Shown: in pieces, positions 1 to 64,000 of the stretch | How the letters are laid out: each line of letters begins with the position of its first letter | How positions within the stretch are numbered: the stretch's first letter is position 1 | From: an uncultured Chlorobiaceae bacterium | GTDB taxonomy: Bacteria > Bacteroidota > Ignavibacteria > UBA10030 > SZUA-254 | Length of the DNA stretch: 64,000 nucleotides | Reading direction: 5' to 3' | Assembly (NCBI GenBank): GCA_964512655.1 | Contig: CAZEJT010000003.1 | Coordinates: 183,719-247,718, forward strand | The notes under the pieces: generated by a model | What the model was told of the DNA's origin: nothing | Databases searched by the model: none | The model's input: only the letters and a program-made list of their open reading frames with translations | Translations under genes and position numbers: made by a program

Positions 1-47
1 CTTCGGGACGACGGCCGTCGCTTCTCCAACCTTTACCGGGGGGAAAC

Positions 48-3000
48 GTGAGGTTGTTACATAGTGTACAAGCGGCACTTCTCCTTCTAGCTTCCTCCGC
101 TCTAGCGCAAACTCCATCCAGCGTCACGTCAGGCATTCCGCCGGGGCAACAAGCGATTATTGCGCCTCAGCTGCCGGATGCCTCGGGCGCCGGCACCCTT
201 TTCGTGACGGGAAAATCCACACCAAACAATGTGACGGCGACCTATGCCCCCGGTACCACAGTCGTCACACTCTCGAAGGGCGACAGCGTCCTCCAAAGAT
301 TCGGGATTTCCCCCGACGACGAAGTCAAAGTGATCGTCGAGTTCAAGAACCTCCCGCTGAGCCTGGTCCACAGCGTCAGAGAAAAGCACCCCTCCGACCG
401 AATACAGTCCGCGCTCACGGCAGTGCGGCTCGATCACGATCAGTTCAAGGCCGACCTTCCCAGGATCGACCTTAATCCGCCCCCAAGGTCTCGGAGTACA
501 TTCACCGGACAGGTTTCGTCGATCCGGTACGAATACTCGACCGCCATTAACGGGGTTGCTCTTACCACTCACCGATGGGTTCTCGACGAAATCCGCAAGC
601 TTCCTTATGTAAGCGCCATCAGCGAGGATTTCCTCGTCCATGCGCTCGATGATTCGAGCAATACGCTGATCGGCGCTCCTACATACTGGAGCACGTACGG
701 TCTACACGGAGACAGCACGGAAATCGGGATCCTCGATACGGGGATCGATTACCTACACGAAGCGCTTGGGGGTGCCCCGTTCCCGAACACTAAAGTGATC
801 GGCGGATACGATATCATCAACAACGACAACGACCCGATGGACGATAACGGCCACGGGACTCACGTCGCTGGAATCGCCGCGGGCAACGGACCGGGGCCTA
901 CTAACCTGCGCGGGGTGGCCTTTGGGGCGCGTCTGTGGGCCTTCAAAGTCCTCGATCAGAACGGGCAGGGGTTTTCTTCCCAGATAATCGCCGGCATCAA
1001 CCTCGCCCTCGATCCCGACAGCAATCCGGCAACTCCTACACCCATCTCGGTGCTCAATCTCAGTATCGGCGGCTCCGGCAATCCTAATGACCCCGGATCC
1101 CGCGCCATCGATAACGCCGTCACGAGCGGTCTGGTGTGCGCCGTTGCCGCGGGAAATAGCGGGCCCGGCAATTATACCATCAACTCGCCCGGATGCGCCC
1201 GCAAAGCCCTTACTGTTGGCGCCTGCAGCGACCTCGATGTGATAGCCTCCTTTAGCTCCCGCGGGCCGGCAGGAACGACGTTTGCAATCAAGCCCGACGT
1301 GATTGCCCCGGGCGTAAATGTCTATTCCGCCAAGGTTGGCGGCGGATACTTCTACCTGAGCGGGACCTCGATGGCGACCCCTCATGTGGCGGGCGCAGCT
1401 GCGCTCCTTCGCGAGCTCCATCCCTCATGGAGTCCGGATGAAATCAAAGCCAATCTCATGGAGAGTGCTCACGATCTGGGGCTGAATTACTGGAATCAGG
1501 GTCACGGACGCATCAACGTCTTCGATGCGGCGAAGGAAAGCGTCGTCGTAGTCCCCGGATCCATCAGCAACGGTCTTGACGTCACCTCCCAGTCAACGTG
1601 GACGGTGAAGGATACGTTGACGGTATATAATTTCAAGAACATCCTCGAGAGCTTTAACATCTCGATGAAGAATTCGCCTCCGAGCGGGATTACATTCGCC
1701 TTTGACCTGCCGACGCTGGTCGTAAACGCGAATGATTCTGCGAAGGTTGTGTTGACTGCATCCGTTGACAACACGGTCTACCCATTCCCTGTGGGATATC
1801 CTCCCTCATATTTCAACACTCTCGTCGCAAAGTCGTCGATCACATCCGACAGCATAACGGTTCCCTTCGCGTTCATCAAGAGCCCGCTCCTGAATCTTTC
1901 GTTCGATACCGCACCAACGCTCGTCGACATTCATAACAATAGCGACACTCTCTTTTTTAATGCTGCGTTCACCAACCTCATTGGCCTCGGCTTGAGCGTC
2001 CTGGTGCCGGTCGATACATACGACGTCGAAACTTTTTTCTACTCGGATTCTCAGATGGTCGTGAAGGAGGGAGTCAGCGTCAACGGGAATACGACGGTTA
2101 CTATTCACTCAACGGATGCGGCGAACCTGATTACATTCCATTTGATCAATATCAATTCTCAGGAGATCACCACTGGCAGACTGGAGCTCGAATCGGTCGT
2201 GAGCACCAGATCCAAATTCGGCATCTCCTTCTTCGGCCAGAACGCGCATAAGAAGAGGTACATCTCGAACATCAGTTCCAACTATATCTACGAGATCTCA
2301 ACCATCCCCGACTTCTTCCTGGCAGGAAGCGCCGAGTATCTATTCCCCTTCGTGGTCAGCACAGGGATTTCCGGCCCTATCACGCTGCAGAACGACCCCA
2401 CGAAGTTTAAAACCATGAATTACCGCTGCGCTGTCCCGCCCGGTACGACCCGGCTGAATCTCACGACGATATTCTCCTCGGCAACCACCGGGCTCGGTAC
2501 GACTTCTCTCGGTATCATCTATCCGCCATATCAATTTAAAGGGTATTATGCCCCTCAGCCTATCGAGGAGAATTTCCCCTATCTGACACACTGGCTTGCG
2601 GCAGATCCCCAGAGCATACTGGCAAGCATGGTTCACAGAACCTCATACACCGCTGTTTCCCAGCCGGACACGATGAGGTTTTCGGTCGGACCCACCGGTT
2701 TCTATTTCGGATCCTCGCAGTTTGTCTCCACCAGGCCCTCGTACACCAGTCCCCTGGGACTTATCCCCCCGATGTGGGCGGGAAGGGTGATCGCCTATGG
2801 CACCGCAATTGACGTGCAGGTGGCAACCGACGCCTACATGCTCACCGGGCTCGGCGACCGTGTTGTCGGGCCGATAACCTACAAGACCTGGCTGAGTGGC
2901 ACTCCTGTCGATTCAGGACTCTTTCAGAATCTTCCGAGATATCATCTCGATACATTGCTGACTGTCGTTACCGGAGGAAATTTCAAATTTCAAACTGTCT

Positions 3001-4811
3001 TCGGCAATTACAGGGTCGGACCCCGGAACGGGACGGCTACCACCACACTCACCGGAAGTTCCCTCAACTCCCTTAATGTCTGCCCGAGATTCAGGAGTCT
3101 CCTCTTCCTCCATGATGGCAATTTGCCCGACTCGCTCCCCGTCAATCAGCTCCGGATTATCCCGACGGCCCCTGAGGTTGTCGACTCGGTAAGCGCGTGG
3201 TATCGAAAGTCGACCTCGTCGACGTGGCTTCCTCTTACCCTGAGCCAGAGCGATTCAATTTACACCACCCCATTGCCGGACACTCTCGGGGTCGGTTATT
3301 ACAGCACGCGGATACGGATCACCGATCTCGCATCGCAAACCATCGACTACGTGCTCGATCCCGGTTTCACCAGCCCCGGCACAATCCTCAACACCAATCC
3401 GCTGGTGTTCGATACCATACATGTGGGATGCAGGCAGACAAAAACCATCAGCGTTCAGAACCTTCGCCTCACGACCAATGCGGTGATCACGTCGATCGTT
3501 TCCGACGATACGACGTTCGTCCTCTCGTACGGCAACGCCACCATTGCGGGTTCTGAAAGTCTCTCCGTTCCCGTCACCTTCACCCCCGTCACGGCGGGAC
3601 TGCATGAGGCCCACATAATTTTCAACATCGTCGGCTTCGCCGGTCCTGAGACTGTCGCGGTTTCCGGAGTGGCTGGAAGCCCCGGAGGGGAGATTGAGAT
3701 CTCGGAGAACCTCGGCACGCACTGGCAGCTTATCTCCGTCCCGGTGGATGCAATCTGCCCATATCTGTTGCCTCCGCTGTACGCCTACCGCGGATCGTAT
3801 CTTATTCGCGATACGCTGAAATCAGGCGAAGGTTATTGGAAGAATGTCGTCGATCCGGTATTCACGTTTGTAGGGTTCCCTCGCACGATTGACACGATCC
3901 CCATGCTCCAGGGATGGAATCTCATCGGTTCGCTATCGACCCCGACGCCCGTCACGGTCCTCAACACCATTCCTGCCGGCCAGATTTCTTCGAGGGTCTT
4001 TGGCTATACTCAGGCGGGCTACTTTAAACCCGACAGCATCTCACCTACTCATGCATATTGGGTAAAGGTGAAAATCGCCTGTCAGCTGATTCTGCAAACG
4101 GGTGCCGCCTTCCCCGGAAAACCCGCAGCCTTGCCGATAGACCCCTACACCGCGGCCTCGCGCCTGACCGTCACGGACGCCCTGAGTAGAACCCGGGTTC
4201 TTTACTTCGGACCAAGATCCGATCTGCCGGGGAATGAAGGATTCTTTGAGTTGCCGCCGCCCCCGCCTGAGGGCTCCTTTGACGTGCGGTTCGGCTCAAA
4301 CAAAGAATGTGAGATCGTCCTAGATCACAAGGCCCAAAATTTCCCGATCCGCATAAGCTCGGCCGAGTATCCGGTCACGATCAGCTGGGATGTGAAATCG
4401 AGCACTCTCCTTGGCGTGCTGAGGGTAGGGACCGGAAGTATAGAGCTGAGCAAGAGCGGTTCCCTCACGATCCCGGCTGCAGCCGACACGGTAGCGCTGC
4501 GAATTACAGGTTCGGCTGCGCTTCCGAGAACATTCGCGCTCGATCAGAACTATCCCAATCCGTTCAATCCTCAGACGGTCATCCAGTACCAACTCCCCGT
4601 CGACAGCCGGGTTGAATTGAAGATCTATAACACCCTTGGCGAGCAGGTCGCAACCCTCATCGACGGCGAGCAGCCCGCCGGATACAAGTCGGTTACGTGG
4701 AACGGCGCCAATTTCGCGAGCGGCGTCTACTTCTGCCGTCTACACGCGGTAGGGGTAGCGGACGCGAAGAACAACTTTACACAGACGCGAAAGCTCGTAC
4801 TTATCAGATAG
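48..4811 (+). CDS. Subtilisin-like (S8) serine peptidase, 1587 aa, with T9SS type-A C-terminal sorting domain
   Basis: GTG start after a GGGGGG RBS-like run; signal peptide MRLLHSVQAALLLLASSALAQ. Catalytic triad motifs GILDTGIDY (Asp), HGTHVAG (His) and GTSMATPHVAG (Ser), with oxyanion AAGNSGP. About 1100 aa of extension without recognisable motifs. C-terminus [22 protein letters not shown]…GVYFCRL is a typical Por/T9SS CTD. Confidence 0.85.
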   Translation: MRLLHSVQAALLLLASSALAQTPSSVTSGIPPGQQAIIAPQLPDASGAGTLFVTGKSTPNNVTATYAPGTTVVTLSKGDSVLQRFGISPDDEVKVIVEFKNLPLSLVHSVREKHPSDRIQSALTAVRLDHDQFKADLPRIDLNPPPRSRSTFTGQVSSIRYEYSTAINGVALTTHRWVLDEIRKLPYVSAISEDFLVHALDDSSNTLIGAPTYWSTYGLHGDSTEIGILDTGIDYLHEALGGAPFPNTKVIGGYDIINNDNDPMDDNGHGTHVAGIAAGNGPGPTNLRGVAFGARLWAFKVLDQNGQGFSSQIIAGINLALDPDSNPATPTPISVLNLSIGGSGNPNDPGSRAIDNAVTSGLVCAVAAGNSGPGNYTINSPGCARKALTVGACSDLDVIASFSSRGPAGTTFAIKPDVIAPGVNVYSAKVGGGYFYLSGTSMATPHVAGAAALLRELHPSWSPDEIKANLMESAHDLGLNYWNQGHGRINVFDAAKESVVVVPGSISNGLDVTSQSTWTVKDTLTVYNFKNILESFNISMKNSPPSGITFAFDLPTLVVNANDSAKVVLTASVDNTVYPFPVGYPPSYFNTLVAKSSITSDSITVPFAFIKSPLLNLSFDTAPTLVDIHNNSDTLFFNAAFTNLIGLGLSVLVPVDTYDVETFFYSDSQMVVKEGVSVNGNTTVTIHSTDAANLITFHLININSQEITTGRLELESVVSTRSKFGISFFGQNAHKKRYISNISSNYIYEISTIPDFFLAGSAEYLFPFVVSTGISGPITLQNDPTKFKTMNYRCAVPPGTTRLNLTTIFSSATTGLGTTSLGIIYPPYQFKGYYAPQPIEENFPYLTHWLAADPQSILASMVHRTSYTAVSQPDTMRFSVGPTGFYFGSSQFVSTRPSYTSPLGLIPPMWAGRVIAYGTAIDVQVATDAYMLTGLGDRVVGPITYKTWLSGTPVDSGLFQNLPRYHLDTLLTVVTGGNFKFQTVFGNYRVGPRNGTATTTLTGSSLNSLNVCPRFRSLLFLHDGNLPDSLPVNQLRIIPTAPEVVDSVSAWYRKSTSSTWLPLTLSQSDSIYTTPLPDTLGVGYYSTRIRITDLASQTIDYVLDPGFTSPGTILNTNPLVFDTIHVGCRQTKTISVQNLRLTTNAVITSIVSDDTTFVLSYGNATIAGSESLSVPVTFTPVTAGLHEAHIIFNIVGFAGPETVAVSGVAGSPGGEIEISENLGTHWQLISVPVDAICPYLLPPLYAYRGSYLIRDTLKSGEGYWKNVVDPVFTFVGFPRTIDTIPMLQGWNLIGSLSTPTPVTVLNTIPAGQISSRVFGYTQAGYFKPDSISPTHAYWVKVKIACQLILQTGAAFPGKPAALPIDPYTAASRLTVTDALSRTRVLYFGPRSDLPGNEGFFELPPPPPEGSFDVRFGSNKECEIVLDHKAQNFPIRISSAEYPVTISWDVKSSTLLGVLRVGTGSIELSKSGSLTIPAAADTVALRITGSAALPRTFALDQNYPNPFNPQTVIQYQLPVDSRVELKIYNTLGEQVATLIDGEQPAGYKSVTWNGANFASGVYFCRLHAVGVADAKNNFTQTRKLVLIR

Positions 4812-4844
4812 TTTGGAAAATTCCTCGTAATTCCGTAAATTACA

Positions 4845-4895
4845 CCCGTTCAAGTTTGAACGCCTCGGTCAGAATCAACGGCTTGAGGCGTTTTT
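4845..4895 (+). terminator. Candidate rho-independent terminator after the subtilase gene
   Basis: Hairpin cgttcaa-gt-ttgaacg (4845-4860), then a GC stem …gaggcg followed by TTTTTGTTCT. Confidence 0.4.
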
Positions 4896-4910
4896 GTTCT
4901 ATCTTAGGCC

Positions 4911-6779
4911 ATGAATAACCGACCCGACATACGAAATATCGCCATCATCGCGCACGTCGATCACGGCAAGACCACGCTCGTAGATCACATGCTTCGCCAG
5001 ACAGGCACATTCCGGGAGAACCAGGAAGTTGTCAAACGCGTGATGGATTCTAACGAACTGGAGCGCGAACGCGGCATTACCATCCTTGCGAAGAACACCG
5101 CCGTCATCTACAAACGACCCAAAGGTGACGGAGGCCCTAAAGAAATCAAGATCAACATCGTTGACACGCCGGGTCACTCGGATTTTGCCGGAGAAGTCGA
5201 ACGGACCCTCAAGATGGTCAACGGGGTTCTCCTTCTCGTTGACGCGGCAGAAGGACCGCTCCCGGGTACAAAGTTTGTTCTGAAAAAATCGCTCGAGCTG
5301 AACCTCCAGCCGATCGTCGTGATCAACAAGATCGACCGCAAGGACGCACGCCCTCACGCGGTCCTCGATGAGGTCTTCGAGCTTTTCCTCTCACTCGGAG
5401 CCGACAACAAACAACTTGACTTCCCGACTGTCTACGCGATTGCCAAACAGGGGATCGCAAAGTGTGAGCTCGAAGACGAAGGGGTGAATCTCGAACCGCT
5501 CTTTGAGACAATCATAAACAAGATTCCCCCGCCTCCGGGCGATACCGACTCACCGTTCAAGATGCTCGTAACCACTATTGACTATAACGACTATCTCGGA
5601 AGGCTGGGAATCGGGCGCATAGAGCAAGGAACTATCCGCCTCGGCTCTCCGATGAAGATCATCCACCGTGATGCGCAGGTGGAAGACGCAAAAGTTACGA
5701 AGATCTACACCTTCGCAGGATTGAAGCGAATCGAGGTCGAAGAGGCTTCCGCAGGCGACATCATCGCAATCTCCGGAATGGAAGATGTTGAGATCGGAGA
5801 AACACTCGCTGATTCCGCAGATCCCAGCCCGCTGCCTTTCGTTACGATTGAAGAGCCGACTCTCTCGATGAATTTCATTGTCAATAATTCTCCTTTCGCC
5901 GGGCAGGAGGGGAAGTATGTAACAACGCGAGCTCTCGGAGACCGTCTCGCGAAAGAGCTCCGCTCGAACGTCAGCCTCCGCGTCGAGCTCACCGACACGC
6001 CCGACACCTTCAAGGTGAGCGGCCGGGGAGAGCTGCATCTGGGGATTCTGATCGAGACCATGCGACGGGAAGGGTATGAGTTTCAGGTCTCTGCGCCGCA
6101 GGTGATTTATAAGCGGATCAACGATGTGCTGTGCGAACCGATGGAGCACGTCATCGTCGACGTGCCTGATGAGTTTGTCGGAATCATCATCGAGAACCTG
6201 GGGTCGCGCAAAGGCGTCATGCGGGCCATGATCCAGTCATCGGGTAACACTCGTCTGGAATTCCTCGTGCCTGCGCGGGGGTTGCTTGGGTTCCGTTCAG
6301 AATTCATGACCGACACAAAGGGGACGGGCATTCTCCACCACAATTTCCACGGTTACGAGCCCTACAAAGGCGATCTGGCCACGCGCCACAAAGGAGGCGT
6401 CATACAGTTGGAGGACGGTGTAGCAACCGCGTACGCGATGTTCAAATTGCAGGACCGGATCACATTCTTCATCGAGCCCGGCACCCGGGTCTATCAGGGG
6501 ATGGTGGTCGGCGAGAACGCGAGGGACGAGGACATTATCGTCAACGTCTGCAAGACAAAACAGCTCACCAACATGCGCGCGAGCGGCGCCGACGAGGCCA
6601 TTCGGCTCGAACCGCCTAACATCCACACGCTCGAGCAGGCGATTGAGTGGATCAACGACGATGAGTATATTGAGGTGACGCCCGCTTCCCTCCGGCTTCG
6701 GAAGCGGTACCTCGACCACAACGAGCGCGTGAGAATGTCCAAGAAGAAAGCCGAGTCAATCGCGGCGGAGCTCGAGTAG
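4911..6779 (+). CDS. typA: Translational GTPase TypA/BipA
   Basis: N-terminus [17 protein letters not shown] (G1), DTPGH (G3), NKIDR (G4). Near-colinear with E. coli BipA along the full 622 aa. Confidence 0.95.
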
Positions 6780-6781
6780 TA

Positions 6782-7972
6782 GTGCGCTTTTCCCGCCGCA
6801 CCGGGTGGCCGCGGCGGCCCAACAAGCTGGCCGCCCTCCTTGAAGAGCGACGCAAGAGCGGCAAACCGGTTTACGATCTCACAGTTTCAAACCCAACCGA
6901 GGTCGGGATAGGTTATCCGGAAATCGACCTTGCCGCTTCCCTTTCCGATCCAAGAGTCCTTCGCTACGAGCCCGACCCGCGCGGCCTCCTGAGCGCCCGC
7001 GAAACAATCTCCGAGTACTACGATTCTACCTGGAATATCACCGCGGATCCATCATCGATCTTCCTCACCTCAAGCACAAGCGAGGCGTATTCGATACTTT
7101 TCAAGCTCCTCTGTGATCCGGGAGAGGAGATTCTCATTCCCCGGCCTACCTACCCTCTTTTTGACTCCCTGGCACGTCTTAGCGATGTGACGCTTGGCGG
7201 ATATCGTCTCGAGTACGATGATGTGTGGCGAGTCGATCTTGACTCTGTGGAGGCCGCGATCGGGAAATCGACACGGGCTGTTGTCATCGTCAATCCCCAC
7301 AACCCCACCGGCATGTTCCTGAAACAGGATGAGTACCGCGCGATCAAAGAGATGTGCGCGCAGCATTCGATCCCGATTATCACGGATGAAGTTTTTTTGG
7401 AGTTTCCGCTTCACGGCGGGAACTCCCGGATTTCAACGGCGGGTGAACAGGATATCCTGTCGTTCACTCTAAACGGAATTTCGAAGATGGCCGGACTCCC
7501 CCAGCTTAAATTGGGATGGATCGTCGTGGGAGGTCCGCCGGCCGATCGTACAGAAGCCGCGGGCCGGCTTGAGATCGTTTCCGATACATTTCTCTCCGTG
7601 AACACTCCCGTTCAGATCGCGCTTCCGGAGATCATGGAGGCGGGCGACAATATCCGTGAGAACCTGCTCGCCCGGCTCAGGTCCAACTATGGCGCCATGC
7701 TCGCCGAGGTTCCATCAGGATCCGCTTGTTCTGTTCTCCAGTGTGAGGGAGGATGGTATGGGATTATCCGGGTGCCGAACGTGAAATCGGACGAGGAGTG
7801 GGCGGTGCTGCTCCTCGAGGAGACTGGTTTCTACCTGTTCCCTGGTTATTTCTTCGATTTCGAGACGGAGGGCTATCTGGTGGTGAGTCTACTCGTGAAG
7901 GAGGAGGTTTTTCGCAAGGGCATAACGGCACTTGTTGATTGCGTCGAATCGATGGACCCCGACACTGCATGA
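6782..7972 (+). CDS. PLP-dependent aminotransferase, class I/II fold
   Basis: N-terminal FSRRTG…LDLT.SNPT motif and VIVNPHNPTG core. GTG start 2 nt after the typA stop; no in-frame ATG before the conserved N-terminus. Confidence 0.8.
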   Translation: MRFSRRTGWPRRPNKLAALLEERRKSGKPVYDLTVSNPTEVGIGYPEIDLAASLSDPRVLRYEPDPRGLLSARETISEYYDSTWNITADPSSIFLTSSTSEAYSILFKLLCDPGEEILIPRPTYPLFDSLARLSDVTLGGYRLEYDDVWRVDLDSVEAAIGKSTRAVVIVNPHNPTGMFLKQDEYRAIKEMCAQHSIPIITDEVFLEFPLHGGNSRISTAGEQDILSFTLNGISKMAGLPQLKLGWIVVGGPPADRTEAAGRLEIVSDTFLSVNTPVQIALPEIMEAGDNIRENLLARLRSNYGAMLAEVPSGSACSVLQCEGGWYGIIRVPNVKSDEEWAVLLLEETGFYLFPGYFFDFETEGYLVVSLLVKEEVFRKGITALVDCVESMDPDTA

Positions 7973-8065
7973 AGCTTTGATCTTACTTGCTCATCCGAAC
8001 GCAGCTCAATACGGGCAATCTTGGTTAGAATCAATCCCCGCCATAGAACGGGGGATGAGTGGTAC

Positions 8066-8836
8066 TCAGATGGCCAGAGGGATCCTTGACCCCAGAGTGG
8101 TCATCAGCTCTTGAGACTGTCGTCGGGTGGGTTGGGGCATGCCGTCGTATTGTCTCCCATCCAAAATGCGTCCTGTGGCTTTCTTTCTGACTCCGCCCCA
8201 CTGCTTAAAGAAGAATGCCACTTCCTCCCTTTCACAGGAGGCTTTGATCTCCCTCACCCATTCCGATTTCATCTCGCGAGCACCGGGTCCTGATTCCCCC
8301 CCTACTATTACCCAATCGATGCCGGCCAGCGGCACATTCGGCAAAGGAGCGAGAAGTGGCTCCAATGAGAGGAACCTCACAGCGGCCGGAACGAGGAGGA
8401 GGTCACGAATCCGGGAGAAATACTTTGGCGTTTCCACGCTCACGCCCATCCAAATGTTTGTTGGCCATGGCAGGATGCCGGCAAGCTCGGCCAGCCTGCC
8501 AGAACGTTTGGTCAAAACTTGAAATGTGTGCCAATGCGCCTGTTGCATCATGGAAAAAACCTGAACCAGAAAGCCGATCGGAATATCCTCATGGAAAAGG
8601 TCGCTCATCGAATTGACAAAGATTTGCCTTGGTCTCCGCCAAGTAAGAGGCACGTTGATCAAGTCCGGATGAAGTGTGATGCCGAATCCGTTACGATAAC
8701 GGGGGGAGCCCATCGCCTGCAAGCGCTTCGCCAGCCTCTCGGCATAACAGTGTTTGCACCCCGGGCTAATCTTATCGCAACCCGTTACGGGATTCCACGA
8801 CGCTTCAGTCCATTCTATCGATGATGGGCCAGCCAT
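8066..8836 (-). CDS. Phage Gp37/Gp68 family protein (DUF5131)
   Basis: N-terminus [27 protein letters not shown] matches the hallmark IEWTD.TWNP.TGC…C..CYA motif of PF07505/DUF5131. Local GC looks lower than in neighbouring genes. Confidence 0.7.
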
Positions 8837-9141
8837 TTGTGATTGTTATGAAAAATTGAATGCATCCTGGTTCGAGCTGCCTCGCAAAGCCTTGTCCCAA
8901 AAATCAATCCCGCGGTCATGTTGAGAAAATGGAGAGATAGTTGCTCAGCAACCGATACTTTTCAAGCGCATACTCACCGGTTTCGATGATCCTGAGACCA
9001 TCTTCCTTCCATTCCAGCATCTGACCCTCCTCCCGAAGGTACGACATATTTGTCGTGAAGTCAAGGATAATGCGACAAAATCGTTACCCTCCGATTTGTC
9101 ATATCAATCACATTACTTGAATGAAGGCTCTCCGCTGCACT

Positions 9142-9846
9142 CTATTTCCCCATCGCCTCGTTCAGAAACCTGATCAGCGGTAGAAGCCCCCTGTACACGT
9201 CGACGACATTGCCAACCATCTTCGATGAGTAACAGCTCTTCTCTTCCCATTCTACCCCAGAAAAGAACTGCTTGTACTTGAGCCATTCGATCATCGGGTG
9301 GTCTGCCGAATAGCCGAGCGGATTCCGTTTCAGCTTTTCCCCCTCCAGCCCGCCGAATCTCTTCTTGAAAGATTTATCTTCCATGATAGACCGGAACTTG
9401 GTCTGATGATCTGAGATCGCGCCGCGGATCTTCTTAAGCTGGTTGCTGTCTGGCATATAGATCCCCCCGCCCAGAAATACCTGCCCGGGCTCGATGTGAA
9501 GATAATACCCCGCGCTCCCCTGCCAGTTGCCTCGAAGATGGAAGACCGCCGCAACGTGCGTCTTGTAGGGCGCTTTGTTGTTGCTGAAGCGGATATCCCG
9601 GTAGATCCTGAAGAGGCTCCGCCTCGGGTGGACGTCAAACTCCGGAGCGATCTCCGACATGGGCTCCCTGAGCGAGGCGATAAGCGATTGCATCGGGAAT
9701 TTCACGAACTCCTCGTACTCGGGTTTGTGCCTGGTGAACCATTCCCTGTTGTTATTCTTCTTGAGCTGCTTCAGAAACCTGATCCCCTCCTTCGGAAAAC
9801 CTCCGAACGGCGGGTACATTTCCGCATCGAGAATCACGCTCTTCAT
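9142..9846 (-). CDS. DUF2461 (TIGR02453) family protein
   Basis: FRIYRDIRFSNNKAPYKTH motif and a length around 230 aa are typical for this family. Confidence 0.6.
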   Translation of the reverse strand: MKSVILDAEMYPPFGGFPKEGIRFLKQLKKNNNREWFTRHKPEYEEFVKFPMQSLIASLREPMSEIAPEFDVHPRRSLFRIYRDIRFSNNKAPYKTHVAAVFHLRGNWQGSAGYYLHIEPGQVFLGGGIYMPDSNQLKKIRGAISDHQTKFRSIMEDKSFKKRFGGLEGEKLKRNPLGYSADHPMIEWLKYKQFFSGVEWEEKSCYSSKMVGNVVDVYRGLLPLIRFLNEAMGK

Positions 9847-9849
9847 GTG

Positions 9850-10833
9850 CTAGCCTCTTCTTCTTGATTTGAGATGATCGCTGCGCCCATCGATGTCTCT
9901 GATGGCTACGCCTACAAAGCCCTCCGCCAACTTAAGACGTGCTGCGGCACGACGCGCTGACAGACCAAGCTTCACCATGACGATCGCGGTCTTGACGTGT
10001 CCGCCGGCCTGGCGCAGTTTCGTTGAAGCATCTTTATATCCGATCCCTGTCGTCATCATCAGGACGCGTTTCGCCCGCTCTTCAAGCTTCCGGCTGTTCA
10101 GCTTCAGGTCCACCATCATATTGCCGAGCACCTTTCCCAATCGTACCATCGACGCGGTGGTGATCATGTTCAGCACAAGTTTCTGGGCAGTCCCGGCTTT
10201 CATCCTCGTCGAACCCATTACCACTTCAGGACCTACCACGGGGCATATGGCGACATCGACACTCTTTTGTAGTGCAGCGAACTCCGGCCTTCCAAGCGCT
10301 GATCTTGAATTTGTTGTCACGAGCAAAGTAGCGGCTCCGCGGCGCTTGGCTTCTCGAAGCGCGCCAATTACATACGGTGTCCTCATGCTGGCAGCGATTC
10401 CACAGACAACATCTTTCTTGCCTGCCTTCATCCGGATGATATCCGACTTTCCGCTCGCCTCAAGGTCTTCAGATCCCTCTATTGCTCTGAAAACAGCGCT
10501 TTTCCCTCCCGCAATGAGACCCTGGACCATCTTTGGATCGGTGCCATAGGTTGGCGGGCATTCTGCGGCATCCAGGATCCCGAGTCGCCCGCTTGTTCCC
10601 GCTCCTACGTAAATTAGCCGGCCGCCTGACTTGAATGAGCGCACAACAACCTCGACTGCTCTTGCGATATCCGGGAGCTCACGCTTCACGGCAGCTGGCA
10701 CCATTGCATCTTCTCGAGCGATCGACTGGAGGATCCCCCGGATGTCTCTGCTGTCGAGATCACGCGTCCTCGGATTGGACTTCTCAGTTATCAGGGTTTG
10801 AAGCTGGTTGAAAAGGCGTTTGTCGTTATTCAT
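9850..10833 (-). CDS. murQ: N-acetylmuramic acid 6-phosphate etherase
   Basis: SIS-domain protein. GRLIYVGAGTSGRLGILDAAECPPTYG and TGSTRMKAGTAQKLVLNM are closely colinear with E. coli MurQ. Confidence 0.9.
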   Translation of the reverse strand: MNNDKRLFNQLQTLITEKSNPRTRDLDSRDIRGILQSIAREDAMVPAAVKRELPDIARAVEVVVRSFKSGGRLIYVGAGTSGRLGILDAAECPPTYGTDPKMVQGLIAGGKSAVFRAIEGSEDLEASGKSDIIRMKAGKKDVVCGIAASMRTPYVIGALREAKRRGAATLLVTTNSRSALGRPEFAALQKSVDVAICPVVGPEVVMGSTRMKAGTAQKLVLNMITTASMVRLGKVLGNMMVDLKLNSRKLEERAKRVLMMTTGIGYKDASTKLRQAGGHVKTAIVMVKLGLSARRAAARLKLAEGFVGVAIRDIDGRSDHLKSRRRG

Positions 10834-10842
10834 TCCTGGCCT

Positions 10843-11553
10843 TCATGGTCGGACTATGACTATCTTCTTATCAACGAGACCCATCGGATCTATCCCATCG
10901 ATCACAAGAGGGTACAAATCGATCCGCCGGGGCTTGAGCTTTATCCTGGCCTGGTCCACTTCCTGAGTGAGATCTCCACCCTTTAAAAGGATAATCGCTC
11001 CCCGATCAAGGGACCTGCCCCGGTGTGAGCCTTCGGAACCCTCTCCGGCCGAGGAGCTCTTGAGTAGGGGGGTGCCCCATTTCACGATCTCGGAGATGCT
11101 TCCCACCCCGCGTGCGATTACGTAGTCGTACGAATTACGGTATGGAGCCGATTTGTTCAGCTCCTCTATCCGGCCACAGACCGCCTTTACTCCCTTCAGC
11201 TTTAACGTGGCTATTATCTCGGTAACCGCCCGGATCTTCTTCTGAATCGAATCGATCAGAGTGACGTTCAAACGGTCTGCGAGGATTCCGAGGGGAATGC
11301 CGGGAAGACCACCCCCGGTCCCGATGTCAACTATCGAACTCTCTGGCAAAAGATCGTACTTGAATAACAGAGCTGCCGAGGCCAGGACATGCCGCTCCCA
11401 GATACCTTCCTCGTCACGACGAGAGATCAGATTTATTTTCTTGTTCCAATCAAGAAGTGACTCAACATATTGGTGTAGCAAATTCGCCTGATCATCGGAG
11501 ACCGAAAACCCGTTCTTCTTACAAATTGTCCTGAACTCCGTGAGTGTTTCCAT
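10843..11553 (-). CDS. rsmG: 16S rRNA (guanine527-N7)-methyltransferase RsmG (GidB)
   Basis: SAM-binding motif VDIGTGGGLPGIPL and conserved gene order next to mnmG. Confidence 0.9.
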   Translation of the reverse strand: METLTEFRTICKKNGFSVSDDQANLLHQYVESLLDWNKKINLISRRDEEGIWERHVLASAALLFKYDLLPESSIVDIGTGGGLPGIPLGILADRLNVTLIDSIQKKIRAVTEIIATLKLKGVKAVCGRIEELNKSAPYRNSYDYVIARGVGSISEIVKWGTPLLKSSSAGEGSEGSHRGRSLDRGAIILLKGGDLTQEVDQARIKLKPRRIDLYPLVIDGIDPMGLVDKKIVIVRP

Positions 11554-11612
11554 AACATCTTGTTTTTACAGGATTTATGGAAGCATATTCCACGTGAAAC
11601 AGGGCGGACTAC

Positions 11613-13499
11613 TCACCGCTTCAATTGCACCATGAGGACTGATAGATCCGCTGGCGTTACGCCGCTGACGCGAGAAGCCTGCCCGACCGTAGAAGGTTTG
11701 AACTTCGTGAGCTTCTCCCTCCCCTCTGTTGATAATGATGTGATAGATGCGAAGTCGTATTCATCAGGTATCGTCATAGACTCAACTTTTTCGAAGTTCC
11801 TGATCTGGTCGTTTTGCTGTTTGATATATCCCTCGTACTTGGTCTCTATCTCCAATTGCTCAATTACCTCGTTTTTCAGCCTCCCGTCTGAAAGGTTCAA
11901 CAATTTATCGACATATCCACATGCGCGTGACTCTATGGTCTTCAGCAGGTCCTTGAGATCCACCTCCGGTCTTCGCGCTACCTGGCCTAGCCTTTCCTTT
12001 TGGGTAATTGTGGAGCTCTGGCGGCTCTCCAAGTACGGATTGATTTCGGCGGGTAGACACCCCTCATTCTCAAGGTAATCAATCCCCTCCTTGACGAGGG
12101 CCTCCTTAAGCTGCAGGCGATCATGGGCTGATTGGGAAACCAGGCCGAGTTCGAACCCCTTCCTGGTAAGGCGTCTATCTGCATTGTCTTGCCTAAGGAG
12201 CAACCTGTATTCGGCTCTCGAGGTGAACATCCTGTATGGTTCTTCGGTACTCTTGCTTACAAGATCATCTATCATCACGCCGATATATGCCTCCGAACGC
12301 CTCAAAATGAACGGATTTTGCCCCTTTGCCTCCCTGGCGGCATTGATTCCAGCCATCAGCCCTTGCCCCCCTGCCTCTTCGTATCCGGATGTCCCGCAAA
12401 TTTGACCCGCAAAAAAGAGGCCATCGATCAGTTTGGTCTCCATTGTGGGCTTGATCTGATGAGGCGGGAAATAGTCGTACTCGACGGCATAGCCCGGCCG
12501 AAGCATGCGAACGTCTTCAAGCCCTGGAATTGTCTTTAGGCCCTCGTATTGTACTTCAGAAGGTAGACTGGTGGAGAAGCCGTTAACGTATACAGTCTTG
12601 GTGTTGTAGCCTTCTGGCTCCAGGAAGATCTGATGGCTACCCTTGTCCGCAAATCGAACAATCTTATCCTCGATCGAAGGACAATACCTTGGACCTATCC
12701 CCTTTATCCTGCCCGTGAACATGGGGGATCGGTCGAACCCCTTCCTCAGCGCCTGATGGGTGCGCCCATTAGTATGGGTAAGGTACATAGGTATCAATGG
12801 GTTCGAAATTCGCTCATTTTGGAAGGAAAATGGCTGAGGCGGGTCATCGCTGTGTTGCTCTTCGAGCTCGTCAAGCCTGATGCTGTCCAGGTCAATTCTT
12901 GGCGGAGTGCCTGTCTTGAGCCGCCCACTCAGAAACCCTAGAGCAACAAGGTTCTCTGTAACACCACTTGAGGGGGCCTCTCCCGCCCGCCCGCCGGCAA
13001 CCTGATCTAGGCCTGTATGCATCAAGCCCCGCAGGAAGGTCCCGGCACAGAGTATTAAGCATCTACAGCTAATAGTATGCCCCCGGCCGGTAGTTAAGCC
13101 TTTGAGCAGCCTCTTCCCGGGGACTCCGTTCTGGGAAGTGAGAACCGCTGCGAGAGAATCCTCAAGGATTTCAAGGTTTTCCTGTGATTCGAGCCTTTTC
13201 CTGGCCTCCAAGGAGTACAATTCTCGATCGTTTTGGCATCTTGGGGACCATACTGCGGGGCCTTTGGACTTGTTTAGCATCTTGAATTGGATCCCGGTAG
13301 CATCGGCTATTTTCCCCATTTCCCCGCCGAGAGCGTCGATCTCACGCACCAAATGGCCCTTGGCAGTGCCTCCTATCGCAGGGTTGCATGACATGCGCCC
13401 GATGGATTTCCTATCCATTGTCAATAGCGCCGTGCTGCACCCCATCCGGGCCGAAGCAAGCGCGGCTTCAATACCCGCGTGCCCGCCACCGACGACCAC
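11613..13499 (-). CDS. mnmG: tRNA uridine-5-carboxymethylaminomethyl modification enzyme MnmG (GidA)
   Basis: FAD-binding VVGGGHAG. Upstream in frame the peptide reads …LKSYYDIVVVGGGHAG with no ATG, so the true start may be a few codons upstream (GTG at 13499, or CTG). Confidence 0.93.
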   Translation of the reverse strand: MVVGGGHAGIEAALASARMGCSTALLTMDRKSIGRMSCNPAIGGTAKGHLVREIDALGGEMGKIADATGIQFKMLNKSKGPAVWSPRCQNDRELYSLEARKRLESQENLEILEDSLAAVLTSQNGVPGKRLLKGLTTGRGHTISCRCLILCAGTFLRGLMHTGLDQVAGGRAGEAPSSGVTENLVALGFLSGRLKTGTPPRIDLDSIRLDELEEQHSDDPPQPFSFQNERISNPLIPMYLTHTNGRTHQALRKGFDRSPMFTGRIKGIGPRYCPSIEDKIVRFADKGSHQIFLEPEGYNTKTVYVNGFSTSLPSEVQYEGLKTIPGLEDVRMLRPGYAVEYDYFPPHQIKPTMETKLIDGLFFAGQICGTSGYEEAGGQGLMAGINAAREAKGQNPFILRRSEAYIGVMIDDLVSKSTEEPYRMFTSRAEYRLLLRQDNADRRLTRKGFELGLVSQSAHDRLQLKEALVKEGIDYLENEGCLPAEINPYLESRQSSTITQKERLGQVARRPEVDLKDLLKTIESRACGYVDKLLNLSDGRLKNEVIEQLEIETKYEGYIKQQNDQIRNFEKVESMTIPDEYDFASITSLSTEGREKLTKFKPSTVGQASRVSGVTPADLSVLMVQLKR

Positions 13500-13561
13500 T
13501 ATGTCATAATAGGATTTCAGGCCAGTGCCCTCTAATACATTTGTTCCACGTGAAACAACAC

Positions 13562-14956
13562 CTACTTCCCGATACAGAACTTGGCAAAGATAGCGTTTAG
13601 AATCTCGTCCGAGGCCACTGTCCCTATGATCTCACCAAGGCTATCCAGAGCAAGCCTGACCCCAACGGCTACCAGTTCGTTACTCTTCCCCTGGCAAAGG
13701 TCCTGCTTCGCCTTGGAAAGATGTTCAGAGGCCTTCGAGAAACTGTCTTTCTGGCGCTCGTTCGTGACAATTAGGCTCTTCTCGGGGCTCGAACCATTGC
13801 CGTGTAAGGCGGTCGAATACAAGAGTTCTCTGAATTCCTCAAGCCCCTCCAACGTTCTTGCTGAGAGATATGTTACCGGAAGTCCTAGACGGCACTTTGG
13901 AAGCTCAAGTCGCCATCCTGGCTTCAGATCGGTTTTGTTAACCGCGAGGACAATGCGCCGGCTGTCGGTCCCTTCCTCCTTCAACTTGCTGAGTATGGAC
14001 CACTCGCCCTCTGAGACGCTTCCTGCCTCAACGACGAAAGCGACGATGTCCGCCTGACTTAACTCCTTCTGAGTTCGCAGGATACCTTCTCTCTCAACCA
14101 GGTCATCGCTCTCCCTGAGGCCCGCTGTGTCAGTGAGGGTACATAGAAGTCCACCGATGTTGAAAGTTTCGTGGATAACATCTCGTGTGGTCCCGGGAAT
14201 CTCTGTGACAATCGCTCGATCTTCGGATAGTAACGCATTGAGAATACTTGATTTGCCAACGTTCGGCCGGCCGATCAGAACAACTCTTACACCTTCTCGA
14301 TAGAGCTTTCCGTACTTGTAGGAATCGACTAAGGAGGAGATCTCCCCAAGAATAGCTATTAAACTATTGTTTATAATAGCTTTATCTGCAATTTCAATCC
14401 CCTCCTCCGCAAAGTCGAGTTCAAGTTCGAGAAGGCCGCAGAGATGAATGAGTCTTTCACGGAGTTCACCGACTTTGGAAGACAGCCGACCCTGAAGTTG
14501 CATCATCGAAACACGCAAAGAATCTTCTGATCGCGCTTTAATTAGATCTGCAACTGCTTCCGCTTGTGAAAGATCGATTCTGCCGTTGAGAAAGGCTCTC
14601 TTGGTGAATTCCCCGGGCTCGGCGGACCGGGCACCGCTCTGGAGGAGGGACGCGAGGATTTTGCCGGTCAAGTACATCCCCCCGTGACAGCTGATTTCTA
14701 CCGTATCTTCTCCGGTATAGGATCCCGGCGCCCTGAAGACGGTTGCAACAACCTCGTCGATTACTTCTCCGGCGATGTCCGTGAAATCGCCGAAGTGGAC
14801 CGTGTGCGTAGGAGCCAATGACAGGGTTCCCCCCTTGCGGAATCTACTGTCGCAGAGCTCGATGGCCCCCTTCCCGCTGACGCGAAGGACAGAAATACCC
14901 CCCTCCCCAATGGGGGTAGCGATGGCGGCAATAATATCGTCCTGGGGAGTCATCAC
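13562..14956 (-). CDS. mnmE: tRNA modification GTPase MnmE (TrmE)
   Basis: N-terminal IAAIATPIGEGGISVLRVSG, G-domain GRPNVGKSSILN, and the conserved C-terminal FCIGK. Confidence 0.95.
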   Translation of the reverse strand: MMTPQDDIIAAIATPIGEGGISVLRVSGKGAIELCDSRFRKGGTLSLAPTHTVHFGDFTDIAGEVIDEVVATVFRAPGSYTGEDTVEISCHGGMYLTGKILASLLQSGARSAEPGEFTKRAFLNGRIDLSQAEAVADLIKARSEDSLRVSMMQLQGRLSSKVGELRERLIHLCGLLELELDFAEEGIEIADKAIINNSLIAILGEISSLVDSYKYGKLYREGVRVVLIGRPNVGKSSILNALLSEDRAIVTEIPGTTRDVIHETFNIGGLLCTLTDTAGLRESDDLVEREGILRTQKELSQADIVAFVVEAGSVSEGEWSILSKLKEEGTDSRRIVLAVNKTDLKPGWRLELPKCRLGLPVTYLSARTLEGLEEFRELLYSTALHGNGSSPEKSLIVTNERQKDSFSKASEHLSKAKQDLCQGKSNELVAVGVRLALDSLGEIIGTVASDEILNAIFAKFCIGK

Positions 14957-15160
14957 TGAATTGGATAGGGAGACTGGCCTCTGAATTTAGGAAACTAGGC
15001 CAAAAGAAACAACGAGCTGTCCATGAACTTTCCTTCGGTTGTGCATGAGCCGGGAGTTGGGTAGATTTAGTGAAGAGGTATCTGACTGCCAGGGGGCGGC
15101 CGGGGGCCGGCGATCGTTTTGGATCACCGCACGGAACTACCTCCAGGGCTCAGAGAATTC

Positions 15161-15670
15161 ATGCGCGTGTTGGCGAGCATATCGGTGTGCTTTTTCTTGT
15201 TGGGATGCAGCGAGGAAGAAACATTCGTCCAATACCCCAGACCCAACATCGAGCTCAACGGCAGCGCCTCGCCTGTAACAGGAAGTGCGCTGACCCCGGT
15301 CACGGTTAGGGTGAGCGTCGTAAACAGTGGGAACCTTCGCAGGATATGCTATTCCGGTTGCGGTTATCTGACCCCCGGAATTACCTATCACCTTTATGAT
15401 CCCTACTTCAGGGAGGTCTATCTCTCCAATCCGCTGACCCGGCCCTATTGCGCGGACTTTGTTGAGCATTTCTATCCGAGCAAGACATTCGAGGGCACCT
15501 TCATAATCGACGGAACAATCTTTACCGCACAGGGAGATTCATCGGCTATGAAGCCTGGCACGTACTCCGTCATCATTGAGTTCACTTCCTGGGCCGAGGA
15601 AAACCCTTCCGGGGCAAGCGTCCTCGTAGAACAGAAGCTGCTCACGGTGGGTTGGAAATCGACGAAATGA
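15161..15670 (+). CDS. Paralogous lipoprotein family member 1 (possible BsuPI-like beta-sandwich; candidate protease-associated protein)
   Basis: ATG at the MRVL… signal with lipobox FLLGC. Conserved blocks RICYSGCGYL, YDPYF, PGTYSVIIEFTSWAEENPS and KLLTVGWK are shared with two paralogs. A conserved 45-bp leader lies upstream. Confidence 0.7.
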   Translation: MRVLASISVCFFLLGCSEEETFVQYPRPNIELNGSASPVTGSALTPVTVRVSVVNSGNLRRICYSGCGYLTPGITYHLYDPYFREVYLSNPLTRPYCADFVEHFYPSKTFEGTFIIDGTIFTAQGDSSAMKPGTYSVIIEFTSWAEENPSGASVLVEQKLLTVGWKSTK

Positions 15671-15761
15671 TCTGGGCTAAGGAGTGGAATACTCCGAGGA
15701 GGTAGCAATGGCAGCAACAACAGTATCGAGTGGAGTCATCGCAAGATTGAGCGTAGGTATC

Positions 15762-16271
15762 ATGCGGGTGGCGATGAGCATATCATTGTGCTTCTTGTTG
15801 TTGGGGTGCAATCAGGACGTGTTAACCGTTCCACCCGATACACTCGGCATCGAGCTCACTGTCACTCGTTCACCCACAGTGGGCAGCGTCACCAGCCCGG
15901 TGACCATCACGGCGCGCGTGAACAACCGGGGTGTATCGACGCGGATTTGTTTTTCAGGTTGCGACTATCTGATCACCGGGATAGCCTTTCGTATCTATGA
16001 TCCCTACTTCCAAGAGGTTTTTCTCTACAACCCGACGACGTGGCCGCATTGTGCAAACTATCGTGTGTCGTTCCATCCGGGTGAGAAAATCCAGGGTGCG
16101 TTCACATTCGACGGAACGCTCTATGATGTCCGTGGAGATACGCTTACGATGGGCGGGGGTACTTACACCGTCCTCATCGAATTCACTTCCTGGGCGGAGG
16201 AGAATCCATCCGATACAAATCGGCTCGACGTTGAGAAGCTGATTACATTTGACTGGAAAACGGGGGGATAA
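15762..16271 (+). CDS. Paralogous lipoprotein family member 2 (tandem copy)
   Basis: MRVAMSISLCFLLLGC lipobox, with RICFSGCDYLITG, YDPYFQEVFLYNP, GGTYTVLIEFTSWAEENPS and KLITFDWKTGG. About 70% identical to copy 3 and about 45% to copy 1. Confidence 0.75.
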   Translation: MRVAMSISLCFLLLGCNQDVLTVPPDTLGIELTVTRSPTVGSVTSPVTITARVNNRGVSTRICFSGCDYLITGIAFRIYDPYFQEVFLYNPTTWPHCANYRVSFHPGEKIQGAFTFDGTLYDVRGDTLTMGGGTYTVLIEFTSWAEENPSDTNRLDVEKLITFDWKTGG

Positions 16272-16314
16272 TCCGGGGACACCTTCAATTGGCTTCATTC
16301 CCTCGAATGAAAAA

Positions 16315-16341
16315 GTCCCAACCGGCGCGTCCGGTTGGGAC
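16315..16341. terminator. Bidirectional hairpin terminator between lipoprotein copy 2 and the convergent ECF sigma gene
   Basis: 11-bp perfect stem gtcccaaccgg / ccggttgggac with a cgcgt loop, and AAAAA on the + side (a T-run for the minus-strand gene). The same element recurs after copy 3. Confidence 0.6.
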
Positions 16342-16351
16342 TTACTACAAT

Positions 16352-17233
16352 TTACTGGAGGACGGCCAGATCGATTCTGTTAAGCCGGGTGGGGTCAGCA
16401 ACAACCTCGAGTTTGACTACCTTTCCGTTTGCGATCGTGAATTCAAGAACAACCTGCAAATCACCTCTCGGGGCGACGATAATTCCCACGGCGCCATTCA
16501 CTAGTCCAATTTGACCAAACCGGGCGCGCCCGGAGAAAGCGACAGCTACCTTCGCCACGCTTTCCGCGCCACGGATCTCCGTTGCCAACCCGGAGGGTGA
16601 TGCGCTGGCATCGGCCCTCAGTTCGACATCGGGATCAAGAACCGCTATCAAGCCCGCAACATTTCCTTCACGTGCAGCTTCAAGAAAGGCATTCACCGCT
16701 TTTTGTTGGTCTTCAATTTCACCCGACGATGTCTTGGGAGTACCCTGGACGCGGCGTCGCGCACGACTGGCAAGCTGGCGCGTTGCAGTCGTTGAACGTT
16801 GCACGATAGGCGCGATGGCATCGAAAGGGTACTCAAAAACATCATGCAGCACGAATGCGACACGCTCTGCGGGCGTCAGAGTCTTCAGGACGACGAGCAG
16901 GGCAAGACCTACCGACTCCGCCAATGCCGATTCAGCCTCAGGATTCATCGACGTGTATGAAGGCATGGTCCTATCGAACTCGTGAAACTCGAGCGATTCT
17001 TCCCGGCGTGATTTCCGAGCACGGAGCATGTCCAGGCAGATGCGCGCGGTGACGGTTGTCAGCCATCCCTCCAGGTTCTCGACTCTGTTTATGTCGGCAT
17101 TTCTCAACCGTATCCACGCCTCCTGAACGGCATCCTCCGCTTCGGGTAACGAGCCAAGAATCCGGTACGCGATTGCCCGCAGACGGGGCCTCTGGCTCTC
17201 AAATCTCTCGACCAACGACTCTTCTCTCTTCAT
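16352..17233 (-). CDS. ECF-type RNA polymerase sigma factor with C-terminal extension (ECF41/SigJ-like)
   Basis: Region 2 AVQEAWIRL and region 4 TARICLDMLRARK are present. About 290 aa, with a ~100-aa C-terminal (SnoaL-like) extension typical of ECF41-type sigma factors. Confidence 0.8.
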   Translation of the reverse strand: MKREESLVERFESQRPRLRAIAYRILGSLPEAEDAVQEAWIRLRNADINRVENLEGWLTTVTARICLDMLRARKSRREESLEFHEFDRTMPSYTSMNPEAESALAESVGLALLVVLKTLTPAERVAFVLHDVFEYPFDAIAPIVQRSTTATRQLASRARRRVQGTPKTSSGEIEDQQKAVNAFLEAAREGNVAGLIAVLDPDVELRADASASPSGLATEIRGAESVAKVAVAFSGRARFGQIGLVNGAVGIIVAPRGDLQVVLEFTIANGKVVKLEVVADPTRLNRIDLAVLQ

Positions 17234-17303
17234 CCGTCACATTTTCTCGTCCTGCCGCGTCATTCAGTTATGGTACAATAATGACGAATCTAAACCAATT
17301 GAT

Positions 17304-17993
17304 GTGACAAGGAATATGGACACCGCCCGTACTTCACTTATTAATGATCAACGAGACCCGCACAATATTTTGGTGATCGGGGCCAATGGCGGAATCGGAA
17401 GGCAGGTTGTGGAGATGGCCCTGAAGGAGGGTTTCAAGGTGACGGCGCTTCTTCGGACACCATCCAACCTGGGCCTTCGGCACGACAACCTTGAGATAGT
17501 GCAGGGTGACGTCATGCGCCCTGAAACCATCGAACCACATTTTGCCGGGAAGGATGTTGTAATTTCTGCCATCGGAAAGGATTCCCTGAAGCAGACCACT
17601 CTCTATTCCCAAGGCGTAAGGAATGTGATCGCCGCAATGAAGAATGCGCGGACACAGCGGGGCTTCTTCATCTCGGCCTCAGGACTGGAGGTGAATCCCT
17701 CCCACTCATGGGCGGTCCGATCCCTCACCAAATATGTTTTGCAGAATCTGCTGAAGAACATGTACGATGATCTTCGTAGAATGGAAACCCTCATAAAGGT
17801 TAGTGCCGTGAATTGGACAATTGTTCGTCCACCGCGGCTCCTCAACAAGCCGTCTGTGGGAAAATACCGGGTTGCCGTCGACAGATTCTTGCAGCATTGC
17901 CTTACAATTTCGCGAGCCGACGTAGCTCATTACATCATTCACAACTTGAAAAATGAGTTCACGTATCGAACAACTGTTGAAATTGCCTATTAG
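17304..17993 (+). CDS. NAD(P)H-binding SDR/NmrA-like oxidoreductase
   Basis: Rossmann motif ILVIGANGGIGRQVV and about 220 aa. The start is uncertain (GTG at 17304 or ATG at 17316). It is divergent from the ECF sigma gene, a common ECF41 neighbourhood. Confidence 0.7.
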   Translation: MTRNMDTARTSLINDQRDPHNILVIGANGGIGRQVVEMALKEGFKVTALLRTPSNLGLRHDNLEIVQGDVMRPETIEPHFAGKDVVISAIGKDSLKQTTLYSQGVRNVIAAMKNARTQRGFFISASGLEVNPSHSWAVRSLTKYVLQNLLKNMYDDLRRMETLIKVSAVNWTIVRPPRLLNKPSVGKYRVAVDRFLQHCLTISRADVAHYIIHNLKNEFTYRTTVEIAY

Positions 17994-18285
17994 ACCCAGG
18001 CCCCCCATACACGCCGCCACAGGTTCATGACGCGATCTGCCTCCCGAATCGTGATCCAGTTGGGATTCTTGAATATCCCGTCATCCTGAAGCCTGCTCCC
18101 GCTAAACTATATGCCCCAACAAGCGTACACAAGTTGGGACTATCTGTAGTACATATAGTCTAGGCCCTCATACCAGTGCGGGATAAGGAGGGATATCCGG
18201 GAACCTCCTTGCCTGAATCCTTCCCGGTACGGATTTTGCAGTATCGCCCGCGGTTACAATTACTCGATCTGAATTCTGAAGTAGG

Positions 18286-21200
18286 GTGTACAGAATCATG
18301 AGGAGGTTTCTCGAACTTCTTGTCTTGATCATCACACCGACGATCCTTCTCGCCGGTGGATATCCGTCGTCTGGTGATTCCACCCGCCGGGCACTGATGT
18401 CCATGGACAGCGCGAGGAGGGCAGAGGAACAGAGGCTCGGAGCGCTGCAGAAGGTAATCGTTGAGTTCAACGACGAGCCAATGTTCCTGGCCCGTAGGGA
18501 GCCGCATCCTCCTTTCAAGGCGAGATCGTCGGATTCCTACCTGGCACGCTTTTCACAATTCGGCGCCGATGCAGCTGCTATCACAAGGACATTTCGCTCC
18601 GCAACATCGGATCGCGTAGGAATCCGTCATCGGTACTACAAGGCGTTCTTCGGCGTCAGTGCCACGGTCCCCGGCAGGATATTACCGGCGCTCAGGCGCC
18701 TTGCGTACGTTAGGGGAGTCTATCCCGATGGTGAGGTGCACGCGACAATCGAGCCGGCGATCGAACTAATTGGCGCCCCGGCCGTCTGGGGGACACTCGG
18801 GACGCAGGGTGATAGTGTCCGCGTCGGAATCATCGATTCGGGGATCGATTATCTTCACCCGGCACTTGGCGGAGGGTTTGGACCCGGTTTTAAGGTCGCC
18901 GGGGGATACGATTTTGTGAATAATGACAAGGATCCGGCGGATGACAACGGGCATGGGACGCATGTCGCAGGCATTATCGCAGCGGACGCCGACACTGTAA
19001 AGGGGGTCGCTCCCCACTCGATTTTGTACGCTTACAAGGCTCTCAATGCGGCGGGGAGCGGCGCCGTAAGTGATATCATCGCTTCGATCGAACGCACCGT
19101 CGATCCGGATCAGAACGGGGATGACTCCGACAGGCTCGACATTGTGAACATGAGTATCGGGGGCCCCGGTGGGCCCGATGATCCGGGAAGCGTTGCAGTC
19201 GACAATGCGGTGCGGCTCGGGGTCACATTCTGTATCGCTGCGGGAAACACGGGGCACAAGATCCCAGTTCAAGGAAAGGAGAATAATTACTTTTATGATG
19301 GCTCCGAAACCATCAACAGCCCCGGGACGGCGGAGCTTGCAATCACCGTTGGGGCGTCTGACCTTTCGGATAACCTGGCCTTCTTCTCATCCCGTGGGCC
19401 GAACACAACGTCGTTCAGCATCAAGCCGGACGTTCTCGCGCCGGGAGTCGACATCAACTCGACGTATCCGCCTGCCGGGTTCAAGGTCCTGAGCGGCACG
19501 TCCATGGCCACCCCGATGGTTGCCGGAGTCGCTGCATTAATCAAGGGTGTCCACCGCTCCTGGACTCCGGCCATGATCAAGTCCGCGATCGTGAACAAAG
19601 CCAGAAATATCGGCCTCAACGCCTACCTGCAGGGGGGAGGGAGAGTACGGGCGATACAATCAGTATCAGCTAAGACGCTCGTTACCCCTTCCGCGTTGAG
19701 CTACGGATTGGACGACCCCGCAGCAGCCCCATGGTCGTTGCCTGAAACATTGCGCGTCTACAACACTCATTCATCGTCGCAGTCGTATGCAATCGATGTC
19801 GGGGGAATTGCATCCGGCATCTCGCTGAACGTGTCTCCTTCGAGTTTTTCCATCCCCGCACAAGACTCGGCCATGGTGATTGCCACCCTTACGGTGGATA
19901 ATGCGTTTGTGGCCATTGCTGATGAGGATATTCTCCGTTTTACCGGGCGCGTGATATTGAGCGGCACTGCCGATACCGCCGTTGTTCCATGGGCATTCGT
20001 GCGGACCAGCAGGCTGGTCATCACCACGAGCGAGCCGGATCCCTTTTTTATCGGCTACACAAATACCTTCGGCTTTATCAGCAACATGCAGAGGGTGAAC
20101 CGGACCAGTCCGACCCGAGCCGTGGTGTACGCTCCTGTCAAGGGCGCTTACGAGTTTTTCACCGTCTTCCGGAGTCCTGACGTGCCGCCCAGAATCGTCA
20201 TCAACGAAGGGGTTCCTGTCGTCACCGATGCTTCCGAGGTCTTCCTCGATGCGGCTCAAGCCGTCAATCCGCTGATCTTTCAGGGCGTTGATCAAGATGG
20301 TGCTTCTCTGGCGACGTACCGCGCACCACAGCACGCCGTTATTACTTCGCTCCCCAATTTCGGTGACTGGAACACTACGTTTTCCGGAGCCTCCGACACC
20401 GTGCTGATCTCCGGCGCGTCCGCGAGCCATTCCTTCAAACCGGTCGAACTCCAGATCGATCTTATGAAGACCATGACCTTCCACGTCGTGCAGTTCGAGA
20501 GATTCACGGGCATGACCGGCGCCAGGTTGGCGGTCAATTCTCCCGCGGATTTCATTCAAGAGCATTTCAAGGTCAAAGTTCCTCCCGGGACTATGTCGGC
20601 TGCGCAATTCACTACAATCTGGTCATACACCGACTTCGGGGGAATGGGGGGCTTCTCCGGGATTGGTGCCGATCTGGACACTCTCTCGGTGAACGGAGAT
20701 GAATATGCGTTCACAGGATATTTCGGAAAATCTCCCAGCCTCACGGAGGACGTGGCTCTAAAATTCTACTCGAGCTATTCCAATGTTCCGGCCCTTTCTC
20801 TCGACTATGAGTCGCCGTTTATCATGCCATACGGGGACAGTGTCGTGGTCACGGCGAGGGAGTTGGTCGACCCCGCTGTCCCCCGCTTCAAGAGCGGAGG
20901 GACGTTGACGTTCGGAGGGGCGCCGGCCCACCTGCTGATGGTGTGGAACAACAATATTATTGGGACGAACACGCTGTTCTTTCGGCCGATCTTTGAGGGA
21001 ATGCTCCGCGAGATCCGGTATCGTGATATCGTGGCCGGAACGTATAGCGTCTTTGACAAGAACGGCACGGAGCTCTTCACAAAACCCCTCGCTGAGCCGA
21101 GCCCTCCGCTTGAACTTACCGCAGACACCTATAAGGTCGTGGCGACATCGAGCAACTACTGGCTTCGCAGCATCCGGGGAACCCAGACACTCTCATCGGA

Positions 21201-21900
21201 ATTCAATCTCGGCGCCGGATTGGCGGCGAACCCTCAGAGCATTACATCGTTCATGCTTCTCGATTCGAATAATCAAACTACTGACACCTTCGTGAAAAAC
21301 GAGCCGGGGACTCTGCGCTTTTCTGTGAACGTGCTGAGCGATACAAACCATGTTCCACTGGCTGATTCCACCAAATCTTGGTACCGAAAGCACGGAACGG
21401 AACCGTGGATACCCCTTGCCCTGACGGAGATTGCGAAAGTGGCTGAAAGGGAGGGGAGAATCCTACAGGCGGATATCAGGGCGGCGACAGGGGAGGACTC
21501 GGTCGCGATTGATCTGAGGGTGGCGTCGAAGGGTATCAACGGATTTACAGTGGAGCAGATTGTTGCGCCCGCCTTCGCCGTTGGGAAATGGGATACACTT
21601 GTGACGGACGTGAAAACTCCCTCGCCACAGCTCCCGCTGCGATTCGCCCTCGAACAGAATTATCCGAATCCGTTCAATCCTTCAACGGTGATAAACTACG
21701 AAATCCCATCACGCGGCCGCGCGGTGATGAAGGTGTACGATGTGCTCGGCCGTGAAATGGTAACTCTGGTCGACCAGGAACAGGAGGCCGGCAGTCACAC
21801 TGTTTCCTGGAATGCATCCTCGATGCCGAGCGGCGTGTATTTCTATCGGCTTCAGATGCGCTCGAATATCGCTGCAAAGAAGCTGTTGCTACTCAGGTAG
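18286..21900 (+). CDS. Subtilisin-like (S8) serine peptidase, 1204 aa, with T9SS C-terminal sorting domain (paralog of 48..4811)
   Basis: Signal peptide, then a propeptide-like N-region. GIIDSGIDY (Asp), HGTHVAG (His) and [11 protein letters not shown] (Ser). [25 protein letters not shown]…GVYFYRL. Confidence 0.85.
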
Positions 21901-21914
21901 GTTGATGCGGCGTT

Positions 21915-22493
21915 CTATAGAATCTGGTAGACGCGGTATTCTACCTTCCCCGGAATGGACTTATACACCCCCACCGCTATGACCTTGTTGAGCCAGGCGT
22001 ATTTTTCTGCTCCGGCCTCGAACATAGGTACGATGCGGGCGAACAGCTCCCCACCCGGATCTTTGTAGGCGATCCCGCGACAGGTCATTAGAATCTTCTG
22101 GTCATCATCGGTCTGCAAAACAAACCGAATGTCGAGGGAGCTTGTGCCATCGGGACGCACCACCATCCAGTCACCGCTTGGATTTACTACAGTACCCTTT
22201 AGTCGCGGACCCTCAAAAGTTCCACCGGAGACGGCAACAACTACCCGCTTCACACCCGGGGATCCAACGTTATTTGATGGCCCCCTTTCGAACACTAGGT
22301 CCATGAGAAACTGTGAGTGAAGCCGGTCTCCGGCTTGTGTGTCCGCCGGCGATGCAACCTGGTGGAGTTTCGAGCCAGTGAGGGTGTCGCCCGGGGCCGT
22401 GCCGCGGGAGCGATTGCTGCCGAACGATGTTGCCAGCGCGAAAACAACGAGGTAAGCGGTGTTGTTGATTCTCATTAGATAACGCCGAATCAT
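21915..22493 (-). CDS. DUF3237 family secreted protein
   Basis: ATG at 22493 with an AAAGGCAAAGGAACCC RBS region; signal peptide MIRRYLMRINNTAYLVVFALA. Conserved VSGGTFEGPRLKGTV…GDW…RPDG…LDIRF…TDD pattern. The longer tracked ORF (to 22685) reads through the paralog leader and is unlikely to be real. Confidence 0.65.
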   Translation of the reverse strand: MIRRYLMRINNTAYLVVFALATSFGSNRSRGTAPGDTLTGSKLHQVASPADTQAGDRLHSQFLMDLVFERGPSNNVGSPGVKRVVVAVSGGTFEGPRLKGTVVNPSGDWMVVRPDGTSSLDIRFVLQTDDDQKILMTCRGIAYKDPGGELFARIVPMFEAGAEKYAWLNKVIAVGVYKSIPGKVEYRVYQIL

Positions 22494-22635
22494 GGGTTCC
22501 TTTGCCTTTTTGTTGTGCAGATTAACAGATAATACGCGAACTGAGATGTACAACAATGAAACAGCACTAATCGGTTCAGTGGTTGTGCATGAGGCGGGAG
22601 TTGGGTAGATTGAGTGAAGAGGGCTCGGAGAATCT

Positions 22636-23139
22636 ATGCGCGTGTTGACGAGCATAACGGTGTGCTTTTTCTTGTTGGGATGCAATCATGACGTGCTAGT
22701 CGTTCCATCCCAGCTACTTGGCATCGAGGTCGCTGTCACACCCTCACCTTCGGTTGGCAGCCTCACCAGCCCGGTGACCGTGACGGCGAGCGTGAAAAAC
22801 CGCGGTATTTTCACGCGGCTCTGTTATTCAGGTTGCGACTATCTGATCACCGGGATAGACTTTCGTATCTACGATCCATACTTCCAGGAGGTTTTTCTCT
22901 ATGATCCGAGGACGCGGCCGCTTTGTGCAGACTTTACTGTTTTGTTCCATCCGGGTGAGAACATCCAGGGTGCGTTCACGATCGACGGGACACTCTACGA
23001 TGCTCGTGGCGATACGGTAAAGATGGGCCGGGGTACGTACAGCATCCTCATCGAATTCACTTCCTGGGCGGAGGATCATTCCGAGGTAAGTCGGCTCGTA
23101 GTCGAGAAGCTGATTACGTTTGACTGGAAGACGGGGTGA
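22636..23139 (+). CDS. Paralogous lipoprotein family member 3 (distal copy)
   Basis: MRVLTSITVCFFLLGC lipobox, with RLCYSGCDYLITG, YDPYFQEVFLYDP, GTYSILIEFTSWAEDH and KLITFDWKTG. Same leader and terminator as copies 1 and 2. Confidence 0.75.
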   Translation: MRVLTSITVCFFLLGCNHDVLVVPSQLLGIEVAVTPSPSVGSLTSPVTVTASVKNRGIFTRLCYSGCDYLITGIDFRIYDPYFQEVFLYDPRTRPLCADFTVLFHPGENIQGAFTIDGTLYDARGDTVKMGRGTYSILIEFTSWAEDHSEVSRLVVEKLITFDWKTG

Positions 23140-23196
23140 TAATCCGGAACAACTCGGAGACACCTTCAACTGGCCTTCATTCCCTCTAATGAAAAA

Positions 23197-23231
23197 GTCC
23201 CACCTGGCGCGGCCGGTTGGGACTTTCTGCG
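23197..23231 (+). terminator. Rho-independent terminator after lipoprotein copy 3
   Basis: gtcccacctggcgcggccggttgggac stem-loop followed by TTTCTGCG. Paralogous to the 16315-16341 hairpin. Confidence 0.55.
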
Positions 23232-23367
23232 AATGAGACCTGATAGACCCGATTATGGCCTTTCCCCTGCATCAATTGAAACTCTCCGACCCGTAATTCA
23301 TTTGACTTTCTCCAAAAGGTTGTGTAGGGTAATGTAATTGGTGTCCATTACCCACTCGAGGTGGCTT

Positions 23368-24702
23368 ATGAGGACACGCATTTTCCTTCCGATCGTTTAC
23401 CTTCTCTGGCTTCACTCGACTGCCCAAACCCAAGCCTGGGTTCCGATCAAAAGCAGCTTCATGGGACCGGACACGGCTGTCCCCCCGGCCATCTGGACGT
23501 TAACAGGCTTTGACGGCAACCTCATTGTGGCCGGTTCTTTCGGTAGTGTCGCGGGTGTTGAAGCGCACTCCATTGCGCGCTGGGACGGGACCGAATGGCA
23601 CTCGCTCGCAGGTGGCCTCACCGCGTCGAATGCCCCGAATAACGAAATTCGTGCGGTCTTGGGCCTTGGAACTGATTTGTACGCCGGAGGAGAGTTCGAC
23701 TCGATCGGAGGAATCCGGGCGAAGAATGTTGCCCGCTGGGATGGTTTTGAATGGCATGCTGTTGACGAGACGATAAAGGCCTTCCCCGTACACGCGATGT
23801 TTGTGTACCAGGGTGAGTTGTACGTCAGCGGTGTGTTTGACATGGCAGTCGCGAAGCTCGTGAACGGATCGTGGGTGCGGGTGGGATCAGATACCGATTA
23901 TGCCGGCGGATCTTCGATGACCGTGTTCCAGAATGATTTATATGTCGGAGGTTTCGAGCGGGTGATGAAGTGGAACGGGTCGAGTTGGTCTGTCCTTGGG
24001 CTGAATCCGTGGCCGGAGCACATATATGCCGCCCTTGCCACCTTTGGAAATTCTCTCTACGCCAGCGTTTACTCTCCGTATAACACAAACCTCATTGCCC
24101 GGTTCAAGGACGGTGTTTGGGAGGAGATTCTTACGCCACGACTTCACAAGTCCTATGGAGCATTTAGCAACTTCGGAAGTACCTTGATCGCCGGCGGCAC
24201 ACACGAGGCGTTCGACACCTCCGATGGGGTTGTGCCGGCTAATGGTTTGGCCGTATGGGATGGATCGAGTTGGCATTCGGGGCCAGGCGGTGTTCAAGCA
24301 ATCGTGTCGGGTTTTACAATTATCGACAGCACGCTTTATGCTGCCGGGTCGTTTCAGTTCGAAGGCGACAGTGCGACCTATGGGGTCGCGAGGTTATTAC
24401 TCCCCAACGATGTTACCGGCGGCCAGCCGCACGTTCCCCGCGAATTTGCGCTGGGTCAGAACTATCCTAACCCCTTCAATCCGTCGACAACATTCACGTT
24501 TAGTCTTCCATCGAAAGCGTTCGTCTCGCTGAAAGTGTTTGATGAATTGGGGAGAGAGGTATCAACAGTTTTTGCCCAAGAGATGCCTCCGGGGGTGTAT
24601 TCAAGGCATTGGAATGCCGATGGTTTATCCAGTGGCACATACTTTTATCGGCTTCGCGCCGGCTCAATCAGCGAAACCAGGAAGCTCATTGTGGTACGAT
24701 AA
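23368..24702 (+). CDS. Kelch-like beta-propeller repeat protein with T9SS C-terminal sorting domain
   Basis: Signal peptide MRTRIFLPIVYLLWLHSTAQ. About six repeats of the form ARWDGTEWHSLAGG, ARWDGFEWHAV, MKWNGSSWSVLG and AVWDGSSWHSGPGG at roughly 50-aa spacing. [25 protein letters not shown]…GTYFYRL. Confidence 0.75.
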   Translation: MRTRIFLPIVYLLWLHSTAQTQAWVPIKSSFMGPDTAVPPAIWTLTGFDGNLIVAGSFGSVAGVEAHSIARWDGTEWHSLAGGLTASNAPNNEIRAVLGLGTDLYAGGEFDSIGGIRAKNVARWDGFEWHAVDETIKAFPVHAMFVYQGELYVSGVFDMAVAKLVNGSWVRVGSDTDYAGGSSMTVFQNDLYVGGFERVMKWNGSSWSVLGLNPWPEHIYAALATFGNSLYASVYSPYNTNLIARFKDGVWEEILTPRLHKSYGAFSNFGSTLIAGGTHEAFDTSDGVVPANGLAVWDGSSWHSGPGGVQAIVSGFTIIDSTLYAAGSFQFEGDSATYGVARLLLPNDVTGGQPHVPREFALGQNYPNPFNPSTTFTFSLPSKAFVSLKVFDELGREVSTVFAQEMPPGVYSRHWNADGLSSGTYFYRLRAGSISETRKLIVVR

Positions 24703-24766
24703 GATCAAAGCCCCAACCATCGTATAAGGGTTGGGGCTTCGGTTGAAAACCTGCCGGGAGCTAGCT

Positions 24767-26551
24767 CTACCGTGGACGCTGTGGGAGGTTTTTCGCAATC
24801 CTGGAAATCAGACCCCCGCTTCTTTTCTTCTCCTCCACCTTCCTCAGCGGCTCGTCTTTGTGCTGCTTGTTCACGTAGACCTGCTGGGCTATGGAGAAGA
24901 GATTGAACATGAAGTAGTATAGGTTGAGGCCCGAGGGGAACCCATTGAACATCATCGTCAGAAGTACCGGCATCATCCACACCATCATCTTCTGACGCGG
25001 ATCTTTCACGCTCATCTTCTGCTGAACAAACATAGTCACGCCCATCAGGAGTGCGAGCCCGCTGACCTCGCTGATATTGAAGAAAGGGATCTTGAACGGG
25101 AGGGTCGCGACAACATCGGGGGTGGAAAGATCCTGAATCCACCACACGAAAGAAGCCTGCCGCAATTCGATCGTAGCGCTGAATACCGCCCATAGTGCAT
25201 ACAGGATCGGCAGTTGCAAGAGCATGGGGAGACAGCCGCCGGCGGGGTTCACGCCATACTCCTTATAGAGCCGCATCATTGCCTGGTTCATCTTCTGCGG
25301 ATCATCTTTGTGCTTCTCCCGGATCTCGGTCATCATCGGCTGAAGAGCCTGCATCTTCCTCATCGAGGTCATGCTGCTCTTCGTCAGGGGGTAGAGCACG
25401 ACCTTTATGAGGATAGAGAAGATGATGAGAACGACTCCGAAGTTCGAAATGAACAGCCGCAGGAAGTTGAACGTCGGGATAATGACATAGCGGGAGATCG
25501 GTCTGATGATCCAGGCGGCCCCGAGGCTCATAATCCTATCGAGCTCGACATCATACTTCTTCACAATGTCGAAGTCGAGGGGCCCCAGATAAACCGTGAA
25601 CCTGTCGGTCTCTACGGGGTTACCGACGAAGGGCATCTTAAGAGCGAGACTGTAGTTCTCCTTCGCGCCATTATCCGGCAGATGCACCCTATTGCCTTCG
25701 ATGTAGGCTCCCTGGCTCGCCTTCTCGCGGGGAATGATTGCGAGCGCGAAGTACTTGTTTCTCGCGGCCACCCAGGTCACACGGCCGGACACGTTCTGCT
25801 TTATGGGCTCATTGAAGTTATTTGCGTCAACGTCTGTGAGCTCCCCGCCTGCAAATGCCGAGGCCTTGGCGAAATTCGATTCGTTAACGGTGTTCCGTTC
25901 CTGATACCTGAGTCCTGACTCCCAGGAGACCTGGTATTCGAAATTGGAGATAATATTCTCCATGTTCTCGAACCGATACACCGCGTCGAACGAATAGAGC
26001 CCGCCATAAAAGACGAGCGATTTGACTATGCGGCTCTTCTGGTCCACGGAGAGAACCAGATCTATCCTGACCGAATCGTTCTCGCCGAGAGTAACGTCCT
26101 GCCCCCCCTGAAATTCCGGCTTGAACACGAGATTCTTCGTGTTGACGAGCTTCCCATCGGAGGTAAAAAACGTGAGGTTGAAATCGCGCGTATTGGGGCC
26201 GTCGACGAGATTTACAGGGTACTTATCCCATGTCTTAAACTGCTTTAACTCCCACGATTGGATGGCGCCGCCCCGGGTGGATATCTCCGCCCGGTAGTAC
26301 TTGGTTTCGATCCGGATGGTCTTTGCTTCCCCTGTGGCAAGTGGTGAGAAGAACTTGCCGAGAGTATCGCCTCCCGCGCGTTCATTGCCGGGAATCGGCT
26401 GGCGGTTGATCGTGGTGTCGGGCTTCGGTACGTGGACTGCGGTAGATTCTGCACCCACCGGAGCCTTGGTGGGCGGCGGGGCATTCATATACATCCAGAC
26501 CATCAGGATGATGCCGATAAGGACGAACCCTATTATTGTATTTCGGTCCAT
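24767..26551 (-). CDS. yidC: Membrane protein insertase YidC
   Basis: N-terminal TM, a large periplasmic domain, and a C-terminal five-TM core with conserved regions. Conserved position next to yidD/rnpA. Confidence 0.92.
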   Translation of the reverse strand: MDRNTIIGFVLIGIILMVWMYMNAPPPTKAPVGAESTAVHVPKPDTTINRQPIPGNERAGGDTLGKFFSPLATGEAKTIRIETKYYRAEISTRGGAIQSWELKQFKTWDKYPVNLVDGPNTRDFNLTFFTSDGKLVNTKNLVFKPEFQGGQDVTLGENDSVRIDLVLSVDQKSRIVKSLVFYGGLYSFDAVYRFENMENIISNFEYQVSWESGLRYQERNTVNESNFAKASAFAGGELTDVDANNFNEPIKQNVSGRVTWVAARNKYFALAIIPREKASQGAYIEGNRVHLPDNGAKENYSLALKMPFVGNPVETDRFTVYLGPLDFDIVKKYDVELDRIMSLGAAWIIRPISRYVIIPTFNFLRLFISNFGVVLIIFSILIKVVLYPLTKSSMTSMRKMQALQPMMTEIREKHKDDPQKMNQAMMRLYKEYGVNPAGGCLPMLLQLPILYALWAVFSATIELRQASFVWWIQDLSTPDVVATLPFKIPFFNISEVSGLALLMGVTMFVQQKMSVKDPRQKMMVWMMPVLLTMMFNGFPSGLNLYYFMFNLFSIAQQVYVNKQHKDEPLRKVEEKKRSGGLISRIAKNLPQRPR

Positions 26552-26585
26552 CGATCTGGAGAATCAGTAAATGATGAGGGGGGAG

Positions 26586-26789
26586 TTAAGGGACCGGGTC
26601 ATATCCGCCGGCATGCATAGGATGACAACGCAGCACTCTTTTCACGGCAAGCCAGATGCCCCTGGCTGAACCATACCTCTCAACCGATTCGATTGCATAC
26701 GAGGAGCAGGATGGGTAAAATCTGCAGGTGTTCGCGGCGACGGCCGGCGAGATCCACCGCTTGTAAAAGCGAAGAAGAAGGAGGATCAT
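26586..26789 (-). CDS. yidD: Membrane protein insertion efficiency factor YidD
   Basis: 67 aa with YKRWISP…CRFYPSCSSYA…HPMHAGGYDP, the hallmark YidD motif. Confidence 0.9.
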   Translation of the reverse strand: MILLLLRFYKRWISPAVAANTCRFYPSCSSYAIESVERYGSARGIWLAVKRVLRCHPMHAGGYDPVP

Positions 26790-27199
26790 TCGGATTCCCC
26801 GGGCTTCGAATCGGCGAGCATATGGAGGAGGTTTTTCATGTCCGTTTCGACATCCTGATACGCTGGGAACCGCTGCGATTTGGTGACGTTGGAGGAGTAC
26901 AGGAATACCAGTGCCAGAGGTTTTGATTGGCGCTTCAGTCGCGGCCGGAGTATCGCCTTGTTGATCCTGTATGCTTCACGTAGTAACCTCTTGAGGCGGT
27001 TCCGGTCGACTGCTCTCTTGAGCTGCCCGGGCGCCGTGAATCCCACCCCCGAACTGGATCCAGGCCGCAGCTTCAAGCGGTCGTCTGCCAGGACGAGGCA
27101 ATGGAGGTACTTTCCCTGAATCTTTCTTCCTTGCTGGAAAACAAGCTGAAAATTGTTTCTTCCGCTCAAGATCTCCGATCGCTTCAGAGTGAGTCTCAC
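26786..27199 (-). CDS. rnpA: Ribonuclease P protein component RnpA
   Basis: VRLTLKRSEILSGRNNFQLVFQQGRKI… RnpA N-terminal motif plus a basic RNR-like region (RNRLKRLLREAYR). GTG start chosen 24 nt downstream of the rpmH stop; the tracked ORF start at 27295 would overlap rpmH. Confidence 0.75.
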   Translation of the reverse strand: MRLTLKRSEILSGRNNFQLVFQQGRKIQGKYLHCLVLADDRLKLRPGSSSGVGFTAPGQLKRAVDRNRLKRLLREAYRINKAILRPRLKRQSKPLALVFLYSSNVTKSQRFPAYQDVETDMKNLLHMLADSKPGESE

Positions 27200-27224
27200 T
27201 CCCTGTGGACCGGATTGTGGGGGC

Positions 27225-27371
27225 CTAACGTTCGTCGCTGACGGTGAGCTTCCAGCGTCCTTTTTTGCGGCGGCGGGCGAGAACTTTTCTCCCATCTTTC
27301 GATTTCATGCGCTCGCGGAATCCGTGCTTGTTTTTACGTTTCCGCACACTTGGTTGAAATGTCCGCTTCAT
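27225..27371 (-). CDS. rpmH: 50S ribosomal protein L34 (48 aa), absent from the ORF track because it is under 60 aa
   Basis: Reverse-complement translation gives [48 protein letters not shown], the canonical L34 sequence. It sits immediately upstream of rnpA as in almost all bacteria. Confidence 0.92.
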
Positions 27372-27515
27372 ACTGTTCGACTCCGATTAAAATCGATGCT
27401 TCCGGGGATGTAAAAAGAGGATTGCTGTTCACAATCCTCTGCCTTCAAAAGCCTGCAATTTGACGGTGAATTGCCAATATACGCAAAGCCCGCTGCAAAT
27501 ACAAACCAATTGGGG

Positions 27516-28127
27516 TCATGCGTCGCGGTCGTACGCGATCTTCAACCATCGTTTCACATCGTCATTGATTTCCTTCAGGGAGGTGAGCGGTATTCGATGC
27601 GTGATTCGATCCTTCTTGGCGAAACCTCCCGTGTCGATCAGCCGACCGGTGGCCTTTCGGTCGCCCAGCGCCAGGCCAAGATCGATTCGTGTCTGGGTGC
27701 TCGGCTTGATCTGCGCGAAAACGTGTTTGCGGAAGAGCGGCACGATCGTCTGGCACGGACACGCCTTTACATCCTTCCCGATCCCCAGTCCGACTTTCAG
27801 CACCTTGTCGTAGATGGGCCGCAGGCCCGATTTGCCTCCGGAGAACATTTCCTCGACGTAACGCTCGGCGGCCTGCAGATATTCTTCGGGCGCCCCGGTT
27901 TCGACGGGCCTCCCCTCAACGTAGTCCGCAAACCAGGCGGCGGTGTTTGTCCCCATGCCGTGCTTGCTCTTTAACCAGGCACGTTTGGCATCGGATCCTT
28001 TCGGGCCGGTCTTCTCGATCAATGCAACCCACTCGTCCAGCGATCGGCCTGTGGATTGCTTCAACCCGGCGATCCACCTCTGTGTCATGAGTGAGCTGGG
28101 GTGAACGCTGTAGATCGAAGTTGGCAT
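27516..28127 (-). CDS. DUF4287/DUF5655 domain protein
   Basis: Roughly 200 aa with a two-domain layout. N-terminal …TGRSLDEWVALIEKTGP… (DUF4287-like) and a C-terminal …KHVFAQIKP.TQTRIDLGL… block. Assigned by family pattern only. Confidence 0.45.
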   Translation of the reverse strand: MPTSIYSVHPSSLMTQRWIAGLKQSTGRSLDEWVALIEKTGPKGSDAKRAWLKSKHGMGTNTAAWFADYVEGRPVETGAPEEYLQAAERYVEEMFSGGKSGLRPIYDKVLKVGLGIGKDVKACPCQTIVPLFRKHVFAQIKPSTQTRIDLGLALGDRKATGRLIDTGGFAKKDRITHRIPLTSLKEINDDVKRWLKIAYDRDA

Positions 28128-28143
28128 AACGTTTCTCCTCTAG

Positions 28144-28542
28144 TTACTCTCCGAGCGTGTATTCGAAATCGTAAAGGTGCTTCCCATCCACGATGTTGAT
28201 GACGAGGCTTCCGGAGATTCCCTCCAGCCCTTCCGTTCCTGAGTCGGGCACCACGGTGATTTTCAGATCGGGGGCGCCGCGGTTCATCGTGCCCCGGTGC
28301 TGAAGCACAAACGACCCCTTCCTGCCCATCAGCGTGCCGCTCACCAGCTCGATCGCAACGTATCCCGCCGATCCCTTCACGTTTCCACCGGCGGTGAGCA
28401 TTTGCCCTTTGCTCTCGCCTTCAATATCTCCGGTGAACTTCTTGTTGATCAGCATCCTGCCCAGCGGCGTCCCGAGGTATACCTCGTCCGGACCCTGGGG
28501 TTCGAGCCTTACTTCGAAGGTCCCCTTTGCGTGGTTAGTCAT
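28144..28542 (-). CDS. DUF3224 family protein
   Basis: 132 aa. GTFEV…F.GDIEG.S.G.ML pattern typical of DUF3224. Confidence 0.5.
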
Positions 28543-28549
28543 CCTTCAA

Positions 28550-28852
28550 TCACATTTCGGTCCCCTTGATCTGCTTTCTTCTCTTGCGTGTGAGCTGAAG
28601 CCCTCCAAAACCGGCGATCACGGCGATGTAATATCCGAAATCATACCACCATCCCGAGTTGAAGGGTTCGTAGATTCGCACATCATGATTGAAAATCCCG
28701 ACTATAAGCGAGAGTGGGGCAATCCACCCATGCCATACGCCGGCGAAGAACCCTGCCCTCTCAAAGGGTGAATAGGCGTTCGTTCCCGGAAAGCATCCGC
28801 TCACCGTGATGACCACCAACAGAATGGCTGCTGCAACCAAGAGCGTTTTCAT
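28550..28852 (-). CDS. Small hypothetical membrane or lipoprotein
   Basis: N-terminal hydrophobic segment with a SGC lipobox, a second hydrophobic stretch, and a basic C-terminus. Confidence 0.4.
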   Translation of the reverse strand: MKTLLVAAAILLVVITVSGCFPGTNAYSPFERAGFFAGVWHGWIAPLSLIVGIFNHDVRIYEPFNSGWWYDFGYYIAVIAGFGGLQLTRKRRKQIKGTEM

Positions 28853-28909
28853 CGTTGCCTCACTTATTGTGTGGGTTGAGGATAGCCTCCCGTCTTCTTA
28901 TTACGCGGT

Positions 28910-29497
28910 CTATTTCACCAGGCCGATCTGCTTCATGAACGCCTGGTTGTCCCAGAAGAGGGATTCCTCTATCATTCTCCCGTTTTGCCAGTGCCCGACG
29001 GTGCACATGGAGACGTTGAATGCCTTCCCGGTCGGTTTGATGCTTTTGCCTTTGCCAATCGGCATGGGTTTGGAAAACGTACCCATCATATTGCCTGTGA
29101 CACAGGTATAATCCCCTGAGCCGAACCTGATCGGGTGCTCAAGTACTCTTGTGTCGGGCGCGAAGACAAACATCCCTTTCAAGTCTTCGATATGGGTCGC
29201 AATATCTTTCGTTTGACGACTGTCCGGCCAATTGACAACAATGTTGTCTGCATGGCTTTCACCAAGGCGATCCCATTTCTGGTGGGTAAAAACTTCGAAG
29301 TCGAGCGTGTCAAACTTGATCAGGCGCGCTTCAACTGTCGCCCTTTCTTCCGCATATTTTTTCAGCTCATTCTGCAGCGAATCTATTCTGGCCTGCAGAA
29401 TGCGAGAGTTGTCTGTGCAGCTCCCGAGAGGAAGAATTAGTACCCCGAGGACAACTCCTCCAAGAATCGCCAATCCTACTAATGCTGTTAGTTTCAT
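28910..29497 (-). CDS. SnoaL-like / ester cyclase (NTF2-fold) lipoprotein
   Basis: Signal with lipobox LGSC and a coiled region. The ~120-aa C-terminus has NTF2-like spacing typical of ester cyclases (…NIVVNWPDSRQTKDIATHIEDLKGMFVFAPDTRVLEHPIRFGSGDYTCVTGNMMGTF…WQNGRMIEESLFWDNQAFMKQ). Confidence 0.5.
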   Translation of the reverse strand: MKLTALVGLAILGGVVLGVLILPLGSCTDNSRILQARIDSLQNELKKYAEERATVEARLIKFDTLDFEVFTHQKWDRLGESHADNIVVNWPDSRQTKDIATHIEDLKGMFVFAPDTRVLEHPIRFGSGDYTCVTGNMMGTFSKPMPIGKGKSIKPTGKAFNVSMCTVGHWQNGRMIEESLFWDNQAFMKQIGLVK

Positions 29498-29587
29498 GAC
29501 GCACCTCCTTATGTGTTGAGTGGAATTGGTCGTGCTCAGTTAAAGAACTCTGCGTCCGCCTTGCTCAAAAACCCGGCCGCGCCAAAT

Positions 29588-30703
29588 TCAGCCCATGCCC
29601 AGAGTTCGAAAGAACTCTTTTATGTCCTCTGCAAGAAGTTGCGGTTTCTCCATTGCCGCGAAATGGCCTCCCTCCGGATAGTCGGTCCAATGCTGAACAT
29701 TGTATCCCCTCTTGATGATTACTCGCGGGGCGAATGGATCCTCCAGGGCGAACTTTACGATACCAACCGGCACACTCACGTACTCATCTCCCCCAAATCG
29801 CCATGGGATCTTGCTGTTCTCGTAGTAAAGCCGCGTCGAGGAATGAATCGTTTGCGTGACCCAGTAGAGTGTCACGTTGGCGAGCAGCTCATCCTTCGTG
29901 AATACGCTTTCGACGTCGCCCTTGCAATCCGACCAGCCATGAAATTTTTCCACGATCCAGGCGCACAATCCGACGGGGGAATCGTTCAGTGAGTACCCGA
30001 GCGTAATTGGCTTTGTTCTTTGCTGATGGTCATATGCCCCCTCCCTGTCGTACCAGTCGGCAGCGTGTTTTCCGAATTCGATTTCCTCCTGGGTCAGGGT
30101 TTGTCCTTCCGGCAGGTAAGGAATATCCGATCCCGGGATGTAGTTTAAATGCAGACCTATCACATGCTCGGGATATTCCAGGGCGAGAGCCGTGCTCACC
30201 CCGGATCCGAAGTCTCCTCCCTGCGCGCCAAATCGCTCGTACCCGATCATCCTCATCAATTTGAACCAAAGGCGGGCCATGTAGCGGACATTGCACCCGT
30301 TCTCCGTTATCCGATCGGAGAAGCCAAATCCCGGCATGGACGGAATGACAAGATCAAATGTGGGAGCGGGCCCTTCCGTGAGGAGGGGAATGATTTTCAT
30401 GAACTCAAGAAAGGATCCGGGCCAGCCGTGCGTGACGATCAGAGGGATCGAATTCTTTTCTCCCCCTTTGATCATCATGAAATGGATTTTGTGCCCGTCT
30501 ATTTCGGCAAGGTAGTTGGGATAGCGATTCACGGCGCGTTCAATCTGTCTCCAGTCGAATCTCTTCTCCCAGTACGCGGCAAGTTTCTTCATGTAACTCA
30601 GATTTGCGCCAAACTCCCACCCCGATCCGGTTATTTCATCAGGCCATCGGGTGCGTGCGATTCTCGTTCGGAGATCTTTCAGGACCTGTTCCGGTATTCT
30701 CAC
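29588..30703 (-). CDS. Epoxide hydrolase (alpha/beta-hydrolase with EH N-terminal domain)
   Basis: N-terminal IPEQVLKDLRTRIARTRWPDE (EHN domain), HGWPGSF, and a nucleophile elbow GGDFGSGVS. About 370 aa. Confidence 0.8.
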   Translation of the reverse strand: MRIPEQVLKDLRTRIARTRWPDEITGSGWEFGANLSYMKKLAAYWEKRFDWRQIERAVNRYPNYLAEIDGHKIHFMMIKGGEKNSIPLIVTHGWPGSFLEFMKIIPLLTEGPAPTFDLVIPSMPGFGFSDRITENGCNVRYMARLWFKLMRMIGYERFGAQGGDFGSGVSTALALEYPEHVIGLHLNYIPGSDIPYLPEGQTLTQEEIEFGKHAADWYDREGAYDHQQRTKPITLGYSLNDSPVGLCAWIVEKFHGWSDCKGDVESVFTKDELLANVTLYWVTQTIHSSTRLYYENSKIPWRFGGDEYVSVPVGIVKFALEDPFAPRVIIKRGYNVQHWTDYPEGGHFAAMEKPQLLAEDIKEFFRTLGMG

Positions 30704-30869
30704 CCGGAACGTCTTGATGTGGGTCTTGGCCGCAGGGCTGAGGAAGGGCTTTCTGCGTTTTTGTTCCTCTCGCCGCTTGGGCGATGGACGATTCCGCTGA
30801 CTCGTAGGACCTCCGTGGGCTGAAGGAGTAACTTACTTATTGGAACTTCCATTTTCAACAAAATTTCTC

Positions 30870-30898
30870 TTGACGTGAACTCCAAAACTTTGTATTAT
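30870..30898 (+). promoter_or_regulatory. Candidate sigma70-type promoter upstream of dnaA
   Basis: TTGACG, 17 nt, then TATTAT with a TG immediately 5' of the -10 (extended -10). Oriented toward dnaA. Confidence 0.4.
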
Positions 30899-30936
30899 AA
30901 CTCAAGGTTGGAGGCTTCAAGCTCCTGTCGACAACG

Positions 30937-30945
30937 TGTGGATAA
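30937..30945 (-). promoter_or_regulatory. Perfect consensus DnaA box (TTATCCACA, reverse orientation)
   Basis: tgtggataa is an exact match. A second near-box tgttgataa (one mismatch) lies at 31132-31140. Confidence 0.55.
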
Positions 30946-31198
30946 CTGTTAATGAGCATTCCTGCCTCGCTCTGCAGTTGCCCGCGGAGATCTCTCAACG
31001 AAGGATATTGCACCATTAAGTCCTGTAGAATCAAGCTCTCGGGGGCACTTTCGTCTTTCGTCGGCCGTATACTTTCCACCATACCCGTCGTATCGCGCAC
31101 CCTCCCCGCCGGGAGAATTTGTTCACATGATTGTTGATAAACTGTAGACAACGGTTCAAATCGTTGTAATCCATTTCGTCTTATGAGGTTACAAAGTA

Positions 31199-32698
31199 AT
31201 GCCCACAGATGCCCCTGCCCCGAACAACTCACCCGAACCGGACCCGATTACCGGGCGAGTTGATCAGTCACCTCTCCACGAGAAGACATGGAACCAATGC
31301 CTCAAACTCATTGAGGCACGGGTAAACAGCCAGAGCTACAATGCGTGGTTCAAGCCGATCATCCCCTTGCGGATGACCGACAGGAAATTGGTCATTCAGG
31401 TGCCCAGCCAGTTCTTTGCCGACTGGCTCGAAGAACATCACTACTCGCTCCTGAACGAAGCGCTTACTCAGGTCATCGGATCGGAAATTGGAATCGACTA
31501 TGAAATCGTCGCGGAGGAGCGGGATCTGCGCTCGGCGCTCCCTCCCGCGCCGGCGGCATCCCCTGAAGCTGCGGGCAATCTCTCTACCGAGCAGCAGGCG
31601 TATCGAACGCCCTCTGCCGGAACCTCTGCCGGACCTTCCGGCGACGAGGTGAGAAGGGCTCCGGCCGTGCCGTTTCTCAACCCTCGCTATACCTTTCAGA
31701 ATTACATCAAGGGTGAAAGCAATCAGTTTGCGTGCGCCGCCGCCCTCGCGGTAGCAAACACGCTCGGGGGAACCTCGTTCAACCCGCTCGTTATCTATGG
31801 CGGCGTGGGACTCGGGAAAACCCACCTGGTGCACGCGATCGGCAATCACGTGATGCAGACGGATAGAAACAAGAGGGTGCTGTACGTTTCGAGCGAGAAG
31901 TTCACGATCGATTTCGTCGAAGCGATTCAGAAGGACCGCATTGCAGAATTCTCCAACTACTACCGCCGCGTCGATCTACTCATCGTCGATGATATCCAGT
32001 TCTTTGCCGGCAAGGAGAAGACACAGGACACGTTCTTCCACACCTTCAACGAGATCCATGCTCTCGGCAAACAGATCGTCCTCTCCTGTGACAAACCGCC
32101 GAAAGAGCTGAAAGGCCTACATGAGCGCCTGATTTCCCGCTTTCAGTGCGGCCTGACCGCAGATGTCCAACCTCCCGATCTCGAGACTCGTATCGCCATC
32201 CTGCGGAAGAAGAGCGGCGATCAGGGGATCGACCTTCCTCTCCCGGTGGTCGAGTTCATTGCTTTGAACGTCACGTCTAACATCCGCGAACTGGAGGGGT
32301 GTCTGATCGGATTGATCGCCAGATCTTCTCTGGAGAAACGCTCCATCGATCTGGAGCTCGCGAAGGAAGTTGTTCGCTCCATTATCGGCGAGGTCCGAAC
32401 GCACATTACGGTGGAAGAAATCCAGCGAGTCGTCTGCGGCCATCTGGGAATTGCCGAAGACCTCATCCGGGCGAAGACCCGGAAGCAGGAGGTGGTGAAC
32501 GCCCGGCAAATCGCCATGTATCTCACGAAGGAGCTGACAAATTCATCCCTCAAGACAATCGGCACGCATTTCGGGGGACGTGATCACAGCACCGTCATCC
32601 ATGCATACCAAACCGTTGAGGACGGGATGACAAAGGATCCCAAACAGAAAAATCTTGTCCAGCAGCTGAGAGCAAAATTGGAGCTGAGCGTTGTGTAA
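31199..32698 (+). CDS. dnaA: Chromosomal replication initiator DnaA
   Basis: AAA+ Walker A GGVGLGKTHL, Walker B LLIVDDIQF, box VII, and C-terminal DNA-binding domain (…RQIAMYLTKELT…HFGGRDHSTVIHA). The Pro/Ala-rich domain II linker is variable. Confidence 0.95.
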   Translation: MPTDAPAPNNSPEPDPITGRVDQSPLHEKTWNQCLKLIEARVNSQSYNAWFKPIIPLRMTDRKLVIQVPSQFFADWLEEHHYSLLNEALTQVIGSEIGIDYEIVAEERDLRSALPPAPAASPEAAGNLSTEQQAYRTPSAGTSAGPSGDEVRRAPAVPFLNPRYTFQNYIKGESNQFACAAALAVANTLGGTSFNPLVIYGGVGLGKTHLVHAIGNHVMQTDRNKRVLYVSSEKFTIDFVEAIQKDRIAEFSNYYRRVDLLIVDDIQFFAGKEKTQDTFFHTFNEIHALGKQIVLSCDKPPKELKGLHERLISRFQCGLTADVQPPDLETRIAILRKKSGDQGIDLPLPVVEFIALNVTSNIRELEGCLIGLIARSSLEKRSIDLELAKEVVRSIIGEVRTHITVEEIQRVVCGHLGIAEDLIRAKTRKQEVVNARQIAMYLTKELTNSSLKTIGTHFGGRDHSTVIHAYQTVEDGMTKDPKQKNLVQQLRAKLELSVV

Positions 32699-32722
32699 CT
32701 TCGCGCCGGTGTTACGAGAGTA

Positions 32723-32758
32723 CAAGTGCCCGAGTGATATCGGGCACTTGCCGTTTTT
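32723..32758 (+). terminator. Rho-independent terminator downstream of dnaA
   Basis: 10-bp stem caagtgcccg / cgggcacttg with an 8-nt loop, followed by ccGTTTTTGG. Confidence 0.7.
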
Positions 32759-32759
32759 G

Positions 32760-33187
32760 GAGATGCATGTTGATAGGTCTGTGGAGTATGGGTGCATTGC
32801 TGTGAACCTGATGTGCACAGGATTCCACTCCTGAGCGAATCATAGCGTCGGTCTAGTATCTTGTGAACAGACTGCTCGTTGTTCCCAGCGGGTTCACAGG
32901 CCGAGAACAGCATCGGGGCCGGTAAGTGGTTTGAGCAAATTGAGTTCCGGAGATATACACCTGTTAACATCTCTTATAATTAGTAGTATTCCTTCTAAAC
33001 CACTTTACTATATAATAGCAGCATAAAGAAAGGATCGTACCACAGGGGGAAACAGCGGGTAAAATTTCCATAACCCATTGAATCTATATACAGTTATCAC
33101 GGTTCTATCATTGAATTTCATGCCCAAATTTCGTAAATTTAGAGGTCATCAGCGTGCCTCGGCACACCATCCAGGAGAGGGAAAGCA
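32760..33187. other. Candidate oriC / DNA-unwinding element in the dnaA–dnaN intergenic region
   Basis: 428-bp non-coding gap. A strongly AT-rich stretch (about 32940-33180; ttataattagtagtatt…tatataatagc…) against a ~60% GC background. Three TGTGAAC/GTTCACA motifs (32801, 32862, 32892) form an inverted pair, and a near-DnaA box tgttgatag lies at 32768. Confidence 0.5.
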
Positions 33188-34303
33188 ATGAAATTTTCAT
33201 CGTCCAGCGTTGAATTACAAAAGGTTCTTGGAAGTATCGGAGGCGTCATTCCAACCAGGTCGACGCTTCCTATTTTGGAGAATTTTCTCTTCGAAGTCTC
33301 TGACAACCGGCTCCACATCACGGCAACAGATCTCGACACTTCGATGTCTGTCGCGCTTCAGGTGAAAAACGGCGAGAACGGGACTCTCGCGGTGCCGGCA
33401 AAAAGGCTGCTGGAGACCGTCCGCTCTCTTCCCAATACCGACATCAATTTCTCTTCACAGGGAGAAAACAACAAGGTGCTGATGAAGACGAACAACGGTG
33501 AGTACCGGCTCACGGGTGAATCAAGCGAGAACTACCCGGCGGTCCCGAAGTTCAAGCCCGAAGCGGAGATGAAAATCGGGAGCGACATCCTCAGCCGGCT
33601 GATTACGAAGACATCGTTTGCCGTCAGCTCGGACGAGCTCCGGCCGGCCATGATGGGCGTGCTCATTCAGATCAAGAAGAATGAAATCAGGGCCGTGGCC
33701 ACAGACGGGCACCGGCTTGTGCGGCTGATCAATTCATCGTTCGAATCGACGATGGGGGACCGCGAGGTTGTTATTCCGGCCAAGGCGCTTAACCTCGTTT
33801 TGAAATCGGCCGACGAAGCGGAGAGCGGCGTGTCATTCAACGATAACCACGCGATGTTTTCGATGGGCTCGACGCGGCTCATCTCACGGATGATCGAAGA
33901 GAAGTTTCCAAACTACGAAAGCGTTATACCTCTCGAGAACGACAAAGAGATGCTGGTCGATAAGAACCAGCTTCTTGCGTCGGTTCGAAGGACAGCCCTG
34001 TACGCCAGCTCCGCCACACATCAGGTCCGGTTCTCCCTTCGCAAGGGTTCCGTGGCGATATCTGCGGAAGACATCGATTTCGGCAGCGAGGCGCGCGAGA
34101 CCCTGCCCTGCGATTATTCTGCCGAGCCGATGGAGATCGGGTTCAATTCCTCCTACATGATCGACATGCTCTCCCACATCGACACCGACCAGGTCCAGCT
34201 GATGTTCAGCTCGCCGACCAGGGCGAGCATTCTCAAGCCCGCCTCCCAGAGGGACGGGGAGAACCTGTTGATGCTCGTCATGCCAGTGAGGTTGAGTGAT
34301 TGA
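33188..34303 (+). CDS. dnaN: DNA polymerase III beta sliding clamp DnaN
   Basis: Three-domain ~370 aa protein. N-terminus MKFSSSSVELQKVLGSIGGVIPTRSTLPILENFLFEV, and a conserved C-terminal …MPVRL. Confidence 0.93.
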   Translation: MKFSSSSVELQKVLGSIGGVIPTRSTLPILENFLFEVSDNRLHITATDLDTSMSVALQVKNGENGTLAVPAKRLLETVRSLPNTDINFSSQGENNKVLMKTNNGEYRLTGESSENYPAVPKFKPEAEMKIGSDILSRLITKTSFAVSSDELRPAMMGVLIQIKKNEIRAVATDGHRLVRLINSSFESTMGDREVVIPAKALNLVLKSADEAESGVSFNDNHAMFSMGSTRLISRMIEEKFPNYESVIPLENDKEMLVDKNQLLASVRRTALYASSATHQVRFSLRKGSVAISAEDIDFGSEARETLPCDYSAEPMEIGFNSSYMIDMLSHIDTDQVQLMFSSPTRASILKPASQRDGENLLMLVMPVRLSD

Positions 34304-34313
34304 TCGCGCCTCG

Positions 34314-35458
34314 ATGCAGCTAGCGAATCTCAAGCTCCGGCACTTCAGAAACCACATCGATTCCTACATCCAGTTCGGCGGCGGTACAAACTTGCTGCTT
34401 GGCGACAACGGCGAGGGAAAGACGAACGTCCTGGAAGCGATCTCGTACCTCTGTCTCACGAAGAGCTTTCACACCTCGAGCGACGCTCTCGCCCTGAACT
34501 TCGGCGCCGATCTTTTTGAGATCGAAGGGACCTTCCTCGGCTCCGCCGGCAGCGAGCATCACGTCCGCGTCGCCTATTCGAAATCCCCTGTCGAGAAGGC
34601 GGTTCTTGTCGATAAGCGGCGAGTCGAGCCCTTCACCGCGCTCATCGGCAGGTTTCCGATAGTGATTTTCTCCCCCGAGCACATGGCGATTGCCTCAGGA
34701 GCTCCCGCGGAGCGCCGCAAGTTCGTCGATCTGGTCATCTCGCAGTCAAGCAGCGTCTATCTGCAGGACCTGATCGCGTACCGGAAGGTGTTGAGGCAGC
34801 GCAACAAGATCCTGAGAGACGGAAAACTCCAGAGGACCGACTCCTCCGCCCTTCTTGCTCCCTGGGACGAGCAAATGGTTATCCTCGGCGCCGCATTGAT
34901 GAACAAGCGCAGGCAGTTCATCGCGGAGTTCGGGGACTTTGTCACAACCGCATATCACCATCTGATCGGCGCTGTGGAAGAGCCCTCGATCGAGTATCAG
35001 CCGATGATCCCCCTTGCAAAGCATCTGGATGACTCAGGCATCAGGGATCTCCTTCGCCGGGAGATCGAACAGGCGAGACCGGCCGAGATGAGAGCGGGGC
35101 TTACACTCGTGGGACCTCAGCGCGACGAGCTCGTGTTCAGAATTAATAGAAACGATGTGAGAAGCTTCGCGTCACAGGGGCAGCAGAAGACATTTCTGGT
35201 TGCGCTGAAGATTGCGGAGTTCTTCTATCTCAAAGACCGCGCCGGCGAGGCGCCCATTCTCCTGCTCGACGACATCTTCAGCGAGCTCGACGAGCACAGG
35301 GCGAACGAACTTTTGCAGTTTGTCGGGGGCTTGAGCCAAACATTCATCACCTCGACAAGCGTCCGGCTCTTTGAGAACGGCACCGTGTTCGCCGACTCGC
35401 AGAAACGCTTTCTCGTACGGAACGGGAACGTGAGCGAGTACCAGCTGGCGGGACTCGG

Positions 35459-35462
<4 letters not shown>
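34314..35462 (+). CDS. recF: DNA replication and repair protein RecF
   Basis: ATG at 34314 gives MQLANLKLRHFRN… Walker A GDNGEGKTNVLEAI, ABC signature, and a Walker B / D-loop LLLDDIFSELD. Confidence 0.92.
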
Positions 35463-37848
<2,386 letters not shown>

Positions 37849-37850
37849 GC

Positions 37851-38279
37851 TTGGATAACCAGCTGGCGTGGGCCGGCATATGTCTTCTACTGGCGGGATG
37901 CGGACGGGGCAGCGACGCCCCTCTCGAGGATCTTGGCCTGAAGGGATGGTCGGTAGACAGAATAAGCATCAGCAATCTTAGCAGCAAGAAAACGATTGAG
38001 CTCGACAACTACCGCGAAATGGCGTTCTTCCTCCGGCAGATAAGGCTTTGTTCGCCCCGCGGCGAAGAGAACGTCACGAGCGAATTCGATCTCAGGGTGT
38101 ACAGAAAGAAGCCCGGGGTCGATCTTTTTTCTGGTAAGGCAGGACCGCCGGAGCTTTTCGAGGATGACCTGCGCATGGGCAGAGAGTGCATAGGTCCCAT
38201 GGTCCCGGCTTCGGTGGTGGCAACACGGTGGTATTTTGAAAACGATTCACTCTATACGTTTATCAAGAGCAAGTTTTAG
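37851..38279 (+). CDS. Hypothetical lipoprotein inserted between gyrB and gyrA
   Basis: Signal with lipobox LLAGC; 142 aa; no recognisable motifs. Confidence 0.45.
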   Translation: MDNQLAWAGICLLLAGCGRGSDAPLEDLGLKGWSVDRISISNLSSKKTIELDNYREMAFFLRQIRLCSPRGEENVTSEFDLRVYRKKPGVDLFSGKAGPPELFEDDLRMGRECIGPMVPASVVATRWYFENDSLYTFIKSKF

Positions 38280-38323
38280 CATCTGACGAAGAATTCAAAG
38301 TGATCAGAACATCAGGGGAATGA

Positions 38324-40927
38324 GTGGCCGGGGTTAATGAAAAAGTAGTTCCAGTCGATATCGAAGAAGAAATGAAGGGCTCGTACATCGATTATGCGAT
38401 GAGCGTAATCGTTGCGCGGGCGCTCCCCGATGTGCGCGACGGATTGAAGCCGGTTCACCGGCGCGTTCTTTTTGGCATGCAGGAGCTGGGCCTCGCAAGC
38501 AACAGGGCCTATAAGAAGGCCGCCCGCATCGTGGGCGAGGTTTTGGGAAAATATCACCCCCACGGCGACACGGCGGTCTACGACACGATGGTAAGAATGG
38601 CACAGCCATTCTCGCTCCGCTACCCGCTGGTCGACGGGCAGGGGAATTTCGGTTCGGTCGACGGCGATGCGCCCGCGGCGATGCGTTACACCGAGGCGCG
38701 CCTCTCGAGAATCGCCGAAGAAATGCTCCGGGATCTCGAGAAGAACACGGTCGACTTTGTCCCGAATTTCGACGATTCGCTCAAGGAACCGACAGTCCTT
38801 CCCGCCCTGATCCCGAACCTCCTGGTGAACGGGACCTCGGGCATTGCCGTCGGCATGACTACGAACGTCCCCCCGCACAACCTCACCGAAGTTGTCGACG
38901 GATGCGTTGCCGTGATCGACAATCCCGATCTTCCGGATGAAAAGCTGTTAAAGATCGTGAAAGCGCCCGATTTTCCCACCGGCGGAATAATCTACGGGTA
39001 CCAGGGAGTCAAGGAGGCGTACAAGACCGGGCGGGGGAGAATCATTGTTCGCGCCAAGGCCTCCATCGAGACCGGGCGCGCCGACCGCCAGTCGATCGTT
39101 GTAACCGAGATTCCCTATCAAGTCAATAAGTCGAGCCTCATCGAGAAGATCGCCGACCTGGCTCGCGAGAAGAAGATCGACGACATCTCCGACATCCGCG
39201 ACGAGTCTGATCGTGACGGACTCCGGGTGGTCATCGAGCTCAAGCGCGACGCCAATGCGCCCGTTGTGCTCAACAACCTCTACAAGCACACGCAGATGCA
39301 GACGACCTACGGGGTCATCATGCTCGCTCTTGTGGACGGCAGGCCGGCGCTGCTCAAACTCAGGGAGATCATCGATCATTTCATCAAGCACCGCAATACG
39401 ATCATCGTCCGGCGGGCGAAGTACGAACTGAGCGAAGCCGAGAAACGGGCCCACATTCTCGAGGGATACATCATCGCCCTCGACAATATCGATGAGATCA
39501 TCAAGCTCATTAAGAAATCGAAGGATGTGCCGGCGGCCCAGGAAGGGCTGATGAAGCGGTTCAAGTTATCGGAGATCCAGGCGAAAGCGATCCTCGACAT
39601 GCGCCTGCAGAAACTCACGGGGCTCGAGCGGAAGAAGGTCGAAGACGAGTACAAAGAAACGATCAAGCTGATCGAGCGGCTCAAGGCGATCCTGGCCAGC
39701 AAGAAGCTCCAGATGCAAATGATCAAGGAAGAGCTCCTCGAGATCAGGAAGAAATACGGCGACGAGCGGCGCACGGAAATCGTTTACAAGGCCGAGGAAT
39801 TCAGCGTCGAGGACATGATTGCCGAGGAGAACGTGGTCATCACCATCAGCCACGGCGGCTTCATCAAGCGGTTCCCGGTCTCCGGGTACAGGAGACAGGG
39901 CCGCGGAGGAAGAGGGGTGACTGGCGCGACGACGAAGGAAGACGATTTCATCGAACACCTCTTCATCGCCTCCACGCACAATTATATCCTCTTCTTCACG
40001 GATAAGGGCCGATGCTACTGGCTGAAGGTGCACGAGATTCCCGAGGCAGGGCGCGCCTCGCGCGGGAAGTCGATCGTCAATCTCGTTTCGAAGCAGAACG
40101 ACGAAACCATCGCGGCATTTGTCCCCGTGCAGGAATTCGACGACAAGCATTTCGTGGCGATGGTGACGGTACACGGAGTCATCAAGAAGACCGCGCTCTC
40201 CGAGTTCGGAAACGTTCGCCGGACCGGGATCGCGGCTATCAGCATGCGGAAGGATGACACCGTAAAGGACGTGAAACTGACCGACGGGACCGAGGACATC
40301 ATCATCGGCACTCACGATGGGATGGCGATCCGCTTCTCCGAGAAGGACGCGAGGCCGATGGGCCGGAGCGCATCCGGCGTACGCGCGGTCACTCTCAACA
40401 AGGGAGACAGGGTTGTCGGCGCGGTCGCCCTCAAGCGAAGGAAGACTTCAATTCTTGTCGTCGCTCAGAACGGATTCGGGAAACGCAGCGAGCTGGATGA
40501 GTACCCCATACGGCATCGCGGTGGAAAGGGCGTCATCACGCTACGCGTTACGGACAAGACAGGAAAGATGGTCGGGATCAAAGAGGTGCTCGATAACGAC
40601 GACATCGTCGTGATGACCGCCAAGGGCGTCATCATACGCCAGCCTGCAAGGGAGATCCGAATGGCCGGACGCATCACCCAGGGCGTCAGACTCATACGCC
40701 TCGAGTCGGGTGATCAGGTTGCAGATCTTGCTGCGGTTCCTACGGAGGAGGCGAAAGAGGAATCGGAGGGAGCTGCTCCGGCAGCGCCGCCAGCTGAGAC
40801 CAAATCAGCCGAACCGGTTGCCGAGAAACCCGCCGGAGCAAAGAAGAAAGCAACAGAACCGAAGGGAGTCAAAGCGGAGGCAAAACCAAAAGCGGGATCC
40901 AAGCGAGGCGGTAAGAAGAGCCGGTAG
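38324..40927 (+). CDS. gyrA: DNA gyrase subunit A
   Basis: Catalytic region …AMRYTEARL… with the active-site Tyr, and the QRDR-equivalent region [18 protein letters not shown]-terminal beta-pinwheel repeats and a Lys/Ala/Glu-rich acidic-basic tail. Confidence 0.95.
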
Positions 40928-40933
40928 GCCCGG

Positions 40934-40963
40934 CTGGTGTCACGGTCCGGACCGTGACACCAG
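40934..40963. repeat. 30-bp perfect palindrome CTGGTGTCACGGTCC|GGACCGTGACACCAG (repeat copy 1)
   Basis: Immediately after the gyrA stop. A second copy (13-bp stem with 4-nt loop) lies at 59870-59899. Confidence 0.8.
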
Positions 40964-41023
40964 GTCGAAAAAGTCGAAACCGAGTCACAAGGGAGCAGGA
41001 AAGAAAGGCCGGTAGGCGAGATT

Positions 41024-41047
41024 GGTAGGCGCCGGCTTTAGCCGGCG
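41024..41047. repeat. GGTAGGCG-type GC-rich hairpin repeat (gcgccggc-ttta-gccggcg), copy 1
   Basis: ggtaggcgccggctttagccggcg is identical to 59993-60016. The ggtaggc core is repeated three times within 40921-41047. Confidence 0.75.
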
Positions 41048-41136
41048 TCCGCATTTCGAGAGTCATGCGCAATCGAAGAGTCACTTTGACAAGGTCTTTT
41101 GCAGTACATCGACTCTAACCGGGAAGGAGAACGGAA

Positions 41137-41712
41137 TTGACTGCAAAGATCAAAATGCTCTCACTTGTCCATTTGCCTCTGGTCTTATTTTGCAGCTTGT
41201 CTCTGTTTCTATTCACGACCTGCAACGATGGTACCTCACTTATGAACGGTCCTGGGAAACCGGACCCGGGAGATCAATTCGTAACATTTCCTGTTCTCAG
41301 GAATTACAGCTCGATTCCGAATCCCCTGGACCGGTGGAGAGCCTATCACCTAACCGACTATGTGATCGAGCAGGTGAGCGCAGGGGGGTGGGTGCCATCT
41401 GATACCGTTCGGATTTACGTCCTTGCTGGTCTGAAGGCTCTTGTCGTGCGAGAATCGGACAAGGACACGATGCCCCGAAACTACCCGTTTTACATGACGG
41501 CTGATGACTTGTTTTCTCGGGTGGAGGGGGTCGGCTCGCGCCTCCTGCCCGGCGATTCCCTTTTTGTCGAGTACGACTCCCGCTTCGGATATCCGTCTAA
41601 GATCTCCTTCTTTACCTCCCGCATCACAGACGCGGACATGAGTATATACACATGGAATATTAGACAGATCGTTAATCCGTACACACCGGCGCCCAACGCC
41701 CAAGGTGAGTAG
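41137..41712 (+). CDS. Hypothetical lipoprotein
   Basis: Signal/lipobox MLSLVHLPLVLFCSLSLFLFTTC; no recognisable motifs. Confidence 0.45.
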   Translation: MTAKIKMLSLVHLPLVLFCSLSLFLFTTCNDGTSLMNGPGKPDPGDQFVTFPVLRNYSSIPNPLDRWRAYHLTDYVIEQVSAGGWVPSDTVRIYVLAGLKALVVRESDKDTMPRNYPFYMTADDLFSRVEGVGSRLLPGDSLFVEYDSRFGYPSKISFFTSRITDADMSIYTWNIRQIVNPYTPAPNAQGE

Positions 41713-41804
41713 GCGTGACTATATCGCCCAGCACTTTTGCTTCGCACTCTGAATCGGTAGATTCTAAGCTTGCAAAAGGGGTGCGGTGTTTTGCAACATG
41801 GTAA

Positions 41805-41827
41805 CGCCCCCTAAAGGGGGCGCCTAC
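41805..41827. repeat. GGTAGGCG-family hairpin (cgccccc-taaa-gggggcg + CCTAC), copy 3, overlapping the TonB receptor stop
   Basis: Same architecture as the other two loci: a GC stem with a TAAA loop, with flanking gtaggcg (41708) … cgcctac (41821) outer complements. Confidence 0.6.
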
Positions 41828-44082
41828 AAGTTGACCGTGATTGTTCCGATGGCCCTCCTCTTCAACAGCGACCCTCCAAAAATCTCGTAGTGTTCCCTGT
41901 CGAGGAGGTTCGACACATCTACACCGAGCGTGAGGTTCTGGGTCAACTTGTACCTCCCGGTAAGATTCACGATCGTGTACGAAAGTATTCTCCCCTGAAA
42001 GATTCCCGCAGACCAATCGTACGAAGGAACATACTTCAGAGAAAGCCCCGCCTGTAAACCATTCCGGTGCTTGTATGAAACCGCTCCGTTGAGCTTGTGC
42101 TGAGGAGTATTCGGCAACAGCGGACTATTCGTGCTCTGCTCATCGATGGTAAAGTCAAAGAAGGAGTAGTTCCCCGAAAGAGTCCAATCCTCGGACAACC
42201 CATAATTCAACCCAACCTCAAACCCTGATTCCGTCACCTTCCCGGCGTTGCCGTACGACCAAACCGACCGGAGTTTTCCGCCGATATTCTCCTGTCCGTG
42301 GTATGCGGGGTTTGCTCCGGGCGTGAGATCGGTGATGAAGTCGCTGAGCCGGTCGTAATATGCGTCAACCGTCGCGTCAAGTGCATTGCCAAACAGGCCT
42401 CTGTAACCGAACTCAAACCCGTTGATCTTTTCCACTTCCAGATCGCTGTTTCCGAGGTAGGCGAGCGGCTGGGACGGATGGAGGACGTAGAGAAAAAGCT
42501 CCGCGTAGTTCGGCGACTGGAACGCGCGGTTATACGTGACGCGAAAATTGTGGTCATGGAGCGGCGACCAGACCAGTGCGACCTTTGGAGAGAACTGGCC
42601 CGAGTACAGGGTGCTTCTGTCCCAGCGAGTTGCTCCAAGGATTTTCCATTGCTCTGAGAACCTGTACTCCATCTGCCCGAAGAGGCCGGTCATGTTATCC
42701 TCGTGCTCGGCAAGCATCAGCGTACCGCGCGTGTCGACGCTTTGATACCTGTACGAGATTCCTGTAGTTACCAGGGCATGCTCGCCCAGCGGTGCGAAGT
42801 GATATTGATAGTCTCCCTGCAGCGCTAGCGAGTGCTCCTCCAGAGGGAGACCCGTCGAGAGAGAGTACTGGGGTTCGCGCGAGTCCCGACCGGTCGCCCA
42901 GAATTGTGCGATCGAATGTTCGTCCGAGTAATGCAGGCGGCCCCACGGTTTCCAGGCACGTGTTACCTGGACTCTTCCGATCCCGGTGACGAAGACTTCA
43001 TTCTCAACCTGCGCAAGGCCGGCTTCCGCGGCGGCCGTGGTCTTCGTGTCGATCTCGTAGTCCGCGCGCGCAGACCCGTACGTTGATGTGACGGGATTCG
43101 TATTCAGCGCCTTCACTTCCAGATTGATAAAAGGGTTGAATCCCGCGTACTCGAACGGACGTGCCTGCGATGTGTCGCGTGGAACGCTCCACGTATCCCC
43201 TTGCGAGCGGCCGAGATTCATCTTGTAACTCCATCTTCCTGAGATGCCCGCATGCTGGATGTCTGTGCGGAATGTGTTTTTTTCGCCCGCCGCAAGCGAG
43301 AGTTTGGTGCCGGATACTTCTTTCGGCGCCGGCGTGATAATATTGAGGACTCCGTTGAATGCGTTCGCGCCGTAGAGGGCGGAACCGGGGCCCCGGACGA
43401 GCTCGAGGCGGCCCAGGTCCTCGACGGGAACTGTCAATCCGTTCCATTCCTGTGAGCCGAGGAAGACGACCGAGAGATCTCTCCCGTCAAGGAGAACGAG
43501 GAGCCGGCGTGTGAGCGAACTGTTGAATCCCCGGGTATTGATATTGAAATCGAAGAGCCCGTTCTGAGCGAGATCGACACCGGGGAGGTGCTCAAGGAGC
43601 TTTGGCACCTGGCCCTGGCCTGAGTTAAGCTGGAGGTCGCCGGCCTCGATCGTTGAGACCGCCGCAGGGGCCTCGGCGATGCGCTCGCGCCTGAATGAAG
43701 CGCCATAGACGACCACCTCGCCGACCTGAACGGCGGCCTCCTTCATTCGGAGGGCGACATAGGAAGTATCGTTCGTTTTGCCAATCAACCCAAGAAACTC
43801 CTCGGTCTGATACCCGATCGCCATCACGGTGAACGTGTACTGTCCCAGGGGAATATGTGAGATCAGAAACTTTCCCTCCGCATCCGTTGCGGCGCCAAGC
43901 GTCGTGCCGTTGATAAGAACATCCGCATCTGCGACCGGATCGCCCGATGCATCGCTCACGACAGTCCCGCTCATGGTTCCTGTCGGTTGGGCAACGAGAG
44001 ATATATTACAAAAGAGGAGCGGGAGTGAAGCAAGTATGCACAGAAGGGGTACGGAGGTTCGTATCCCGGGAGGGATTATCAC
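41824..44082 (-). CDS. TonB-dependent outer-membrane receptor with N-terminal carboxypeptidase-regulatory-like domain
   Basis: Signal peptide; GTMSGTVVSDASGDPVADADVLINGTTLGAATDAEGKF (CarbopepD_reg-like); plug domain; a ~500-aa beta-barrel ending in an aromatic C-terminus (…TITVNL). Confidence 0.85.
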   Translation of the reverse strand: MIIPPGIRTSVPLLCILASLPLLFCNISLVAQPTGTMSGTVVSDASGDPVADADVLINGTTLGAATDAEGKFLISHIPLGQYTFTVMAIGYQTEEFLGLIGKTNDTSYVALRMKEAAVQVGEVVVYGASFRRERIAEAPAAVSTIEAGDLQLNSGQGQVPKLLEHLPGVDLAQNGLFDFNINTRGFNSSLTRRLLVLLDGRDLSVVFLGSQEWNGLTVPVEDLGRLELVRGPGSALYGANAFNGVLNIITPAPKEVSGTKLSLAAGEKNTFRTDIQHAGISGRWSYKMNLGRSQGDTWSVPRDTSQARPFEYAGFNPFINLEVKALNTNPVTSTYGSARADYEIDTKTTAAAEAGLAQVENEVFVTGIGRVQVTRAWKPWGRLHYSDEHSIAQFWATGRDSREPQYSLSTGLPLEEHSLALQGDYQYHFAPLGEHALVTTGISYRYQSVDTRGTLMLAEHEDNMTGLFGQMEYRFSEQWKILGATRWDRSTLYSGQFSPKVALVWSPLHDHNFRVTYNRAFQSPNYAELFLYVLHPSQPLAYLGNSDLEVEKINGFEFGYRGLFGNALDATVDAYYDRLSDFITDLTPGANPAYHGQENIGGKLRSVWSYGNAGKVTESGFEVGLNYGLSEDWTLSGNYSFFDFTIDEQSTNSPLLPNTPQHKLNGAVSYKHRNGLQAGLSLKYVPSYDWSAGIFQGRILSYTIVNLTGRYKLTQNLTLGVDVSNLLDREHYEIFGGSLLKRRAIGTITVNL

Positions 44083-44134
44083 GGCAGGCTCGATGATACC
44101 TGCCCGTAGCCTGGTAATTCCAGCCGCAATTGCG

Positions 44135-44911
44135 CTAGAAATTCCTGCTCTTTAAGACGCGGAAGAAGCCGTAGTTTTCCGTATCGCCGGCGACATTCAC
44201 CTGTACGGGGCCGACATCGGCGGCAAGCCAGAGTATCGCGGTGGTTGCGTCGTCCTGCACGACAATTCCGCCGGCGGTTATCTTTCGCCACGTGCGCACT
44301 TTGTATGCTTTCGGATAAACTGTGTGCGCCGAGGAACTGTCTGTGATAGAAACCTGCCCGAGTATCTCTCCGAAGATCTGAAGGCGGACGGGGGCGGAGC
44401 CTACTCCGGGAATGTTTCCGGTTACAGTGGTATCGAAGGCAGTCCACGCCGTGGCGAGCCCCTGGCTCGGCCGGGCGAGGCCGATCCAAACGGCGGTGTC
44501 GGTGAACGATACGTGGAAAAACCGATAGAACGGGCCGAGCGTCTGACGAAACGATAGATCGCCGTTGGAGGTATCCTTCTTGATCTGAAAATATCGCACA
44601 GAAGTGTAACCGAAAACAGTGGTTGAATCCTGAATCAGCCAGGTGCCCGAAGGCCCGGGGAGGACATTCCAGACGCCGATGTATGATGCGGCCGAACCAC
44701 TGACAGCCGAATCGACTGAGCCGACTGCGACAAGATATCCAGAGAATTCAAATCTGCGGCCGGCGACAAGCGGGAAGAGATCGTCGGTAATCGGCGTGAT
44801 GACCGGCGGGCCCGTGGATGTGTCGTTGCTTTTGCAGCTGACCGCGAGGATGATCGGAAGCAGTGCGGCCGCGATCAGGAAAAAGTATCCGATCTTCTGG
44901 GAGATTGTCAT
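44135..44911 (-). CDS. Hypothetical lipoprotein downstream of the TonB receptor
   Basis: Lipobox ILAVSC; 258 aa; co-oriented and 52 bp from the receptor gene. Confidence 0.5.
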   Translation of the reverse strand: MTISQKIGYFFLIAAALLPIILAVSCKSNDTSTGPPVITPITDDLFPLVAGRRFEFSGYLVAVGSVDSAVSGSAASYIGVWNVLPGPSGTWLIQDSTTVFGYTSVRYFQIKKDTSNGDLSFRQTLGPFYRFFHVSFTDTAVWIGLARPSQGLATAWTAFDTTVTGNIPGVGSAPVRLQIFGEILGQVSITDSSSAHTVYPKAYKVRTWRKITAGGIVVQDDATTAILWLAADVGPVQVNVAGDTENYGFFRVLKSRNF

Positions 44912-45062
44912 TGGACCCCTCGGGATGTGAACGACGGATTAAGATATAGAAGAAGTCACATAATTTCAAATGCCCGGGGCGCGGTGAGTTCATTGCATTT
45001 CAGGGCCCTTCTTTGTAAATTCGGGCAGATTTTTCTAAAAAGCACCCCCCAAAGAGGATCTG

Positions 45063-46616
45063 ATGGAGTCCCTCGTTCTCGACGGGAACACCCTCACCGT
45101 CGAAGATGCTTATCGCTGTTCCAAGAATGTTTCGCGAATCTCCTTCTCACGGGCTTCGCGGCGGCGCATGCTCGCGTCTCGCAAGCTTGTCGAAGACTGG
45201 GTCCGGCGCGGCGAAACTATTTATGGCGTGACCACGGGGTTCGGCGAACTGAGCAACGTCCGCATCAGCCCGGCGCATATCGAGGAGCTTCAAACCAACC
45301 TGATCGTGAGCCACTCTGCCGGAGCCGGCGAGCCCCTGCCGTATGAAGTGGCGAGGGCGATGACCATCCTCCGTTTAAATGCCCTTGCGAAGGGTTATTC
45401 CGGCGTCCGGCTTGAAACGGTGGAGTTCTTCCGCAAAGTCTTTAACGCCGGAGTGATCCCGATTATTCCGTCGAAGGGATCTGTCGGATCGAGCGGCGAT
45501 CTGGCGCCCCTTGCACACCTGGTGTTGACCATGCTCGGACGGGGGAAGGTATGGTACAAAGAGTCAGTGATGGATTCATCGCTGGCACTGCGCCGCATCG
45601 GCTTGAAGCCCCTGCGGCTTGGAGCAAAAGAGGGGCTTGCGCTCGTCAACGGGACCCAGATGATGGCGGCGTATGGAGTGCATGCGGTTCATGAAGCCCG
45701 CGCGTTGTGCAAGGTGGCAGACATCGCCGGCGCGATGAGCGTGGAAGCCTTGAAGGGAACGGACACCGCGTTCGATCCACGGATCCACAAACTGCGCCCA
45801 TTCAAAGGGCAGGCAGCGAGCGCCGCAAATTTACGCCGGCTCATGAGAAAAAGCCAGATCAGGGAGTCGCACAGGCACAACGATCCACGGGTACAGGATG
45901 CGTACTCGATCCGGTGCATGCCCCAGGTGCACGGCGCTTCGCGCGATGCGGTTCAGTACGCCTATGATGTCGTCTCGACGGAGATTAACTCGGCAACCGA
46001 TAACCCCCTCATCTTTCCGGAGGACAGGAAGCATCTCGAGGGGGGGAATTTTCACGGCCAACCGCTCGCGCTTGCCCTGGATTTTCTCGCGATCGCGCTC
46101 GCCGAGCTCGCAAGCATATCGGAGCGCCGCATCGAGCGGATGGTGAACGGCTCGTTAAGCGGACTTCCAAGGTTCCTGAGCGAAAACGGCGGACTTCACT
46201 CGGGAATGATGATCGCTCAATATACCGCGGCGTCGATGGTTTCCGAAAACAAGGTCCTCGCACACCCCGCGAGCGTCGATTCGATCCCGACCTCGGCAAA
46301 TCAGGAAGACCACAACAGCATGGGATCGATCAGCGCGCAGAAGGCATGGCAGGTGCTTCGCAACACTGAGACAGTCCTTGCCATCGAACTGATGGTCGCC
46401 GCGCAGGGGGTCGATTTTTCAAGCGCCAACCCGTCGTCGAGGGATGTCATGTCGCCCGGCGAAGGAGTCGCGGCCGCGCATGCGACGATCCGTAAGGAGA
46501 TCCGGCATCTTGGGGGGGACCGGCCGCTCTACGATGATATTCAGACCGCCCTGAGGTGTGTAAAGGACGGCCGGATTCTGCGCGCCGTCGAGCGAGCGGT
46601 AGGACAGCTACAATAA
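45063..46616 (+). CDS. hutH: Histidine ammonia-lyase-like MIO-dependent lyase
   Basis: GSVGSSGDLAPLAHL (the MIO-forming triad is Ser-Ser-Gly rather than the usual Ala-Ser-Gly), LALVNGTQ, and the overall HAL length of 517 aa. Confidence 0.8.
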   Translation: MESLVLDGNTLTVEDAYRCSKNVSRISFSRASRRRMLASRKLVEDWVRRGETIYGVTTGFGELSNVRISPAHIEELQTNLIVSHSAGAGEPLPYEVARAMTILRLNALAKGYSGVRLETVEFFRKVFNAGVIPIIPSKGSVGSSGDLAPLAHLVLTMLGRGKVWYKESVMDSSLALRRIGLKPLRLGAKEGLALVNGTQMMAAYGVHAVHEARALCKVADIAGAMSVEALKGTDTAFDPRIHKLRPFKGQAASAANLRRLMRKSQIRESHRHNDPRVQDAYSIRCMPQVHGASRDAVQYAYDVVSTEINSATDNPLIFPEDRKHLEGGNFHGQPLALALDFLAIALAELASISERRIERMVNGSLSGLPRFLSENGGLHSGMMIAQYTAASMVSENKVLAHPASVDSIPTSANQEDHNSMGSISAQKAWQVLRNTETVLAIELMVAAQGVDFSSANPSSRDVMSPGEGVAAAHATIRKEIRHLGGDRPLYDDIQTALRCVKDGRILRAVERAVGQLQ

Positions 46617-46629
46617 TATACCCCTTCTT

Positions 46630-47715
46630 ATGAAGCTCTCGGAAAAACTCATCCGTTCTTTGCCCAAAGCCCTGCTCCACGACCACCTCGATGGGGGATT
46701 GCGCCCGAAGACGATCATCGAACTCGCAAAGGACATGGGCTACGACAAGCTCCCCACAACCGACCCTGGCGAACTGGCGGAGTGGTTTCACCGCGGCGCG
46801 CAGCGGGGGAGCCTCCCGCTCTATCTCGAGGGCTTCGTCCACACCACGGGGGTCATGCAGACCGACGAAGGGCTCGAGCGCGTCGCGTACGAGATGATGG
46901 AAGACATGCACAACGACGGCGTGGTCTATGTCGAGACGCGATTTGCTCCGGTCTTTCACACCGAGCGCGGGCTGCACTGGGAAGAAATTGTGACCGCTGT
47001 CCTGCGGGGACTCGAGAAGGGGAAAAAAGATTTCGGCGTCGAGTACGGACTGATCATCTGCGCGATGCGCGACATGACTCTCTCACAGGAGATGGCCGAA
47101 CTGGCGATCGATTTCCGGGAGAGAAATGTCGTCGGTTTCGACCTCGCGGGCGAGGAGGGAGGCTACCCTCCGAAGAAACATGTCGACGCGTTTCATTACA
47201 TCCAGAGGGAAAATTTCAACATCACGATTCACGCGGGAGAAGCCTTCGGCAAAGAATCGATCTGGCAGGCAATCCAGTGGTGCGGCGCCCACCGGATCGG
47301 GCACGCCACGCGCCTTGTCGAAGACATGTCTATCTCAGACGACGACCCAACCGAAGTGGAAAACATGGGGTATCTGGCTCAGTATGTGCTGGACAAGCGC
47401 ATCCCCCTCGAGCTTTGCCTCACGAGCAACGTGGATACCGGAGCCGTGAAGAGCGTGGAGGAGCATCCCTTCGGAATCTATCATCGCTACAAGTTCCGGG
47501 TCACGCTCAACACAGACGACCGGCTGATGAGCAATACAAACCTCACCCGGGAGTACAAATTGGCCGCAGACGCGTTTAAACTCAATCTTCACGACCTTGA
47601 GAAGCTGTCGCTAAACGCAATGAAGAGCGCCTTTGTTCCTTATAAGAAGAGAATCGACCTCATTTACAATGTCATCAAACCCGGGTTTCAGCGGGCCAGG
47701 AAGGCCGCAAAGTAA
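46630..47715 (+). CDS. Adenosine deaminase-family metal-dependent amidohydrolase
   Basis: N-terminal LPKALLHDHLDGGLRP (HxH metal site), conserved HAGE, and a C-terminal …TLNTDDR…S. Confidence 0.7.
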   Translation: MKLSEKLIRSLPKALLHDHLDGGLRPKTIIELAKDMGYDKLPTTDPGELAEWFHRGAQRGSLPLYLEGFVHTTGVMQTDEGLERVAYEMMEDMHNDGVVYVETRFAPVFHTERGLHWEEIVTAVLRGLEKGKKDFGVEYGLIICAMRDMTLSQEMAELAIDFRERNVVGFDLAGEEGGYPPKKHVDAFHYIQRENFNITIHAGEAFGKESIWQAIQWCGAHRIGHATRLVEDMSISDDDPTEVENMGYLAQYVLDKRIPLELCLTSNVDTGAVKSVEEHPFGIYHRYKFRVTLNTDDRLMSNTNLTREYKLAADAFKLNLHDLEKLSLNAMKSAFVPYKKRIDLIYNVIKPGFQRARKAAK

Positions 47716-48268
47716 CGCCGCACAGCGGCCGGGACGCAGAGTAACGATCCGTTGTATATGGGCCATCACAGCTGCCGCGCCGCTCTTCAGTCTGTTTGAA
47801 CCTGGGTGCAGGGCCCTGTCCCCTCCGGCCAGCTATTCCTACCGCGCGATCAATAACGACTGCAACTGCCTCGAGTACCGGGTAGCAGACCGCCCTGCGA
47901 AGGTTGACTACCTCTTCCGCGCCCGGTATACCATGGAGGAGGGAATCGTCACGCACGTCGAGATCGAACTGACGAACAATAACCGCGACTCGCTCCTTCT
48001 CGGCCGCGGTTACATTAAGGTCACATCCAACAATGTCGCCTACCAGTACAACGACAGATTCCTGCCGTTGCCCGAGATGATCATTCCTCCCTACCAACAC
48101 GATGTCGTCAAGCTCGTCGGACGCGAAGTCGGCGGAAAGGAAGATTGGAACAAGATCGCCGGCGAACAGCTCCGGGTCACCATCAAGGGAATTCACGCGG
48201 GAGATCGCGAGCTTGCGTCGCAGACTGCAACCTTCATTCCCGAAAACCCGAAGCTGAGAGGGTACTGA
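47633..48268 (+). CDS. Hypothetical protein (start uncertain; the tracked ORF overlaps the 3' end of the deaminase gene)
   Basis: Long ORF in a coding-dense region with no recognisable motif and no convincing ATG start downstream of the overlap. Confidence 0.3.
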   Translation: MFLIRRESTSFTMSSNPGFSGPGRPQSNAAQRPGRRVTIRCIWAITAAAPLFSLFEPGCRALSPPASYSYRAINNDCNCLEYRVADRPAKVDYLFRARYTMEEGIVTHVEIELTNNNRDSLLLGRGYIKVTSNNVAYQYNDRFLPLPEMIIPPYQHDVVKLVGREVGGKEDWNKIAGEQLRVTIKGIHAGDRELASQTATFIPENPKLRGY

Positions 48269-48350
48269 GTCCCGCATCAGGCGTTGTTATTCAAGCCCTA
48301 AATTGCTATATTTTTTCATGCGGGCCACTCAGGAGAAGCATGTGGGGAAG

Positions 48351-50063
48351 ATGCGTATGAGGACCGTGGTCGCGGCATTCGCTGCGCTGATCATCGCCGG
48401 CTGCAGCGGGTCGGGCAATATGGCGCAGCAGGAAAAACCCGCAGGCACCCTCCCTCTCAAAAGCCACACCGACGACGAACTCGCCCTGCGCCGCTTCATC
48501 GAAGGATCGCTTCTCGACCAGACCGGCAAGTACGCGGAGGCGATACTCCAGTACCAGGAGGCGCTCCACGAGAAGCAGGACCCCGCCATCTATCACGCCA
48601 TCGCCAAAGATTATTCCATTCTTGACAACCATACGCGCGCGATAGAAGCGGGCCGCGAAGCGGTTCGCCTCGCACCGAAGAACCGGACCTATCATGAAAC
48701 CCTCGCCAACGTTTACGTCAACGCCCTCGACCTCGACGGGGCGATCAAGGAGTACGAGGAGGTCATCAGACTCGACTCATCCTACCTCGAGGCATGGCTC
48801 AGTCTGGGAAGGCTTCTCCAGGTCCAGAAACCCGAGAAAGCGATAAAGACCTACCGGGAGGTGATCGACCGCTTCGGTCCCGATAACGACGCCTACTTCC
48901 AGATGAGCCAGATTTACGGCTCGATGAGGGATTTCCGCCGGCAAGCGGAGGCGTACAAAGGGATGCTCTCGATTGATCCTGCAAATTTCGAGGTGAAGAA
49001 GGCCCTGGGCGACGCCTACCTACGCAGCGACAGCGTGGACGCGGCGCTCCGGATCTATAGCGAGCTTGTCGAGGCCCATCCCGAGGACCTCGACGTCCGC
49101 GCCGCGATCGCGCACGGATATCTGACGAAGCAGGATTACGACGCCGCGGCCAAGCAGTTCGAGGAAGTCCTCCGCAAGGATTCCCTCACAGTAGACGACC
49201 AGATCAAGTTCGGCACGGTCTTTCTCAACTTCATCCAGAAGGACTCGGGCGTAGCCCCATACGCGATCAAGCTCTTCAACCGGATCCGGAACTCCCACCC
49301 GGACGATTGGCGCCCGTACTGGTACCTTGGCATGATCGAAAATATTTCGAAGGACGACTCCGCGGCGCTTCTGCACTTTAAGAAGGTGAAGGATCTCGCC
49401 GGGTGGAATGCCGACGGATGGGTGGGCATCGCCTCCATCTATTACGACAGGGGCCAGTTCGACGATGCAATTCAGGTCCTCAATGAGGCGAAGAAGTCCG
49501 TTCCCGAAGAGTTTCGGATTCATTTCCTTCTCGGGGTTTCGTATCAGAGAAAGCGCGAACTGCCGGAGGCCGCGGCGTCGCTCGAAAAGGCGGTCCAGCT
49601 CGACGGGAAGAGAGTCGACGCATTGAGCGCACTGGCCCTTGTGTACGACGAGATGAAGCGGCCGGAAGAATCGGACAGCATCTACGAACGCGCGCTTCGG
49701 ATCGATCCGAAGAACCATCTCCTCCTGAACAATTACGCCTACAGTCTCTGCGAGCGGGGGCTTCAGCTGCAAAGATCTCTGAAGATGTCGAAGGAAGCGG
49801 TCGAGCAGCAGCCGGTCAATCAATCGTACCTCGACACCTACGGCTGGATCTATTACCGGATGCAGCAGTACGATGAGGCGGAGAGGTATATCCGCAAGGC
49901 GGTCGAGCTCGGCAGCACAAGCGCGGTTATTCTCGAACACCTCGGCGACGTCTACTTCAAGGAGTCGAAGAAGGAGAAAGCGCTGGAGTACTGGCAGAAG
50001 GCGCTGCTGATCGACGCAACGAACACCGCGCTCAAGGAGAAGATTCAACGGGGGAGTCTGTGA
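48351..50063 (+). CDS. TPR-repeat lipoprotein
   Basis: ATG at 48351 gives MRMRTVVAAFAALIIAGCSG (lipobox). Multiple 34-aa TPR repeats (…AIKTYREVI…, …ALRIYSELV…, …AIQVLNEA…). Confidence 0.8.
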   Translation: MRMRTVVAAFAALIIAGCSGSGNMAQQEKPAGTLPLKSHTDDELALRRFIEGSLLDQTGKYAEAILQYQEALHEKQDPAIYHAIAKDYSILDNHTRAIEAGREAVRLAPKNRTYHETLANVYVNALDLDGAIKEYEEVIRLDSSYLEAWLSLGRLLQVQKPEKAIKTYREVIDRFGPDNDAYFQMSQIYGSMRDFRRQAEAYKGMLSIDPANFEVKKALGDAYLRSDSVDAALRIYSELVEAHPEDLDVRAAIAHGYLTKQDYDAAAKQFEEVLRKDSLTVDDQIKFGTVFLNFIQKDSGVAPYAIKLFNRIRNSHPDDWRPYWYLGMIENISKDDSAALLHFKKVKDLAGWNADGWVGIASIYYDRGQFDDAIQVLNEAKKSVPEEFRIHFLLGVSYQRKRELPEAAASLEKAVQLDGKRVDALSALALVYDEMKRPEESDSIYERALRIDPKNHLLLNNYAYSLCERGLQLQRSLKMSKEAVEQQPVNQSYLDTYGWIYYRMQQYDEAERYIRKAVELGSTSAVILEHLGDVYFKESKKEKALEYWQKALLIDATNTALKEKIQRGSL

Positions 50064-50830
50064 GATGCCGGCGCCGGGACATTATTCCTGCCCTTCTGCT
50101 CGCGGTTCTCTCCGGCTGCGGACCATCGACAAAGAGTGTCAGGGAGGCCCCCCTCCCGGTCGGGGAGGTTTTGCGCCGGGTCCGTGAGCGGAACGAAAAA
50201 GTGAGGACGCTCAAAGGAGACGGCACAATCACCATCGAATCGCCCGAGGGATCCACCTCGGGTTTTTTCACCGCGCGCCTGAAGAAGCCCGATTCCCTTC
50301 TGGTGGAGTTCAAAGGACCCTTCGGGATCCACGTGGGAACGCTCATGCTCTCGCGCGGGCAATTCACGTTCTTCAATAAGATGGAAAACAGGGCGATCGT
50401 CGGGGCACCCGACGGGAGGACCCTGCAATCGATGTTCCGATTGAAGATGGAATTCGATGAAGTTCTGAACGTGTTCACGGGCGAATTCCCCGGCGCCGGG
50501 GCGGGGGACTCTCTCATGGCATTCTCCACATATGACGGGCGTTATGATATCAGCTACACGAGTGGCGAAACCGTCAAGGAGTACAATGTCGACGGGGAAG
50601 CATTTGTCGTAAGGGGGTATAAGGTCGTCGACACATCCGGGACTCCGACTCTCACCGCCGTAGCCGACAGAGTAGACGATTCACCGCCGGCGCCGGTGCC
50701 AAAGTTCCTCCGGGTGATCTTCCCCCGGGAACACCGGAGCATTACGATTGCGTATTCCGGCATCGAGCTCAACAGGCCGGTCGACTGCTCTCTTTCCCTC
50801 CCGGAACGCGTCGAGATCATCAACCGCTGA
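50060..50830 (+). CDS. DUF4292-like (LolB-fold) outer-membrane lipoprotein
   Basis: Lipobox AVLSGC; 256 aa. The start overlaps the TPR gene stop (ATGA coupling). A conserved TPR–DUF4292–M23 arrangement is known in Bacteroidota. Confidence 0.5.
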   Translation: MRCRRRDIIPALLLAVLSGCGPSTKSVREAPLPVGEVLRRVRERNEKVRTLKGDGTITIESPEGSTSGFFTARLKKPDSLLVEFKGPFGIHVGTLMLSRGQFTFFNKMENRAIVGAPDGRTLQSMFRLKMEFDEVLNVFTGEFPGAGAGDSLMAFSTYDGRYDISYTSGETVKEYNVDGEAFVVRGYKVVDTSGTPTLTAVADRVDDSPPAPVPKFLRVIFPREHRSITIAYSGIELNRPVDCSLSLPERVEIINR

Positions 50831-52047
50831 TGAGCGCCCGCCCCCTCCCGGCGTTCTTCCTCATCCTTGCGTGCATCCTTGCTTCTCCTTCCTTCGCCCA
50901 GCGGAGCGAGCTAAAGCAAAAAAGATCCGACCTCGAGAAGCTGAGGAAAGAGATCGATCAGTACGAGCAGAAGATCAAGGAGAAGGAGCGCAAGGAGCAC
51001 GCGACTCTTGAACTCCTCGATACGTACGACAGGCAGGCTACCCTCCTGCGGCGGCTGATCGCGAGGCTTCACGATGACGAGAAATCCCTCTCGCAGGATA
51101 TCGACCGCGCCCGGTCTCAGATCGGAAACCTCAGCGACCGCGTCGGGTACCTGAAGGGAGAATACGCCCAATACGTGACAGCCGCCTACAAGTTCGGACG
51201 CCTGTACGATCTCGAACTCCTCCTCAGCTCCGGATCGCTTAATACCATGCTGATCAGGTCCGAGTATCTGAAGCGTTTCTCCGAGCAGAGGCGCGAAGAC
51301 ATCGACAGCATCTCCGACCGGAAGTCGGCTCTTGAGCTTCAACGGGCAAGATTGCAGGAACAGCTTTCTGCCCGCAAGCAATTGATTTCGGAGAAAGGGC
51401 GGGAAGAGGAGAAGCTTGCCGTGCGCGCCAGGAAGCGAAAAGTCCTCCTCGCGGAGATCAGGAAAGACAAGCGTAACTTCAGACGCGAGATCAATCGAAA
51501 GGTCGACGACGCGAAGAAACTGGAAAACCTGATCAGCGGACTGATCGAGAAAGAGCGGGCCCGCAAGGATAAGTCCCCCCGCGATGAAACTACTCCGCCG
51601 GGGCCCGGCACTGCCGCCCCGGGGACGGGATTCGACCTGAAGCGGGGCCGCCTCCCCTGGCCGGTTACGCAGGGTAGGATCGTGGGGCGGTTCGGCACGC
51701 AGGAGAACCCGGTGCTTCATACGGTAACCCAGAATACCGGGATCGACATCGGGGTCTCGGCCGGAACACCCGTTGCCGCCGTCGCCTCCGGAGAGGTTTC
51801 AACGATCTGGTGGCTCCCCTCATTTGGAAACCTCGTAATCCTGAATCACCGCAACGGATTCCGGAGCGTGTACTCTCACCTCTCGGAGATTTCTGTCGGC
51901 GAGGGAGACAACCTCAATGAAGGAGATCAGATCGGGAAGAGCGGCGAAGCCCTCTCGGGGCCGCTCCTGCATTTCGAGATCTGGAAGGACCGCGAGAAGC
52001 AGGACCCGCTCCAGTGGCTCAGGCCTCAGGGTTTGACCAGGCGGTGA
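50830..52047 (+). CDS. M23 family metallopeptidase with N-terminal coiled coil (EnvC-like)
   Basis: Signal peptide; ~250 aa of coiled coil; C-terminal M23 motifs GIDIGVSAGTPV (HxxxD-equivalent region), NHRNGFRSVYSHLS, and LHFEIW. Confidence 0.85.
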   Translation: MSARPLPAFFLILACILASPSFAQRSELKQKRSDLEKLRKEIDQYEQKIKEKERKEHATLELLDTYDRQATLLRRLIARLHDDEKSLSQDIDRARSQIGNLSDRVGYLKGEYAQYVTAAYKFGRLYDLELLLSSGSLNTMLIRSEYLKRFSEQRREDIDSISDRKSALELQRARLQEQLSARKQLISEKGREEEKLAVRARKRKVLLAEIRKDKRNFRREINRKVDDAKKLENLISGLIEKERARKDKSPRDETTPPGPGTAAPGTGFDLKRGRLPWPVTQGRIVGRFGTQENPVLHTVTQNTGIDIGVSAGTPVAAVASGEVSTIWWLPSFGNLVILNHRNGFRSVYSHLSEISVGEGDNLNEGDQIGKSGEALSGPLLHFEIWKDREKQDPLQWLRPQGLTRR

Positions 52048-52056
52048 CCCTGCGCT

Positions 52057-54735
52057 ATGATCCGGTCTAATCCGAAACGTCTTCTTCTGGGTTTCGGCGT
52101 TCTGGCCGCCGCAATCCTCCTCACGCACCTTCTCTCCGGCACATTCGGCGAGCTCGAGCGGAGCGTGACCTCCGCGAAATATCATGTCAGGGGTGAATCG
52201 CAGCTCGACTCCTCGATTGTGATCCTCTATCTTTCCGGAGACGACATCGCATCGCTCGGCGGCATCCCATTGAAGCGAAGTTACTATGCGCTCATCCTGG
52301 ATGTCCTTCATCAGCTGGGCGCGAAGGCCGTGGGCGTCGACGTAGCGTTTACCGAGCCGGATCTGGAACACCCGGAATACGATGAGATTCTTGCCTCAGT
52401 CGTTCAGAAGTCGGGGAACGTAGTCGTTGGCGGTTATTTCCGCACTCTTCATGCGGGGGACTCAAAGGAATCGGATTCATCCGGCCTCCCCGCGGGGTTC
52501 ACATACCGGTCCAACCTGCCCATGCCGTTCCCGCGGGGAGGACGACTCGAACGTCCATTCCCGCAACTTCTCAACAGCGCCGCGGGGTTCGGCCACACGA
52601 CACTCTTTGAGCCGGGAGAGATTCCCCTCTTCGTACGGACGGGCGAAGGATTCGTTCCCGCGCTGTCGCTCGAGCTCCTGAGAGTTGCCCTCGGAGCCGG
52701 CAGATCCGACGTGACGATTGATGCCGGAGAAGCGGTGATTGGTTCCGGCAACTCCGCCGTGTCGATTCCTCTCTCCGGGACCGGAAGCATCATCCCGAAC
52801 TTTGCAGGCGGGAACAACTCGCTCAATCTCATCTCGACGGTTGATTTTCTGAAGGCGTATGATGAGGGCGAGGGACACGGAACCGGCCATGAGGAGCTCG
52901 AGAGGGTGAAAGGGAAAATCGTTTTGCTCGGCATCATCGCGGGCGGAAGAAGCTCGTTTATCTCTACTCCCTTTTCTTCCCAATTCCCCTCGATCGGTCT
53001 TCATGCCACCGTCATTCACGATGCCCTGCACGGCTCGTTTCTTCGAACACTCCCGCACTGGCTGAGCTATCTTCTCGCCTTCATCATCGGCTGTGTGTGC
53101 ATCCTGTTCATGCACATGGGCCGCCAACTCTATGGGATCCTCGGAGTAGTTTCCCTCCTCGTCCTCCTTGTCGCGGCGTCGCTCGTCGGATTTTCGGCAG
53201 GCTCATTGATTATCCCGATTGTGCCGTCACTGTTTTGTGCTCTCTGTGTAACGGCAGCCCTCGTCCTGTACCGCCACAAGCAGGTTGAGGATGAAAAAGC
53301 CCGGGTTGACCGGCTGCTGCATGACAAGGAATCCCGGCTGAAGGAACTTGAGCTGGAGCTCACCGGAGTGCGGCAGCGTCATGAAGAAACCCGCAGTGCG
53401 AATCTCGTTGCCGAGATCGATTCGTACCAGCGGGAAATCGCGAGACTCCGAACGCACGCCGGCGACCTCCAGCCGCACTCCGAACCTCCTGCGGCGGGGG
53501 AAGCTGCGCAGAACTTCGCAGGGATCGTTTACAATCCGGCGGGACCGATGGAGGAAATCATAATATTCCTCAAGAAGATCTCCGCCAACGATGCGAATGT
53601 GCTCGTCCTGGGAGAGAGCGGAACGGGTAAGGAGCTCGTGGCAAGGGCCATTCACGCACACTCACCGCGCTCAGAGAAGCCGTTCGTCGCGGTGAACTGC
53701 GGGGCGCTGACAGAGACCCTGCTGGAGAGCGAGCTCTTCGGTCACGAGCGGGGAGCGTTTACCGGCGCCCTCAAGGAGAGGCAGGGCCGCTTTGAGCTCG
53801 CGGACGGCGGAACGATCTTTCTCGACGAGATTGCCGAGACGAGCGAGGCGTTTCAGGTGAAACTCCTCCGGGTCCTCCAGGATGGCTCGTTCGAAAGAGT
53901 CGGAGGGACAAGGACAATGAAGGTGAACGTCCGCGTCATCGCGGCAACGAACCGGGACCTCCGCCGGGCCGTGTCCGACAAACATTTCAGGGAAGATCTC
54001 TATTATCGCCTCAACGTCTTTTCAATCAACCTTCCGCCGCTGAGAGAACGGGAAAAGGATATTCCCCTGCTGATCGGCTATTTCATGGAGCGGGAAGCCC
54101 CGGGAATGAATTGCAGCACCGTTGTGGTCGAAGTGCTTTGCCGGCACAAATGGAAAGGGAACGTCAGGGAGCTTCAAAGCGTGATCAAGCGGGCGGCGAT
54201 TCTCGCGGCTTCCGAGAACCGTCAGATGATTCGCATAAAGGATCTGCCCGAGGAGATCGCATCGACCGCCGCTTCAGCCGTGGACATCGAACGACAGATC
54301 ATCGATTCGCTTCGGGGAAAGCAGTTCTCAAGAAATGCCATATCCGAAACGGCTGATGAGCTGGGAGGATTCAACCGCGGTACGGTCACAGAATACCTGC
54401 GCGGCTTCTCATTCAAGACATTTGCGGAGCTGCGGTGGGATATTCCCGCGACGGTGGCGGCTATCTCAGCATCCGATGAGCCCGGCGTCCGAGGGCGCGT
54501 CGAGAAAAAGCTCATCGAGTACCTGGGAAATGCCGTGGATGCGGCCGACCGTTCCCTCTCGGCAGAGGCCATCATTGAGGCCTCCCGGTCGAAGTATAAG
54601 AACCTCCCTCAGAGATACCATCCCTTCCTTGACGAGATCCTCCGTGCATACTCGCGGGGGGAGTGGTCTGCCGGAACGGGCATTTCATCCCCGAATCAGA
54701 CGCCAATCCGCCGGATCGGGGACGACCCGGCATAA
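52057..54735 (+). CDS. CHASE2-sensor sigma54-dependent transcriptional activator (membrane-bound one-component bEBP)
   Basis: N-terminal TM and ~300-aa CHASE2-like extracytoplasmic domain (VGVDVAFTEPD…), then three TMs and a coiled coil. AAA+ sigma54-interaction domain (GESGTGKELVARAIH, GAFTGA, ESELFGHE, arginine finger region) and a C-terminal HTH-like segment. No receiver domain. Confidence 0.85.
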   Translation: MIRSNPKRLLLGFGVLAAAILLTHLLSGTFGELERSVTSAKYHVRGESQLDSSIVILYLSGDDIASLGGIPLKRSYYALILDVLHQLGAKAVGVDVAFTEPDLEHPEYDEILASVVQKSGNVVVGGYFRTLHAGDSKESDSSGLPAGFTYRSNLPMPFPRGGRLERPFPQLLNSAAGFGHTTLFEPGEIPLFVRTGEGFVPALSLELLRVALGAGRSDVTIDAGEAVIGSGNSAVSIPLSGTGSIIPNFAGGNNSLNLISTVDFLKAYDEGEGHGTGHEELERVKGKIVLLGIIAGGRSSFISTPFSSQFPSIGLHATVIHDALHGSFLRTLPHWLSYLLAFIIGCVCILFMHMGRQLYGILGVVSLLVLLVAASLVGFSAGSLIIPIVPSLFCALCVTAALVLYRHKQVEDEKARVDRLLHDKESRLKELELELTGVRQRHEETRSANLVAEIDSYQREIARLRTHAGDLQPHSEPPAAGEAAQNFAGIVYNPAGPMEEIIIFLKKISANDANVLVLGESGTGKELVARAIHAHSPRSEKPFVAVNCGALTETLLESELFGHERGAFTGALKERQGRFELADGGTIFLDEIAETSEAFQVKLLRVLQDGSFERVGGTRTMKVNVRVIAATNRDLRRAVSDKHFREDLYYRLNVFSINLPPLREREKDIPLLIGYFMEREAPGMNCSTVVVEVLCRHKWKGNVRELQSVIKRAAILAASENRQMIRIKDLPEEIASTAASAVDIERQIIDSLRGKQFSRNAISETADELGGFNRGTVTEYLRGFSFKTFAELRWDIPATVAAISASDEPGVRGRVEKKLIEYLGNAVDAADRSLSAEAIIEASRSKYKNLPQRYHPFLDEILRAYSRGEWSAGTGISSPNQTPIRRIGDDPA

Positions 54736-54838
54736 GCGGGGAAAATTCCCGCACGATCCGGCTAGTTCATCCGGGTAAATCCGGCTGCAATTCCGCATTT
54801 TCCTTCCAAATTCGCCTCCATCCTCCATACGAGGCCTC

Positions 54839-54854
54839 TGGCACGATGGTTGAT
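54839..54854 (+). promoter_or_regulatory. Candidate sigma54 (-24/-12) promoter
   Basis: TGGCACG-atgg-TTGAT: a perfect -24 element with correct 4-nt spacing, and a -12 reading TTGA instead of the TTGC consensus. It lies about 175 bp upstream of the 55031 lipoprotein gene and directly downstream of the bEBP gene. Confidence 0.45.
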
Positions 54855-55030
54855 GTTGAACTGTCCCAGAAGATGCCCGCCACAATAGGGAAGTGGCAGC
54901 ATCTGATGGATGGTAGATCTTGTCCCGCTGCTCTTGTTGTATCCATAATCACGTGCGGGCGTGTGGGAAAGAGCGGCGGGACAATTAATAAGACCGCACA
55001 GAGGTCACTCATATTAGAGGAGATACGGTT

Positions 55031-56059
55031 ATGAAGTTACTCCATCTTTCCATGCTGCTGATGGCCCTGGCGATCGGGCTGGCCGGTTGCGCAAAGGAAA
55101 ACGTGGTCGGCCCCCCGACGCTCACTGATCAGGCGGCGCTTCAGGCTGAGGTGACCACGATCGATTCGGTCGCGCAGTTTTCCACATCGGATGAATTGAC
55201 CATCGATGATAACGGGTTAAGGAATCCGGAGTATGACGGCCTGGCGAAGATCGACGCCGCCGAGCTTTCACATCTGGGGAGGATCTTCGGAGATTCACTG
55301 TACCCCGTCCGATGGGGGCGTCATATTTTCTGGAACCAGGTAACCCGGCACTATGATGTCACGATCGCGCCAGGTGACTCAAGCGCTCTCGTCACGATCA
55401 CGAAGATCCTGCCCGGCGAATTCTGGGTAGGGCTCGGATTCAAGACAATCGACACGGTTGTCATCGACACAGTCATTAAGAAGCCCTTCGAGGAAGTCGT
55501 GAAGCGAAAGGTCCGGTTTATCCGCGTGGCGCGCACCGACAATCCGCTGAGGAACTGGGTGCCGGTTGCGATAACCATGGTCCAGGGTAAGACGCGTCCG
55601 GATACGCTCAACATGTTCTCCATCACCTCGCTTGAAATTGAAGCGGTGGGACATTTCGATACCACCTATACGGATCCTCTGCAGACGTGGTTCCGACTCG
55701 GACTCTTCCGCGGCTCGATACCGCGCTTCAGGGTGGGGGATACCGTGAAGGTCACGCTCACGGTGCACAGCGCCAATGATTCGGCTGAGATAGCACACCT
55801 GCGGTACGGAATCGCGGGCGACGGAGCCGAGCGGCGCAGAACCCTGATGAAACTCATCTCGATCACCGGAAGCGCCGGGAATTTCGACAGAGTGTATCAG
55901 AGAGTGTTCGTCAGCAGGCTGCCGAACTTCCTGCCCACAGGCATCCTCGCGGTCCGGTTCAACGCGATCGCCGATGTCATATCGTACGGCTCGATCTACG
56001 TCAACGACGATCCGTTTACGAATGAGTTCTGGGGCACGCCGTACATCGTCGTACGGTAA
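55031..56059 (+). CDS. Hypothetical lipoprotein
   Basis: Lipobox IGLAGC; 342 aa; first gene after the candidate sigma54 promoter. Confidence 0.55.
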   Translation: MKLLHLSMLLMALAIGLAGCAKENVVGPPTLTDQAALQAEVTTIDSVAQFSTSDELTIDDNGLRNPEYDGLAKIDAAELSHLGRIFGDSLYPVRWGRHIFWNQVTRHYDVTIAPGDSSALVTITKILPGEFWVGLGFKTIDTVVIDTVIKKPFEEVVKRKVRFIRVARTDNPLRNWVPVAITMVQGKTRPDTLNMFSITSLEIEAVGHFDTTYTDPLQTWFRLGLFRGSIPRFRVGDTVKVTLTVHSANDSAEIAHLRYGIAGDGAERRRTLMKLISITGSAGNFDRVYQRVFVSRLPNFLPTGILAVRFNAIADVISYGSIYVNDDPFTNEFWGTPYIVVR

Positions 56060-56164
56060 CGTAAAGGCCTGACTGTTTCCCCCGTCTGCAAGCGGCCGAA
56101 GTCATTGCAGGCGGGGGAAGCTTTTATTAGATTGGGTTCGATGATACGAGCGCACAACCATACG

Positions 56165-57070
56165 ATGAGATTGATCCGGCTCCTGAGTCTGGGGGCCGTG
56201 CTGTTCCTGGCGGCAGGCTGCGAAAAACCCGGCCCCGTCAATCTCGTAGACGACTCGGCACGCAAGGCGGACCTTGTGATACTCGGCAACTCCAGTGCGG
56301 GAGTCGGAGCGTTCGGGACCGATGATATCGACTCGGCCCACCTTTTCCCTCCCGTTCAGGGCAAGGTGTTCGGGCAGCTGATAGTCTCGGGATCAATCTT
56401 CGACAGCAAGACCGAGCATCATGAAGGGTCCCTCACACGCGCGATATTCTTCGATCGGTCTGCGCCGGTCATTCTCGGCGGCGATACGCTCGCGTACAAG
56501 ACTCTCGATGCCGGAGTGGTCAGTATCGATGCAATACCGCTCCTCCCGCGCGAGAAGAGATTGCAAATCCCCCGATTGGCGCTGGATACCCTTCTCGGGA
56601 TCCAGTACTTCCTGGTCAGCGTGGACGGCGTCGGCGGCAGGGGATTTCAATTTGTCGGGAGCCACGGATACCGGTGGACCGGCACGGGCGTCGGTTCAAT
56701 CGCTCCATTCACAATTGACGTGCAATCTCCGCCGCTTCTGCACGTTGATTCGCCCGGGCCGGATCAGACCGTATCTCTCTCCCACAACCTCACGGTGCGA
56801 TGGACCGGAGGCGGATCCTTTGTCGATATCCTGATCAGCGACGTCCAATCGGGCGTACGGGCCCGTCCGCTTGTCCGGCTGCGGCTCAGCACGAATCGCG
56901 GCGAGACTGTCATTCCCACGGCGGTTCTCCAGATTCTGCGTGGCCGTCCGGCCGCCCTGTTCACATTTACCTCCGGGGCGAGGTCGATTGTGCAGGTCGG
57001 GGGTTATCCGGATGACGTGGTGGCAACAGCCGCCTCGACACACAACCTTCTCCTGACACTCGGTCCCTAG
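56165..57070 (+). CDS. Hypothetical lipoprotein
   Basis: ATG at 56165 gives MRLIRLLSLGAVLFLAAGC (lipobox). The tracked ORF begins at 56105. Confidence 0.5.
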   Translation: MRLIRLLSLGAVLFLAAGCEKPGPVNLVDDSARKADLVILGNSSAGVGAFGTDDIDSAHLFPPVQGKVFGQLIVSGSIFDSKTEHHEGSLTRAIFFDRSAPVILGGDTLAYKTLDAGVVSIDAIPLLPREKRLQIPRLALDTLLGIQYFLVSVDGVGGRGFQFVGSHGYRWTGTGVGSIAPFTIDVQSPPLLHVDSPGPDQTVSLSHNLTVRWTGGGSFVDILISDVQSGVRARPLVRLRLSTNRGETVIPTAVLQILRGRPAALFTFTSGARSIVQVGGYPDDVVATAASTHNLLLTLGP

Positions 57071-57078
57071 CGGCGACT

Positions 57079-59109
57079 ATGAGCTTATTGCCTCCTACCC
57101 GCATAGGATTGGCATGCATGTGGATGATCATGGCAGCTTCAACCTCCTATACGCAGCATTTGAGCTCGGCGAGGGCGATCGGCTTGGGCGGGTACACCGC
57201 GCTCGCGGGCGACCTCAACGCGCTGGACTGGAACCCGGCGGGACTCACTGGGCTGAACGATTGGCAAATCGAGGCCGGGAATTTTGTCTCCCCGACATTG
57301 AGCGATCATACGATCACGGCCCAGGTAGTGGGAGTCGGGAAGCGCTTTGTGGATATCTATGCCGCCGGATTCCGCGTCTCGCCGGGGATTACACTGGATT
57401 TCACTGTTCCCTCCACTTTTTCATTCGAAGATTCTTCAAGGTCTCTGACGACGCGGTTCGACAAGAAAATCAGTTACAGCGAGCCCTATGCGGTTGGCTT
57501 TGCGGTCAGGGGGCCCGAGGACTTTGCGTTCGGCCTCAGCGTCCATCGCTTTGAGAACCAGGTGAGCGACACCAGGTTCAGTGTCGATGCCAACTCCGTC
57601 ATCCAATCAACGCCGGTGGAATATTCAGCGGGTATGTTTCTCGCGGATCTCGGTATTTCGTGGTCTCCGCGACCGGGGTATCGGTTCGGGGCTGTTGCCA
57701 AAAACCTCGTGCAGGTAATCGATTCCCGTCTACCCGAAGAGGAAAGTCAATTTGATCTGACCCTGCCGCGCTACGTGCGGTTCGGGGCGGGATACAGCCT
57801 CATGGAAGGGCTCCTCGTGAGCGCTGACGGAGATACGAAAAAACAATTTCGCGTAGGCGGAGAGTGGAGCGGACCGTGGCGCCTTTTACTCCGTGGTGGA
57901 TTATATGCCGATGGTTCATCCACTCTCTCAGCCGACGCGTTGAGTCTTGGAATCGGGGGCGCGTATGGCGCGGTCTCGGTCGATGCGAGCTACCTGAAGT
58001 TTTTCTCGGAGACGTACCGGAAGGGCTCAGCGGGGATCAGCGCATACCAGGAGGCGGATATTGCGAGTCTGGAGTATAACCGGTTCACCGGAGACCGCGT
58101 TTCGCTCACAGCGCAGATCAGCTTCGGCGGCATCCGTCCGATTCCGGTGCACATCGACCGTGTCGACATGAGCGGCGACTTCTTTCCGGCGCTTCGCCCC
58201 CTGTACGCATACCGTCCCATCGGGCGTGCCATCGTCCGAAACACGTCCACAAAACCGATCGAGGTGAAACTGGGATTCTTCATCGACAAGTTGATGGATG
58301 CACCGACCGAGACGAAGCCCGAGAGAATCCCCCCGGGGGATACGATGGGAGTCCCATTGTATGCGGTCTTCAATGATTCTCTCCGCGCCGCCCGGTCTAT
58401 GAGCGTCCGGAATGGCGACGTCACGATCAAAGCCATCGACGAGGATGGCTCATATGAGGACCGGTATCAGAGCCGCGTCCTGATACACGCGCGGAACGAT
58501 TGGAACGGAGACGTCTCGGTACTGAGATACTTCGTTACGCCCGATGACTCGGATGTCATTCACTTCACGAGATCGTATCTGAACCACTACAAGGTTCTGC
58601 TCGACACCGTGCCGGGCGAACTTGCCGCCGTTGCGAGGGCCAGGATTATCTTTGACGAATTTGCCGAACAGCTCCTCTATGTGAACGATCCTAAGAAAAG
58701 CGAGGATTTTGTTCAGTACCCATCGGAGACGATCAGGATCCGGGGGGGAGATTGCGACGATATGAGCGTGTGCTATGCGGCTCTGCTGGCAAGCATGGGG
58801 ATTTCGACCGCGTTTGTGGATGTTGTTCCCCCCGGTCACCCCGAAGATTCGCATATCTATCTGATGTTCGACAGCGGAGTCAACGCGGGGAGCGCCTCGC
58901 TGCTGGCCGGCAATCCCAAGCGGTACGTCATCCGGGGAAACGACCATGGCACCGAGTCTGTATGGATTCCGATAGAGACCACGGCAATTACGAAGGGGTT
59001 CGAAGAAGCGTGGAAGGCCGGCGCGCAGGAATATTTCAACGATGTCGAGGTGAATCTCGGCATGGTGAGGGGTTGGGTGCGCGTGGTAGATCTTGGAATA
59101 GTCGATTAA
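57079..59109 (+). CDS. Secreted protein with beta-barrel-like N-terminal region and C-terminal transglutaminase-like cysteine-protease domain
   Basis: Signal peptide. N-terminal ~300 aa of alternating-hydrophobic beta-strand character (…SLGIGGAYGAVSVDASYLKF). C-terminus IRGGDCDDMSVCYAALLASMGISTAFVDVVPPGHPEDSHIYLMFD fits the transglutaminase-like Cys…His…Asp core. Confidence 0.55.
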   Translation: MSLLPPTRIGLACMWMIMAASTSYTQHLSSARAIGLGGYTALAGDLNALDWNPAGLTGLNDWQIEAGNFVSPTLSDHTITAQVVGVGKRFVDIYAAGFRVSPGITLDFTVPSTFSFEDSSRSLTTRFDKKISYSEPYAVGFAVRGPEDFAFGLSVHRFENQVSDTRFSVDANSVIQSTPVEYSAGMFLADLGISWSPRPGYRFGAVAKNLVQVIDSRLPEEESQFDLTLPRYVRFGAGYSLMEGLLVSADGDTKKQFRVGGEWSGPWRLLLRGGLYADGSSTLSADALSLGIGGAYGAVSVDASYLKFFSETYRKGSAGISAYQEADIASLEYNRFTGDRVSLTAQISFGGIRPIPVHIDRVDMSGDFFPALRPLYAYRPIGRAIVRNTSTKPIEVKLGFFIDKLMDAPTETKPERIPPGDTMGVPLYAVFNDSLRAARSMSVRNGDVTIKAIDEDGSYEDRYQSRVLIHARNDWNGDVSVLRYFVTPDDSDVIHFTRSYLNHYKVLLDTVPGELAAVARARIIFDEFAEQLLYVNDPKKSEDFVQYPSETIRIRGGDCDDMSVCYAALLASMGISTAFVDVVPPGHPEDSHIYLMFDSGVNAGSASLLAGNPKRYVIRGNDHGTESVWIPIETTAITKGFEEAWKAGAQEYFNDVEVNLGMVRGWVRVVDLGIVD

Positions 59110-59130
59110 TACAGAAAGGCGGGCTTAGGT

Positions 59131-59838
59131 ATGAAACGCGAGACAATAAGATTGATGAGATGCCTCATGCTCCTGTCGGCGCTGGCGGCGCCGGGGCTGC
59201 GGGCTGAGATCAGGGTGATGGCGCTGAAAGGGCATGTGTACGTCCGGCACAACGTCCAGGAACAGTGGGTCCCCGTTGCGCGGGGAGACGTTCTCAAGCC
59301 CGAAGACTCGATGAAATCCGACGAGAAGTCCTCATCGACGCTTCTTGTGGACGGCAAAACGACGGTCGTCCTTCCCGAGATGGCGATTATCGATCTGTCG
59401 GATTTGCGGTCGCTCACGCGGGAAGACCTGCTCCTGAAGCTTGCGATGGAGCGCATTCGGAGTGTTCCGGAGAAGGGGAGCGGTGACGAGCTCAACATGC
59501 CGAGAACTACAATTATCCACGGGCCCGATGTTACTCAGCGCCACATCTCTGCGGGAACCGATCCGCAGATTGGGCTGATGCAGATGAAGGGAACCGAAGT
59601 TCTGTTCGGCAGCGGGTTTTACGAAACGGGCGTGCTCAAGGCGAAGGGATTATTCAGGATCCATCCTGAGCTCGCAATGCGCATGGACGACCGGCTCATG
59701 GTTGCGAAAGCCCTTGAGACGTTAAAGCTGAAAGGAGAGGCGCTGGAAGAGTATGTCCAGCTTCGCTCCGAGAAGCTGACCGATGATCAGAGAGATTTCG
59801 TAGTACAGAAGATCGGAGAGTTGAAGGGCTCCCGCTAA
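59131..59838 (+). CDS. Hypothetical secreted protein
   Basis: Signal peptide MRCLMLLSALAAPGLRAE; 235 aa; last gene of the co-directional cluster. Confidence 0.5.
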   Translation: MKRETIRLMRCLMLLSALAAPGLRAEIRVMALKGHVYVRHNVQEQWVPVARGDVLKPEDSMKSDEKSSSTLLVDGKTTVVLPEMAIIDLSDLRSLTREDLLLKLAMERIRSVPEKGSGDELNMPRTTIIHGPDVTQRHISAGTDPQIGLMQMKGTEVLFGSGFYETGVLKAKGLFRIHPELAMRMDDRLMVAKALETLKLKGEALEEYVQLRSEKLTDDQRDFVVQKIGELKGSR

Positions 59839-59869
59839 ACGCACCCCTTCGGGGTCATGCCCAGCGGTA

Positions 59870-59899
59870 CTGGTGTCACGGTCCATACCGTGACACCAG
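59870..59899. repeat. Palindromic repeat CTGGTGTCACGGT-ccat-ACCGTGACACCAG (copy 2 of the 40934 element)
   Basis: 13-bp stem identical to the 40934-40963 palindrome arms. Preceded by a UUCG-loop hairpin accccTTCGggggt (59842-59854) right after the stop codon. Confidence 0.8.
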
Positions 59900-59992
59900 C
59901 GAATCCTCCCGTCTCCCCCTCGCTCCGCCGCTCCTGCGGCGGAACGCATCATTTGGCGCTCCGCGCCCTACACCTGGAACTTCACAATTCAC

Positions 59993-60043
59993 GGTAGGCG
60001 CCGGCTTTAGCCGGCGCTACGCACGCTAAAGCGTGCGCCTACC
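59993..60043. repeat. Composite GGTAGGCG-family element: outer stem ggtaggcgc/gcgcctacc enclosing two hairpins (cggc-ttta-gccg and gcacgc-taaa-gcgtgc)
   Basis: The first 24 bp are identical to 41024-41047. The loops cttag/ctaaag are mutually complementary, allowing alternative folds. Sits between convergent genes. Confidence 0.7.
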
Positions 60044-60051
60044 ACATGCGC

Positions 60052-60753
60052 CTATCTTCCCACCAGCAACCTGTCCGCAAGCGGTCTCGGCAAACCCGCC
60101 TTCCTGATTCGCTCTGCGGACTCCTCCACGTCGTACTCCGCCCGAATATTTTCGTACGTGGCCGCCCCGGTATCCAGTATCCCCATACTCAGCCGCGGGT
60201 CGTTGTCGCGCGGCTGACCGACGCTCCCCACGTTGATGATAAATTTCTTCCCCGCCGCGTACTCCTCCGTTCGCCCGTCGTCACAATATATGGCCGGCAC
60301 GTGCGAATGTCCGAGGAAACAAACCTGCTCCTCAAAATAATAGAAATTGAACTGGGCGTCGGCGGGAGTAAGGACATAATGCCACTCATTGGGTTCGAAG
60401 GGCGATGAGTGCACGAAGAGCGCGCCCTCCAGCTCGAGCGTGTACGGGAGCCGGCCGACAAACTCTGCGTGTTCGGGGGTCAACTGTTTGTTGGTCCACT
60501 CCGCCGCCACCCTCGCGAGCGGGTTGAAGTATTCCGTTCTTGAGAGATCGATTGCGGCCTCATCGTGATTTCCCAACAGGATGTGTTCCGTGGTGTTCCG
60601 GACGAGTTCGATGCACTCATTGGGGTTCGCGCCGTAGCCGATGAGATCGCCGAGGCATACGACCGCGTCCACGTGTTGTGCGGAGACGATCTCCAGCGCC
60701 TTCTCCAGAGCGCCGAGATTCGAGTGGATGTCTGAGATGATAGCGAGGCGCAA
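60052..60753 (-). CDS. Metallophosphoesterase (YfcE/MJ0936-like)
   Basis: Motifs ISDIHSN, CLGDLIGYG and GNHDEA (MPP family), with a C-terminal GHSHVP. Confidence 0.8.
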   Translation of the reverse strand: MRLAIISDIHSNLGALEKALEIVSAQHVDAVVCLGDLIGYGANPNECIELVRNTTEHILLGNHDEAAIDLSRTEYFNPLARVAAEWTNKQLTPEHAEFVGRLPYTLELEGALFVHSSPFEPNEWHYVLTPADAQFNFYYFEEQVCFLGHSHVPAIYCDDGRTEEYAAGKKFIINVGSVGQPRDNDPRLSMGILDTGAATYENIRAEYDVEESAERIRKAGLPRPLADRLLVGR

Positions 60754-60760
60754 TCCGGCG

Positions 60761-62131
60761 CTACGTTTTCTGCTGTTTCTTTTTCGCGGCCGGGAAGAGG
60801 ATGTTATTGAGGATCAATCGATAACCCGGTGAATTCTTGTGCAGGCTCAGATCCGTGGGTTGGTCGCCCACCGCGTGTTGGTAATCCTCGGGATCGTGAC
60901 CTCCGTAAAATGTCCAGGTTCCGCGGCCGTAATTGCCGTGGATGTACCGGACTTCCTCCGTGCCTTCCTTCTCCGCGAGAATAGTGACGTTCTTTTTGAT
61001 GAGGCTCTTCTTGAAATTGGTGGTTTGCCCCAGAAACCCTTTGATGATGTTGGCGTGGTCCTGCGTCAGCATCGTGGGAACAGGATCGTACTTCGCCGAG
61101 AATTCAAAGAGCGTGAAATAGTCGGTCTCCTGATTCGGAGGCGGCAGCATGTCGCTCGGCGGAATGTCGATGTCTGAATACTCGTACCGCAGGGGGTTCA
61201 TCTCGAGTTTGAAGTTTTCAAATGCGAGGCATTTCGAGTAGTCGAGCTTTTTCTGGGCATCCGCATCGGGAGGATCGCCGTCGTACATGACATCGCAGAT
61301 GTCGGTATTCTGGGCCGCAAGGGCGATGTCGTATGTGTCGGTGGCGGAGCACATCGCGAACAGAAATCCCCCGGCCGCAATGTATTCCTTGATCTTCCTC
61401 GCCACGGCCTTCTTTACCTCCGAGACCTTCTTAAACCCCAGCTCCTTCGCTCTCTTTTCATAGAGCACCTGCTGCTCCACATACCAAGGCTGGGTGGAAT
61501 AGTTCGCGTAAAACTTGCCGTACTGGCCCGTGAAGTCCTCGTGATGGAGATGAATCCAGTCGTAGTTGAGGAGTTTGTCCTGAAGAACTTCGGGGTCCCA
61601 CACCTTGTCGTACGGGATTTCCGCGTACTCCATCACGAGCGTGACGGCATCGTCCCAGGGAAGGGTGTTGGGAGTGACATAGACGGCGATCTTCGGCGCT
61701 TTCTCCAGCCGCACCGCATCCATATTGTTGTTTTCGTTCTGCACCTCGGAATAAATCGCGCTGGCCTGCGCTCCGCCTATTTCTTCGAACACCACACCGC
61801 GAATCCTGCATTCCTGGGCAACCGTGGCAACGCCGTCCATCATGAAGGAGCCGCCGCGGTAATTCAGGAGCCAATCGACTTCGATGTTTTTCGTGAGCGC
61901 CCAATACGCGATGCCGTATGCCTTCAGATGGTCCGTCTGTTTGAGGTCCATCGGGACCAGTATCTTCTGCGCGAATGCGAGAGATGTCGCGAGGATGAGG
62001 CAGAGAATGGCGGTCGCTGCGATCACCGGAACCTGCCTGAGAACTCCGGCTGTCCCCGGATTTCGTTTGCTTTCCGGGCCACGCCGGCTGAAGCCGGCGC
62101 CTGCAACTCCCTCACACACATCGAACATCAT
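60761..62131 (-). CDS. Hypothetical secreted or membrane-anchored protein (456 aa)
   Basis: N-terminal hydrophobic segment ATAILCLILATSLAFAQ. No firm motif; GGFLFAMCSAT could be a class-I glutamine-amidotransferase-like nucleophile elbow. The start overlaps the upstream TPR gene stop. Confidence 0.45.
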   Translation of the reverse strand: MMFDVCEGVAGAGFSRRGPESKRNPGTAGVLRQVPVIAATAILCLILATSLAFAQKILVPMDLKQTDHLKAYGIAYWALTKNIEVDWLLNYRGGSFMMDGVATVAQECRIRGVVFEEIGGAQASAIYSEVQNENNNMDAVRLEKAPKIAVYVTPNTLPWDDAVTLVMEYAEIPYDKVWDPEVLQDKLLNYDWIHLHHEDFTGQYGKFYANYSTQPWYVEQQVLYEKRAKELGFKKVSEVKKAVARKIKEYIAAGGFLFAMCSATDTYDIALAAQNTDICDVMYDGDPPDADAQKKLDYSKCLAFENFKLEMNPLRYEYSDIDIPPSDMLPPPNQETDYFTLFEFSAKYDPVPTMLTQDHANIIKGFLGQTTNFKKSLIKKNVTILAEKEGTEEVRYIHGNYGRGTWTFYGGHDPEDYQHAVGDQPTDLSLHKNSPGYRLILNNILFPAAKKKQQKT

Positions 62132-63999
62132 ATATTATCTCCTCTCAGCTCCCGGATTCTCCTTCGCGCTTCGGCGGCGTAGATCGAGTTCGGATATTGT
62201 TCGAGGACTTTCTGATACGTTGCGATGGCGTTGGGCACATCCTTCAGTCCCAGCCGATAGACCTCTCCGATCTTCATGTGTGTCTTATCGAGTTCGATGC
62301 TCTCGGGATACTCCTTCAGGAGCCGGTTATACACTCCAAGAGCATCGGAGAAACGGCTGAGGCGGGTGAGGAGATCTCCGACATTCATCAGCGCCTCGTC
62401 CACCACGTCTGACTTGGGATACTTGTCCACGACCGACTGGAATGCCGCAAGAGCTTCCGGATATTTTTGCTGCCGGCTCAGGAGATCGGCATCCGCGAAG
62501 GCCTTCAGGGGCGCGTCGTCGGCTTTCAGGTTATCCTGAATGAAAATCTGCATGCTGAGCGCATCGTTGGTGACGTCGGATCCGGCGTTTTTGGTGAGGT
62601 CCTTGAGCTTCGCGAGCGCATCGTGAAACCGTTTGCGGTAATAGTCGAGCTCGGCGAGCCGCAGGGCCGCGGTCTCCTGCCTCGGATTCAGCGCCGGGGT
62701 GTGCGGGACGAGGATCCCGTACTCGGCATCCGCTTTATCCAGCTCGCCGGCTATCAGATACACGTCGCCGAGGCGAAGCGTTGCTTCTTCGGTCACGGCC
62801 GGGAACATCGGGTACTTGCTGCAGAGTAATTCGAGCTGCGATCGCGCGCCCCCCAGATCCGAAAGCCTTTCCTGCTTCAGCAGAGCAATGCGGAGCATTG
62901 AGCGCGCAGCGAGTTCGTTCGCCGGGAATTGAGCGATGACCTGCTCGTACGCCGCAATCGCGGCGCCATAGAGCTGTTTGCCTTCGTCTTCGGTGTGCGA
63001 CTTCGACGGGAAAGGGCTGACTCCGCCAAAGAGTTTGAGCGTATCGCTTTCCGAGCCGAGCTCCTCCTGGGTCCGCGCATACCCGAATTTTACCATCGCC
63101 ATCTGCTCGAACTTCGGATACTTTGCGACAATTCCGGCAAATGCGTTTGCGGCAACCGCGTACGCTTTTTCATTCAGGGCCCGTGAAGCAAATCCGAAGA
63201 GCTCGTGCCCCTGCGCTTTCCCCTGGTCGTCGATGACCTTGTAGACTTCAAACGCCCGATCGTAATGCTTGCCCTCCATATAGAGCCAGGCGAGCATTTG
63301 CCGGAAGACAAGATTTTGCTGCTCGGATTTCGCCGCCTCTTCAACTGCAAGAGTCGCCGTGCTCAGGCCGTCGGCCCGGCCCGTGTACGCCGCGATGCGC
63401 GATTCGGCAAATCCCAGCTGGTTGGGGTTCTGCTTGACCAGATTCAGATATTCCCTCGTCGCCTCCGGATATTTGAGCATGATGGAATAGAGATAGGCGA
63501 TGTCGGAGGTGAACAGCTGAGCGTCGCCAACCGCGACACGCCCGCGTTTATAGACGGAAGCCGCCCGGTCAAATTGGCGGCTCTGCACCATGGAGCTTCC
63601 CACAAGCCGGTAGGTTGTCTCATGCTTCGTATCCACCGCGATCGCCTTTTCCCAGACCGAATCCGCCTTCGCCTCCTCGGACTTCAACATATAGACGGAG
63701 GCAAGTTCCGAAAGGAGGCTGATGTTGTCGGGCATCTTGTGTATCACATACTGCAGAAGGGATACGGCGTTATCGTATCGCTTGAGCTGGAGGTAATCGC
63801 GCCGGAGGCATTCAAAAATGATCATGCTCGACGAATCTTTGGCGTACAGAGACTCGTAGATCTTTACCGCGGTCTCAAAATCCCCGCTCTGTTCATAGCT
63901 CTCCGCAAGCCGGAATCGCATATCGGTGGCCTTGGTCTGAGAGAGAGCCGGAGCGGAAGCCGCTGCCGTGAGGACGGCGATGAGAAGAATTTTGTTCAT
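62128..63999 (-). CDS. TPR-repeat secreted protein
   Basis: Signal peptide MNKILLIAVLTAAASAPALSQ and many TPR-like 34-mers (…AVKIYESLY…, …AIAAYEQVI…, …ALAAFQSVV…). Confidence 0.8.
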   Translation of the reverse strand: MNKILLIAVLTAAASAPALSQTKATDMRFRLAESYEQSGDFETAVKIYESLYAKDSSSMIIFECLRRDYLQLKRYDNAVSLLQYVIHKMPDNISLLSELASVYMLKSEEAKADSVWEKAIAVDTKHETTYRLVGSSMVQSRQFDRAASVYKRGRVAVGDAQLFTSDIAYLYSIMLKYPEATREYLNLVKQNPNQLGFAESRIAAYTGRADGLSTATLAVEEAAKSEQQNLVFRQMLAWLYMEGKHYDRAFEVYKVIDDQGKAQGHELFGFASRALNEKAYAVAANAFAGIVAKYPKFEQMAMVKFGYARTQEELGSESDTLKLFGGVSPFPSKSHTEDEGKQLYGAAIAAYEQVIAQFPANELAARSMLRIALLKQERLSDLGGARSQLELLCSKYPMFPAVTEEATLRLGDVYLIAGELDKADAEYGILVPHTPALNPRQETAALRLAELDYYRKRFHDALAKLKDLTKNAGSDVTNDALSMQIFIQDNLKADDAPLKAFADADLLSRQQKYPEALAAFQSVVDKYPKSDVVDEALMNVGDLLTRLSRFSDALGVYNRLLKEYPESIELDKTHMKIGEVYRLGLKDVPNAIATYQKVLEQYPNSIYAAEARRRIRELRGDNI

Positions 64000-64000
64000 T

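Follow-up and report, generated by a model that had tools for sequence, protein, structure and literature searches.

Probable REP repeats of two families at gene 3' ends, including that of gyrA, in the DNA of an uncultured Ignavibacteria-like bacterium

The window analysed in the present study, a 64,000-nt stretch of contig CAZEJT010000003.1 from an uncultured bacterium, contains gyrA, a DUF6174 gene and a TonB-dependent receptor gene in one part and, further on, a pair of convergent genes, for a 235-aa protein and a metallophosphoesterase, followed by ORF 60761..62131. GC-rich hairpins are located behind gyrA and two other genes, and we put the probability that these are bacterial REP repeats, belonging to two families (designated A and P), at roughly 85%. 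Within the 69 kb of the source genome that were read (the window plus approximately 5 kb), seven units were found at four places, five of type A, one of them degenerate and inside a coding sequence, and two of type P (Table 1); the 5.1 kb beyond the window end contained no additional A or P units. Apart from the degenerate A unit, all units (four A and two P) lie outside genes, at gene 3' ends.

Table 1 Coordinates of the repeat units and associated features in the window
Feature	Position	Strand	Remarks
P-type unit, copy 1	40929..40967	-	nhmmer: 41.1 bits (minus strand) vs 36.1 bits (plus strand)
Truncated A-type head, CCGGTAGGCGAGATT	41009..41022	+	GTAG tag without hairpin; recognised from the sequence only, profile search without match
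A-type GTAG REP unit, GGTAGGCGCCGGCTTTAGCCGGCG	41023..41050	+	Profile E 2.5e-7; DUF6174 ORF starts 87 bp downstream
A-type GTAG REP unit, stem CCCCC/GGGGG	41802..41829	-	Profile E 8.2e-5
Block present or absent among strains, 194 bp	59849..60042	.	Between convergent genes 59131..59838 and 60052..60753
P-type unit, copy 2, 13-bp arms, 4-nt loop (CCAT)	59864..59903	+	46.9 bits
Linker module, two hairpins: CCGCCGC-TCCT-GCGGCGG and GGCGC-TCC-GCGCC	59904..59969	+	
A-type GTAG REP unit, 24-mer as at 41024	59992..60019	+	E 1.2e-7; inverted dimer, left half
A-type GTAG REP unit, stem CACGC/GCGTG	60017..60044	-	E 9.1e-7; inverted dimer, right half
Degenerate A-type unit, TGCAGGCGCCGGCTTCAGCCGGCG	62079..62102	-	E 1.6e-4; within the first codons of ORF 60761..62131

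The A unit of the window is a GTAG-tagged hairpin of the design GGTAGGCGC-NNN-CTTTAG-NNN-GCG. All four intact units fit GTAGGCGC-NNN-CTTTAG-NNN-GCG, and each of them combines an unpaired GTAG(G) 5' of the stem, a stem of 7–8 bp and a TTTA loop. The three stem variants among these units (CCGGC, CACGC and CCCCC) are altered on both sides of the stem, and the variation is thus compensatory. The sequences given in a preliminary description of this DNA are all present in the window, and small corrections were needed. The 24-mer reported there as common to two unrelated intergenic sites, GGTAGGCGCCGGCTTTAGCCGGCG, is exact at 41024-41047 and 59993-60016, with 0 matches in 100 shuffles, and GGTAGGCG was observed nine times against 1.3 occurrences expected. 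The third site that had been noticed, overlapping the stop of the TonB-dependent receptor gene, corresponds to the minus-strand A unit at 41803-41829, which reads TGTAGGCGCCCCCTTTAGGGGGCG and supplies, with its TAG, the stop of the receptor ORF (41824..44082). Additionally, profile searches revealed the degenerate A unit at 62079-62102(-), missed by the earlier reader, with GCAG in place of GTAG.

The P unit, approximately 45 nt long, has the design CTGGTGTCACGG-N4/6-CCGTGACACCAG in the window and carries no GTAG tag; the consensus of the family is TnAAACT-GGTGTCACGG-TCCATA-CCGTGACACC-AGCnGGGAA. Copy 1 is located directly 3' of the gyrA stop, is best read in the reverse orientation (CCCGGCT...AGGTCGAAA) and includes the perfect 30-bp palindrome CTGGTGTCACGGTCC/GGACCGTGACACCAG at 40934-40963, while the palindrome of copy 2 at 59870-59899 is CTGGTGTCACGGT-CCAT-ACCGTGACACCAG. 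The two 30-mers, described earlier as one shared palindrome, are not identical and match at 28 of 30 positions. The linker module that follows copy 2 terminates in CCCTAC, which is GTAG when read on the minus strand.

The two A units at 59993-60043 form an inverted pair in which one loop is TTTA, the other is TAAA, and GGTAGG/CCTACC makes up the outer stem; its arms of 24 nt are 83% complementary and are separated by 3 nt. The nested three-way structure suggested for this copy is one possible fold of the pair, which can also be drawn as a single long imperfect hairpin. Its fold energy is -36.5 kcal/mol (z -4.8) on one strand and -37.7 kcal/mol (z -4.2) on the other, and the surrounding 220 nt (59836-60055) fold with -63.4 kcal/mol versus -35.5 for shuffled sequences (z -8.3). 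No Rfam family matched anywhere in the whole window at the gathering score.

Family A was followed in public genomes by a scan with a pattern of 17 fixed bases and six free stem bases, which gave at least 124 matches in at least 107 loci. The free stem triplets are perfectly complementary in 92 of the 124 listed matches, compared to 1/64 expected, and 11 distinct variants occur. A HUH/Y1 gene of 144–170 aa (frameshifted in one case) with A units within 161 bp is present in six of the 107 listed loci. A units in inverted orientation stand on both sides of the HUH/Y1 gene in L012, L027 and L072, and inverted A pairs stand on each side of it in L017. Three of the six A-linked genes were scored; the NCBIfam model NF047646, "REP-associated tyrosine transposase" (cut-off 80 bits), gave 68, 83 and 89 bits, one of them (68) being below the cut-off, and the Pfam model Y1_Tnp (cut-off 23 bits) was passed with 42.8 and 37.4 bits and failed with 19.8 bits.

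A metagenome scan for family P gave 151 copies in 118 loci, often with several copies per contig. These copies have an oriented consensus in common that reaches beyond the palindrome and has asymmetric flanks, and they are mostly extragenic: 30% lie within long ORFs, although long ORFs account for 88.5% of the bases. Inverted P units are located on both sides of a gene (in L137) that scores 114 bits on NF047646, well above the cut-off, and the P-associated enzyme is therefore a RAYT according to this model. Its three homologues (in L244, L245 and L247; 55–62% identity) are flanked by P-design palindromes with covarying stems, so that, with L137 included, four loci link P-like palindromes to this second clade of RAYTs. 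Both A and P are dispersed, multi-copy and intermixed in related metagenome contigs, and one related assembly contains many copies. The linker module together with its P unit (59864..59969) has 82–83% identity to copies in other contigs. Note that the P/A-rich contigs belong to an organism other than that of the window; only the repeats align, at 82–83%. The single dispersed REP/BIME-like family of the preliminary description should be seen in this light: its REP/BIME character is supported, but the units fall into two families, each with a candidate transposase clade of its own. The accompanying proposal that the palindromes are targets of a RAYT gains support from the A and P units that flank RAYT genes in the loci of other genomes.

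Between the convergent genes, P copy 2, the linker hairpins and the inverted A dimer make up a 194-bp block, which segregates among eight related samples (SRR12313477-84). Contigs of SRR12313478, -81 and -84 lack block 59849-60042, those of -79, -80 and -82 carry it, and those of SRR12313477 and -83 end exactly at the block junction; over 6128 + 3958 bp of flanking DNA the identity is 100.000%. Contig breaks were also considered as a sign of repetition, and this was rejected: they fall at a perfect palindrome, where an assembly based on a k-mer graph is expected to break. There is no target duplication, and the right edge of the block is exactly 5' of the GTAG of unit 60017..60044. With junctions of T|T and C|C, the block departs from the C|T rule for cleavage by the E. 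coli enzyme (PMC3479197), and this rule was rejected here. The change may have been a gain or a loss. The event may be a deletion, because 21 nt on the left side of P, outside the family consensus, belong to the block, and because the UUCG-type hairpin ACCCCTTCGGGGT is interrupted in its loop by the block.

As the entire block is missing in otherwise identical strains, P and A were first read as fixed ends, P on the left and A on the right, of a single non-autonomous PATE or MITE of the IS200/IS605 type, mobilised in single-stranded form by a classical TnpA. This now appears improbable. Several features do agree with it: of 52 pairs of A and P units not more than 200 nt apart, 42 share a strand, the P-linker-A arrangement of 59866-60016 recurs as a composite in L217, L182 and L131 (four places together with the window), the block left no target duplication, and the 5' foot of both hairpins is conserved in sequence (AAACT in P and GTAG in A), such one-strand hairpin ends and enzymes of the HUH/Y1 family being typical of IS200/IS605 elements and their PATE/MITE derivatives. 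However, the P-to-A distance varies from 2 to 193 nt with both orders occurring, P and A are oppositely oriented at the gyrA site, and RAYT genes bordered on both sides by units of a single family exist for A as well as for P; for these reasons, the strict version with fixed ends was dropped. Moreover, the block extends 21 nt past the P consensus and holds an extra inverted A unit, and no IS200-type TnpA or TnpB gene was found between a P and an A unit, the only gene concerned being the L137 RAYT with P units on both sides. Unlike in IS200/IS605 systems, the associated genes score 83–114 bits on the RAYT model versus 21–24 bits on the IS200 model, the units far outnumber the genes, and no fixed pair of left and right ends is apparent.

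Even less credit can be given to the view that the hairpins are solely host-selected 3'-end signals (terminators or mRNA stabilisers), neither mobile nor linked to a transposase. It is true that every intact unit lies just past a stop codon or between convergent genes, that the hairpin stems are very stable, and that REPs, after they have settled at a site, are known to act in this way (PMC3733652). At the same time, no hairpin has a T-tail (the tails after the units are TCCGCATTTCG, CGAATCC, CACATGC and TTACCAT), the terminator scan called no intrinsic terminator at any unit, two unrelated loci have one 24-mer in common, the design recurs on the flanks of RAYT genes in other genomes, and identical strains differ in carrying or lacking a whole cluster. 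Close relatives have no hairpin behind gyrA or the TonB-dependent receptor gene. The receptor gene of these relatives ends in TAA or TAG without a repeat, and relatives without any repeat also terminate gyrA in CGGTAG; the GGTAG at the gyrA stop is thus ancestral and not derived from an element. As an additional role of the REP units, the hairpins behind the convergent genes may also serve as 3' RNA stem-loops.

That the P palindrome, with its arms of 13–15 bp, is repeated because a dimeric protein binds to it, as to an operator or a nucleoid-protein site, deserves hardly any weight, since the covarying stems of the P palindromes that flank RAYT genes preserve the pairing and not the sequence, and since both window copies are at gene 3' ends and not at promoters, have asymmetric conserved flanks and belong to a family whose copies stand in tandem and mixed with A units, although a long perfect inverted repeat with the fixed core TGTCACGG..CCGTGACA, found also in other conserved contexts in unrelated metagenomes, would suit such a protein.

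The DUF6174 gene is flanked by the A unit at 41024 (+) and the inverted A unit at 41829 (-) and is missing from 95%-identical relatives. It was considered as a REP-bounded cargo cassette, and this was rejected: the sole homologue lies on a contig of 928 bp that carries no REPs, and hence there is no evidence that the gene travels with REPs.

The interpretation as two families of REP repeats fits well into what has been published. The nearest REPs are those of the "REPtrons" (Nunvar 2010, PMC2817692; Di Nocera 2013, PMC3733652), namely GTAGGGTGGGCTTtAGCCCACC of Haemophilus influenzae and TGTGGGAGCGGGTTtACCCGCGAA of Pseudomonas putida GB-1; inverted REPs flank the RAYT genes, and usually more than 100 REP copies are present per host genome (PMC2817692). 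GTAG REPs often give the neighbouring ORF its TAG stop, form inverted dimers, occur between convergent genes and are sometimes located within genes (PMC3733652). Family A agrees with them in the unpaired 5' GTAG(G), the GC-rich stem (6–9 bp in this class), the TTTA-type loop and the compensatory variants, in the occurrence of singletons and head-to-head dimers behind genes or between convergent genes with TAG as a stop, and in the occasional intragenic units and the inverted units flanking RAYT genes in other genomes. It differs from them in its new stem sequence and in its host, an Ignavibacteria-like member of the Bacteroidota, whereas the described GTAG REPs are mainly from Gammaproteobacteria. 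Among the matches listed, the A core GTAGGCGCAGGCTTTAGCCTGCG is unchanged in MAGs assigned by their labels to many phyla, and the A-type hairpin as a whole is nearly identical in those of more than 15; most of the REP families described so far are, in contrast, lineage-specific.

Family P resembles the TIRYT/TIRtrons, in which RAYT-like genes are flanked by GTAG-less self-complementary repeats (Di Nocera 2013, PMC3733652): it is GTAG-less and self-complementary, its inverted copies flank a RAYT-like gene, and it is a moderately to highly repeated, clustered family. In contrast to the TIRYT case, the 114-bit score of its enzyme is well above the NCBIfam RAYT cut-off, and P units are regularly interspersed among GTAG REPs of the same strand; for degenerate GTAG-1 units joined to unrelated stem-loops (double repeats), only two Pseudomonas cases are given (Di Nocera, PMC3733652). 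As in the BIMEs of E. coli and the REPINs of Pseudomonas fluorescens (Bertels and Rainey 2011, PMC3116915), the inverted doublet at 59993-60043 folds into one long hairpin, short conserved motifs of other kinds occur among the REPs, and units are gained or lost between strains. Unlike in BIMEs and REPINs, the doublet has arms with different stems (83% complementary) and a spacing of 3 nt, it was seen once in the 69 kb read, and the mosaics join two unrelated palindrome families.

A mechanism for the formation of singletons, the inverted dimer and the BIME-like mosaics of REP families A and P can be proposed by analogy with the E. coli enzyme, for which GTAG is essential in TnpA-REP binding and cleavage (PMC3479197). 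Each family would be the DNA substrate of its own RAYT clade (HUH/Y1 enzymes). The RAYT would recognise the hairpin that forms when the DNA is single-stranded, as well as the bases at the hairpin's 5' foot, and would cut and rejoin the strand, and units could in this way be spread, rearranged or removed without target-site duplication. The window contains no RAYT gene, which counts against the interpretation, as do the small number of units in the 69 kb read and the departure of the block junctions from the C|T rule; the source genome presumably encodes one, which would have caused the GTAG-bounded 194-bp change.

The A and P families leave the known picture of REPs unchanged. To our knowledge, REP-RAYT systems have nearly always been studied in Proteobacteria, and two REP families and candidate transposase clades are placed here in an uncultured Ignavibacteria-like lineage. 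The 194-bp block provides a natural presence/absence case with exact junctions, which could be used to follow how REP clusters come and go. As a bolder suggestion, for which the odds are admittedly poor, the A-type hairpin may mark a RAYT lineage that crosses phyla with its REP, and P together with the GTAG hairpin, as two unrelated RAYT substrates, may form one-strand hybrid mosaics that are still excised or inserted in a natural population; cross-phylum movement of a RAYT and its REP, if true, would be contrary to the view of mostly vertical inheritance and lineage specificity. Additionally, the repeats account for assembly breaks at palindromes, for stop codons supplied by a repeat and for a coding stretch derived from a repeat.

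The palindromic repeats of the window belong to two families, and their arrangement there is one singleton, one head-to-head dimer and BIME-like A/P mosaics. The identification of family A, a GTAG-tagged hairpin, as repetitive extragenic palindromes (REPs) is supported, as is that of family P, ~45-nt units around a long palindrome, as a further REP-like family, one of those that lack a GTAG tag and bound genes like those of REP-associated tyrosine transposases (RAYTs).

Repeat units located in the window
Feature	Position	Strand	Remarks
Perfect 30-bp palindrome CTGGTGTCACGGTCC/GGACCGTGACACCAG	40934-40963		six bases 3' of gyrA stop codon
Second palindrome copy	59870-59899		13-bp arms and CCAT loop; two central bases differ from 40934-40963
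A unit	41024	+	stem CCGGC
A unit	59993	+	stem CCGGC
A unit	60043	-	stem CACGC
A unit	41829	-	stem CCCCC
Degenerate fifth A unit TGCAGGCGCCGGCTTCAGCCGGCG	62079-62102	-	profile search; in about codons 8-16 of ORF 60761..62131

On the appropriate strand, the four intact A units have the common design (G)GTAGGCGC-NNN-CTTTAG-NNN-GCG, and each stem variant is changed on both sides, so that pairing is kept. The 24-mer GGTAGGCGCCGGCTTTAGCCGGCG, which the preliminary description had placed at two sites, is indeed exact at 41024-41047 and 59993-60016 and was absent in 100 of 100 shuffles; the 30-bp palindrome described as shared is likewise present at both sites, but it is perfect only in the gyrA-side copy. 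Profiles made from copies found outside the window recovered all four intact A units and both palindromes when run on it, the gyrA-side palindrome scoring best in reverse orientation. The degenerate unit is either a repeat-derived stretch in coding sequence or else a sign of a miscalled start codon; at its start, this ORF overlaps the last part of the gene upstream. Positions 59836-60055 (220 nt) form a row of five hairpins (-63.4 kcal/mol vs -35.5 for shuffles, z -8.3). No T run follows any of the hairpins in the window, a terminator scan of the window made no call at them, and Rfam gave zero matches anywhere in it. A secondary role of the hairpins as putative 3' RNA stem-loops is plausible.

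Site 1 has gyrA on one side and a small DUF6174 gene on the other, site 3 lies between the DUF6174 gene and a convergent TonB-dependent receptor gene, and site 2 separates a convergent 235-aa gene of unknown function from a metallophosphoesterase gene. The same design had been proposed for a third site overlapping the receptor stop, and this holds: the receptor gene's TAG stop codon coincides with the last three bases of the GTAG in the 41829 (-) unit. The named gyrA relatives that rank best come from MAGs with the label Bacteroidota or Ignavibacteria. At 95% GyrA identity, relatives have a gyrA-receptor gap of only 11-23 bp, without the repeat or the DUF6174 gene (L237 6605-6627; L238 4522-4532), and in an 87% relative it is filled by a mazE/PIN toxin-antitoxin pair (L240 6632-7578); the 896 bp at 40928-41823 were therefore gained in this lineage, at a spot that varies. 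Comparison with these relatives also shows that the receptor stop codon in the window derives from the repeat and that the CGGTAG at the gyrA stop is ancestral and lies outside any element. A search gave no support for the DUF6174 gene travelling between two inverted A units. There is no RAYT gene within the window, and the 5.1 kb past its end hold no further A or P units.

Independent assemblies from eight related sequencing runs revealed a presence/absence polymorphism at site 2. The short allele, in which AAACGCACCCCT directly adjoins CACATGCGCC, occurs in contigs of SRR12313478, -81 and -84, and the long allele, with 194 bp more (59849-60042) at that junction, in the window and in contigs of -79, -80 and -82. 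Contigs of -77 and -83 end right at the junction, which would be the outcome if those samples contained both forms. The flanks of the two alleles agree at 100.000% over 6128 and 3958 bp, and each junction can be placed without ambiguity, with neither target duplication nor microhomology. On the right, the block stops precisely 5' of the GTAG in the minus-strand A unit. On the left, it starts 21 nt ahead of the P consensus and cuts through the loop of a small hairpin, ACCCC-TTC-GGGGT, leaving half of this hairpin in the flank. Since five complementary bases would rarely meet by accident at the edge of an insertion, the short allele is more probably the product of deletion or excision. The junctions (T|T and C|C) do not fit the C|T rule established for the Escherichia coli enzyme (PMC3479197).

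Family A was sought in 185,579 species-representative genomes with the pattern GTAGGCGCNNNCTTTAGNNNGCG (17 fixed bases), which gave at least 124 matches at at least 107 loci; about 70 chance matches would be expected in that much sequence by our own estimate. Of the 124 matches listed, 92 have full complementarity at the six free stem positions (chance 1/64), and these 92 fall into 11 distinct variants. The commonest form among the matches listed, GTAGGCGCAGGCTTTAGCCTGCG, is letter-identical in MAGs whose labels span more than 15 phyla (L008-L114), including Ignavibacteria, Kapaibacterium, Cloacimonadota, Binatia, Aerophobetes, Nitrospirota, Uhrbacteria, Coxiellaceae, Gemmataceae and others. 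REPs are usually lineage-specific, and identity across phyla is unusual; it suggests either that RAYT and REP were transferred together or that the hairpin is very tightly constrained. At 6 of the 107 listed loci, A units lie at most 161 bp from a gene of 144-170 aa that encodes HUH and Y..NP motifs and is frameshifted in L012, a co-occurrence expected by chance well under once on our estimate for 8-kb loci and one gene per genome. In L012, L027 and L072 the gene has inverted units on both sides, and in L017 it has inverted pairs to either side. The three of these six A-linked proteins that were scored gave 68, 83 and 89 bits on the NCBIfam model NF047646, 'REP-associated tyrosine transposase' (cut-off 80), and far less on the IS200 model; the Pfam Y1_Tnp model, with a cut-off of 23 bits, is passed by two (42.8 and 37.4) and missed by one (19.8). 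In a Binatia MAG, three A units form a direct tandem with a 33-bp period (L075 726-814).

One metagenome scan with GGTGTCACGGNNNNNNCCGTGACACC gave 151 copies of family P at 118 loci, most from one assembly (JACXTT01) and at most four per locus. Oriented by the loop, the copies have TnAAACT-palindrome-AGCnGGGAA in common and no likeness further out; only 30% lie in ORFs of at least 150 aa, which make up 88.5% of bases. Many have adjoining A units, and 42 of 52 A/P pairs up to 200 nt apart share a strand; the pairs occur in either order and at distances of 2-193 nt. Window positions 59866-60016 (P, two-hairpin linker, A) align to three such contigs, with 82-83% over P and linker; the absence of any aligned gene shows that these contigs are from a different organism. 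In L137, inverted P units stand on either side of a gene for a 194-aa protein (114 bits on NF047646) that has 704 homologues at E <= 1e-10, several carrying the JGI name RayT. Three homologues (55-62% identity) are each bounded by P-design palindromes with different compensating stems (CTGTCATGG..CCATGACAG, CTGGCACGG..CCGTGCCAG and CTGTCACGAA..TTCGTGACAG), ending in an (A)GCC-type tail like the P consensus. The A-linked and P-linked enzymes share only 19-24% identity. The core GGTGTCACGG-N6-CCGTGACACC was also seen in other conserved contexts in peat metagenomes (L135, L157, L193, L222, L230), one of which, TTTTC...CATGTTGGGC, recurs in several metagenomes, and four core copies with their own flanks lie within 6.5 kb in L160 (856-4317); other lineages thus own families built on this core.

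The observation is confirmed, and the suggestion of a REP/BIME family that may be targeted by a RAYT is supported by the A and P units that bound RAYT genes elsewhere, refined in that two families and two transposase clades take part, not one. The window repeats match published REP/RAYT descriptions point by point. RAYT genes are bounded by inverted REPs, which cluster in mosaics (PMC2817692); the Haemophilus influenzae REP GTAGGGTGGGCTTtAGCCCACC from the same source has the layout of the window A units, TTTA loop included. GTAG ends supplying TAG stop codons, REP dimers, convergent-gene locations, intragenic copies and self-complementary repeats without GTAG bounding RAYT-like genes have all been described (PMC3733652), and RAYT groups have been reported outside Proteobacteria, in Chlorobia among others (PMC5581495). 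GTAG is needed for hairpin binding and cleavage (PMC3479197). By the published mechanism, which is proposed for these repeats too, a RAYT would bind the hairpin folded in single-stranded DNA, plus its 5' bases; its tyrosine would cut and the strands would be rejoined, leaving no target duplication. Three points are of some interest: the natural indel is clean, two unrelated RAYT substrates are mixed on the same strand, and the A hairpin is nearly identical in MAGs from many phyla.

Every short-read graph assembly of the strain breaks at the palindromes, at 40934 and inside 59870-59899 (starts of L006 and L007; ends of L002, L003, L234 and L251-L253). These breaks were dropped as evidence for repeats, since long perfect inverted repeats cause such breaks during assembly and fragment these genomes at REP sites. 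ARAGORN called a tRNA-Ser(tga) at 38725-38817 (-), antisense within the gyrA coding region, probably a false positive. Three related ~600-bp genes at 15119-16346 and 22581-23228 (62-83% DNA identity), each followed by a hairpin AAAGTCCCAACCGG...CCGGTTGGGACTT, are local paralogues that have a conserved 3' stem-loop of their own and no relation to the REPs. A conserved 39-nt stretch encoding ...NYPNPFN... ends three large ORFs (4532-4570, 21642-21680 and 24444-24482); it resembles a type IX secretion C-terminal sorting signal, which would fit a Bacteroidota-type host.

Follow-up and report, generated by a model that had tools for sequence, protein, structure and literature searches.

In the sigma-54 activators (bEBPs) NtrC1 and DctD, a helical linker ahead of the AAA+ domain keeps this domain as an inactive dimer. 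Regulated proteolysis is one step in FecR-type systems. CHASE2 receptors have been linked to outer-membrane barrel or FecR-domain/TPR proteins in S. meliloti, Campylobacterota and Burkholderia (PMC13001267, PMC5498481, PMC9239204, PMC5192318). In S. meliloti, the signal gets to the CHASE2 receptor via the outer-membrane barrel protein NsrA (PMC13001267, PMC9239204, PMC5192318). Substrates of the protease LapG are laid out as a retention domain, a targeting helix, a turn, a scissile motif and an unstructured segment (PMC13090378). Here we analysed a window of 64,000 nucleotides from an uncultured Chlorobiaceae bacterium. On sequence evidence, it encodes a five-gene envelope-signalling module, composed of a CHASE2 regulator and the operon g1-g4, that is conserved across Ignavibacteria in at least 65 genomes. 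The module offers a means to test how the poorly understood CHASE2 domain receives its signal.

The regulator and the envelope operon

The regulator is predicted to be organized as TM1, a periplasmic CHASE2 domain, TM2-4, a helical linker, the AAA+ sigma-54 domain, a divergent HTH and a conserved C-terminal extension (Table 1), and an identical architecture was found in 22 further full-length homologue clusters. CHASE2 (Pfam PF05226) matched residues 19-349 with an E-value of 2e-33 and 116.5 bits, where the cutoff is 26.3. Sigma54_activat (PF00158) matched residues 498-657 (E = 2.4e-70), and AAA_lid_14 (PF25601) was also matched. Walker A, GAFTGA and Walker B were invariant in the alignment of the regulator family, and the Pfam search found no receiver domain in the 892-aa protein. 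A preliminary description of the locus, all elements of which were found where it had placed them, proposed a CHASE2 domain fused directly to a sigma-54 AAA+ domain with GAFTGA and without a receiver; the Pfam matches and motif positions bear this out. Its membrane-bound sensor also stands, but not its count of three TMs: hydropathy gives four, a single N-terminal one (aa ~8-31) and a block (331-406) compatible with three. With a periplasmic CHASE2 domain and four TMs as input, the activator would be an integral membrane protein.

Table 1 Features of the regulator and the g1-g4 operon in the window.
Feature	Position	Strand	Remarks
sigma-54 activator (bEBP) gene	52057..54735	+	892 aa, one-component; Pfam and NCBIfam matches, hydropathy, motif positions
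CHASE2 periplasmic sensor domain	52111..53103	+	aa 19-349; between TM1 and TM2-4
AAA+ sigma-54 interaction domain and lid	53548..54279	+	aa 498-741; PF00158 and PF25601
Regulator Walker A	53611-53634	+	residues 519-526
Regulator GAFTGA	53752-53769	+	residues 566-571
Regulator Walker B	53818-53832	+	residues 588-592
Divergent Fis-type HTH-like segment FSRNAISETADELGGFNRGTVTEYLRG	54325..54405	+	hhalign register with HTH_8, invariant residues
Conserved regulator C-terminal extension	after HTH-like segment	+	ends KYKNLPQRYH (54592-54621)
Upstream activating sequence (UAS)	54710..54753	+	predicted enhancer, no binding data; cross-locus repeat search
UAS inverted element GCCGGA	54710-54715		19-21 nt upstream of direct repeat across loci
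UAS direct half-site 1 ACCCGGCA	54725-54732	+	overlaps regulator's last codons
UAS direct half-site 2 TTCCCGCA	54746-54753	+	21 bp from half-site 1
Possible additional half-site copy TTCCGCA	54791-54797
sigma-54 type -24/-12 promoter TGGCACGATGGTTGAT	54839..54854	+	103 nt past regulator stop codon
Conserved hairpin, 5' leader	54916..54989	+	12-bp stem, loop ~46 nt; only in a subset of lineages
g1, lipoprotein	55031..56059	+	342 aa; lipobox LAGC; lineage-specific family
g2, lipoprotein	56165..57070	+	301 aa; lipobox AAGC; conserved N-terminus GC[QDE]KPxP[VT]EL
g3, outer-membrane protein	57079..59109	+	676 aa; barrel, Ig-like and transglutaminase-fold domains
g3 PorV/FadL-type beta-barrel	57142-58125		aa 22-349
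g3 Ig-like domain	58147-58485		aa 357-469
g3 transglutaminase-fold LapG-like cysteine-protease domain	58513-59106		aa 479-676; GGDCDD, H592, WIPxETT
g4, Sec-exported protein	59131..59838	+	235 aa; signal peptide

In the C-terminal 150 aa of the regulator, Pfam detected no HTH family including HTH_8, and none of the 22 further clusters had a precomputed HTH_8 match. The assignment of the HTH-like segment is weak: hhalign placed it in register with HTH_8 of other bEBPs at an E-value of 0.038. Conservation is strong over the C-terminal 150 aa, where the pattern LG..R.T..E..RG is in register with HTH_8, and F757, S758, A766, G770, R774, E779, R782 and G783 of the segment were invariant in the alignment.

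Four co-directional genes follow the promoter, two of them for lipoproteins, as proposed before. No relatives of g1 were found in Pfam, NCBIfam or PDB; its family comprises 191 representative clusters, nearly all of 300-340 aa, and is orthologous between loci. The g2 product is, like g1, a lineage-specific lipoprotein. In locus L005, a DUF4382/CarboxypepD_reg lipoprotein gene precedes that of the g1 homologue, and a g2 homologue was not seen. The predicted fusion of a barrel with a transglutaminase-like domain was recovered in g3 and could be refined. For the barrel, PorV is the nearest match, with a score of only 36.5 bits for the PorV_fam model. The transglutaminase-like domain has two LapG orthologues as its closest solved sequence relatives; the nucleophile motif GDC[ED]D, the acidic residues beside it and the catalytic His all fall within the alignment. 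Because it lies at the barrel C-terminus, this peptidase-like domain is probably periplasmic and not on the surface. The protein earlier described only as secreted, g4, combines a retention-module-like beta-sandwich of the LapA-type fold (aa 27-92), an invariant helix LLLKLAME (aa 97-110), a disordered linker with a conserved PRTTxxHG (aa 112-142) and a TPR-like domain (aa 145-233). Its retention_LapA score of 16.6 bits is far under the curated cutoff of 50, and the [T/A/P]AAG motif of LapG substrates is absent. No enzymatic domain was found in g4, which has protein-interaction modules only (retention-like and TPRs).

Conservation of the promoter, the enhancer and the gene linkage

The window has two TGGCAY-N5-TTG matches where 0.69 would be expected, a count that 18 of 100 shuffles also reached; the second match (2798) lies within a 1587-aa ORF. 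The single site is not significant alone, and its significance comes from conservation across species. Over 66 loci, the position counts were T66 G66 G66 C65 A66 Y64 for the -24 element and, after N5, T61 T64 G58 for the -12 element. The exact core was found on the coding strand within 300 nt 5' of g1 in 50 of 69 related loci, compared with eight matches in 2.5 Mb elsewhere (0.001 per 300 nt), an enrichment of about 700-fold. The preliminary description had placed a sigma-54 promoter about 100 bp 3' of the regulator and had named in advance non-conservation of the motif as refuting it, which the cross-locus counts do not bear out. The promoter TGGCACGATGGTTGAT and its invariant -24 TGGCA agree with that proposal, while the near-consensus -12 is better described as TTGN family-wide (TTGA here), with the canonical C in only 13 of 66 loci. 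Transcription of g1-g4 is inferred to start near 54864. No RpoN box was found within the window or any locus fetched. The leader hairpin had an RNA fold z-score of -4.7 and compensatory changes at 7 of its 12 pairs (10 sequences). Its covariance model matched 11 loci, only in the g1-g4 operon leader and only on the + strand, and no Rfam family matched it.

A search for enhancer sites in the form of inverted repeats had been suggested for 54736-54838. Sites are present, but mainly as a direct pair with one inverted copy, beginning inside the 3' end of the regulator gene. The layout is two direct TTCCSGCA half-sites with 21-22 bp spacing and an upstream inverted copy, about 95-130 bp before the promoter. 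An unbiased repeat search allowing at most two mismatches gave a best direct repeat (consensus aTTCCCGCACTTC) in 56 of 66 loci, spaced by 21 bp in 45 of them and by 22 bp in 11. The core sequence varies together with the regulator HTH: CCCGCA/CCGGCA cores pair with FSR..ISETA..LGGLNRGTVAEYLRG and CATGCA/CAGGCA cores with FSHSSINETAKELGNVNRTLVAENFRG. This covariation is confounded by phylogeny, because it rests essentially on one deep lineage split. The UAS stays with the g1 promoter even if the regulator is convergent, split off by inserted genes or missing from +-10 kb.

Among 80 species-representative loci fetched via g3, nearly all of those with sufficient flanking sequence carried the regulator upstream in the same orientation. 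The regulator and g1-g4 were orthologous in L002, L004, L005 and L007, with differing flanks in L004. The linkage of regulator and operon, whose conservation had been left to be checked, holds with the same gene set from 37% to 79% regulator identity in differing flanking contexts. Together with promoter conservation, it supports the earlier view of a self-contained CHASE2-sigma-54 module with a four-gene envelope operon. In seven Ignavibacteriaceae-like loci, the regulator is just downstream of the operon and convergent; in five others, the operon, promoter and UAS are present with no regulator within 10 kb. Genes that follow more distant g3 homologues encode a TPR protein and a CHASE2-guanylate/adenylate cyclase in KSB1, and a CHASE2 histidine kinase and a REC-sigma54-HTH_8 regulator, a two-component version, in locus L090. 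Only two of four distant homologues with informative context had a CHASE2 neighbour, these CHASE2 domains were no closer to that of the window than other CHASE2 proteins, and no sigma-54 motif was found in the distant loci.

Proposed signalling and alternative readings

Taken as a whole, an envelope-signalling module that joins a regulatory wiring with a sensor-partner relationship is the best explanation, and one we favour with some reserve. The wiring from regulator through enhancer and sigma-54 promoter to g1-g4 is very probable, although it is predicted without expression, binding or biochemical data and the presence of rpoN is not shown. The C-terminal HTH would bind the TTCCSGCA half-sites. 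A periplasmic signal passing via TM4 and the linker may let the AAA+ domains assemble into an active ring, which would remodel sigma-54 RNA polymerase at the promoter through DNA looping and switch on g1-g4. The occurrence, in other phyla, of g3 homologues beside CHASE2 proteins with other outputs suggests that the envelope proteins are partners of the sensor besides being targets, forming its outer-membrane and periplasmic input apparatus. This inference is tentative, at slightly less than even chances; if it is correct, the operon would be positively autoregulated. The most speculative step, cleavage of the g4 linker by g3, is doubtful and lacks biochemical data; g4 would be a periplasmic protein that resembles a LapG substrate in its series of retention-module fold, helix and disordered linker and departs from it in its TPR end.

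Two alternatives concern the wiring. It is extremely unlikely that TGGCAC-N5-TTGA is a chance or non-functional site and that g1-g4 owe their expression to transcription running on out of the regulator gene or to a sigma-70-type promoter. The count in the window alone is within chance expectation, the -12 has no canonical GC, the stretch from the regulator to g1 showed no terminator-like site, and a weak sigma-70-like match lies at 54920-54949. These points are outweighed by an invariant -24 with consistent position and strand in 66 loci, the enrichment over background and the persistence of the motif where the regulator gene is not upstream. bEBPs without a DNA-binding domain do exist (Helicobacter FlgR, Chlamydia CtcC), and the repeats might be bound by another protein while the regulator activates sigma-54 polymerase enhancer-free. 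Such an arrangement would suit the undetected HTH family, the sterically demanding DNA binding of a membrane-tethered hexamer and the five loci that keep operon and repeats without a nearby regulator gene. We regard it as very unlikely, given the strongly conserved C-terminus in register with HTH_8, the HTH-like segment that changes along with the half-site core, and repeats that are helically phased at a typical enhancer distance.

Two other alternatives concern the envelope proteins, and each is unlikely without being negligible. The operon may be output only, with CHASE2 responding to something unrelated in the periplasm or envelope, such as a small molecule or envelope stress, and g1-g4 acting as cell-surface effectors with no role in perception. 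A regulator wired to its adjacent operon resembles a dedicated single-target regulator, and the window regulator comes 9 nt after a cluster of envelope genes in the same orientation (TPR, DUF4292 and M23 peptidase). In S. meliloti, genes beside the CHASE2 cyclase gene cyaD1, including the FecR-domain gene smc02177, are Clr targets dispensable for perception (PMC5498481). On the other hand, g3 homologues adjoin CHASE2 proteins whose outputs, a cyclase and a histidine kinase, have no direct action on nearby DNA, a pattern more typical of physical partners, and g4 consists of interaction modules with no enzymatic domain. The g3 transglutaminase-fold domain may instead serve to cross-link or bind, for instance by tethering the barrel to peptidoglycan or lipoproteins, with g4 as a TPR scaffold like YbgF/CpoB or BamD in a structural envelope complex. 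The two LapG orthologues as closest solved relatives, with the nucleophile motif and catalytic His aligned, argue against this, as do LapG-like and retention-module-like domains in adjacent genes, two independent pointers to the same system.

Comparison with known systems

The regulator shares with NtrC/DctD/NtrC1-type bEBPs the AAA+ sigma-54 domain with GAFTGA, Walker A/B and lid, the helical linker ahead of it, an HTH-like segment at the C-terminus and, about 100 bp before a -24/-12 promoter, a phased enhancer. In contrast to NtrC-type bEBPs, its input is a periplasmic CHASE2 domain with four TMs and not a cytoplasmic receiver, GAF, PAS or V4R domain, its HTH has diverged beyond the reach of Pfam HTH_8, with a conserved extension of some 90 aa behind it, and its enhancer consists of asymmetric half-sites in direct repeat.

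Like the S. meliloti CHASE2 cyclases CyaD1/CyaD2/CyaK with NsrA and the related CHASE2 clusters with FecR-domain/TPR genes in Campylobacterota and Burkholderia, the module couples an inner-membrane CHASE2 receptor genetically with a barrel of the outer membrane and with beta-sandwich or TPR proteins of the periplasm. Its predicted output is direct sigma-54 activation rather than cAMP or phosphotransfer. In a further difference, its barrel belongs to the PorV/FadL type and continues into a cysteine-protease-like domain; Pfam detected no FecR domain in the module. PorV/PorQ barrels also act with PorU and PorZ in type IX secretion, but the g3 peptidase-like domain has a transglutaminase fold, is fused to the barrel and is probably periplasmic, and the module has no other T9SS genes.

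The Lap system and Desulfovibrio DvhD/DvhG/DvhA share with the module a transglutaminase-like cysteine-protease domain (GDC[ED]D) encoded beside a retention-module-fold protein. In Lap, as in g4, a helix and an unstructured segment come after the retention-module fold, and both loci also carry the gene for an inner-membrane receptor that has a periplasmic domain. The module differs from Lap in having no LapD, c-di-GMP domain, type 1 secretion system or giant adhesin. Its protease domain is fused to an outer-membrane barrel instead of being soluble, and g4 has a Sec signal peptide, a small terminal TPR domain and no [T/A/P]AAG site. Signalling would go outside-in to transcription, not inside-out.

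FecA-FecR-FecI follows the same logic, with a barrel in the outer membrane, a relay across the periplasm and an alternative-sigma promoter reserved for the adjacent operon. The module has no TonB-dependent transducer, ECF sigma factor, anti-sigma factor or FecR Pfam domain, and would use sigma-54 and an ATPase activator. ToxR and CadC, like the window regulator, are single polypeptides across the inner membrane that join periplasmic sensing to cytoplasmic DNA binding. However, both activate with sigma-70, have winged-helix domains and possess a single TM, whereas the window regulator must form an ATPase ring while held by four TMs per subunit.

Architecture and linkage of the CHASE2 regulator

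The regulator joins a CHASE2 sensor domain to a sigma-54 AAA+ activator domain, and databases already name it as a sigma-54-interacting regulator. Pfam matched CHASE2 (PF05226) to residues 19-349 (E = 2e-33, 116.5 bits against a cutoff of 26.3) and Sigma54_activat (PF00158) to residues 498-657 (E = 2.4e-70, 236 bits against 20.2). The AAA lid was also matched, and neither a receiver domain nor HTH_8 was found, the latter not even at E = 10. The NCBIfam matches, to NifA, NorR and NtrC, were confined to the central AAA+ part and always below the full-length cutoffs. The Walker A (GESGTGKE, 519-526), GAFTGA (566-571) and Walker B (FLDEI, 588-592) motifs are invariant in an alignment of 19 family members. 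Hydropathy indicates a single N-terminal TM (residues ~8-31) and a block (331-406) that fits three TMs. This agrees with canonical CHASE2 topology, which has one TM before and three after the extracytoplasmic domain. The preliminary description was correct about the CHASE2 domain, the GAFTGA-bearing AAA+ domain and the missing receiver domain, but it had reported three TMs instead of a total of four. A charged helical stretch (~407-470) separates the TM block from the AAA+ domain. Residues ~753-795 are in register with HTH_8 of five other enhancer-binding proteins (bEBPs), albeit weakly (hhalign E = 0.038), and this HTH-like segment is strongly conserved in the family alignment. From its sequence we take the C-terminus to be a divergent Fis-type HTH followed by a conserved extension ending in KYKNLPQRYH, without binding data.

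At least 22 further full-length clusters of regulator homologues were found (34-79% identity), each with the CHASE2 and sigma-54 architecture and all from Bacteroidota/Ignavibacteria MAGs. This number is a floor, the word-based search being saturated by AAA+ proteins. The neighbourhoods of five homologues contain the same four downstream genes, with orthology confirmed by BLAST; in one of them (locus L005) homologues of g1, g3 and g4 are accompanied by a different lipoprotein in place of g2. Locus L004 keeps all four genes amid entirely different flanks. When species-representative genomes were scanned with the g3 alignment, 576 loci resulted, and the best 80 of these were fetched. All 80 come from Ignavibacteria, Ignavibacteriota or Melioribacteraceae-type MAGs. 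In nearly all fetched loci with enough flank, the regulator is encoded upstream of the operon and in the same orientation. In seven Ignavibacteriaceae-like loci it comes directly after g4 and is oppositely oriented, and no regulator gene was present within 10 kb in five. By neighbourhoods, BLAST and these best 80 loci, the linkage of regulator and operon first seen in the window is kept in related genomes. Two loci were excluded from our conclusions: L006 (ERZ25039459 contig_114530), where many short fragmented gene calls suggest a frameshift-rich assembly, and L078, where the regulator is split over two frames (5386-7696).

The four co-directional genes placed after the promoter in the preliminary description are present at 55031-59838. 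The operon ends at g4, since the following gene is convergent; a simple scan found no terminator between the regulator and g1 or 3' of g4. On the 5' side, three genes on the forward strand (48303-52047) encode a TPR protein of 586 aa, a DUF4292 protein of 256 aa and an EnvC-like coiled-coil M23 peptidase of 405 aa, and the stop codon of the last is 9 nt from the regulator start. The order TPR-DUF4292-M23-regulator is kept in most loci, L004 and the Ignavibacteriaceae-like loci excepted. Co-transcription of the regulator with these envelope genes is probable. The convergent cluster on the reverse strand (60052-63999) encodes a metallophosphoesterase of 233 aa, a 456-aa protein without Pfam match and a TPR protein of 623 aa. 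It adjoins the module in L002 and L007. Because it is absent beside the module in L004 and L005, this cluster is probably not part of the module.

Features of the regulator-operon module (window coordinates)
Feature	Position	Strand	Remarks
Regulator	52057-54735	+	892 aa; Pfam
Inverted element GCCGGA	54710-54715		within last codons of regulator gene
Direct half-site 1, ACCCGGCA	54725-54732		within last codons of regulator gene
Direct half-site 2, TTCCCGCA	54746-54753
Possible extra half-site copy	54791-54797
Sigma-54 type promoter, TGGCACGATGGTTGAT	54839-54854	+	103 nt past regulator stop codon
Leader hairpin	54916-54989	+	between sigma-54 promoter and g1
g1	55031-56059	+	lipobox LAGC
g2	56165-57070	+	lipobox AAGC
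g3	57079-59109	+
g4	59131-59838	+	signal peptide

Promoter, enhancer and leader of the operon

Sigma-54 promoters carry GG at -24 and, 10 bp on, GC at -12 in the context TGGCAC-N5-TTGC. The element before g1 has a perfect TGGCAC, and its -12 part is TTGA, with the G kept and A in place of C. Taken alone, this motif is not beyond chance: TGGCAY-N5-TTG occurs twice in the window against 0.69 expected, a count equalled in 18 of 100 shuffles. The sole other exact occurrence, TGGCACCGCAATTGAC at 2798-2813 (+), lies within a 1587-aa ORF (48-4811) and is probably a chance match. Across loci, TGGCA[CT]-N5-TTG is almost always the top coding-strand promoter-like site 5' of g1, mostly 70-120 nt from the g1 start codon. 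The counts at successive positions (n = 66 loci) are T66 G66 G66 C65 A66 C43/T21 and, after N5, T61 T64 G58. Of 69 loci, 50 have an exact TGGCAY-N5-TTG on the coding strand within 300 nt 5' of g1, and the remaining 2.5 Mb contained 8 matches on both strands (0.001 per 300 nt). We therefore call the -24 element invariant. The base after the -12 TTG is A27 G18 C13 T8 (n = 66), and by alignment the -12 element of the family is TTGN, not TTGC. Thus, the perfect -24 element claimed in the preliminary description stands and is conserved in related loci, while the claimed near-consensus -12 element lacks the C and the window by itself does not exceed chance. A regular-expression search for the RpoN box gave none in the six-frame translation of the window or in related loci totalling 1.5 Mb, and a literature search on RpoN in Ignavibacteria gave nothing usable.

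A repeated half-site (TTCCSGCA) upstream of the promoter emerged once the regions were aligned at the promoter. When the best 11-mer direct repeat at spacings of 19-24 bp was sought without bias, this enhancer came up in 56 of 66 loci, with a spacing of 21 bp in 45 and 22 bp in 11. Its consensus across loci is aTTCCCGCACTTC, and the second copy begins 72-138 nt before the -24 T. A third element, located 19-21 nt before the first direct copy, is GCCTGA, the reverse complement of the half-site core, in 27 of 52 loci; most of the remaining loci have GCCTGA-like variants at the same offset from the first direct half-site. A search for inverted-repeat activator sites between the regulator gene and the promoter had been suggested. 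An inverted element does exist, but the enhancer consists mainly of direct repeats and starts inside the regulator gene. No second convincing half-site pair was found in the 64-kb window, the four pairs detected elsewhere each having two mismatches per half-site.

In many genomes the TGA stop codon of the regulator is inside the GCCTGA-type element. The offset of this element is fixed though the C-terminal residues of the regulator are not conserved, which argues for a DNA-level constraint overlapping the end of the coding region. The enhancer stays with the g1 promoter where the regulator is convergent downstream or none is nearby, and also where genes intervene between the regulator and g1 (L024, L050 and L052). 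The extra DNA in this gap amounts to ~1.5 kb in L050 and ~4-6 kb in L052 and L024; in L043 the regulator gene ends ~250 nt before g1. An enhancer abutting the regulator gene would help a membrane-tethered activator reach its target. Some genomes do without such adjacency, their regulator being unlinked or several kb distant, so it is not obligatory. The half-site core differs by lineage, being CCCGCA/CCGGCA in some and CATGCA/CAGGCA/CACGCA in others. The HTH-like segment of the regulator reads FSR..ISETA..LGGLNRGTVAEYLRG with the former cores and FSHSSINETAKELGNVNRTLVAENFRG with the latter. This apparent covariation is suggestive and not proof, as it rests on essentially one deep split.

The leader hairpin has a 12-bp stem with compensatory changes in 7 pairs and a conserved GGGC...GTGGGRA loop. 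It is strand-specific, occurs in only 11 loci and has no U-run after it. Copies are found in L002 (12912-12983), L007 (6795-6865), L009 (7742-7818) and L016 (8915-8994), and further in L010, L014, L015, L017, L019 and L059; in L016, where g1 is absent, the hairpin precedes g2. Rfam gave nothing for the whole window at the gathering threshold, and for the leader only miRNA-like noise (E > 0.3) and no family for the hairpin. This hairpin may be a cis-regulatory or stabilising RNA element.

Predicted products of the operon

Neither g1 nor g2 was matched by Pfam or NCBIfam, even at E = 10. A g1 profile of 32 sequences gave only noise against the PDB, and an exhaustive HMMER search with g1 recovered only relatives of the same length. 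Judged by sequence, g1 and g2 are lineage-specific lipoproteins whose relatives with known function are undetectable.

The beta-barrel and transglutaminase-like fusion predicted earlier for g3 is borne out by its AF2 model (mean pLDDT 84.5), in which a beta-barrel at residues 22-349 is followed by an Ig-like sandwich (357-469) and then an alpha/beta domain (479-676). The barrel is of FadL/PorV-type fold; g3 scored 36.5 bits against the PorV/PorQ model NF033709, under the cutoff of 90, and its homologue in KSB1 scored 93.7 bits. Transglut_core, the only Pfam family reported, was matched by the C-terminal domains of all 20 members. The nearest solved structures to a profile of these 20 sequences are of LapG (4u65_E, E = 7e-5; 4fgo_A, E = 3e-3), in an alignment that spans GGDCDD against GDCED and the catalytic His. 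C559, W629, P631, E633 and T635 are invariant in the family and H592 is nearly so, the third catalytic position being the Glu E633 and not the Asp of a Cys-His-Asp triad. The Ig-like and protease-like domains are inferred to be probably periplasmic because they follow the last strand of a FadL-type barrel. LapG is a soluble periplasmic protease under a LapD-type c-di-GMP receptor. In contrast, the protease-like domain of g3 is fused to a barrel, and no LapD-like gene is found in the locus. The g3 homologues of the distant loci L089 and L090 show a weak NCBIfam match to the N-terminal region of anti-phage ProA (E = 5e-5 and 3e-4), which spans the Ig and transglutaminase-like part and probably reflects a shared transglutaminase-like domain.

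The secreted protein g4 was modelled (mean pLDDT 82) with a signal peptide followed by a beta-sandwich at residues 27-92 and a helix at 97-110; a disordered linker (112-142) then leads to a TPR-like end (145-233). Its N-terminal domain has the same fold as the anchoring domain solved for a type 1 secretion adhesin. The retention_LapA model (NF033682) matched g4 at 16.6 bits (cutoff 50); of 34 family members 30 were matched, none reaching the cutoff (best E = 1e-5). A search of the PDB with the g4 profile by sequence gave no matches. We rejected an identity as a FecR-domain protein (PF04773 was matched by 0 of 34 members at E <= 0.1), and both fold and NCBIfam favour a retention module over FecR. 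Unlike the LapA adhesin, g4 is a protein of 235 aa with a signal peptide and a TPR end, not a giant type 1 secreted adhesin. The layout published for LapG substrates is a retention domain and a targeting helix, then a turn, a [T/A/P]AAG site and an unstructured segment (PMC13090378). The order of elements in g4 is alike, with an invariant LLLxLAME helix, a conserved Pro and PRTTxxHG in the linker; however, the AAG motif is absent from g4.

Possible sensory partners of CHASE2 and the proposed pathway

The most distant g3 homologues are outside Ignavibacteria. In L089 (KSB1, GCA_042564565.1; 10001-15826) genes for a small YbgF-like TPR protein and then a CHASE2-guanylate/adenylate cyclase come after a g3-like gene. 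In L090, a metagenomic contig (10001-16793), the g3-like gene precedes those for a 314-aa protein, a CHASE2 histidine kinase and a REC-sigma54-HTH_8 regulator, the latter two forming a two-component equivalent of the window's fused regulator. CHASE2 receptors beside g3-family genes thus have three outputs, namely a bEBP, a cyclase, and a histidine kinase with an NtrC-type regulator. Two other distant g3 homologues lack a CHASE2 gene in the flanks that could be seen, and a fifth contig stops at the gene and offers no neighbourhood. The sigma-54 motif was not found in L089-L091. Proteins 3' of the distant g3 homologues align weakly with g4 (hhalign E ~0.009), and the additional C-terminal TPR of the KSB1 homologue has no detectable similarity to g4. 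A recent fusion origin from an L090-type pair is unsupported, the CHASE2 and AAA+ domains of L090 being no closer than generic members. As the distant CHASE2 domains are not especially close to that of the window, the association of g3 with CHASE2 is at the family level and not due to recent common descent.

In several contigs (L089, 1-9975; L090, 5209-9909; L091/L092; P0142; P0143) the g3-like gene directly follows very large surface-protein genes with FG-GAP, Reg_prop/PKD or beta-helix repeats and FlgD_ig or Por_Secre_tail domains. This resembles the location of LapG beside giant adhesins, and by analogy it hints at a possible role of the g3 family in handling large type IX secreted proteins.

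The signals of the widespread CHASE2 sensor domain were described as unknown, and Burkholderia CHASE2 kinases cluster with a LysM/FecR protein (PMC5192318). In the best-studied case, the CHASE2 cyclases of S. meliloti require the outer-membrane barrel NsrA to perceive their signal (PMC13001267). The recurrence of the barrel-protease beside CHASE2 receptors agrees with these cases. We therefore favour the reading that g3 and g4, perhaps with g1 and g2, are the outer sensory pathway of a regulator that both depends on and induces them. The operon products could instead be only targets of the regulator, as are the genes beside cyaD1 in S. meliloti, which are dispensable for perception (PMC5498481). 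This counter-example keeps the targets-only explanation in play, and we consider it somewhat unlikely.

The domain architecture, the linkage, the -24/-12 element and the phased enhancer are established at the level of sequence and comparison, whereas the steps of activation are inferred from established bEBP knowledge. The C-terminal domain of the regulator would bind the half-sites, its AAA+ domains would assemble into a ring, and ATP hydrolysis would remodel the sigma-54 closed complex via a DNA loop. In NtrC1 and DctD an inhibitory dimer is released; by inference, the helical linker after TM4 would pass on the periplasmic signal, possibly by a similar release. More speculatively, g3 may cleave g4 within the linker and CHASE2 may read the state of the g3/g4 complex. 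CHASE2 would then be the inner-membrane receiving end of a trans-envelope relay, in which a PorV/FadL-type outer-membrane barrel with a periplasmic LapG-like protease domain processes a retention-module/TPR adaptor and the product or complex switches CHASE2, with a directly wired, membrane-anchored sigma-54 ATPase as the output in Ignavibacteria. We regard this full relay as improbable. All these claims are based on sequence, predicted structures (g3 and g4 only) and gene neighbourhoods of uncultured genomes, without expression data.

Every part of the module is of a known kind: bEBP, CHASE2, PorV/FadL barrel, LapG-like protease and retention module. Our literature searches did not find a description of an integral-membrane CHASE2 bEBP with a defined enhancer, of CHASE2 combined with sigma-54 or enhancer-binding proteins, of a LapG-like domain fused to a barrel and paired with a small retention-module/TPR protein, or of the recurrence of such a pair beside CHASE2 receptors; a search on membrane-integral bEBPs gave nothing relevant. 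bEBPs have been studied as soluble proteins building ATPase rings on enhancer DNA. Subunits each anchored by four helices raise the question of how a ring forms and reaches a looped promoter while tethered. The module also offers a compact conserved set of candidate CHASE2 partners (the barrel-protease, the retention-module/TPR protein and two lipoproteins), and its defined enhancer and promoter provide a direct transcriptional read-out, making CHASE2 signalling testable by a simple reporter. The LapG-type protease domain and the retention-module fold would here be reused outside adhesin release. If the relay were true, CHASE2 domains would not be stand-alone ligand sensors and the module would represent a new type of cell-surface signalling. 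Such a relay would parallel the FecA/FecR/ECF system of cell-surface signalling, but with sigma-54.
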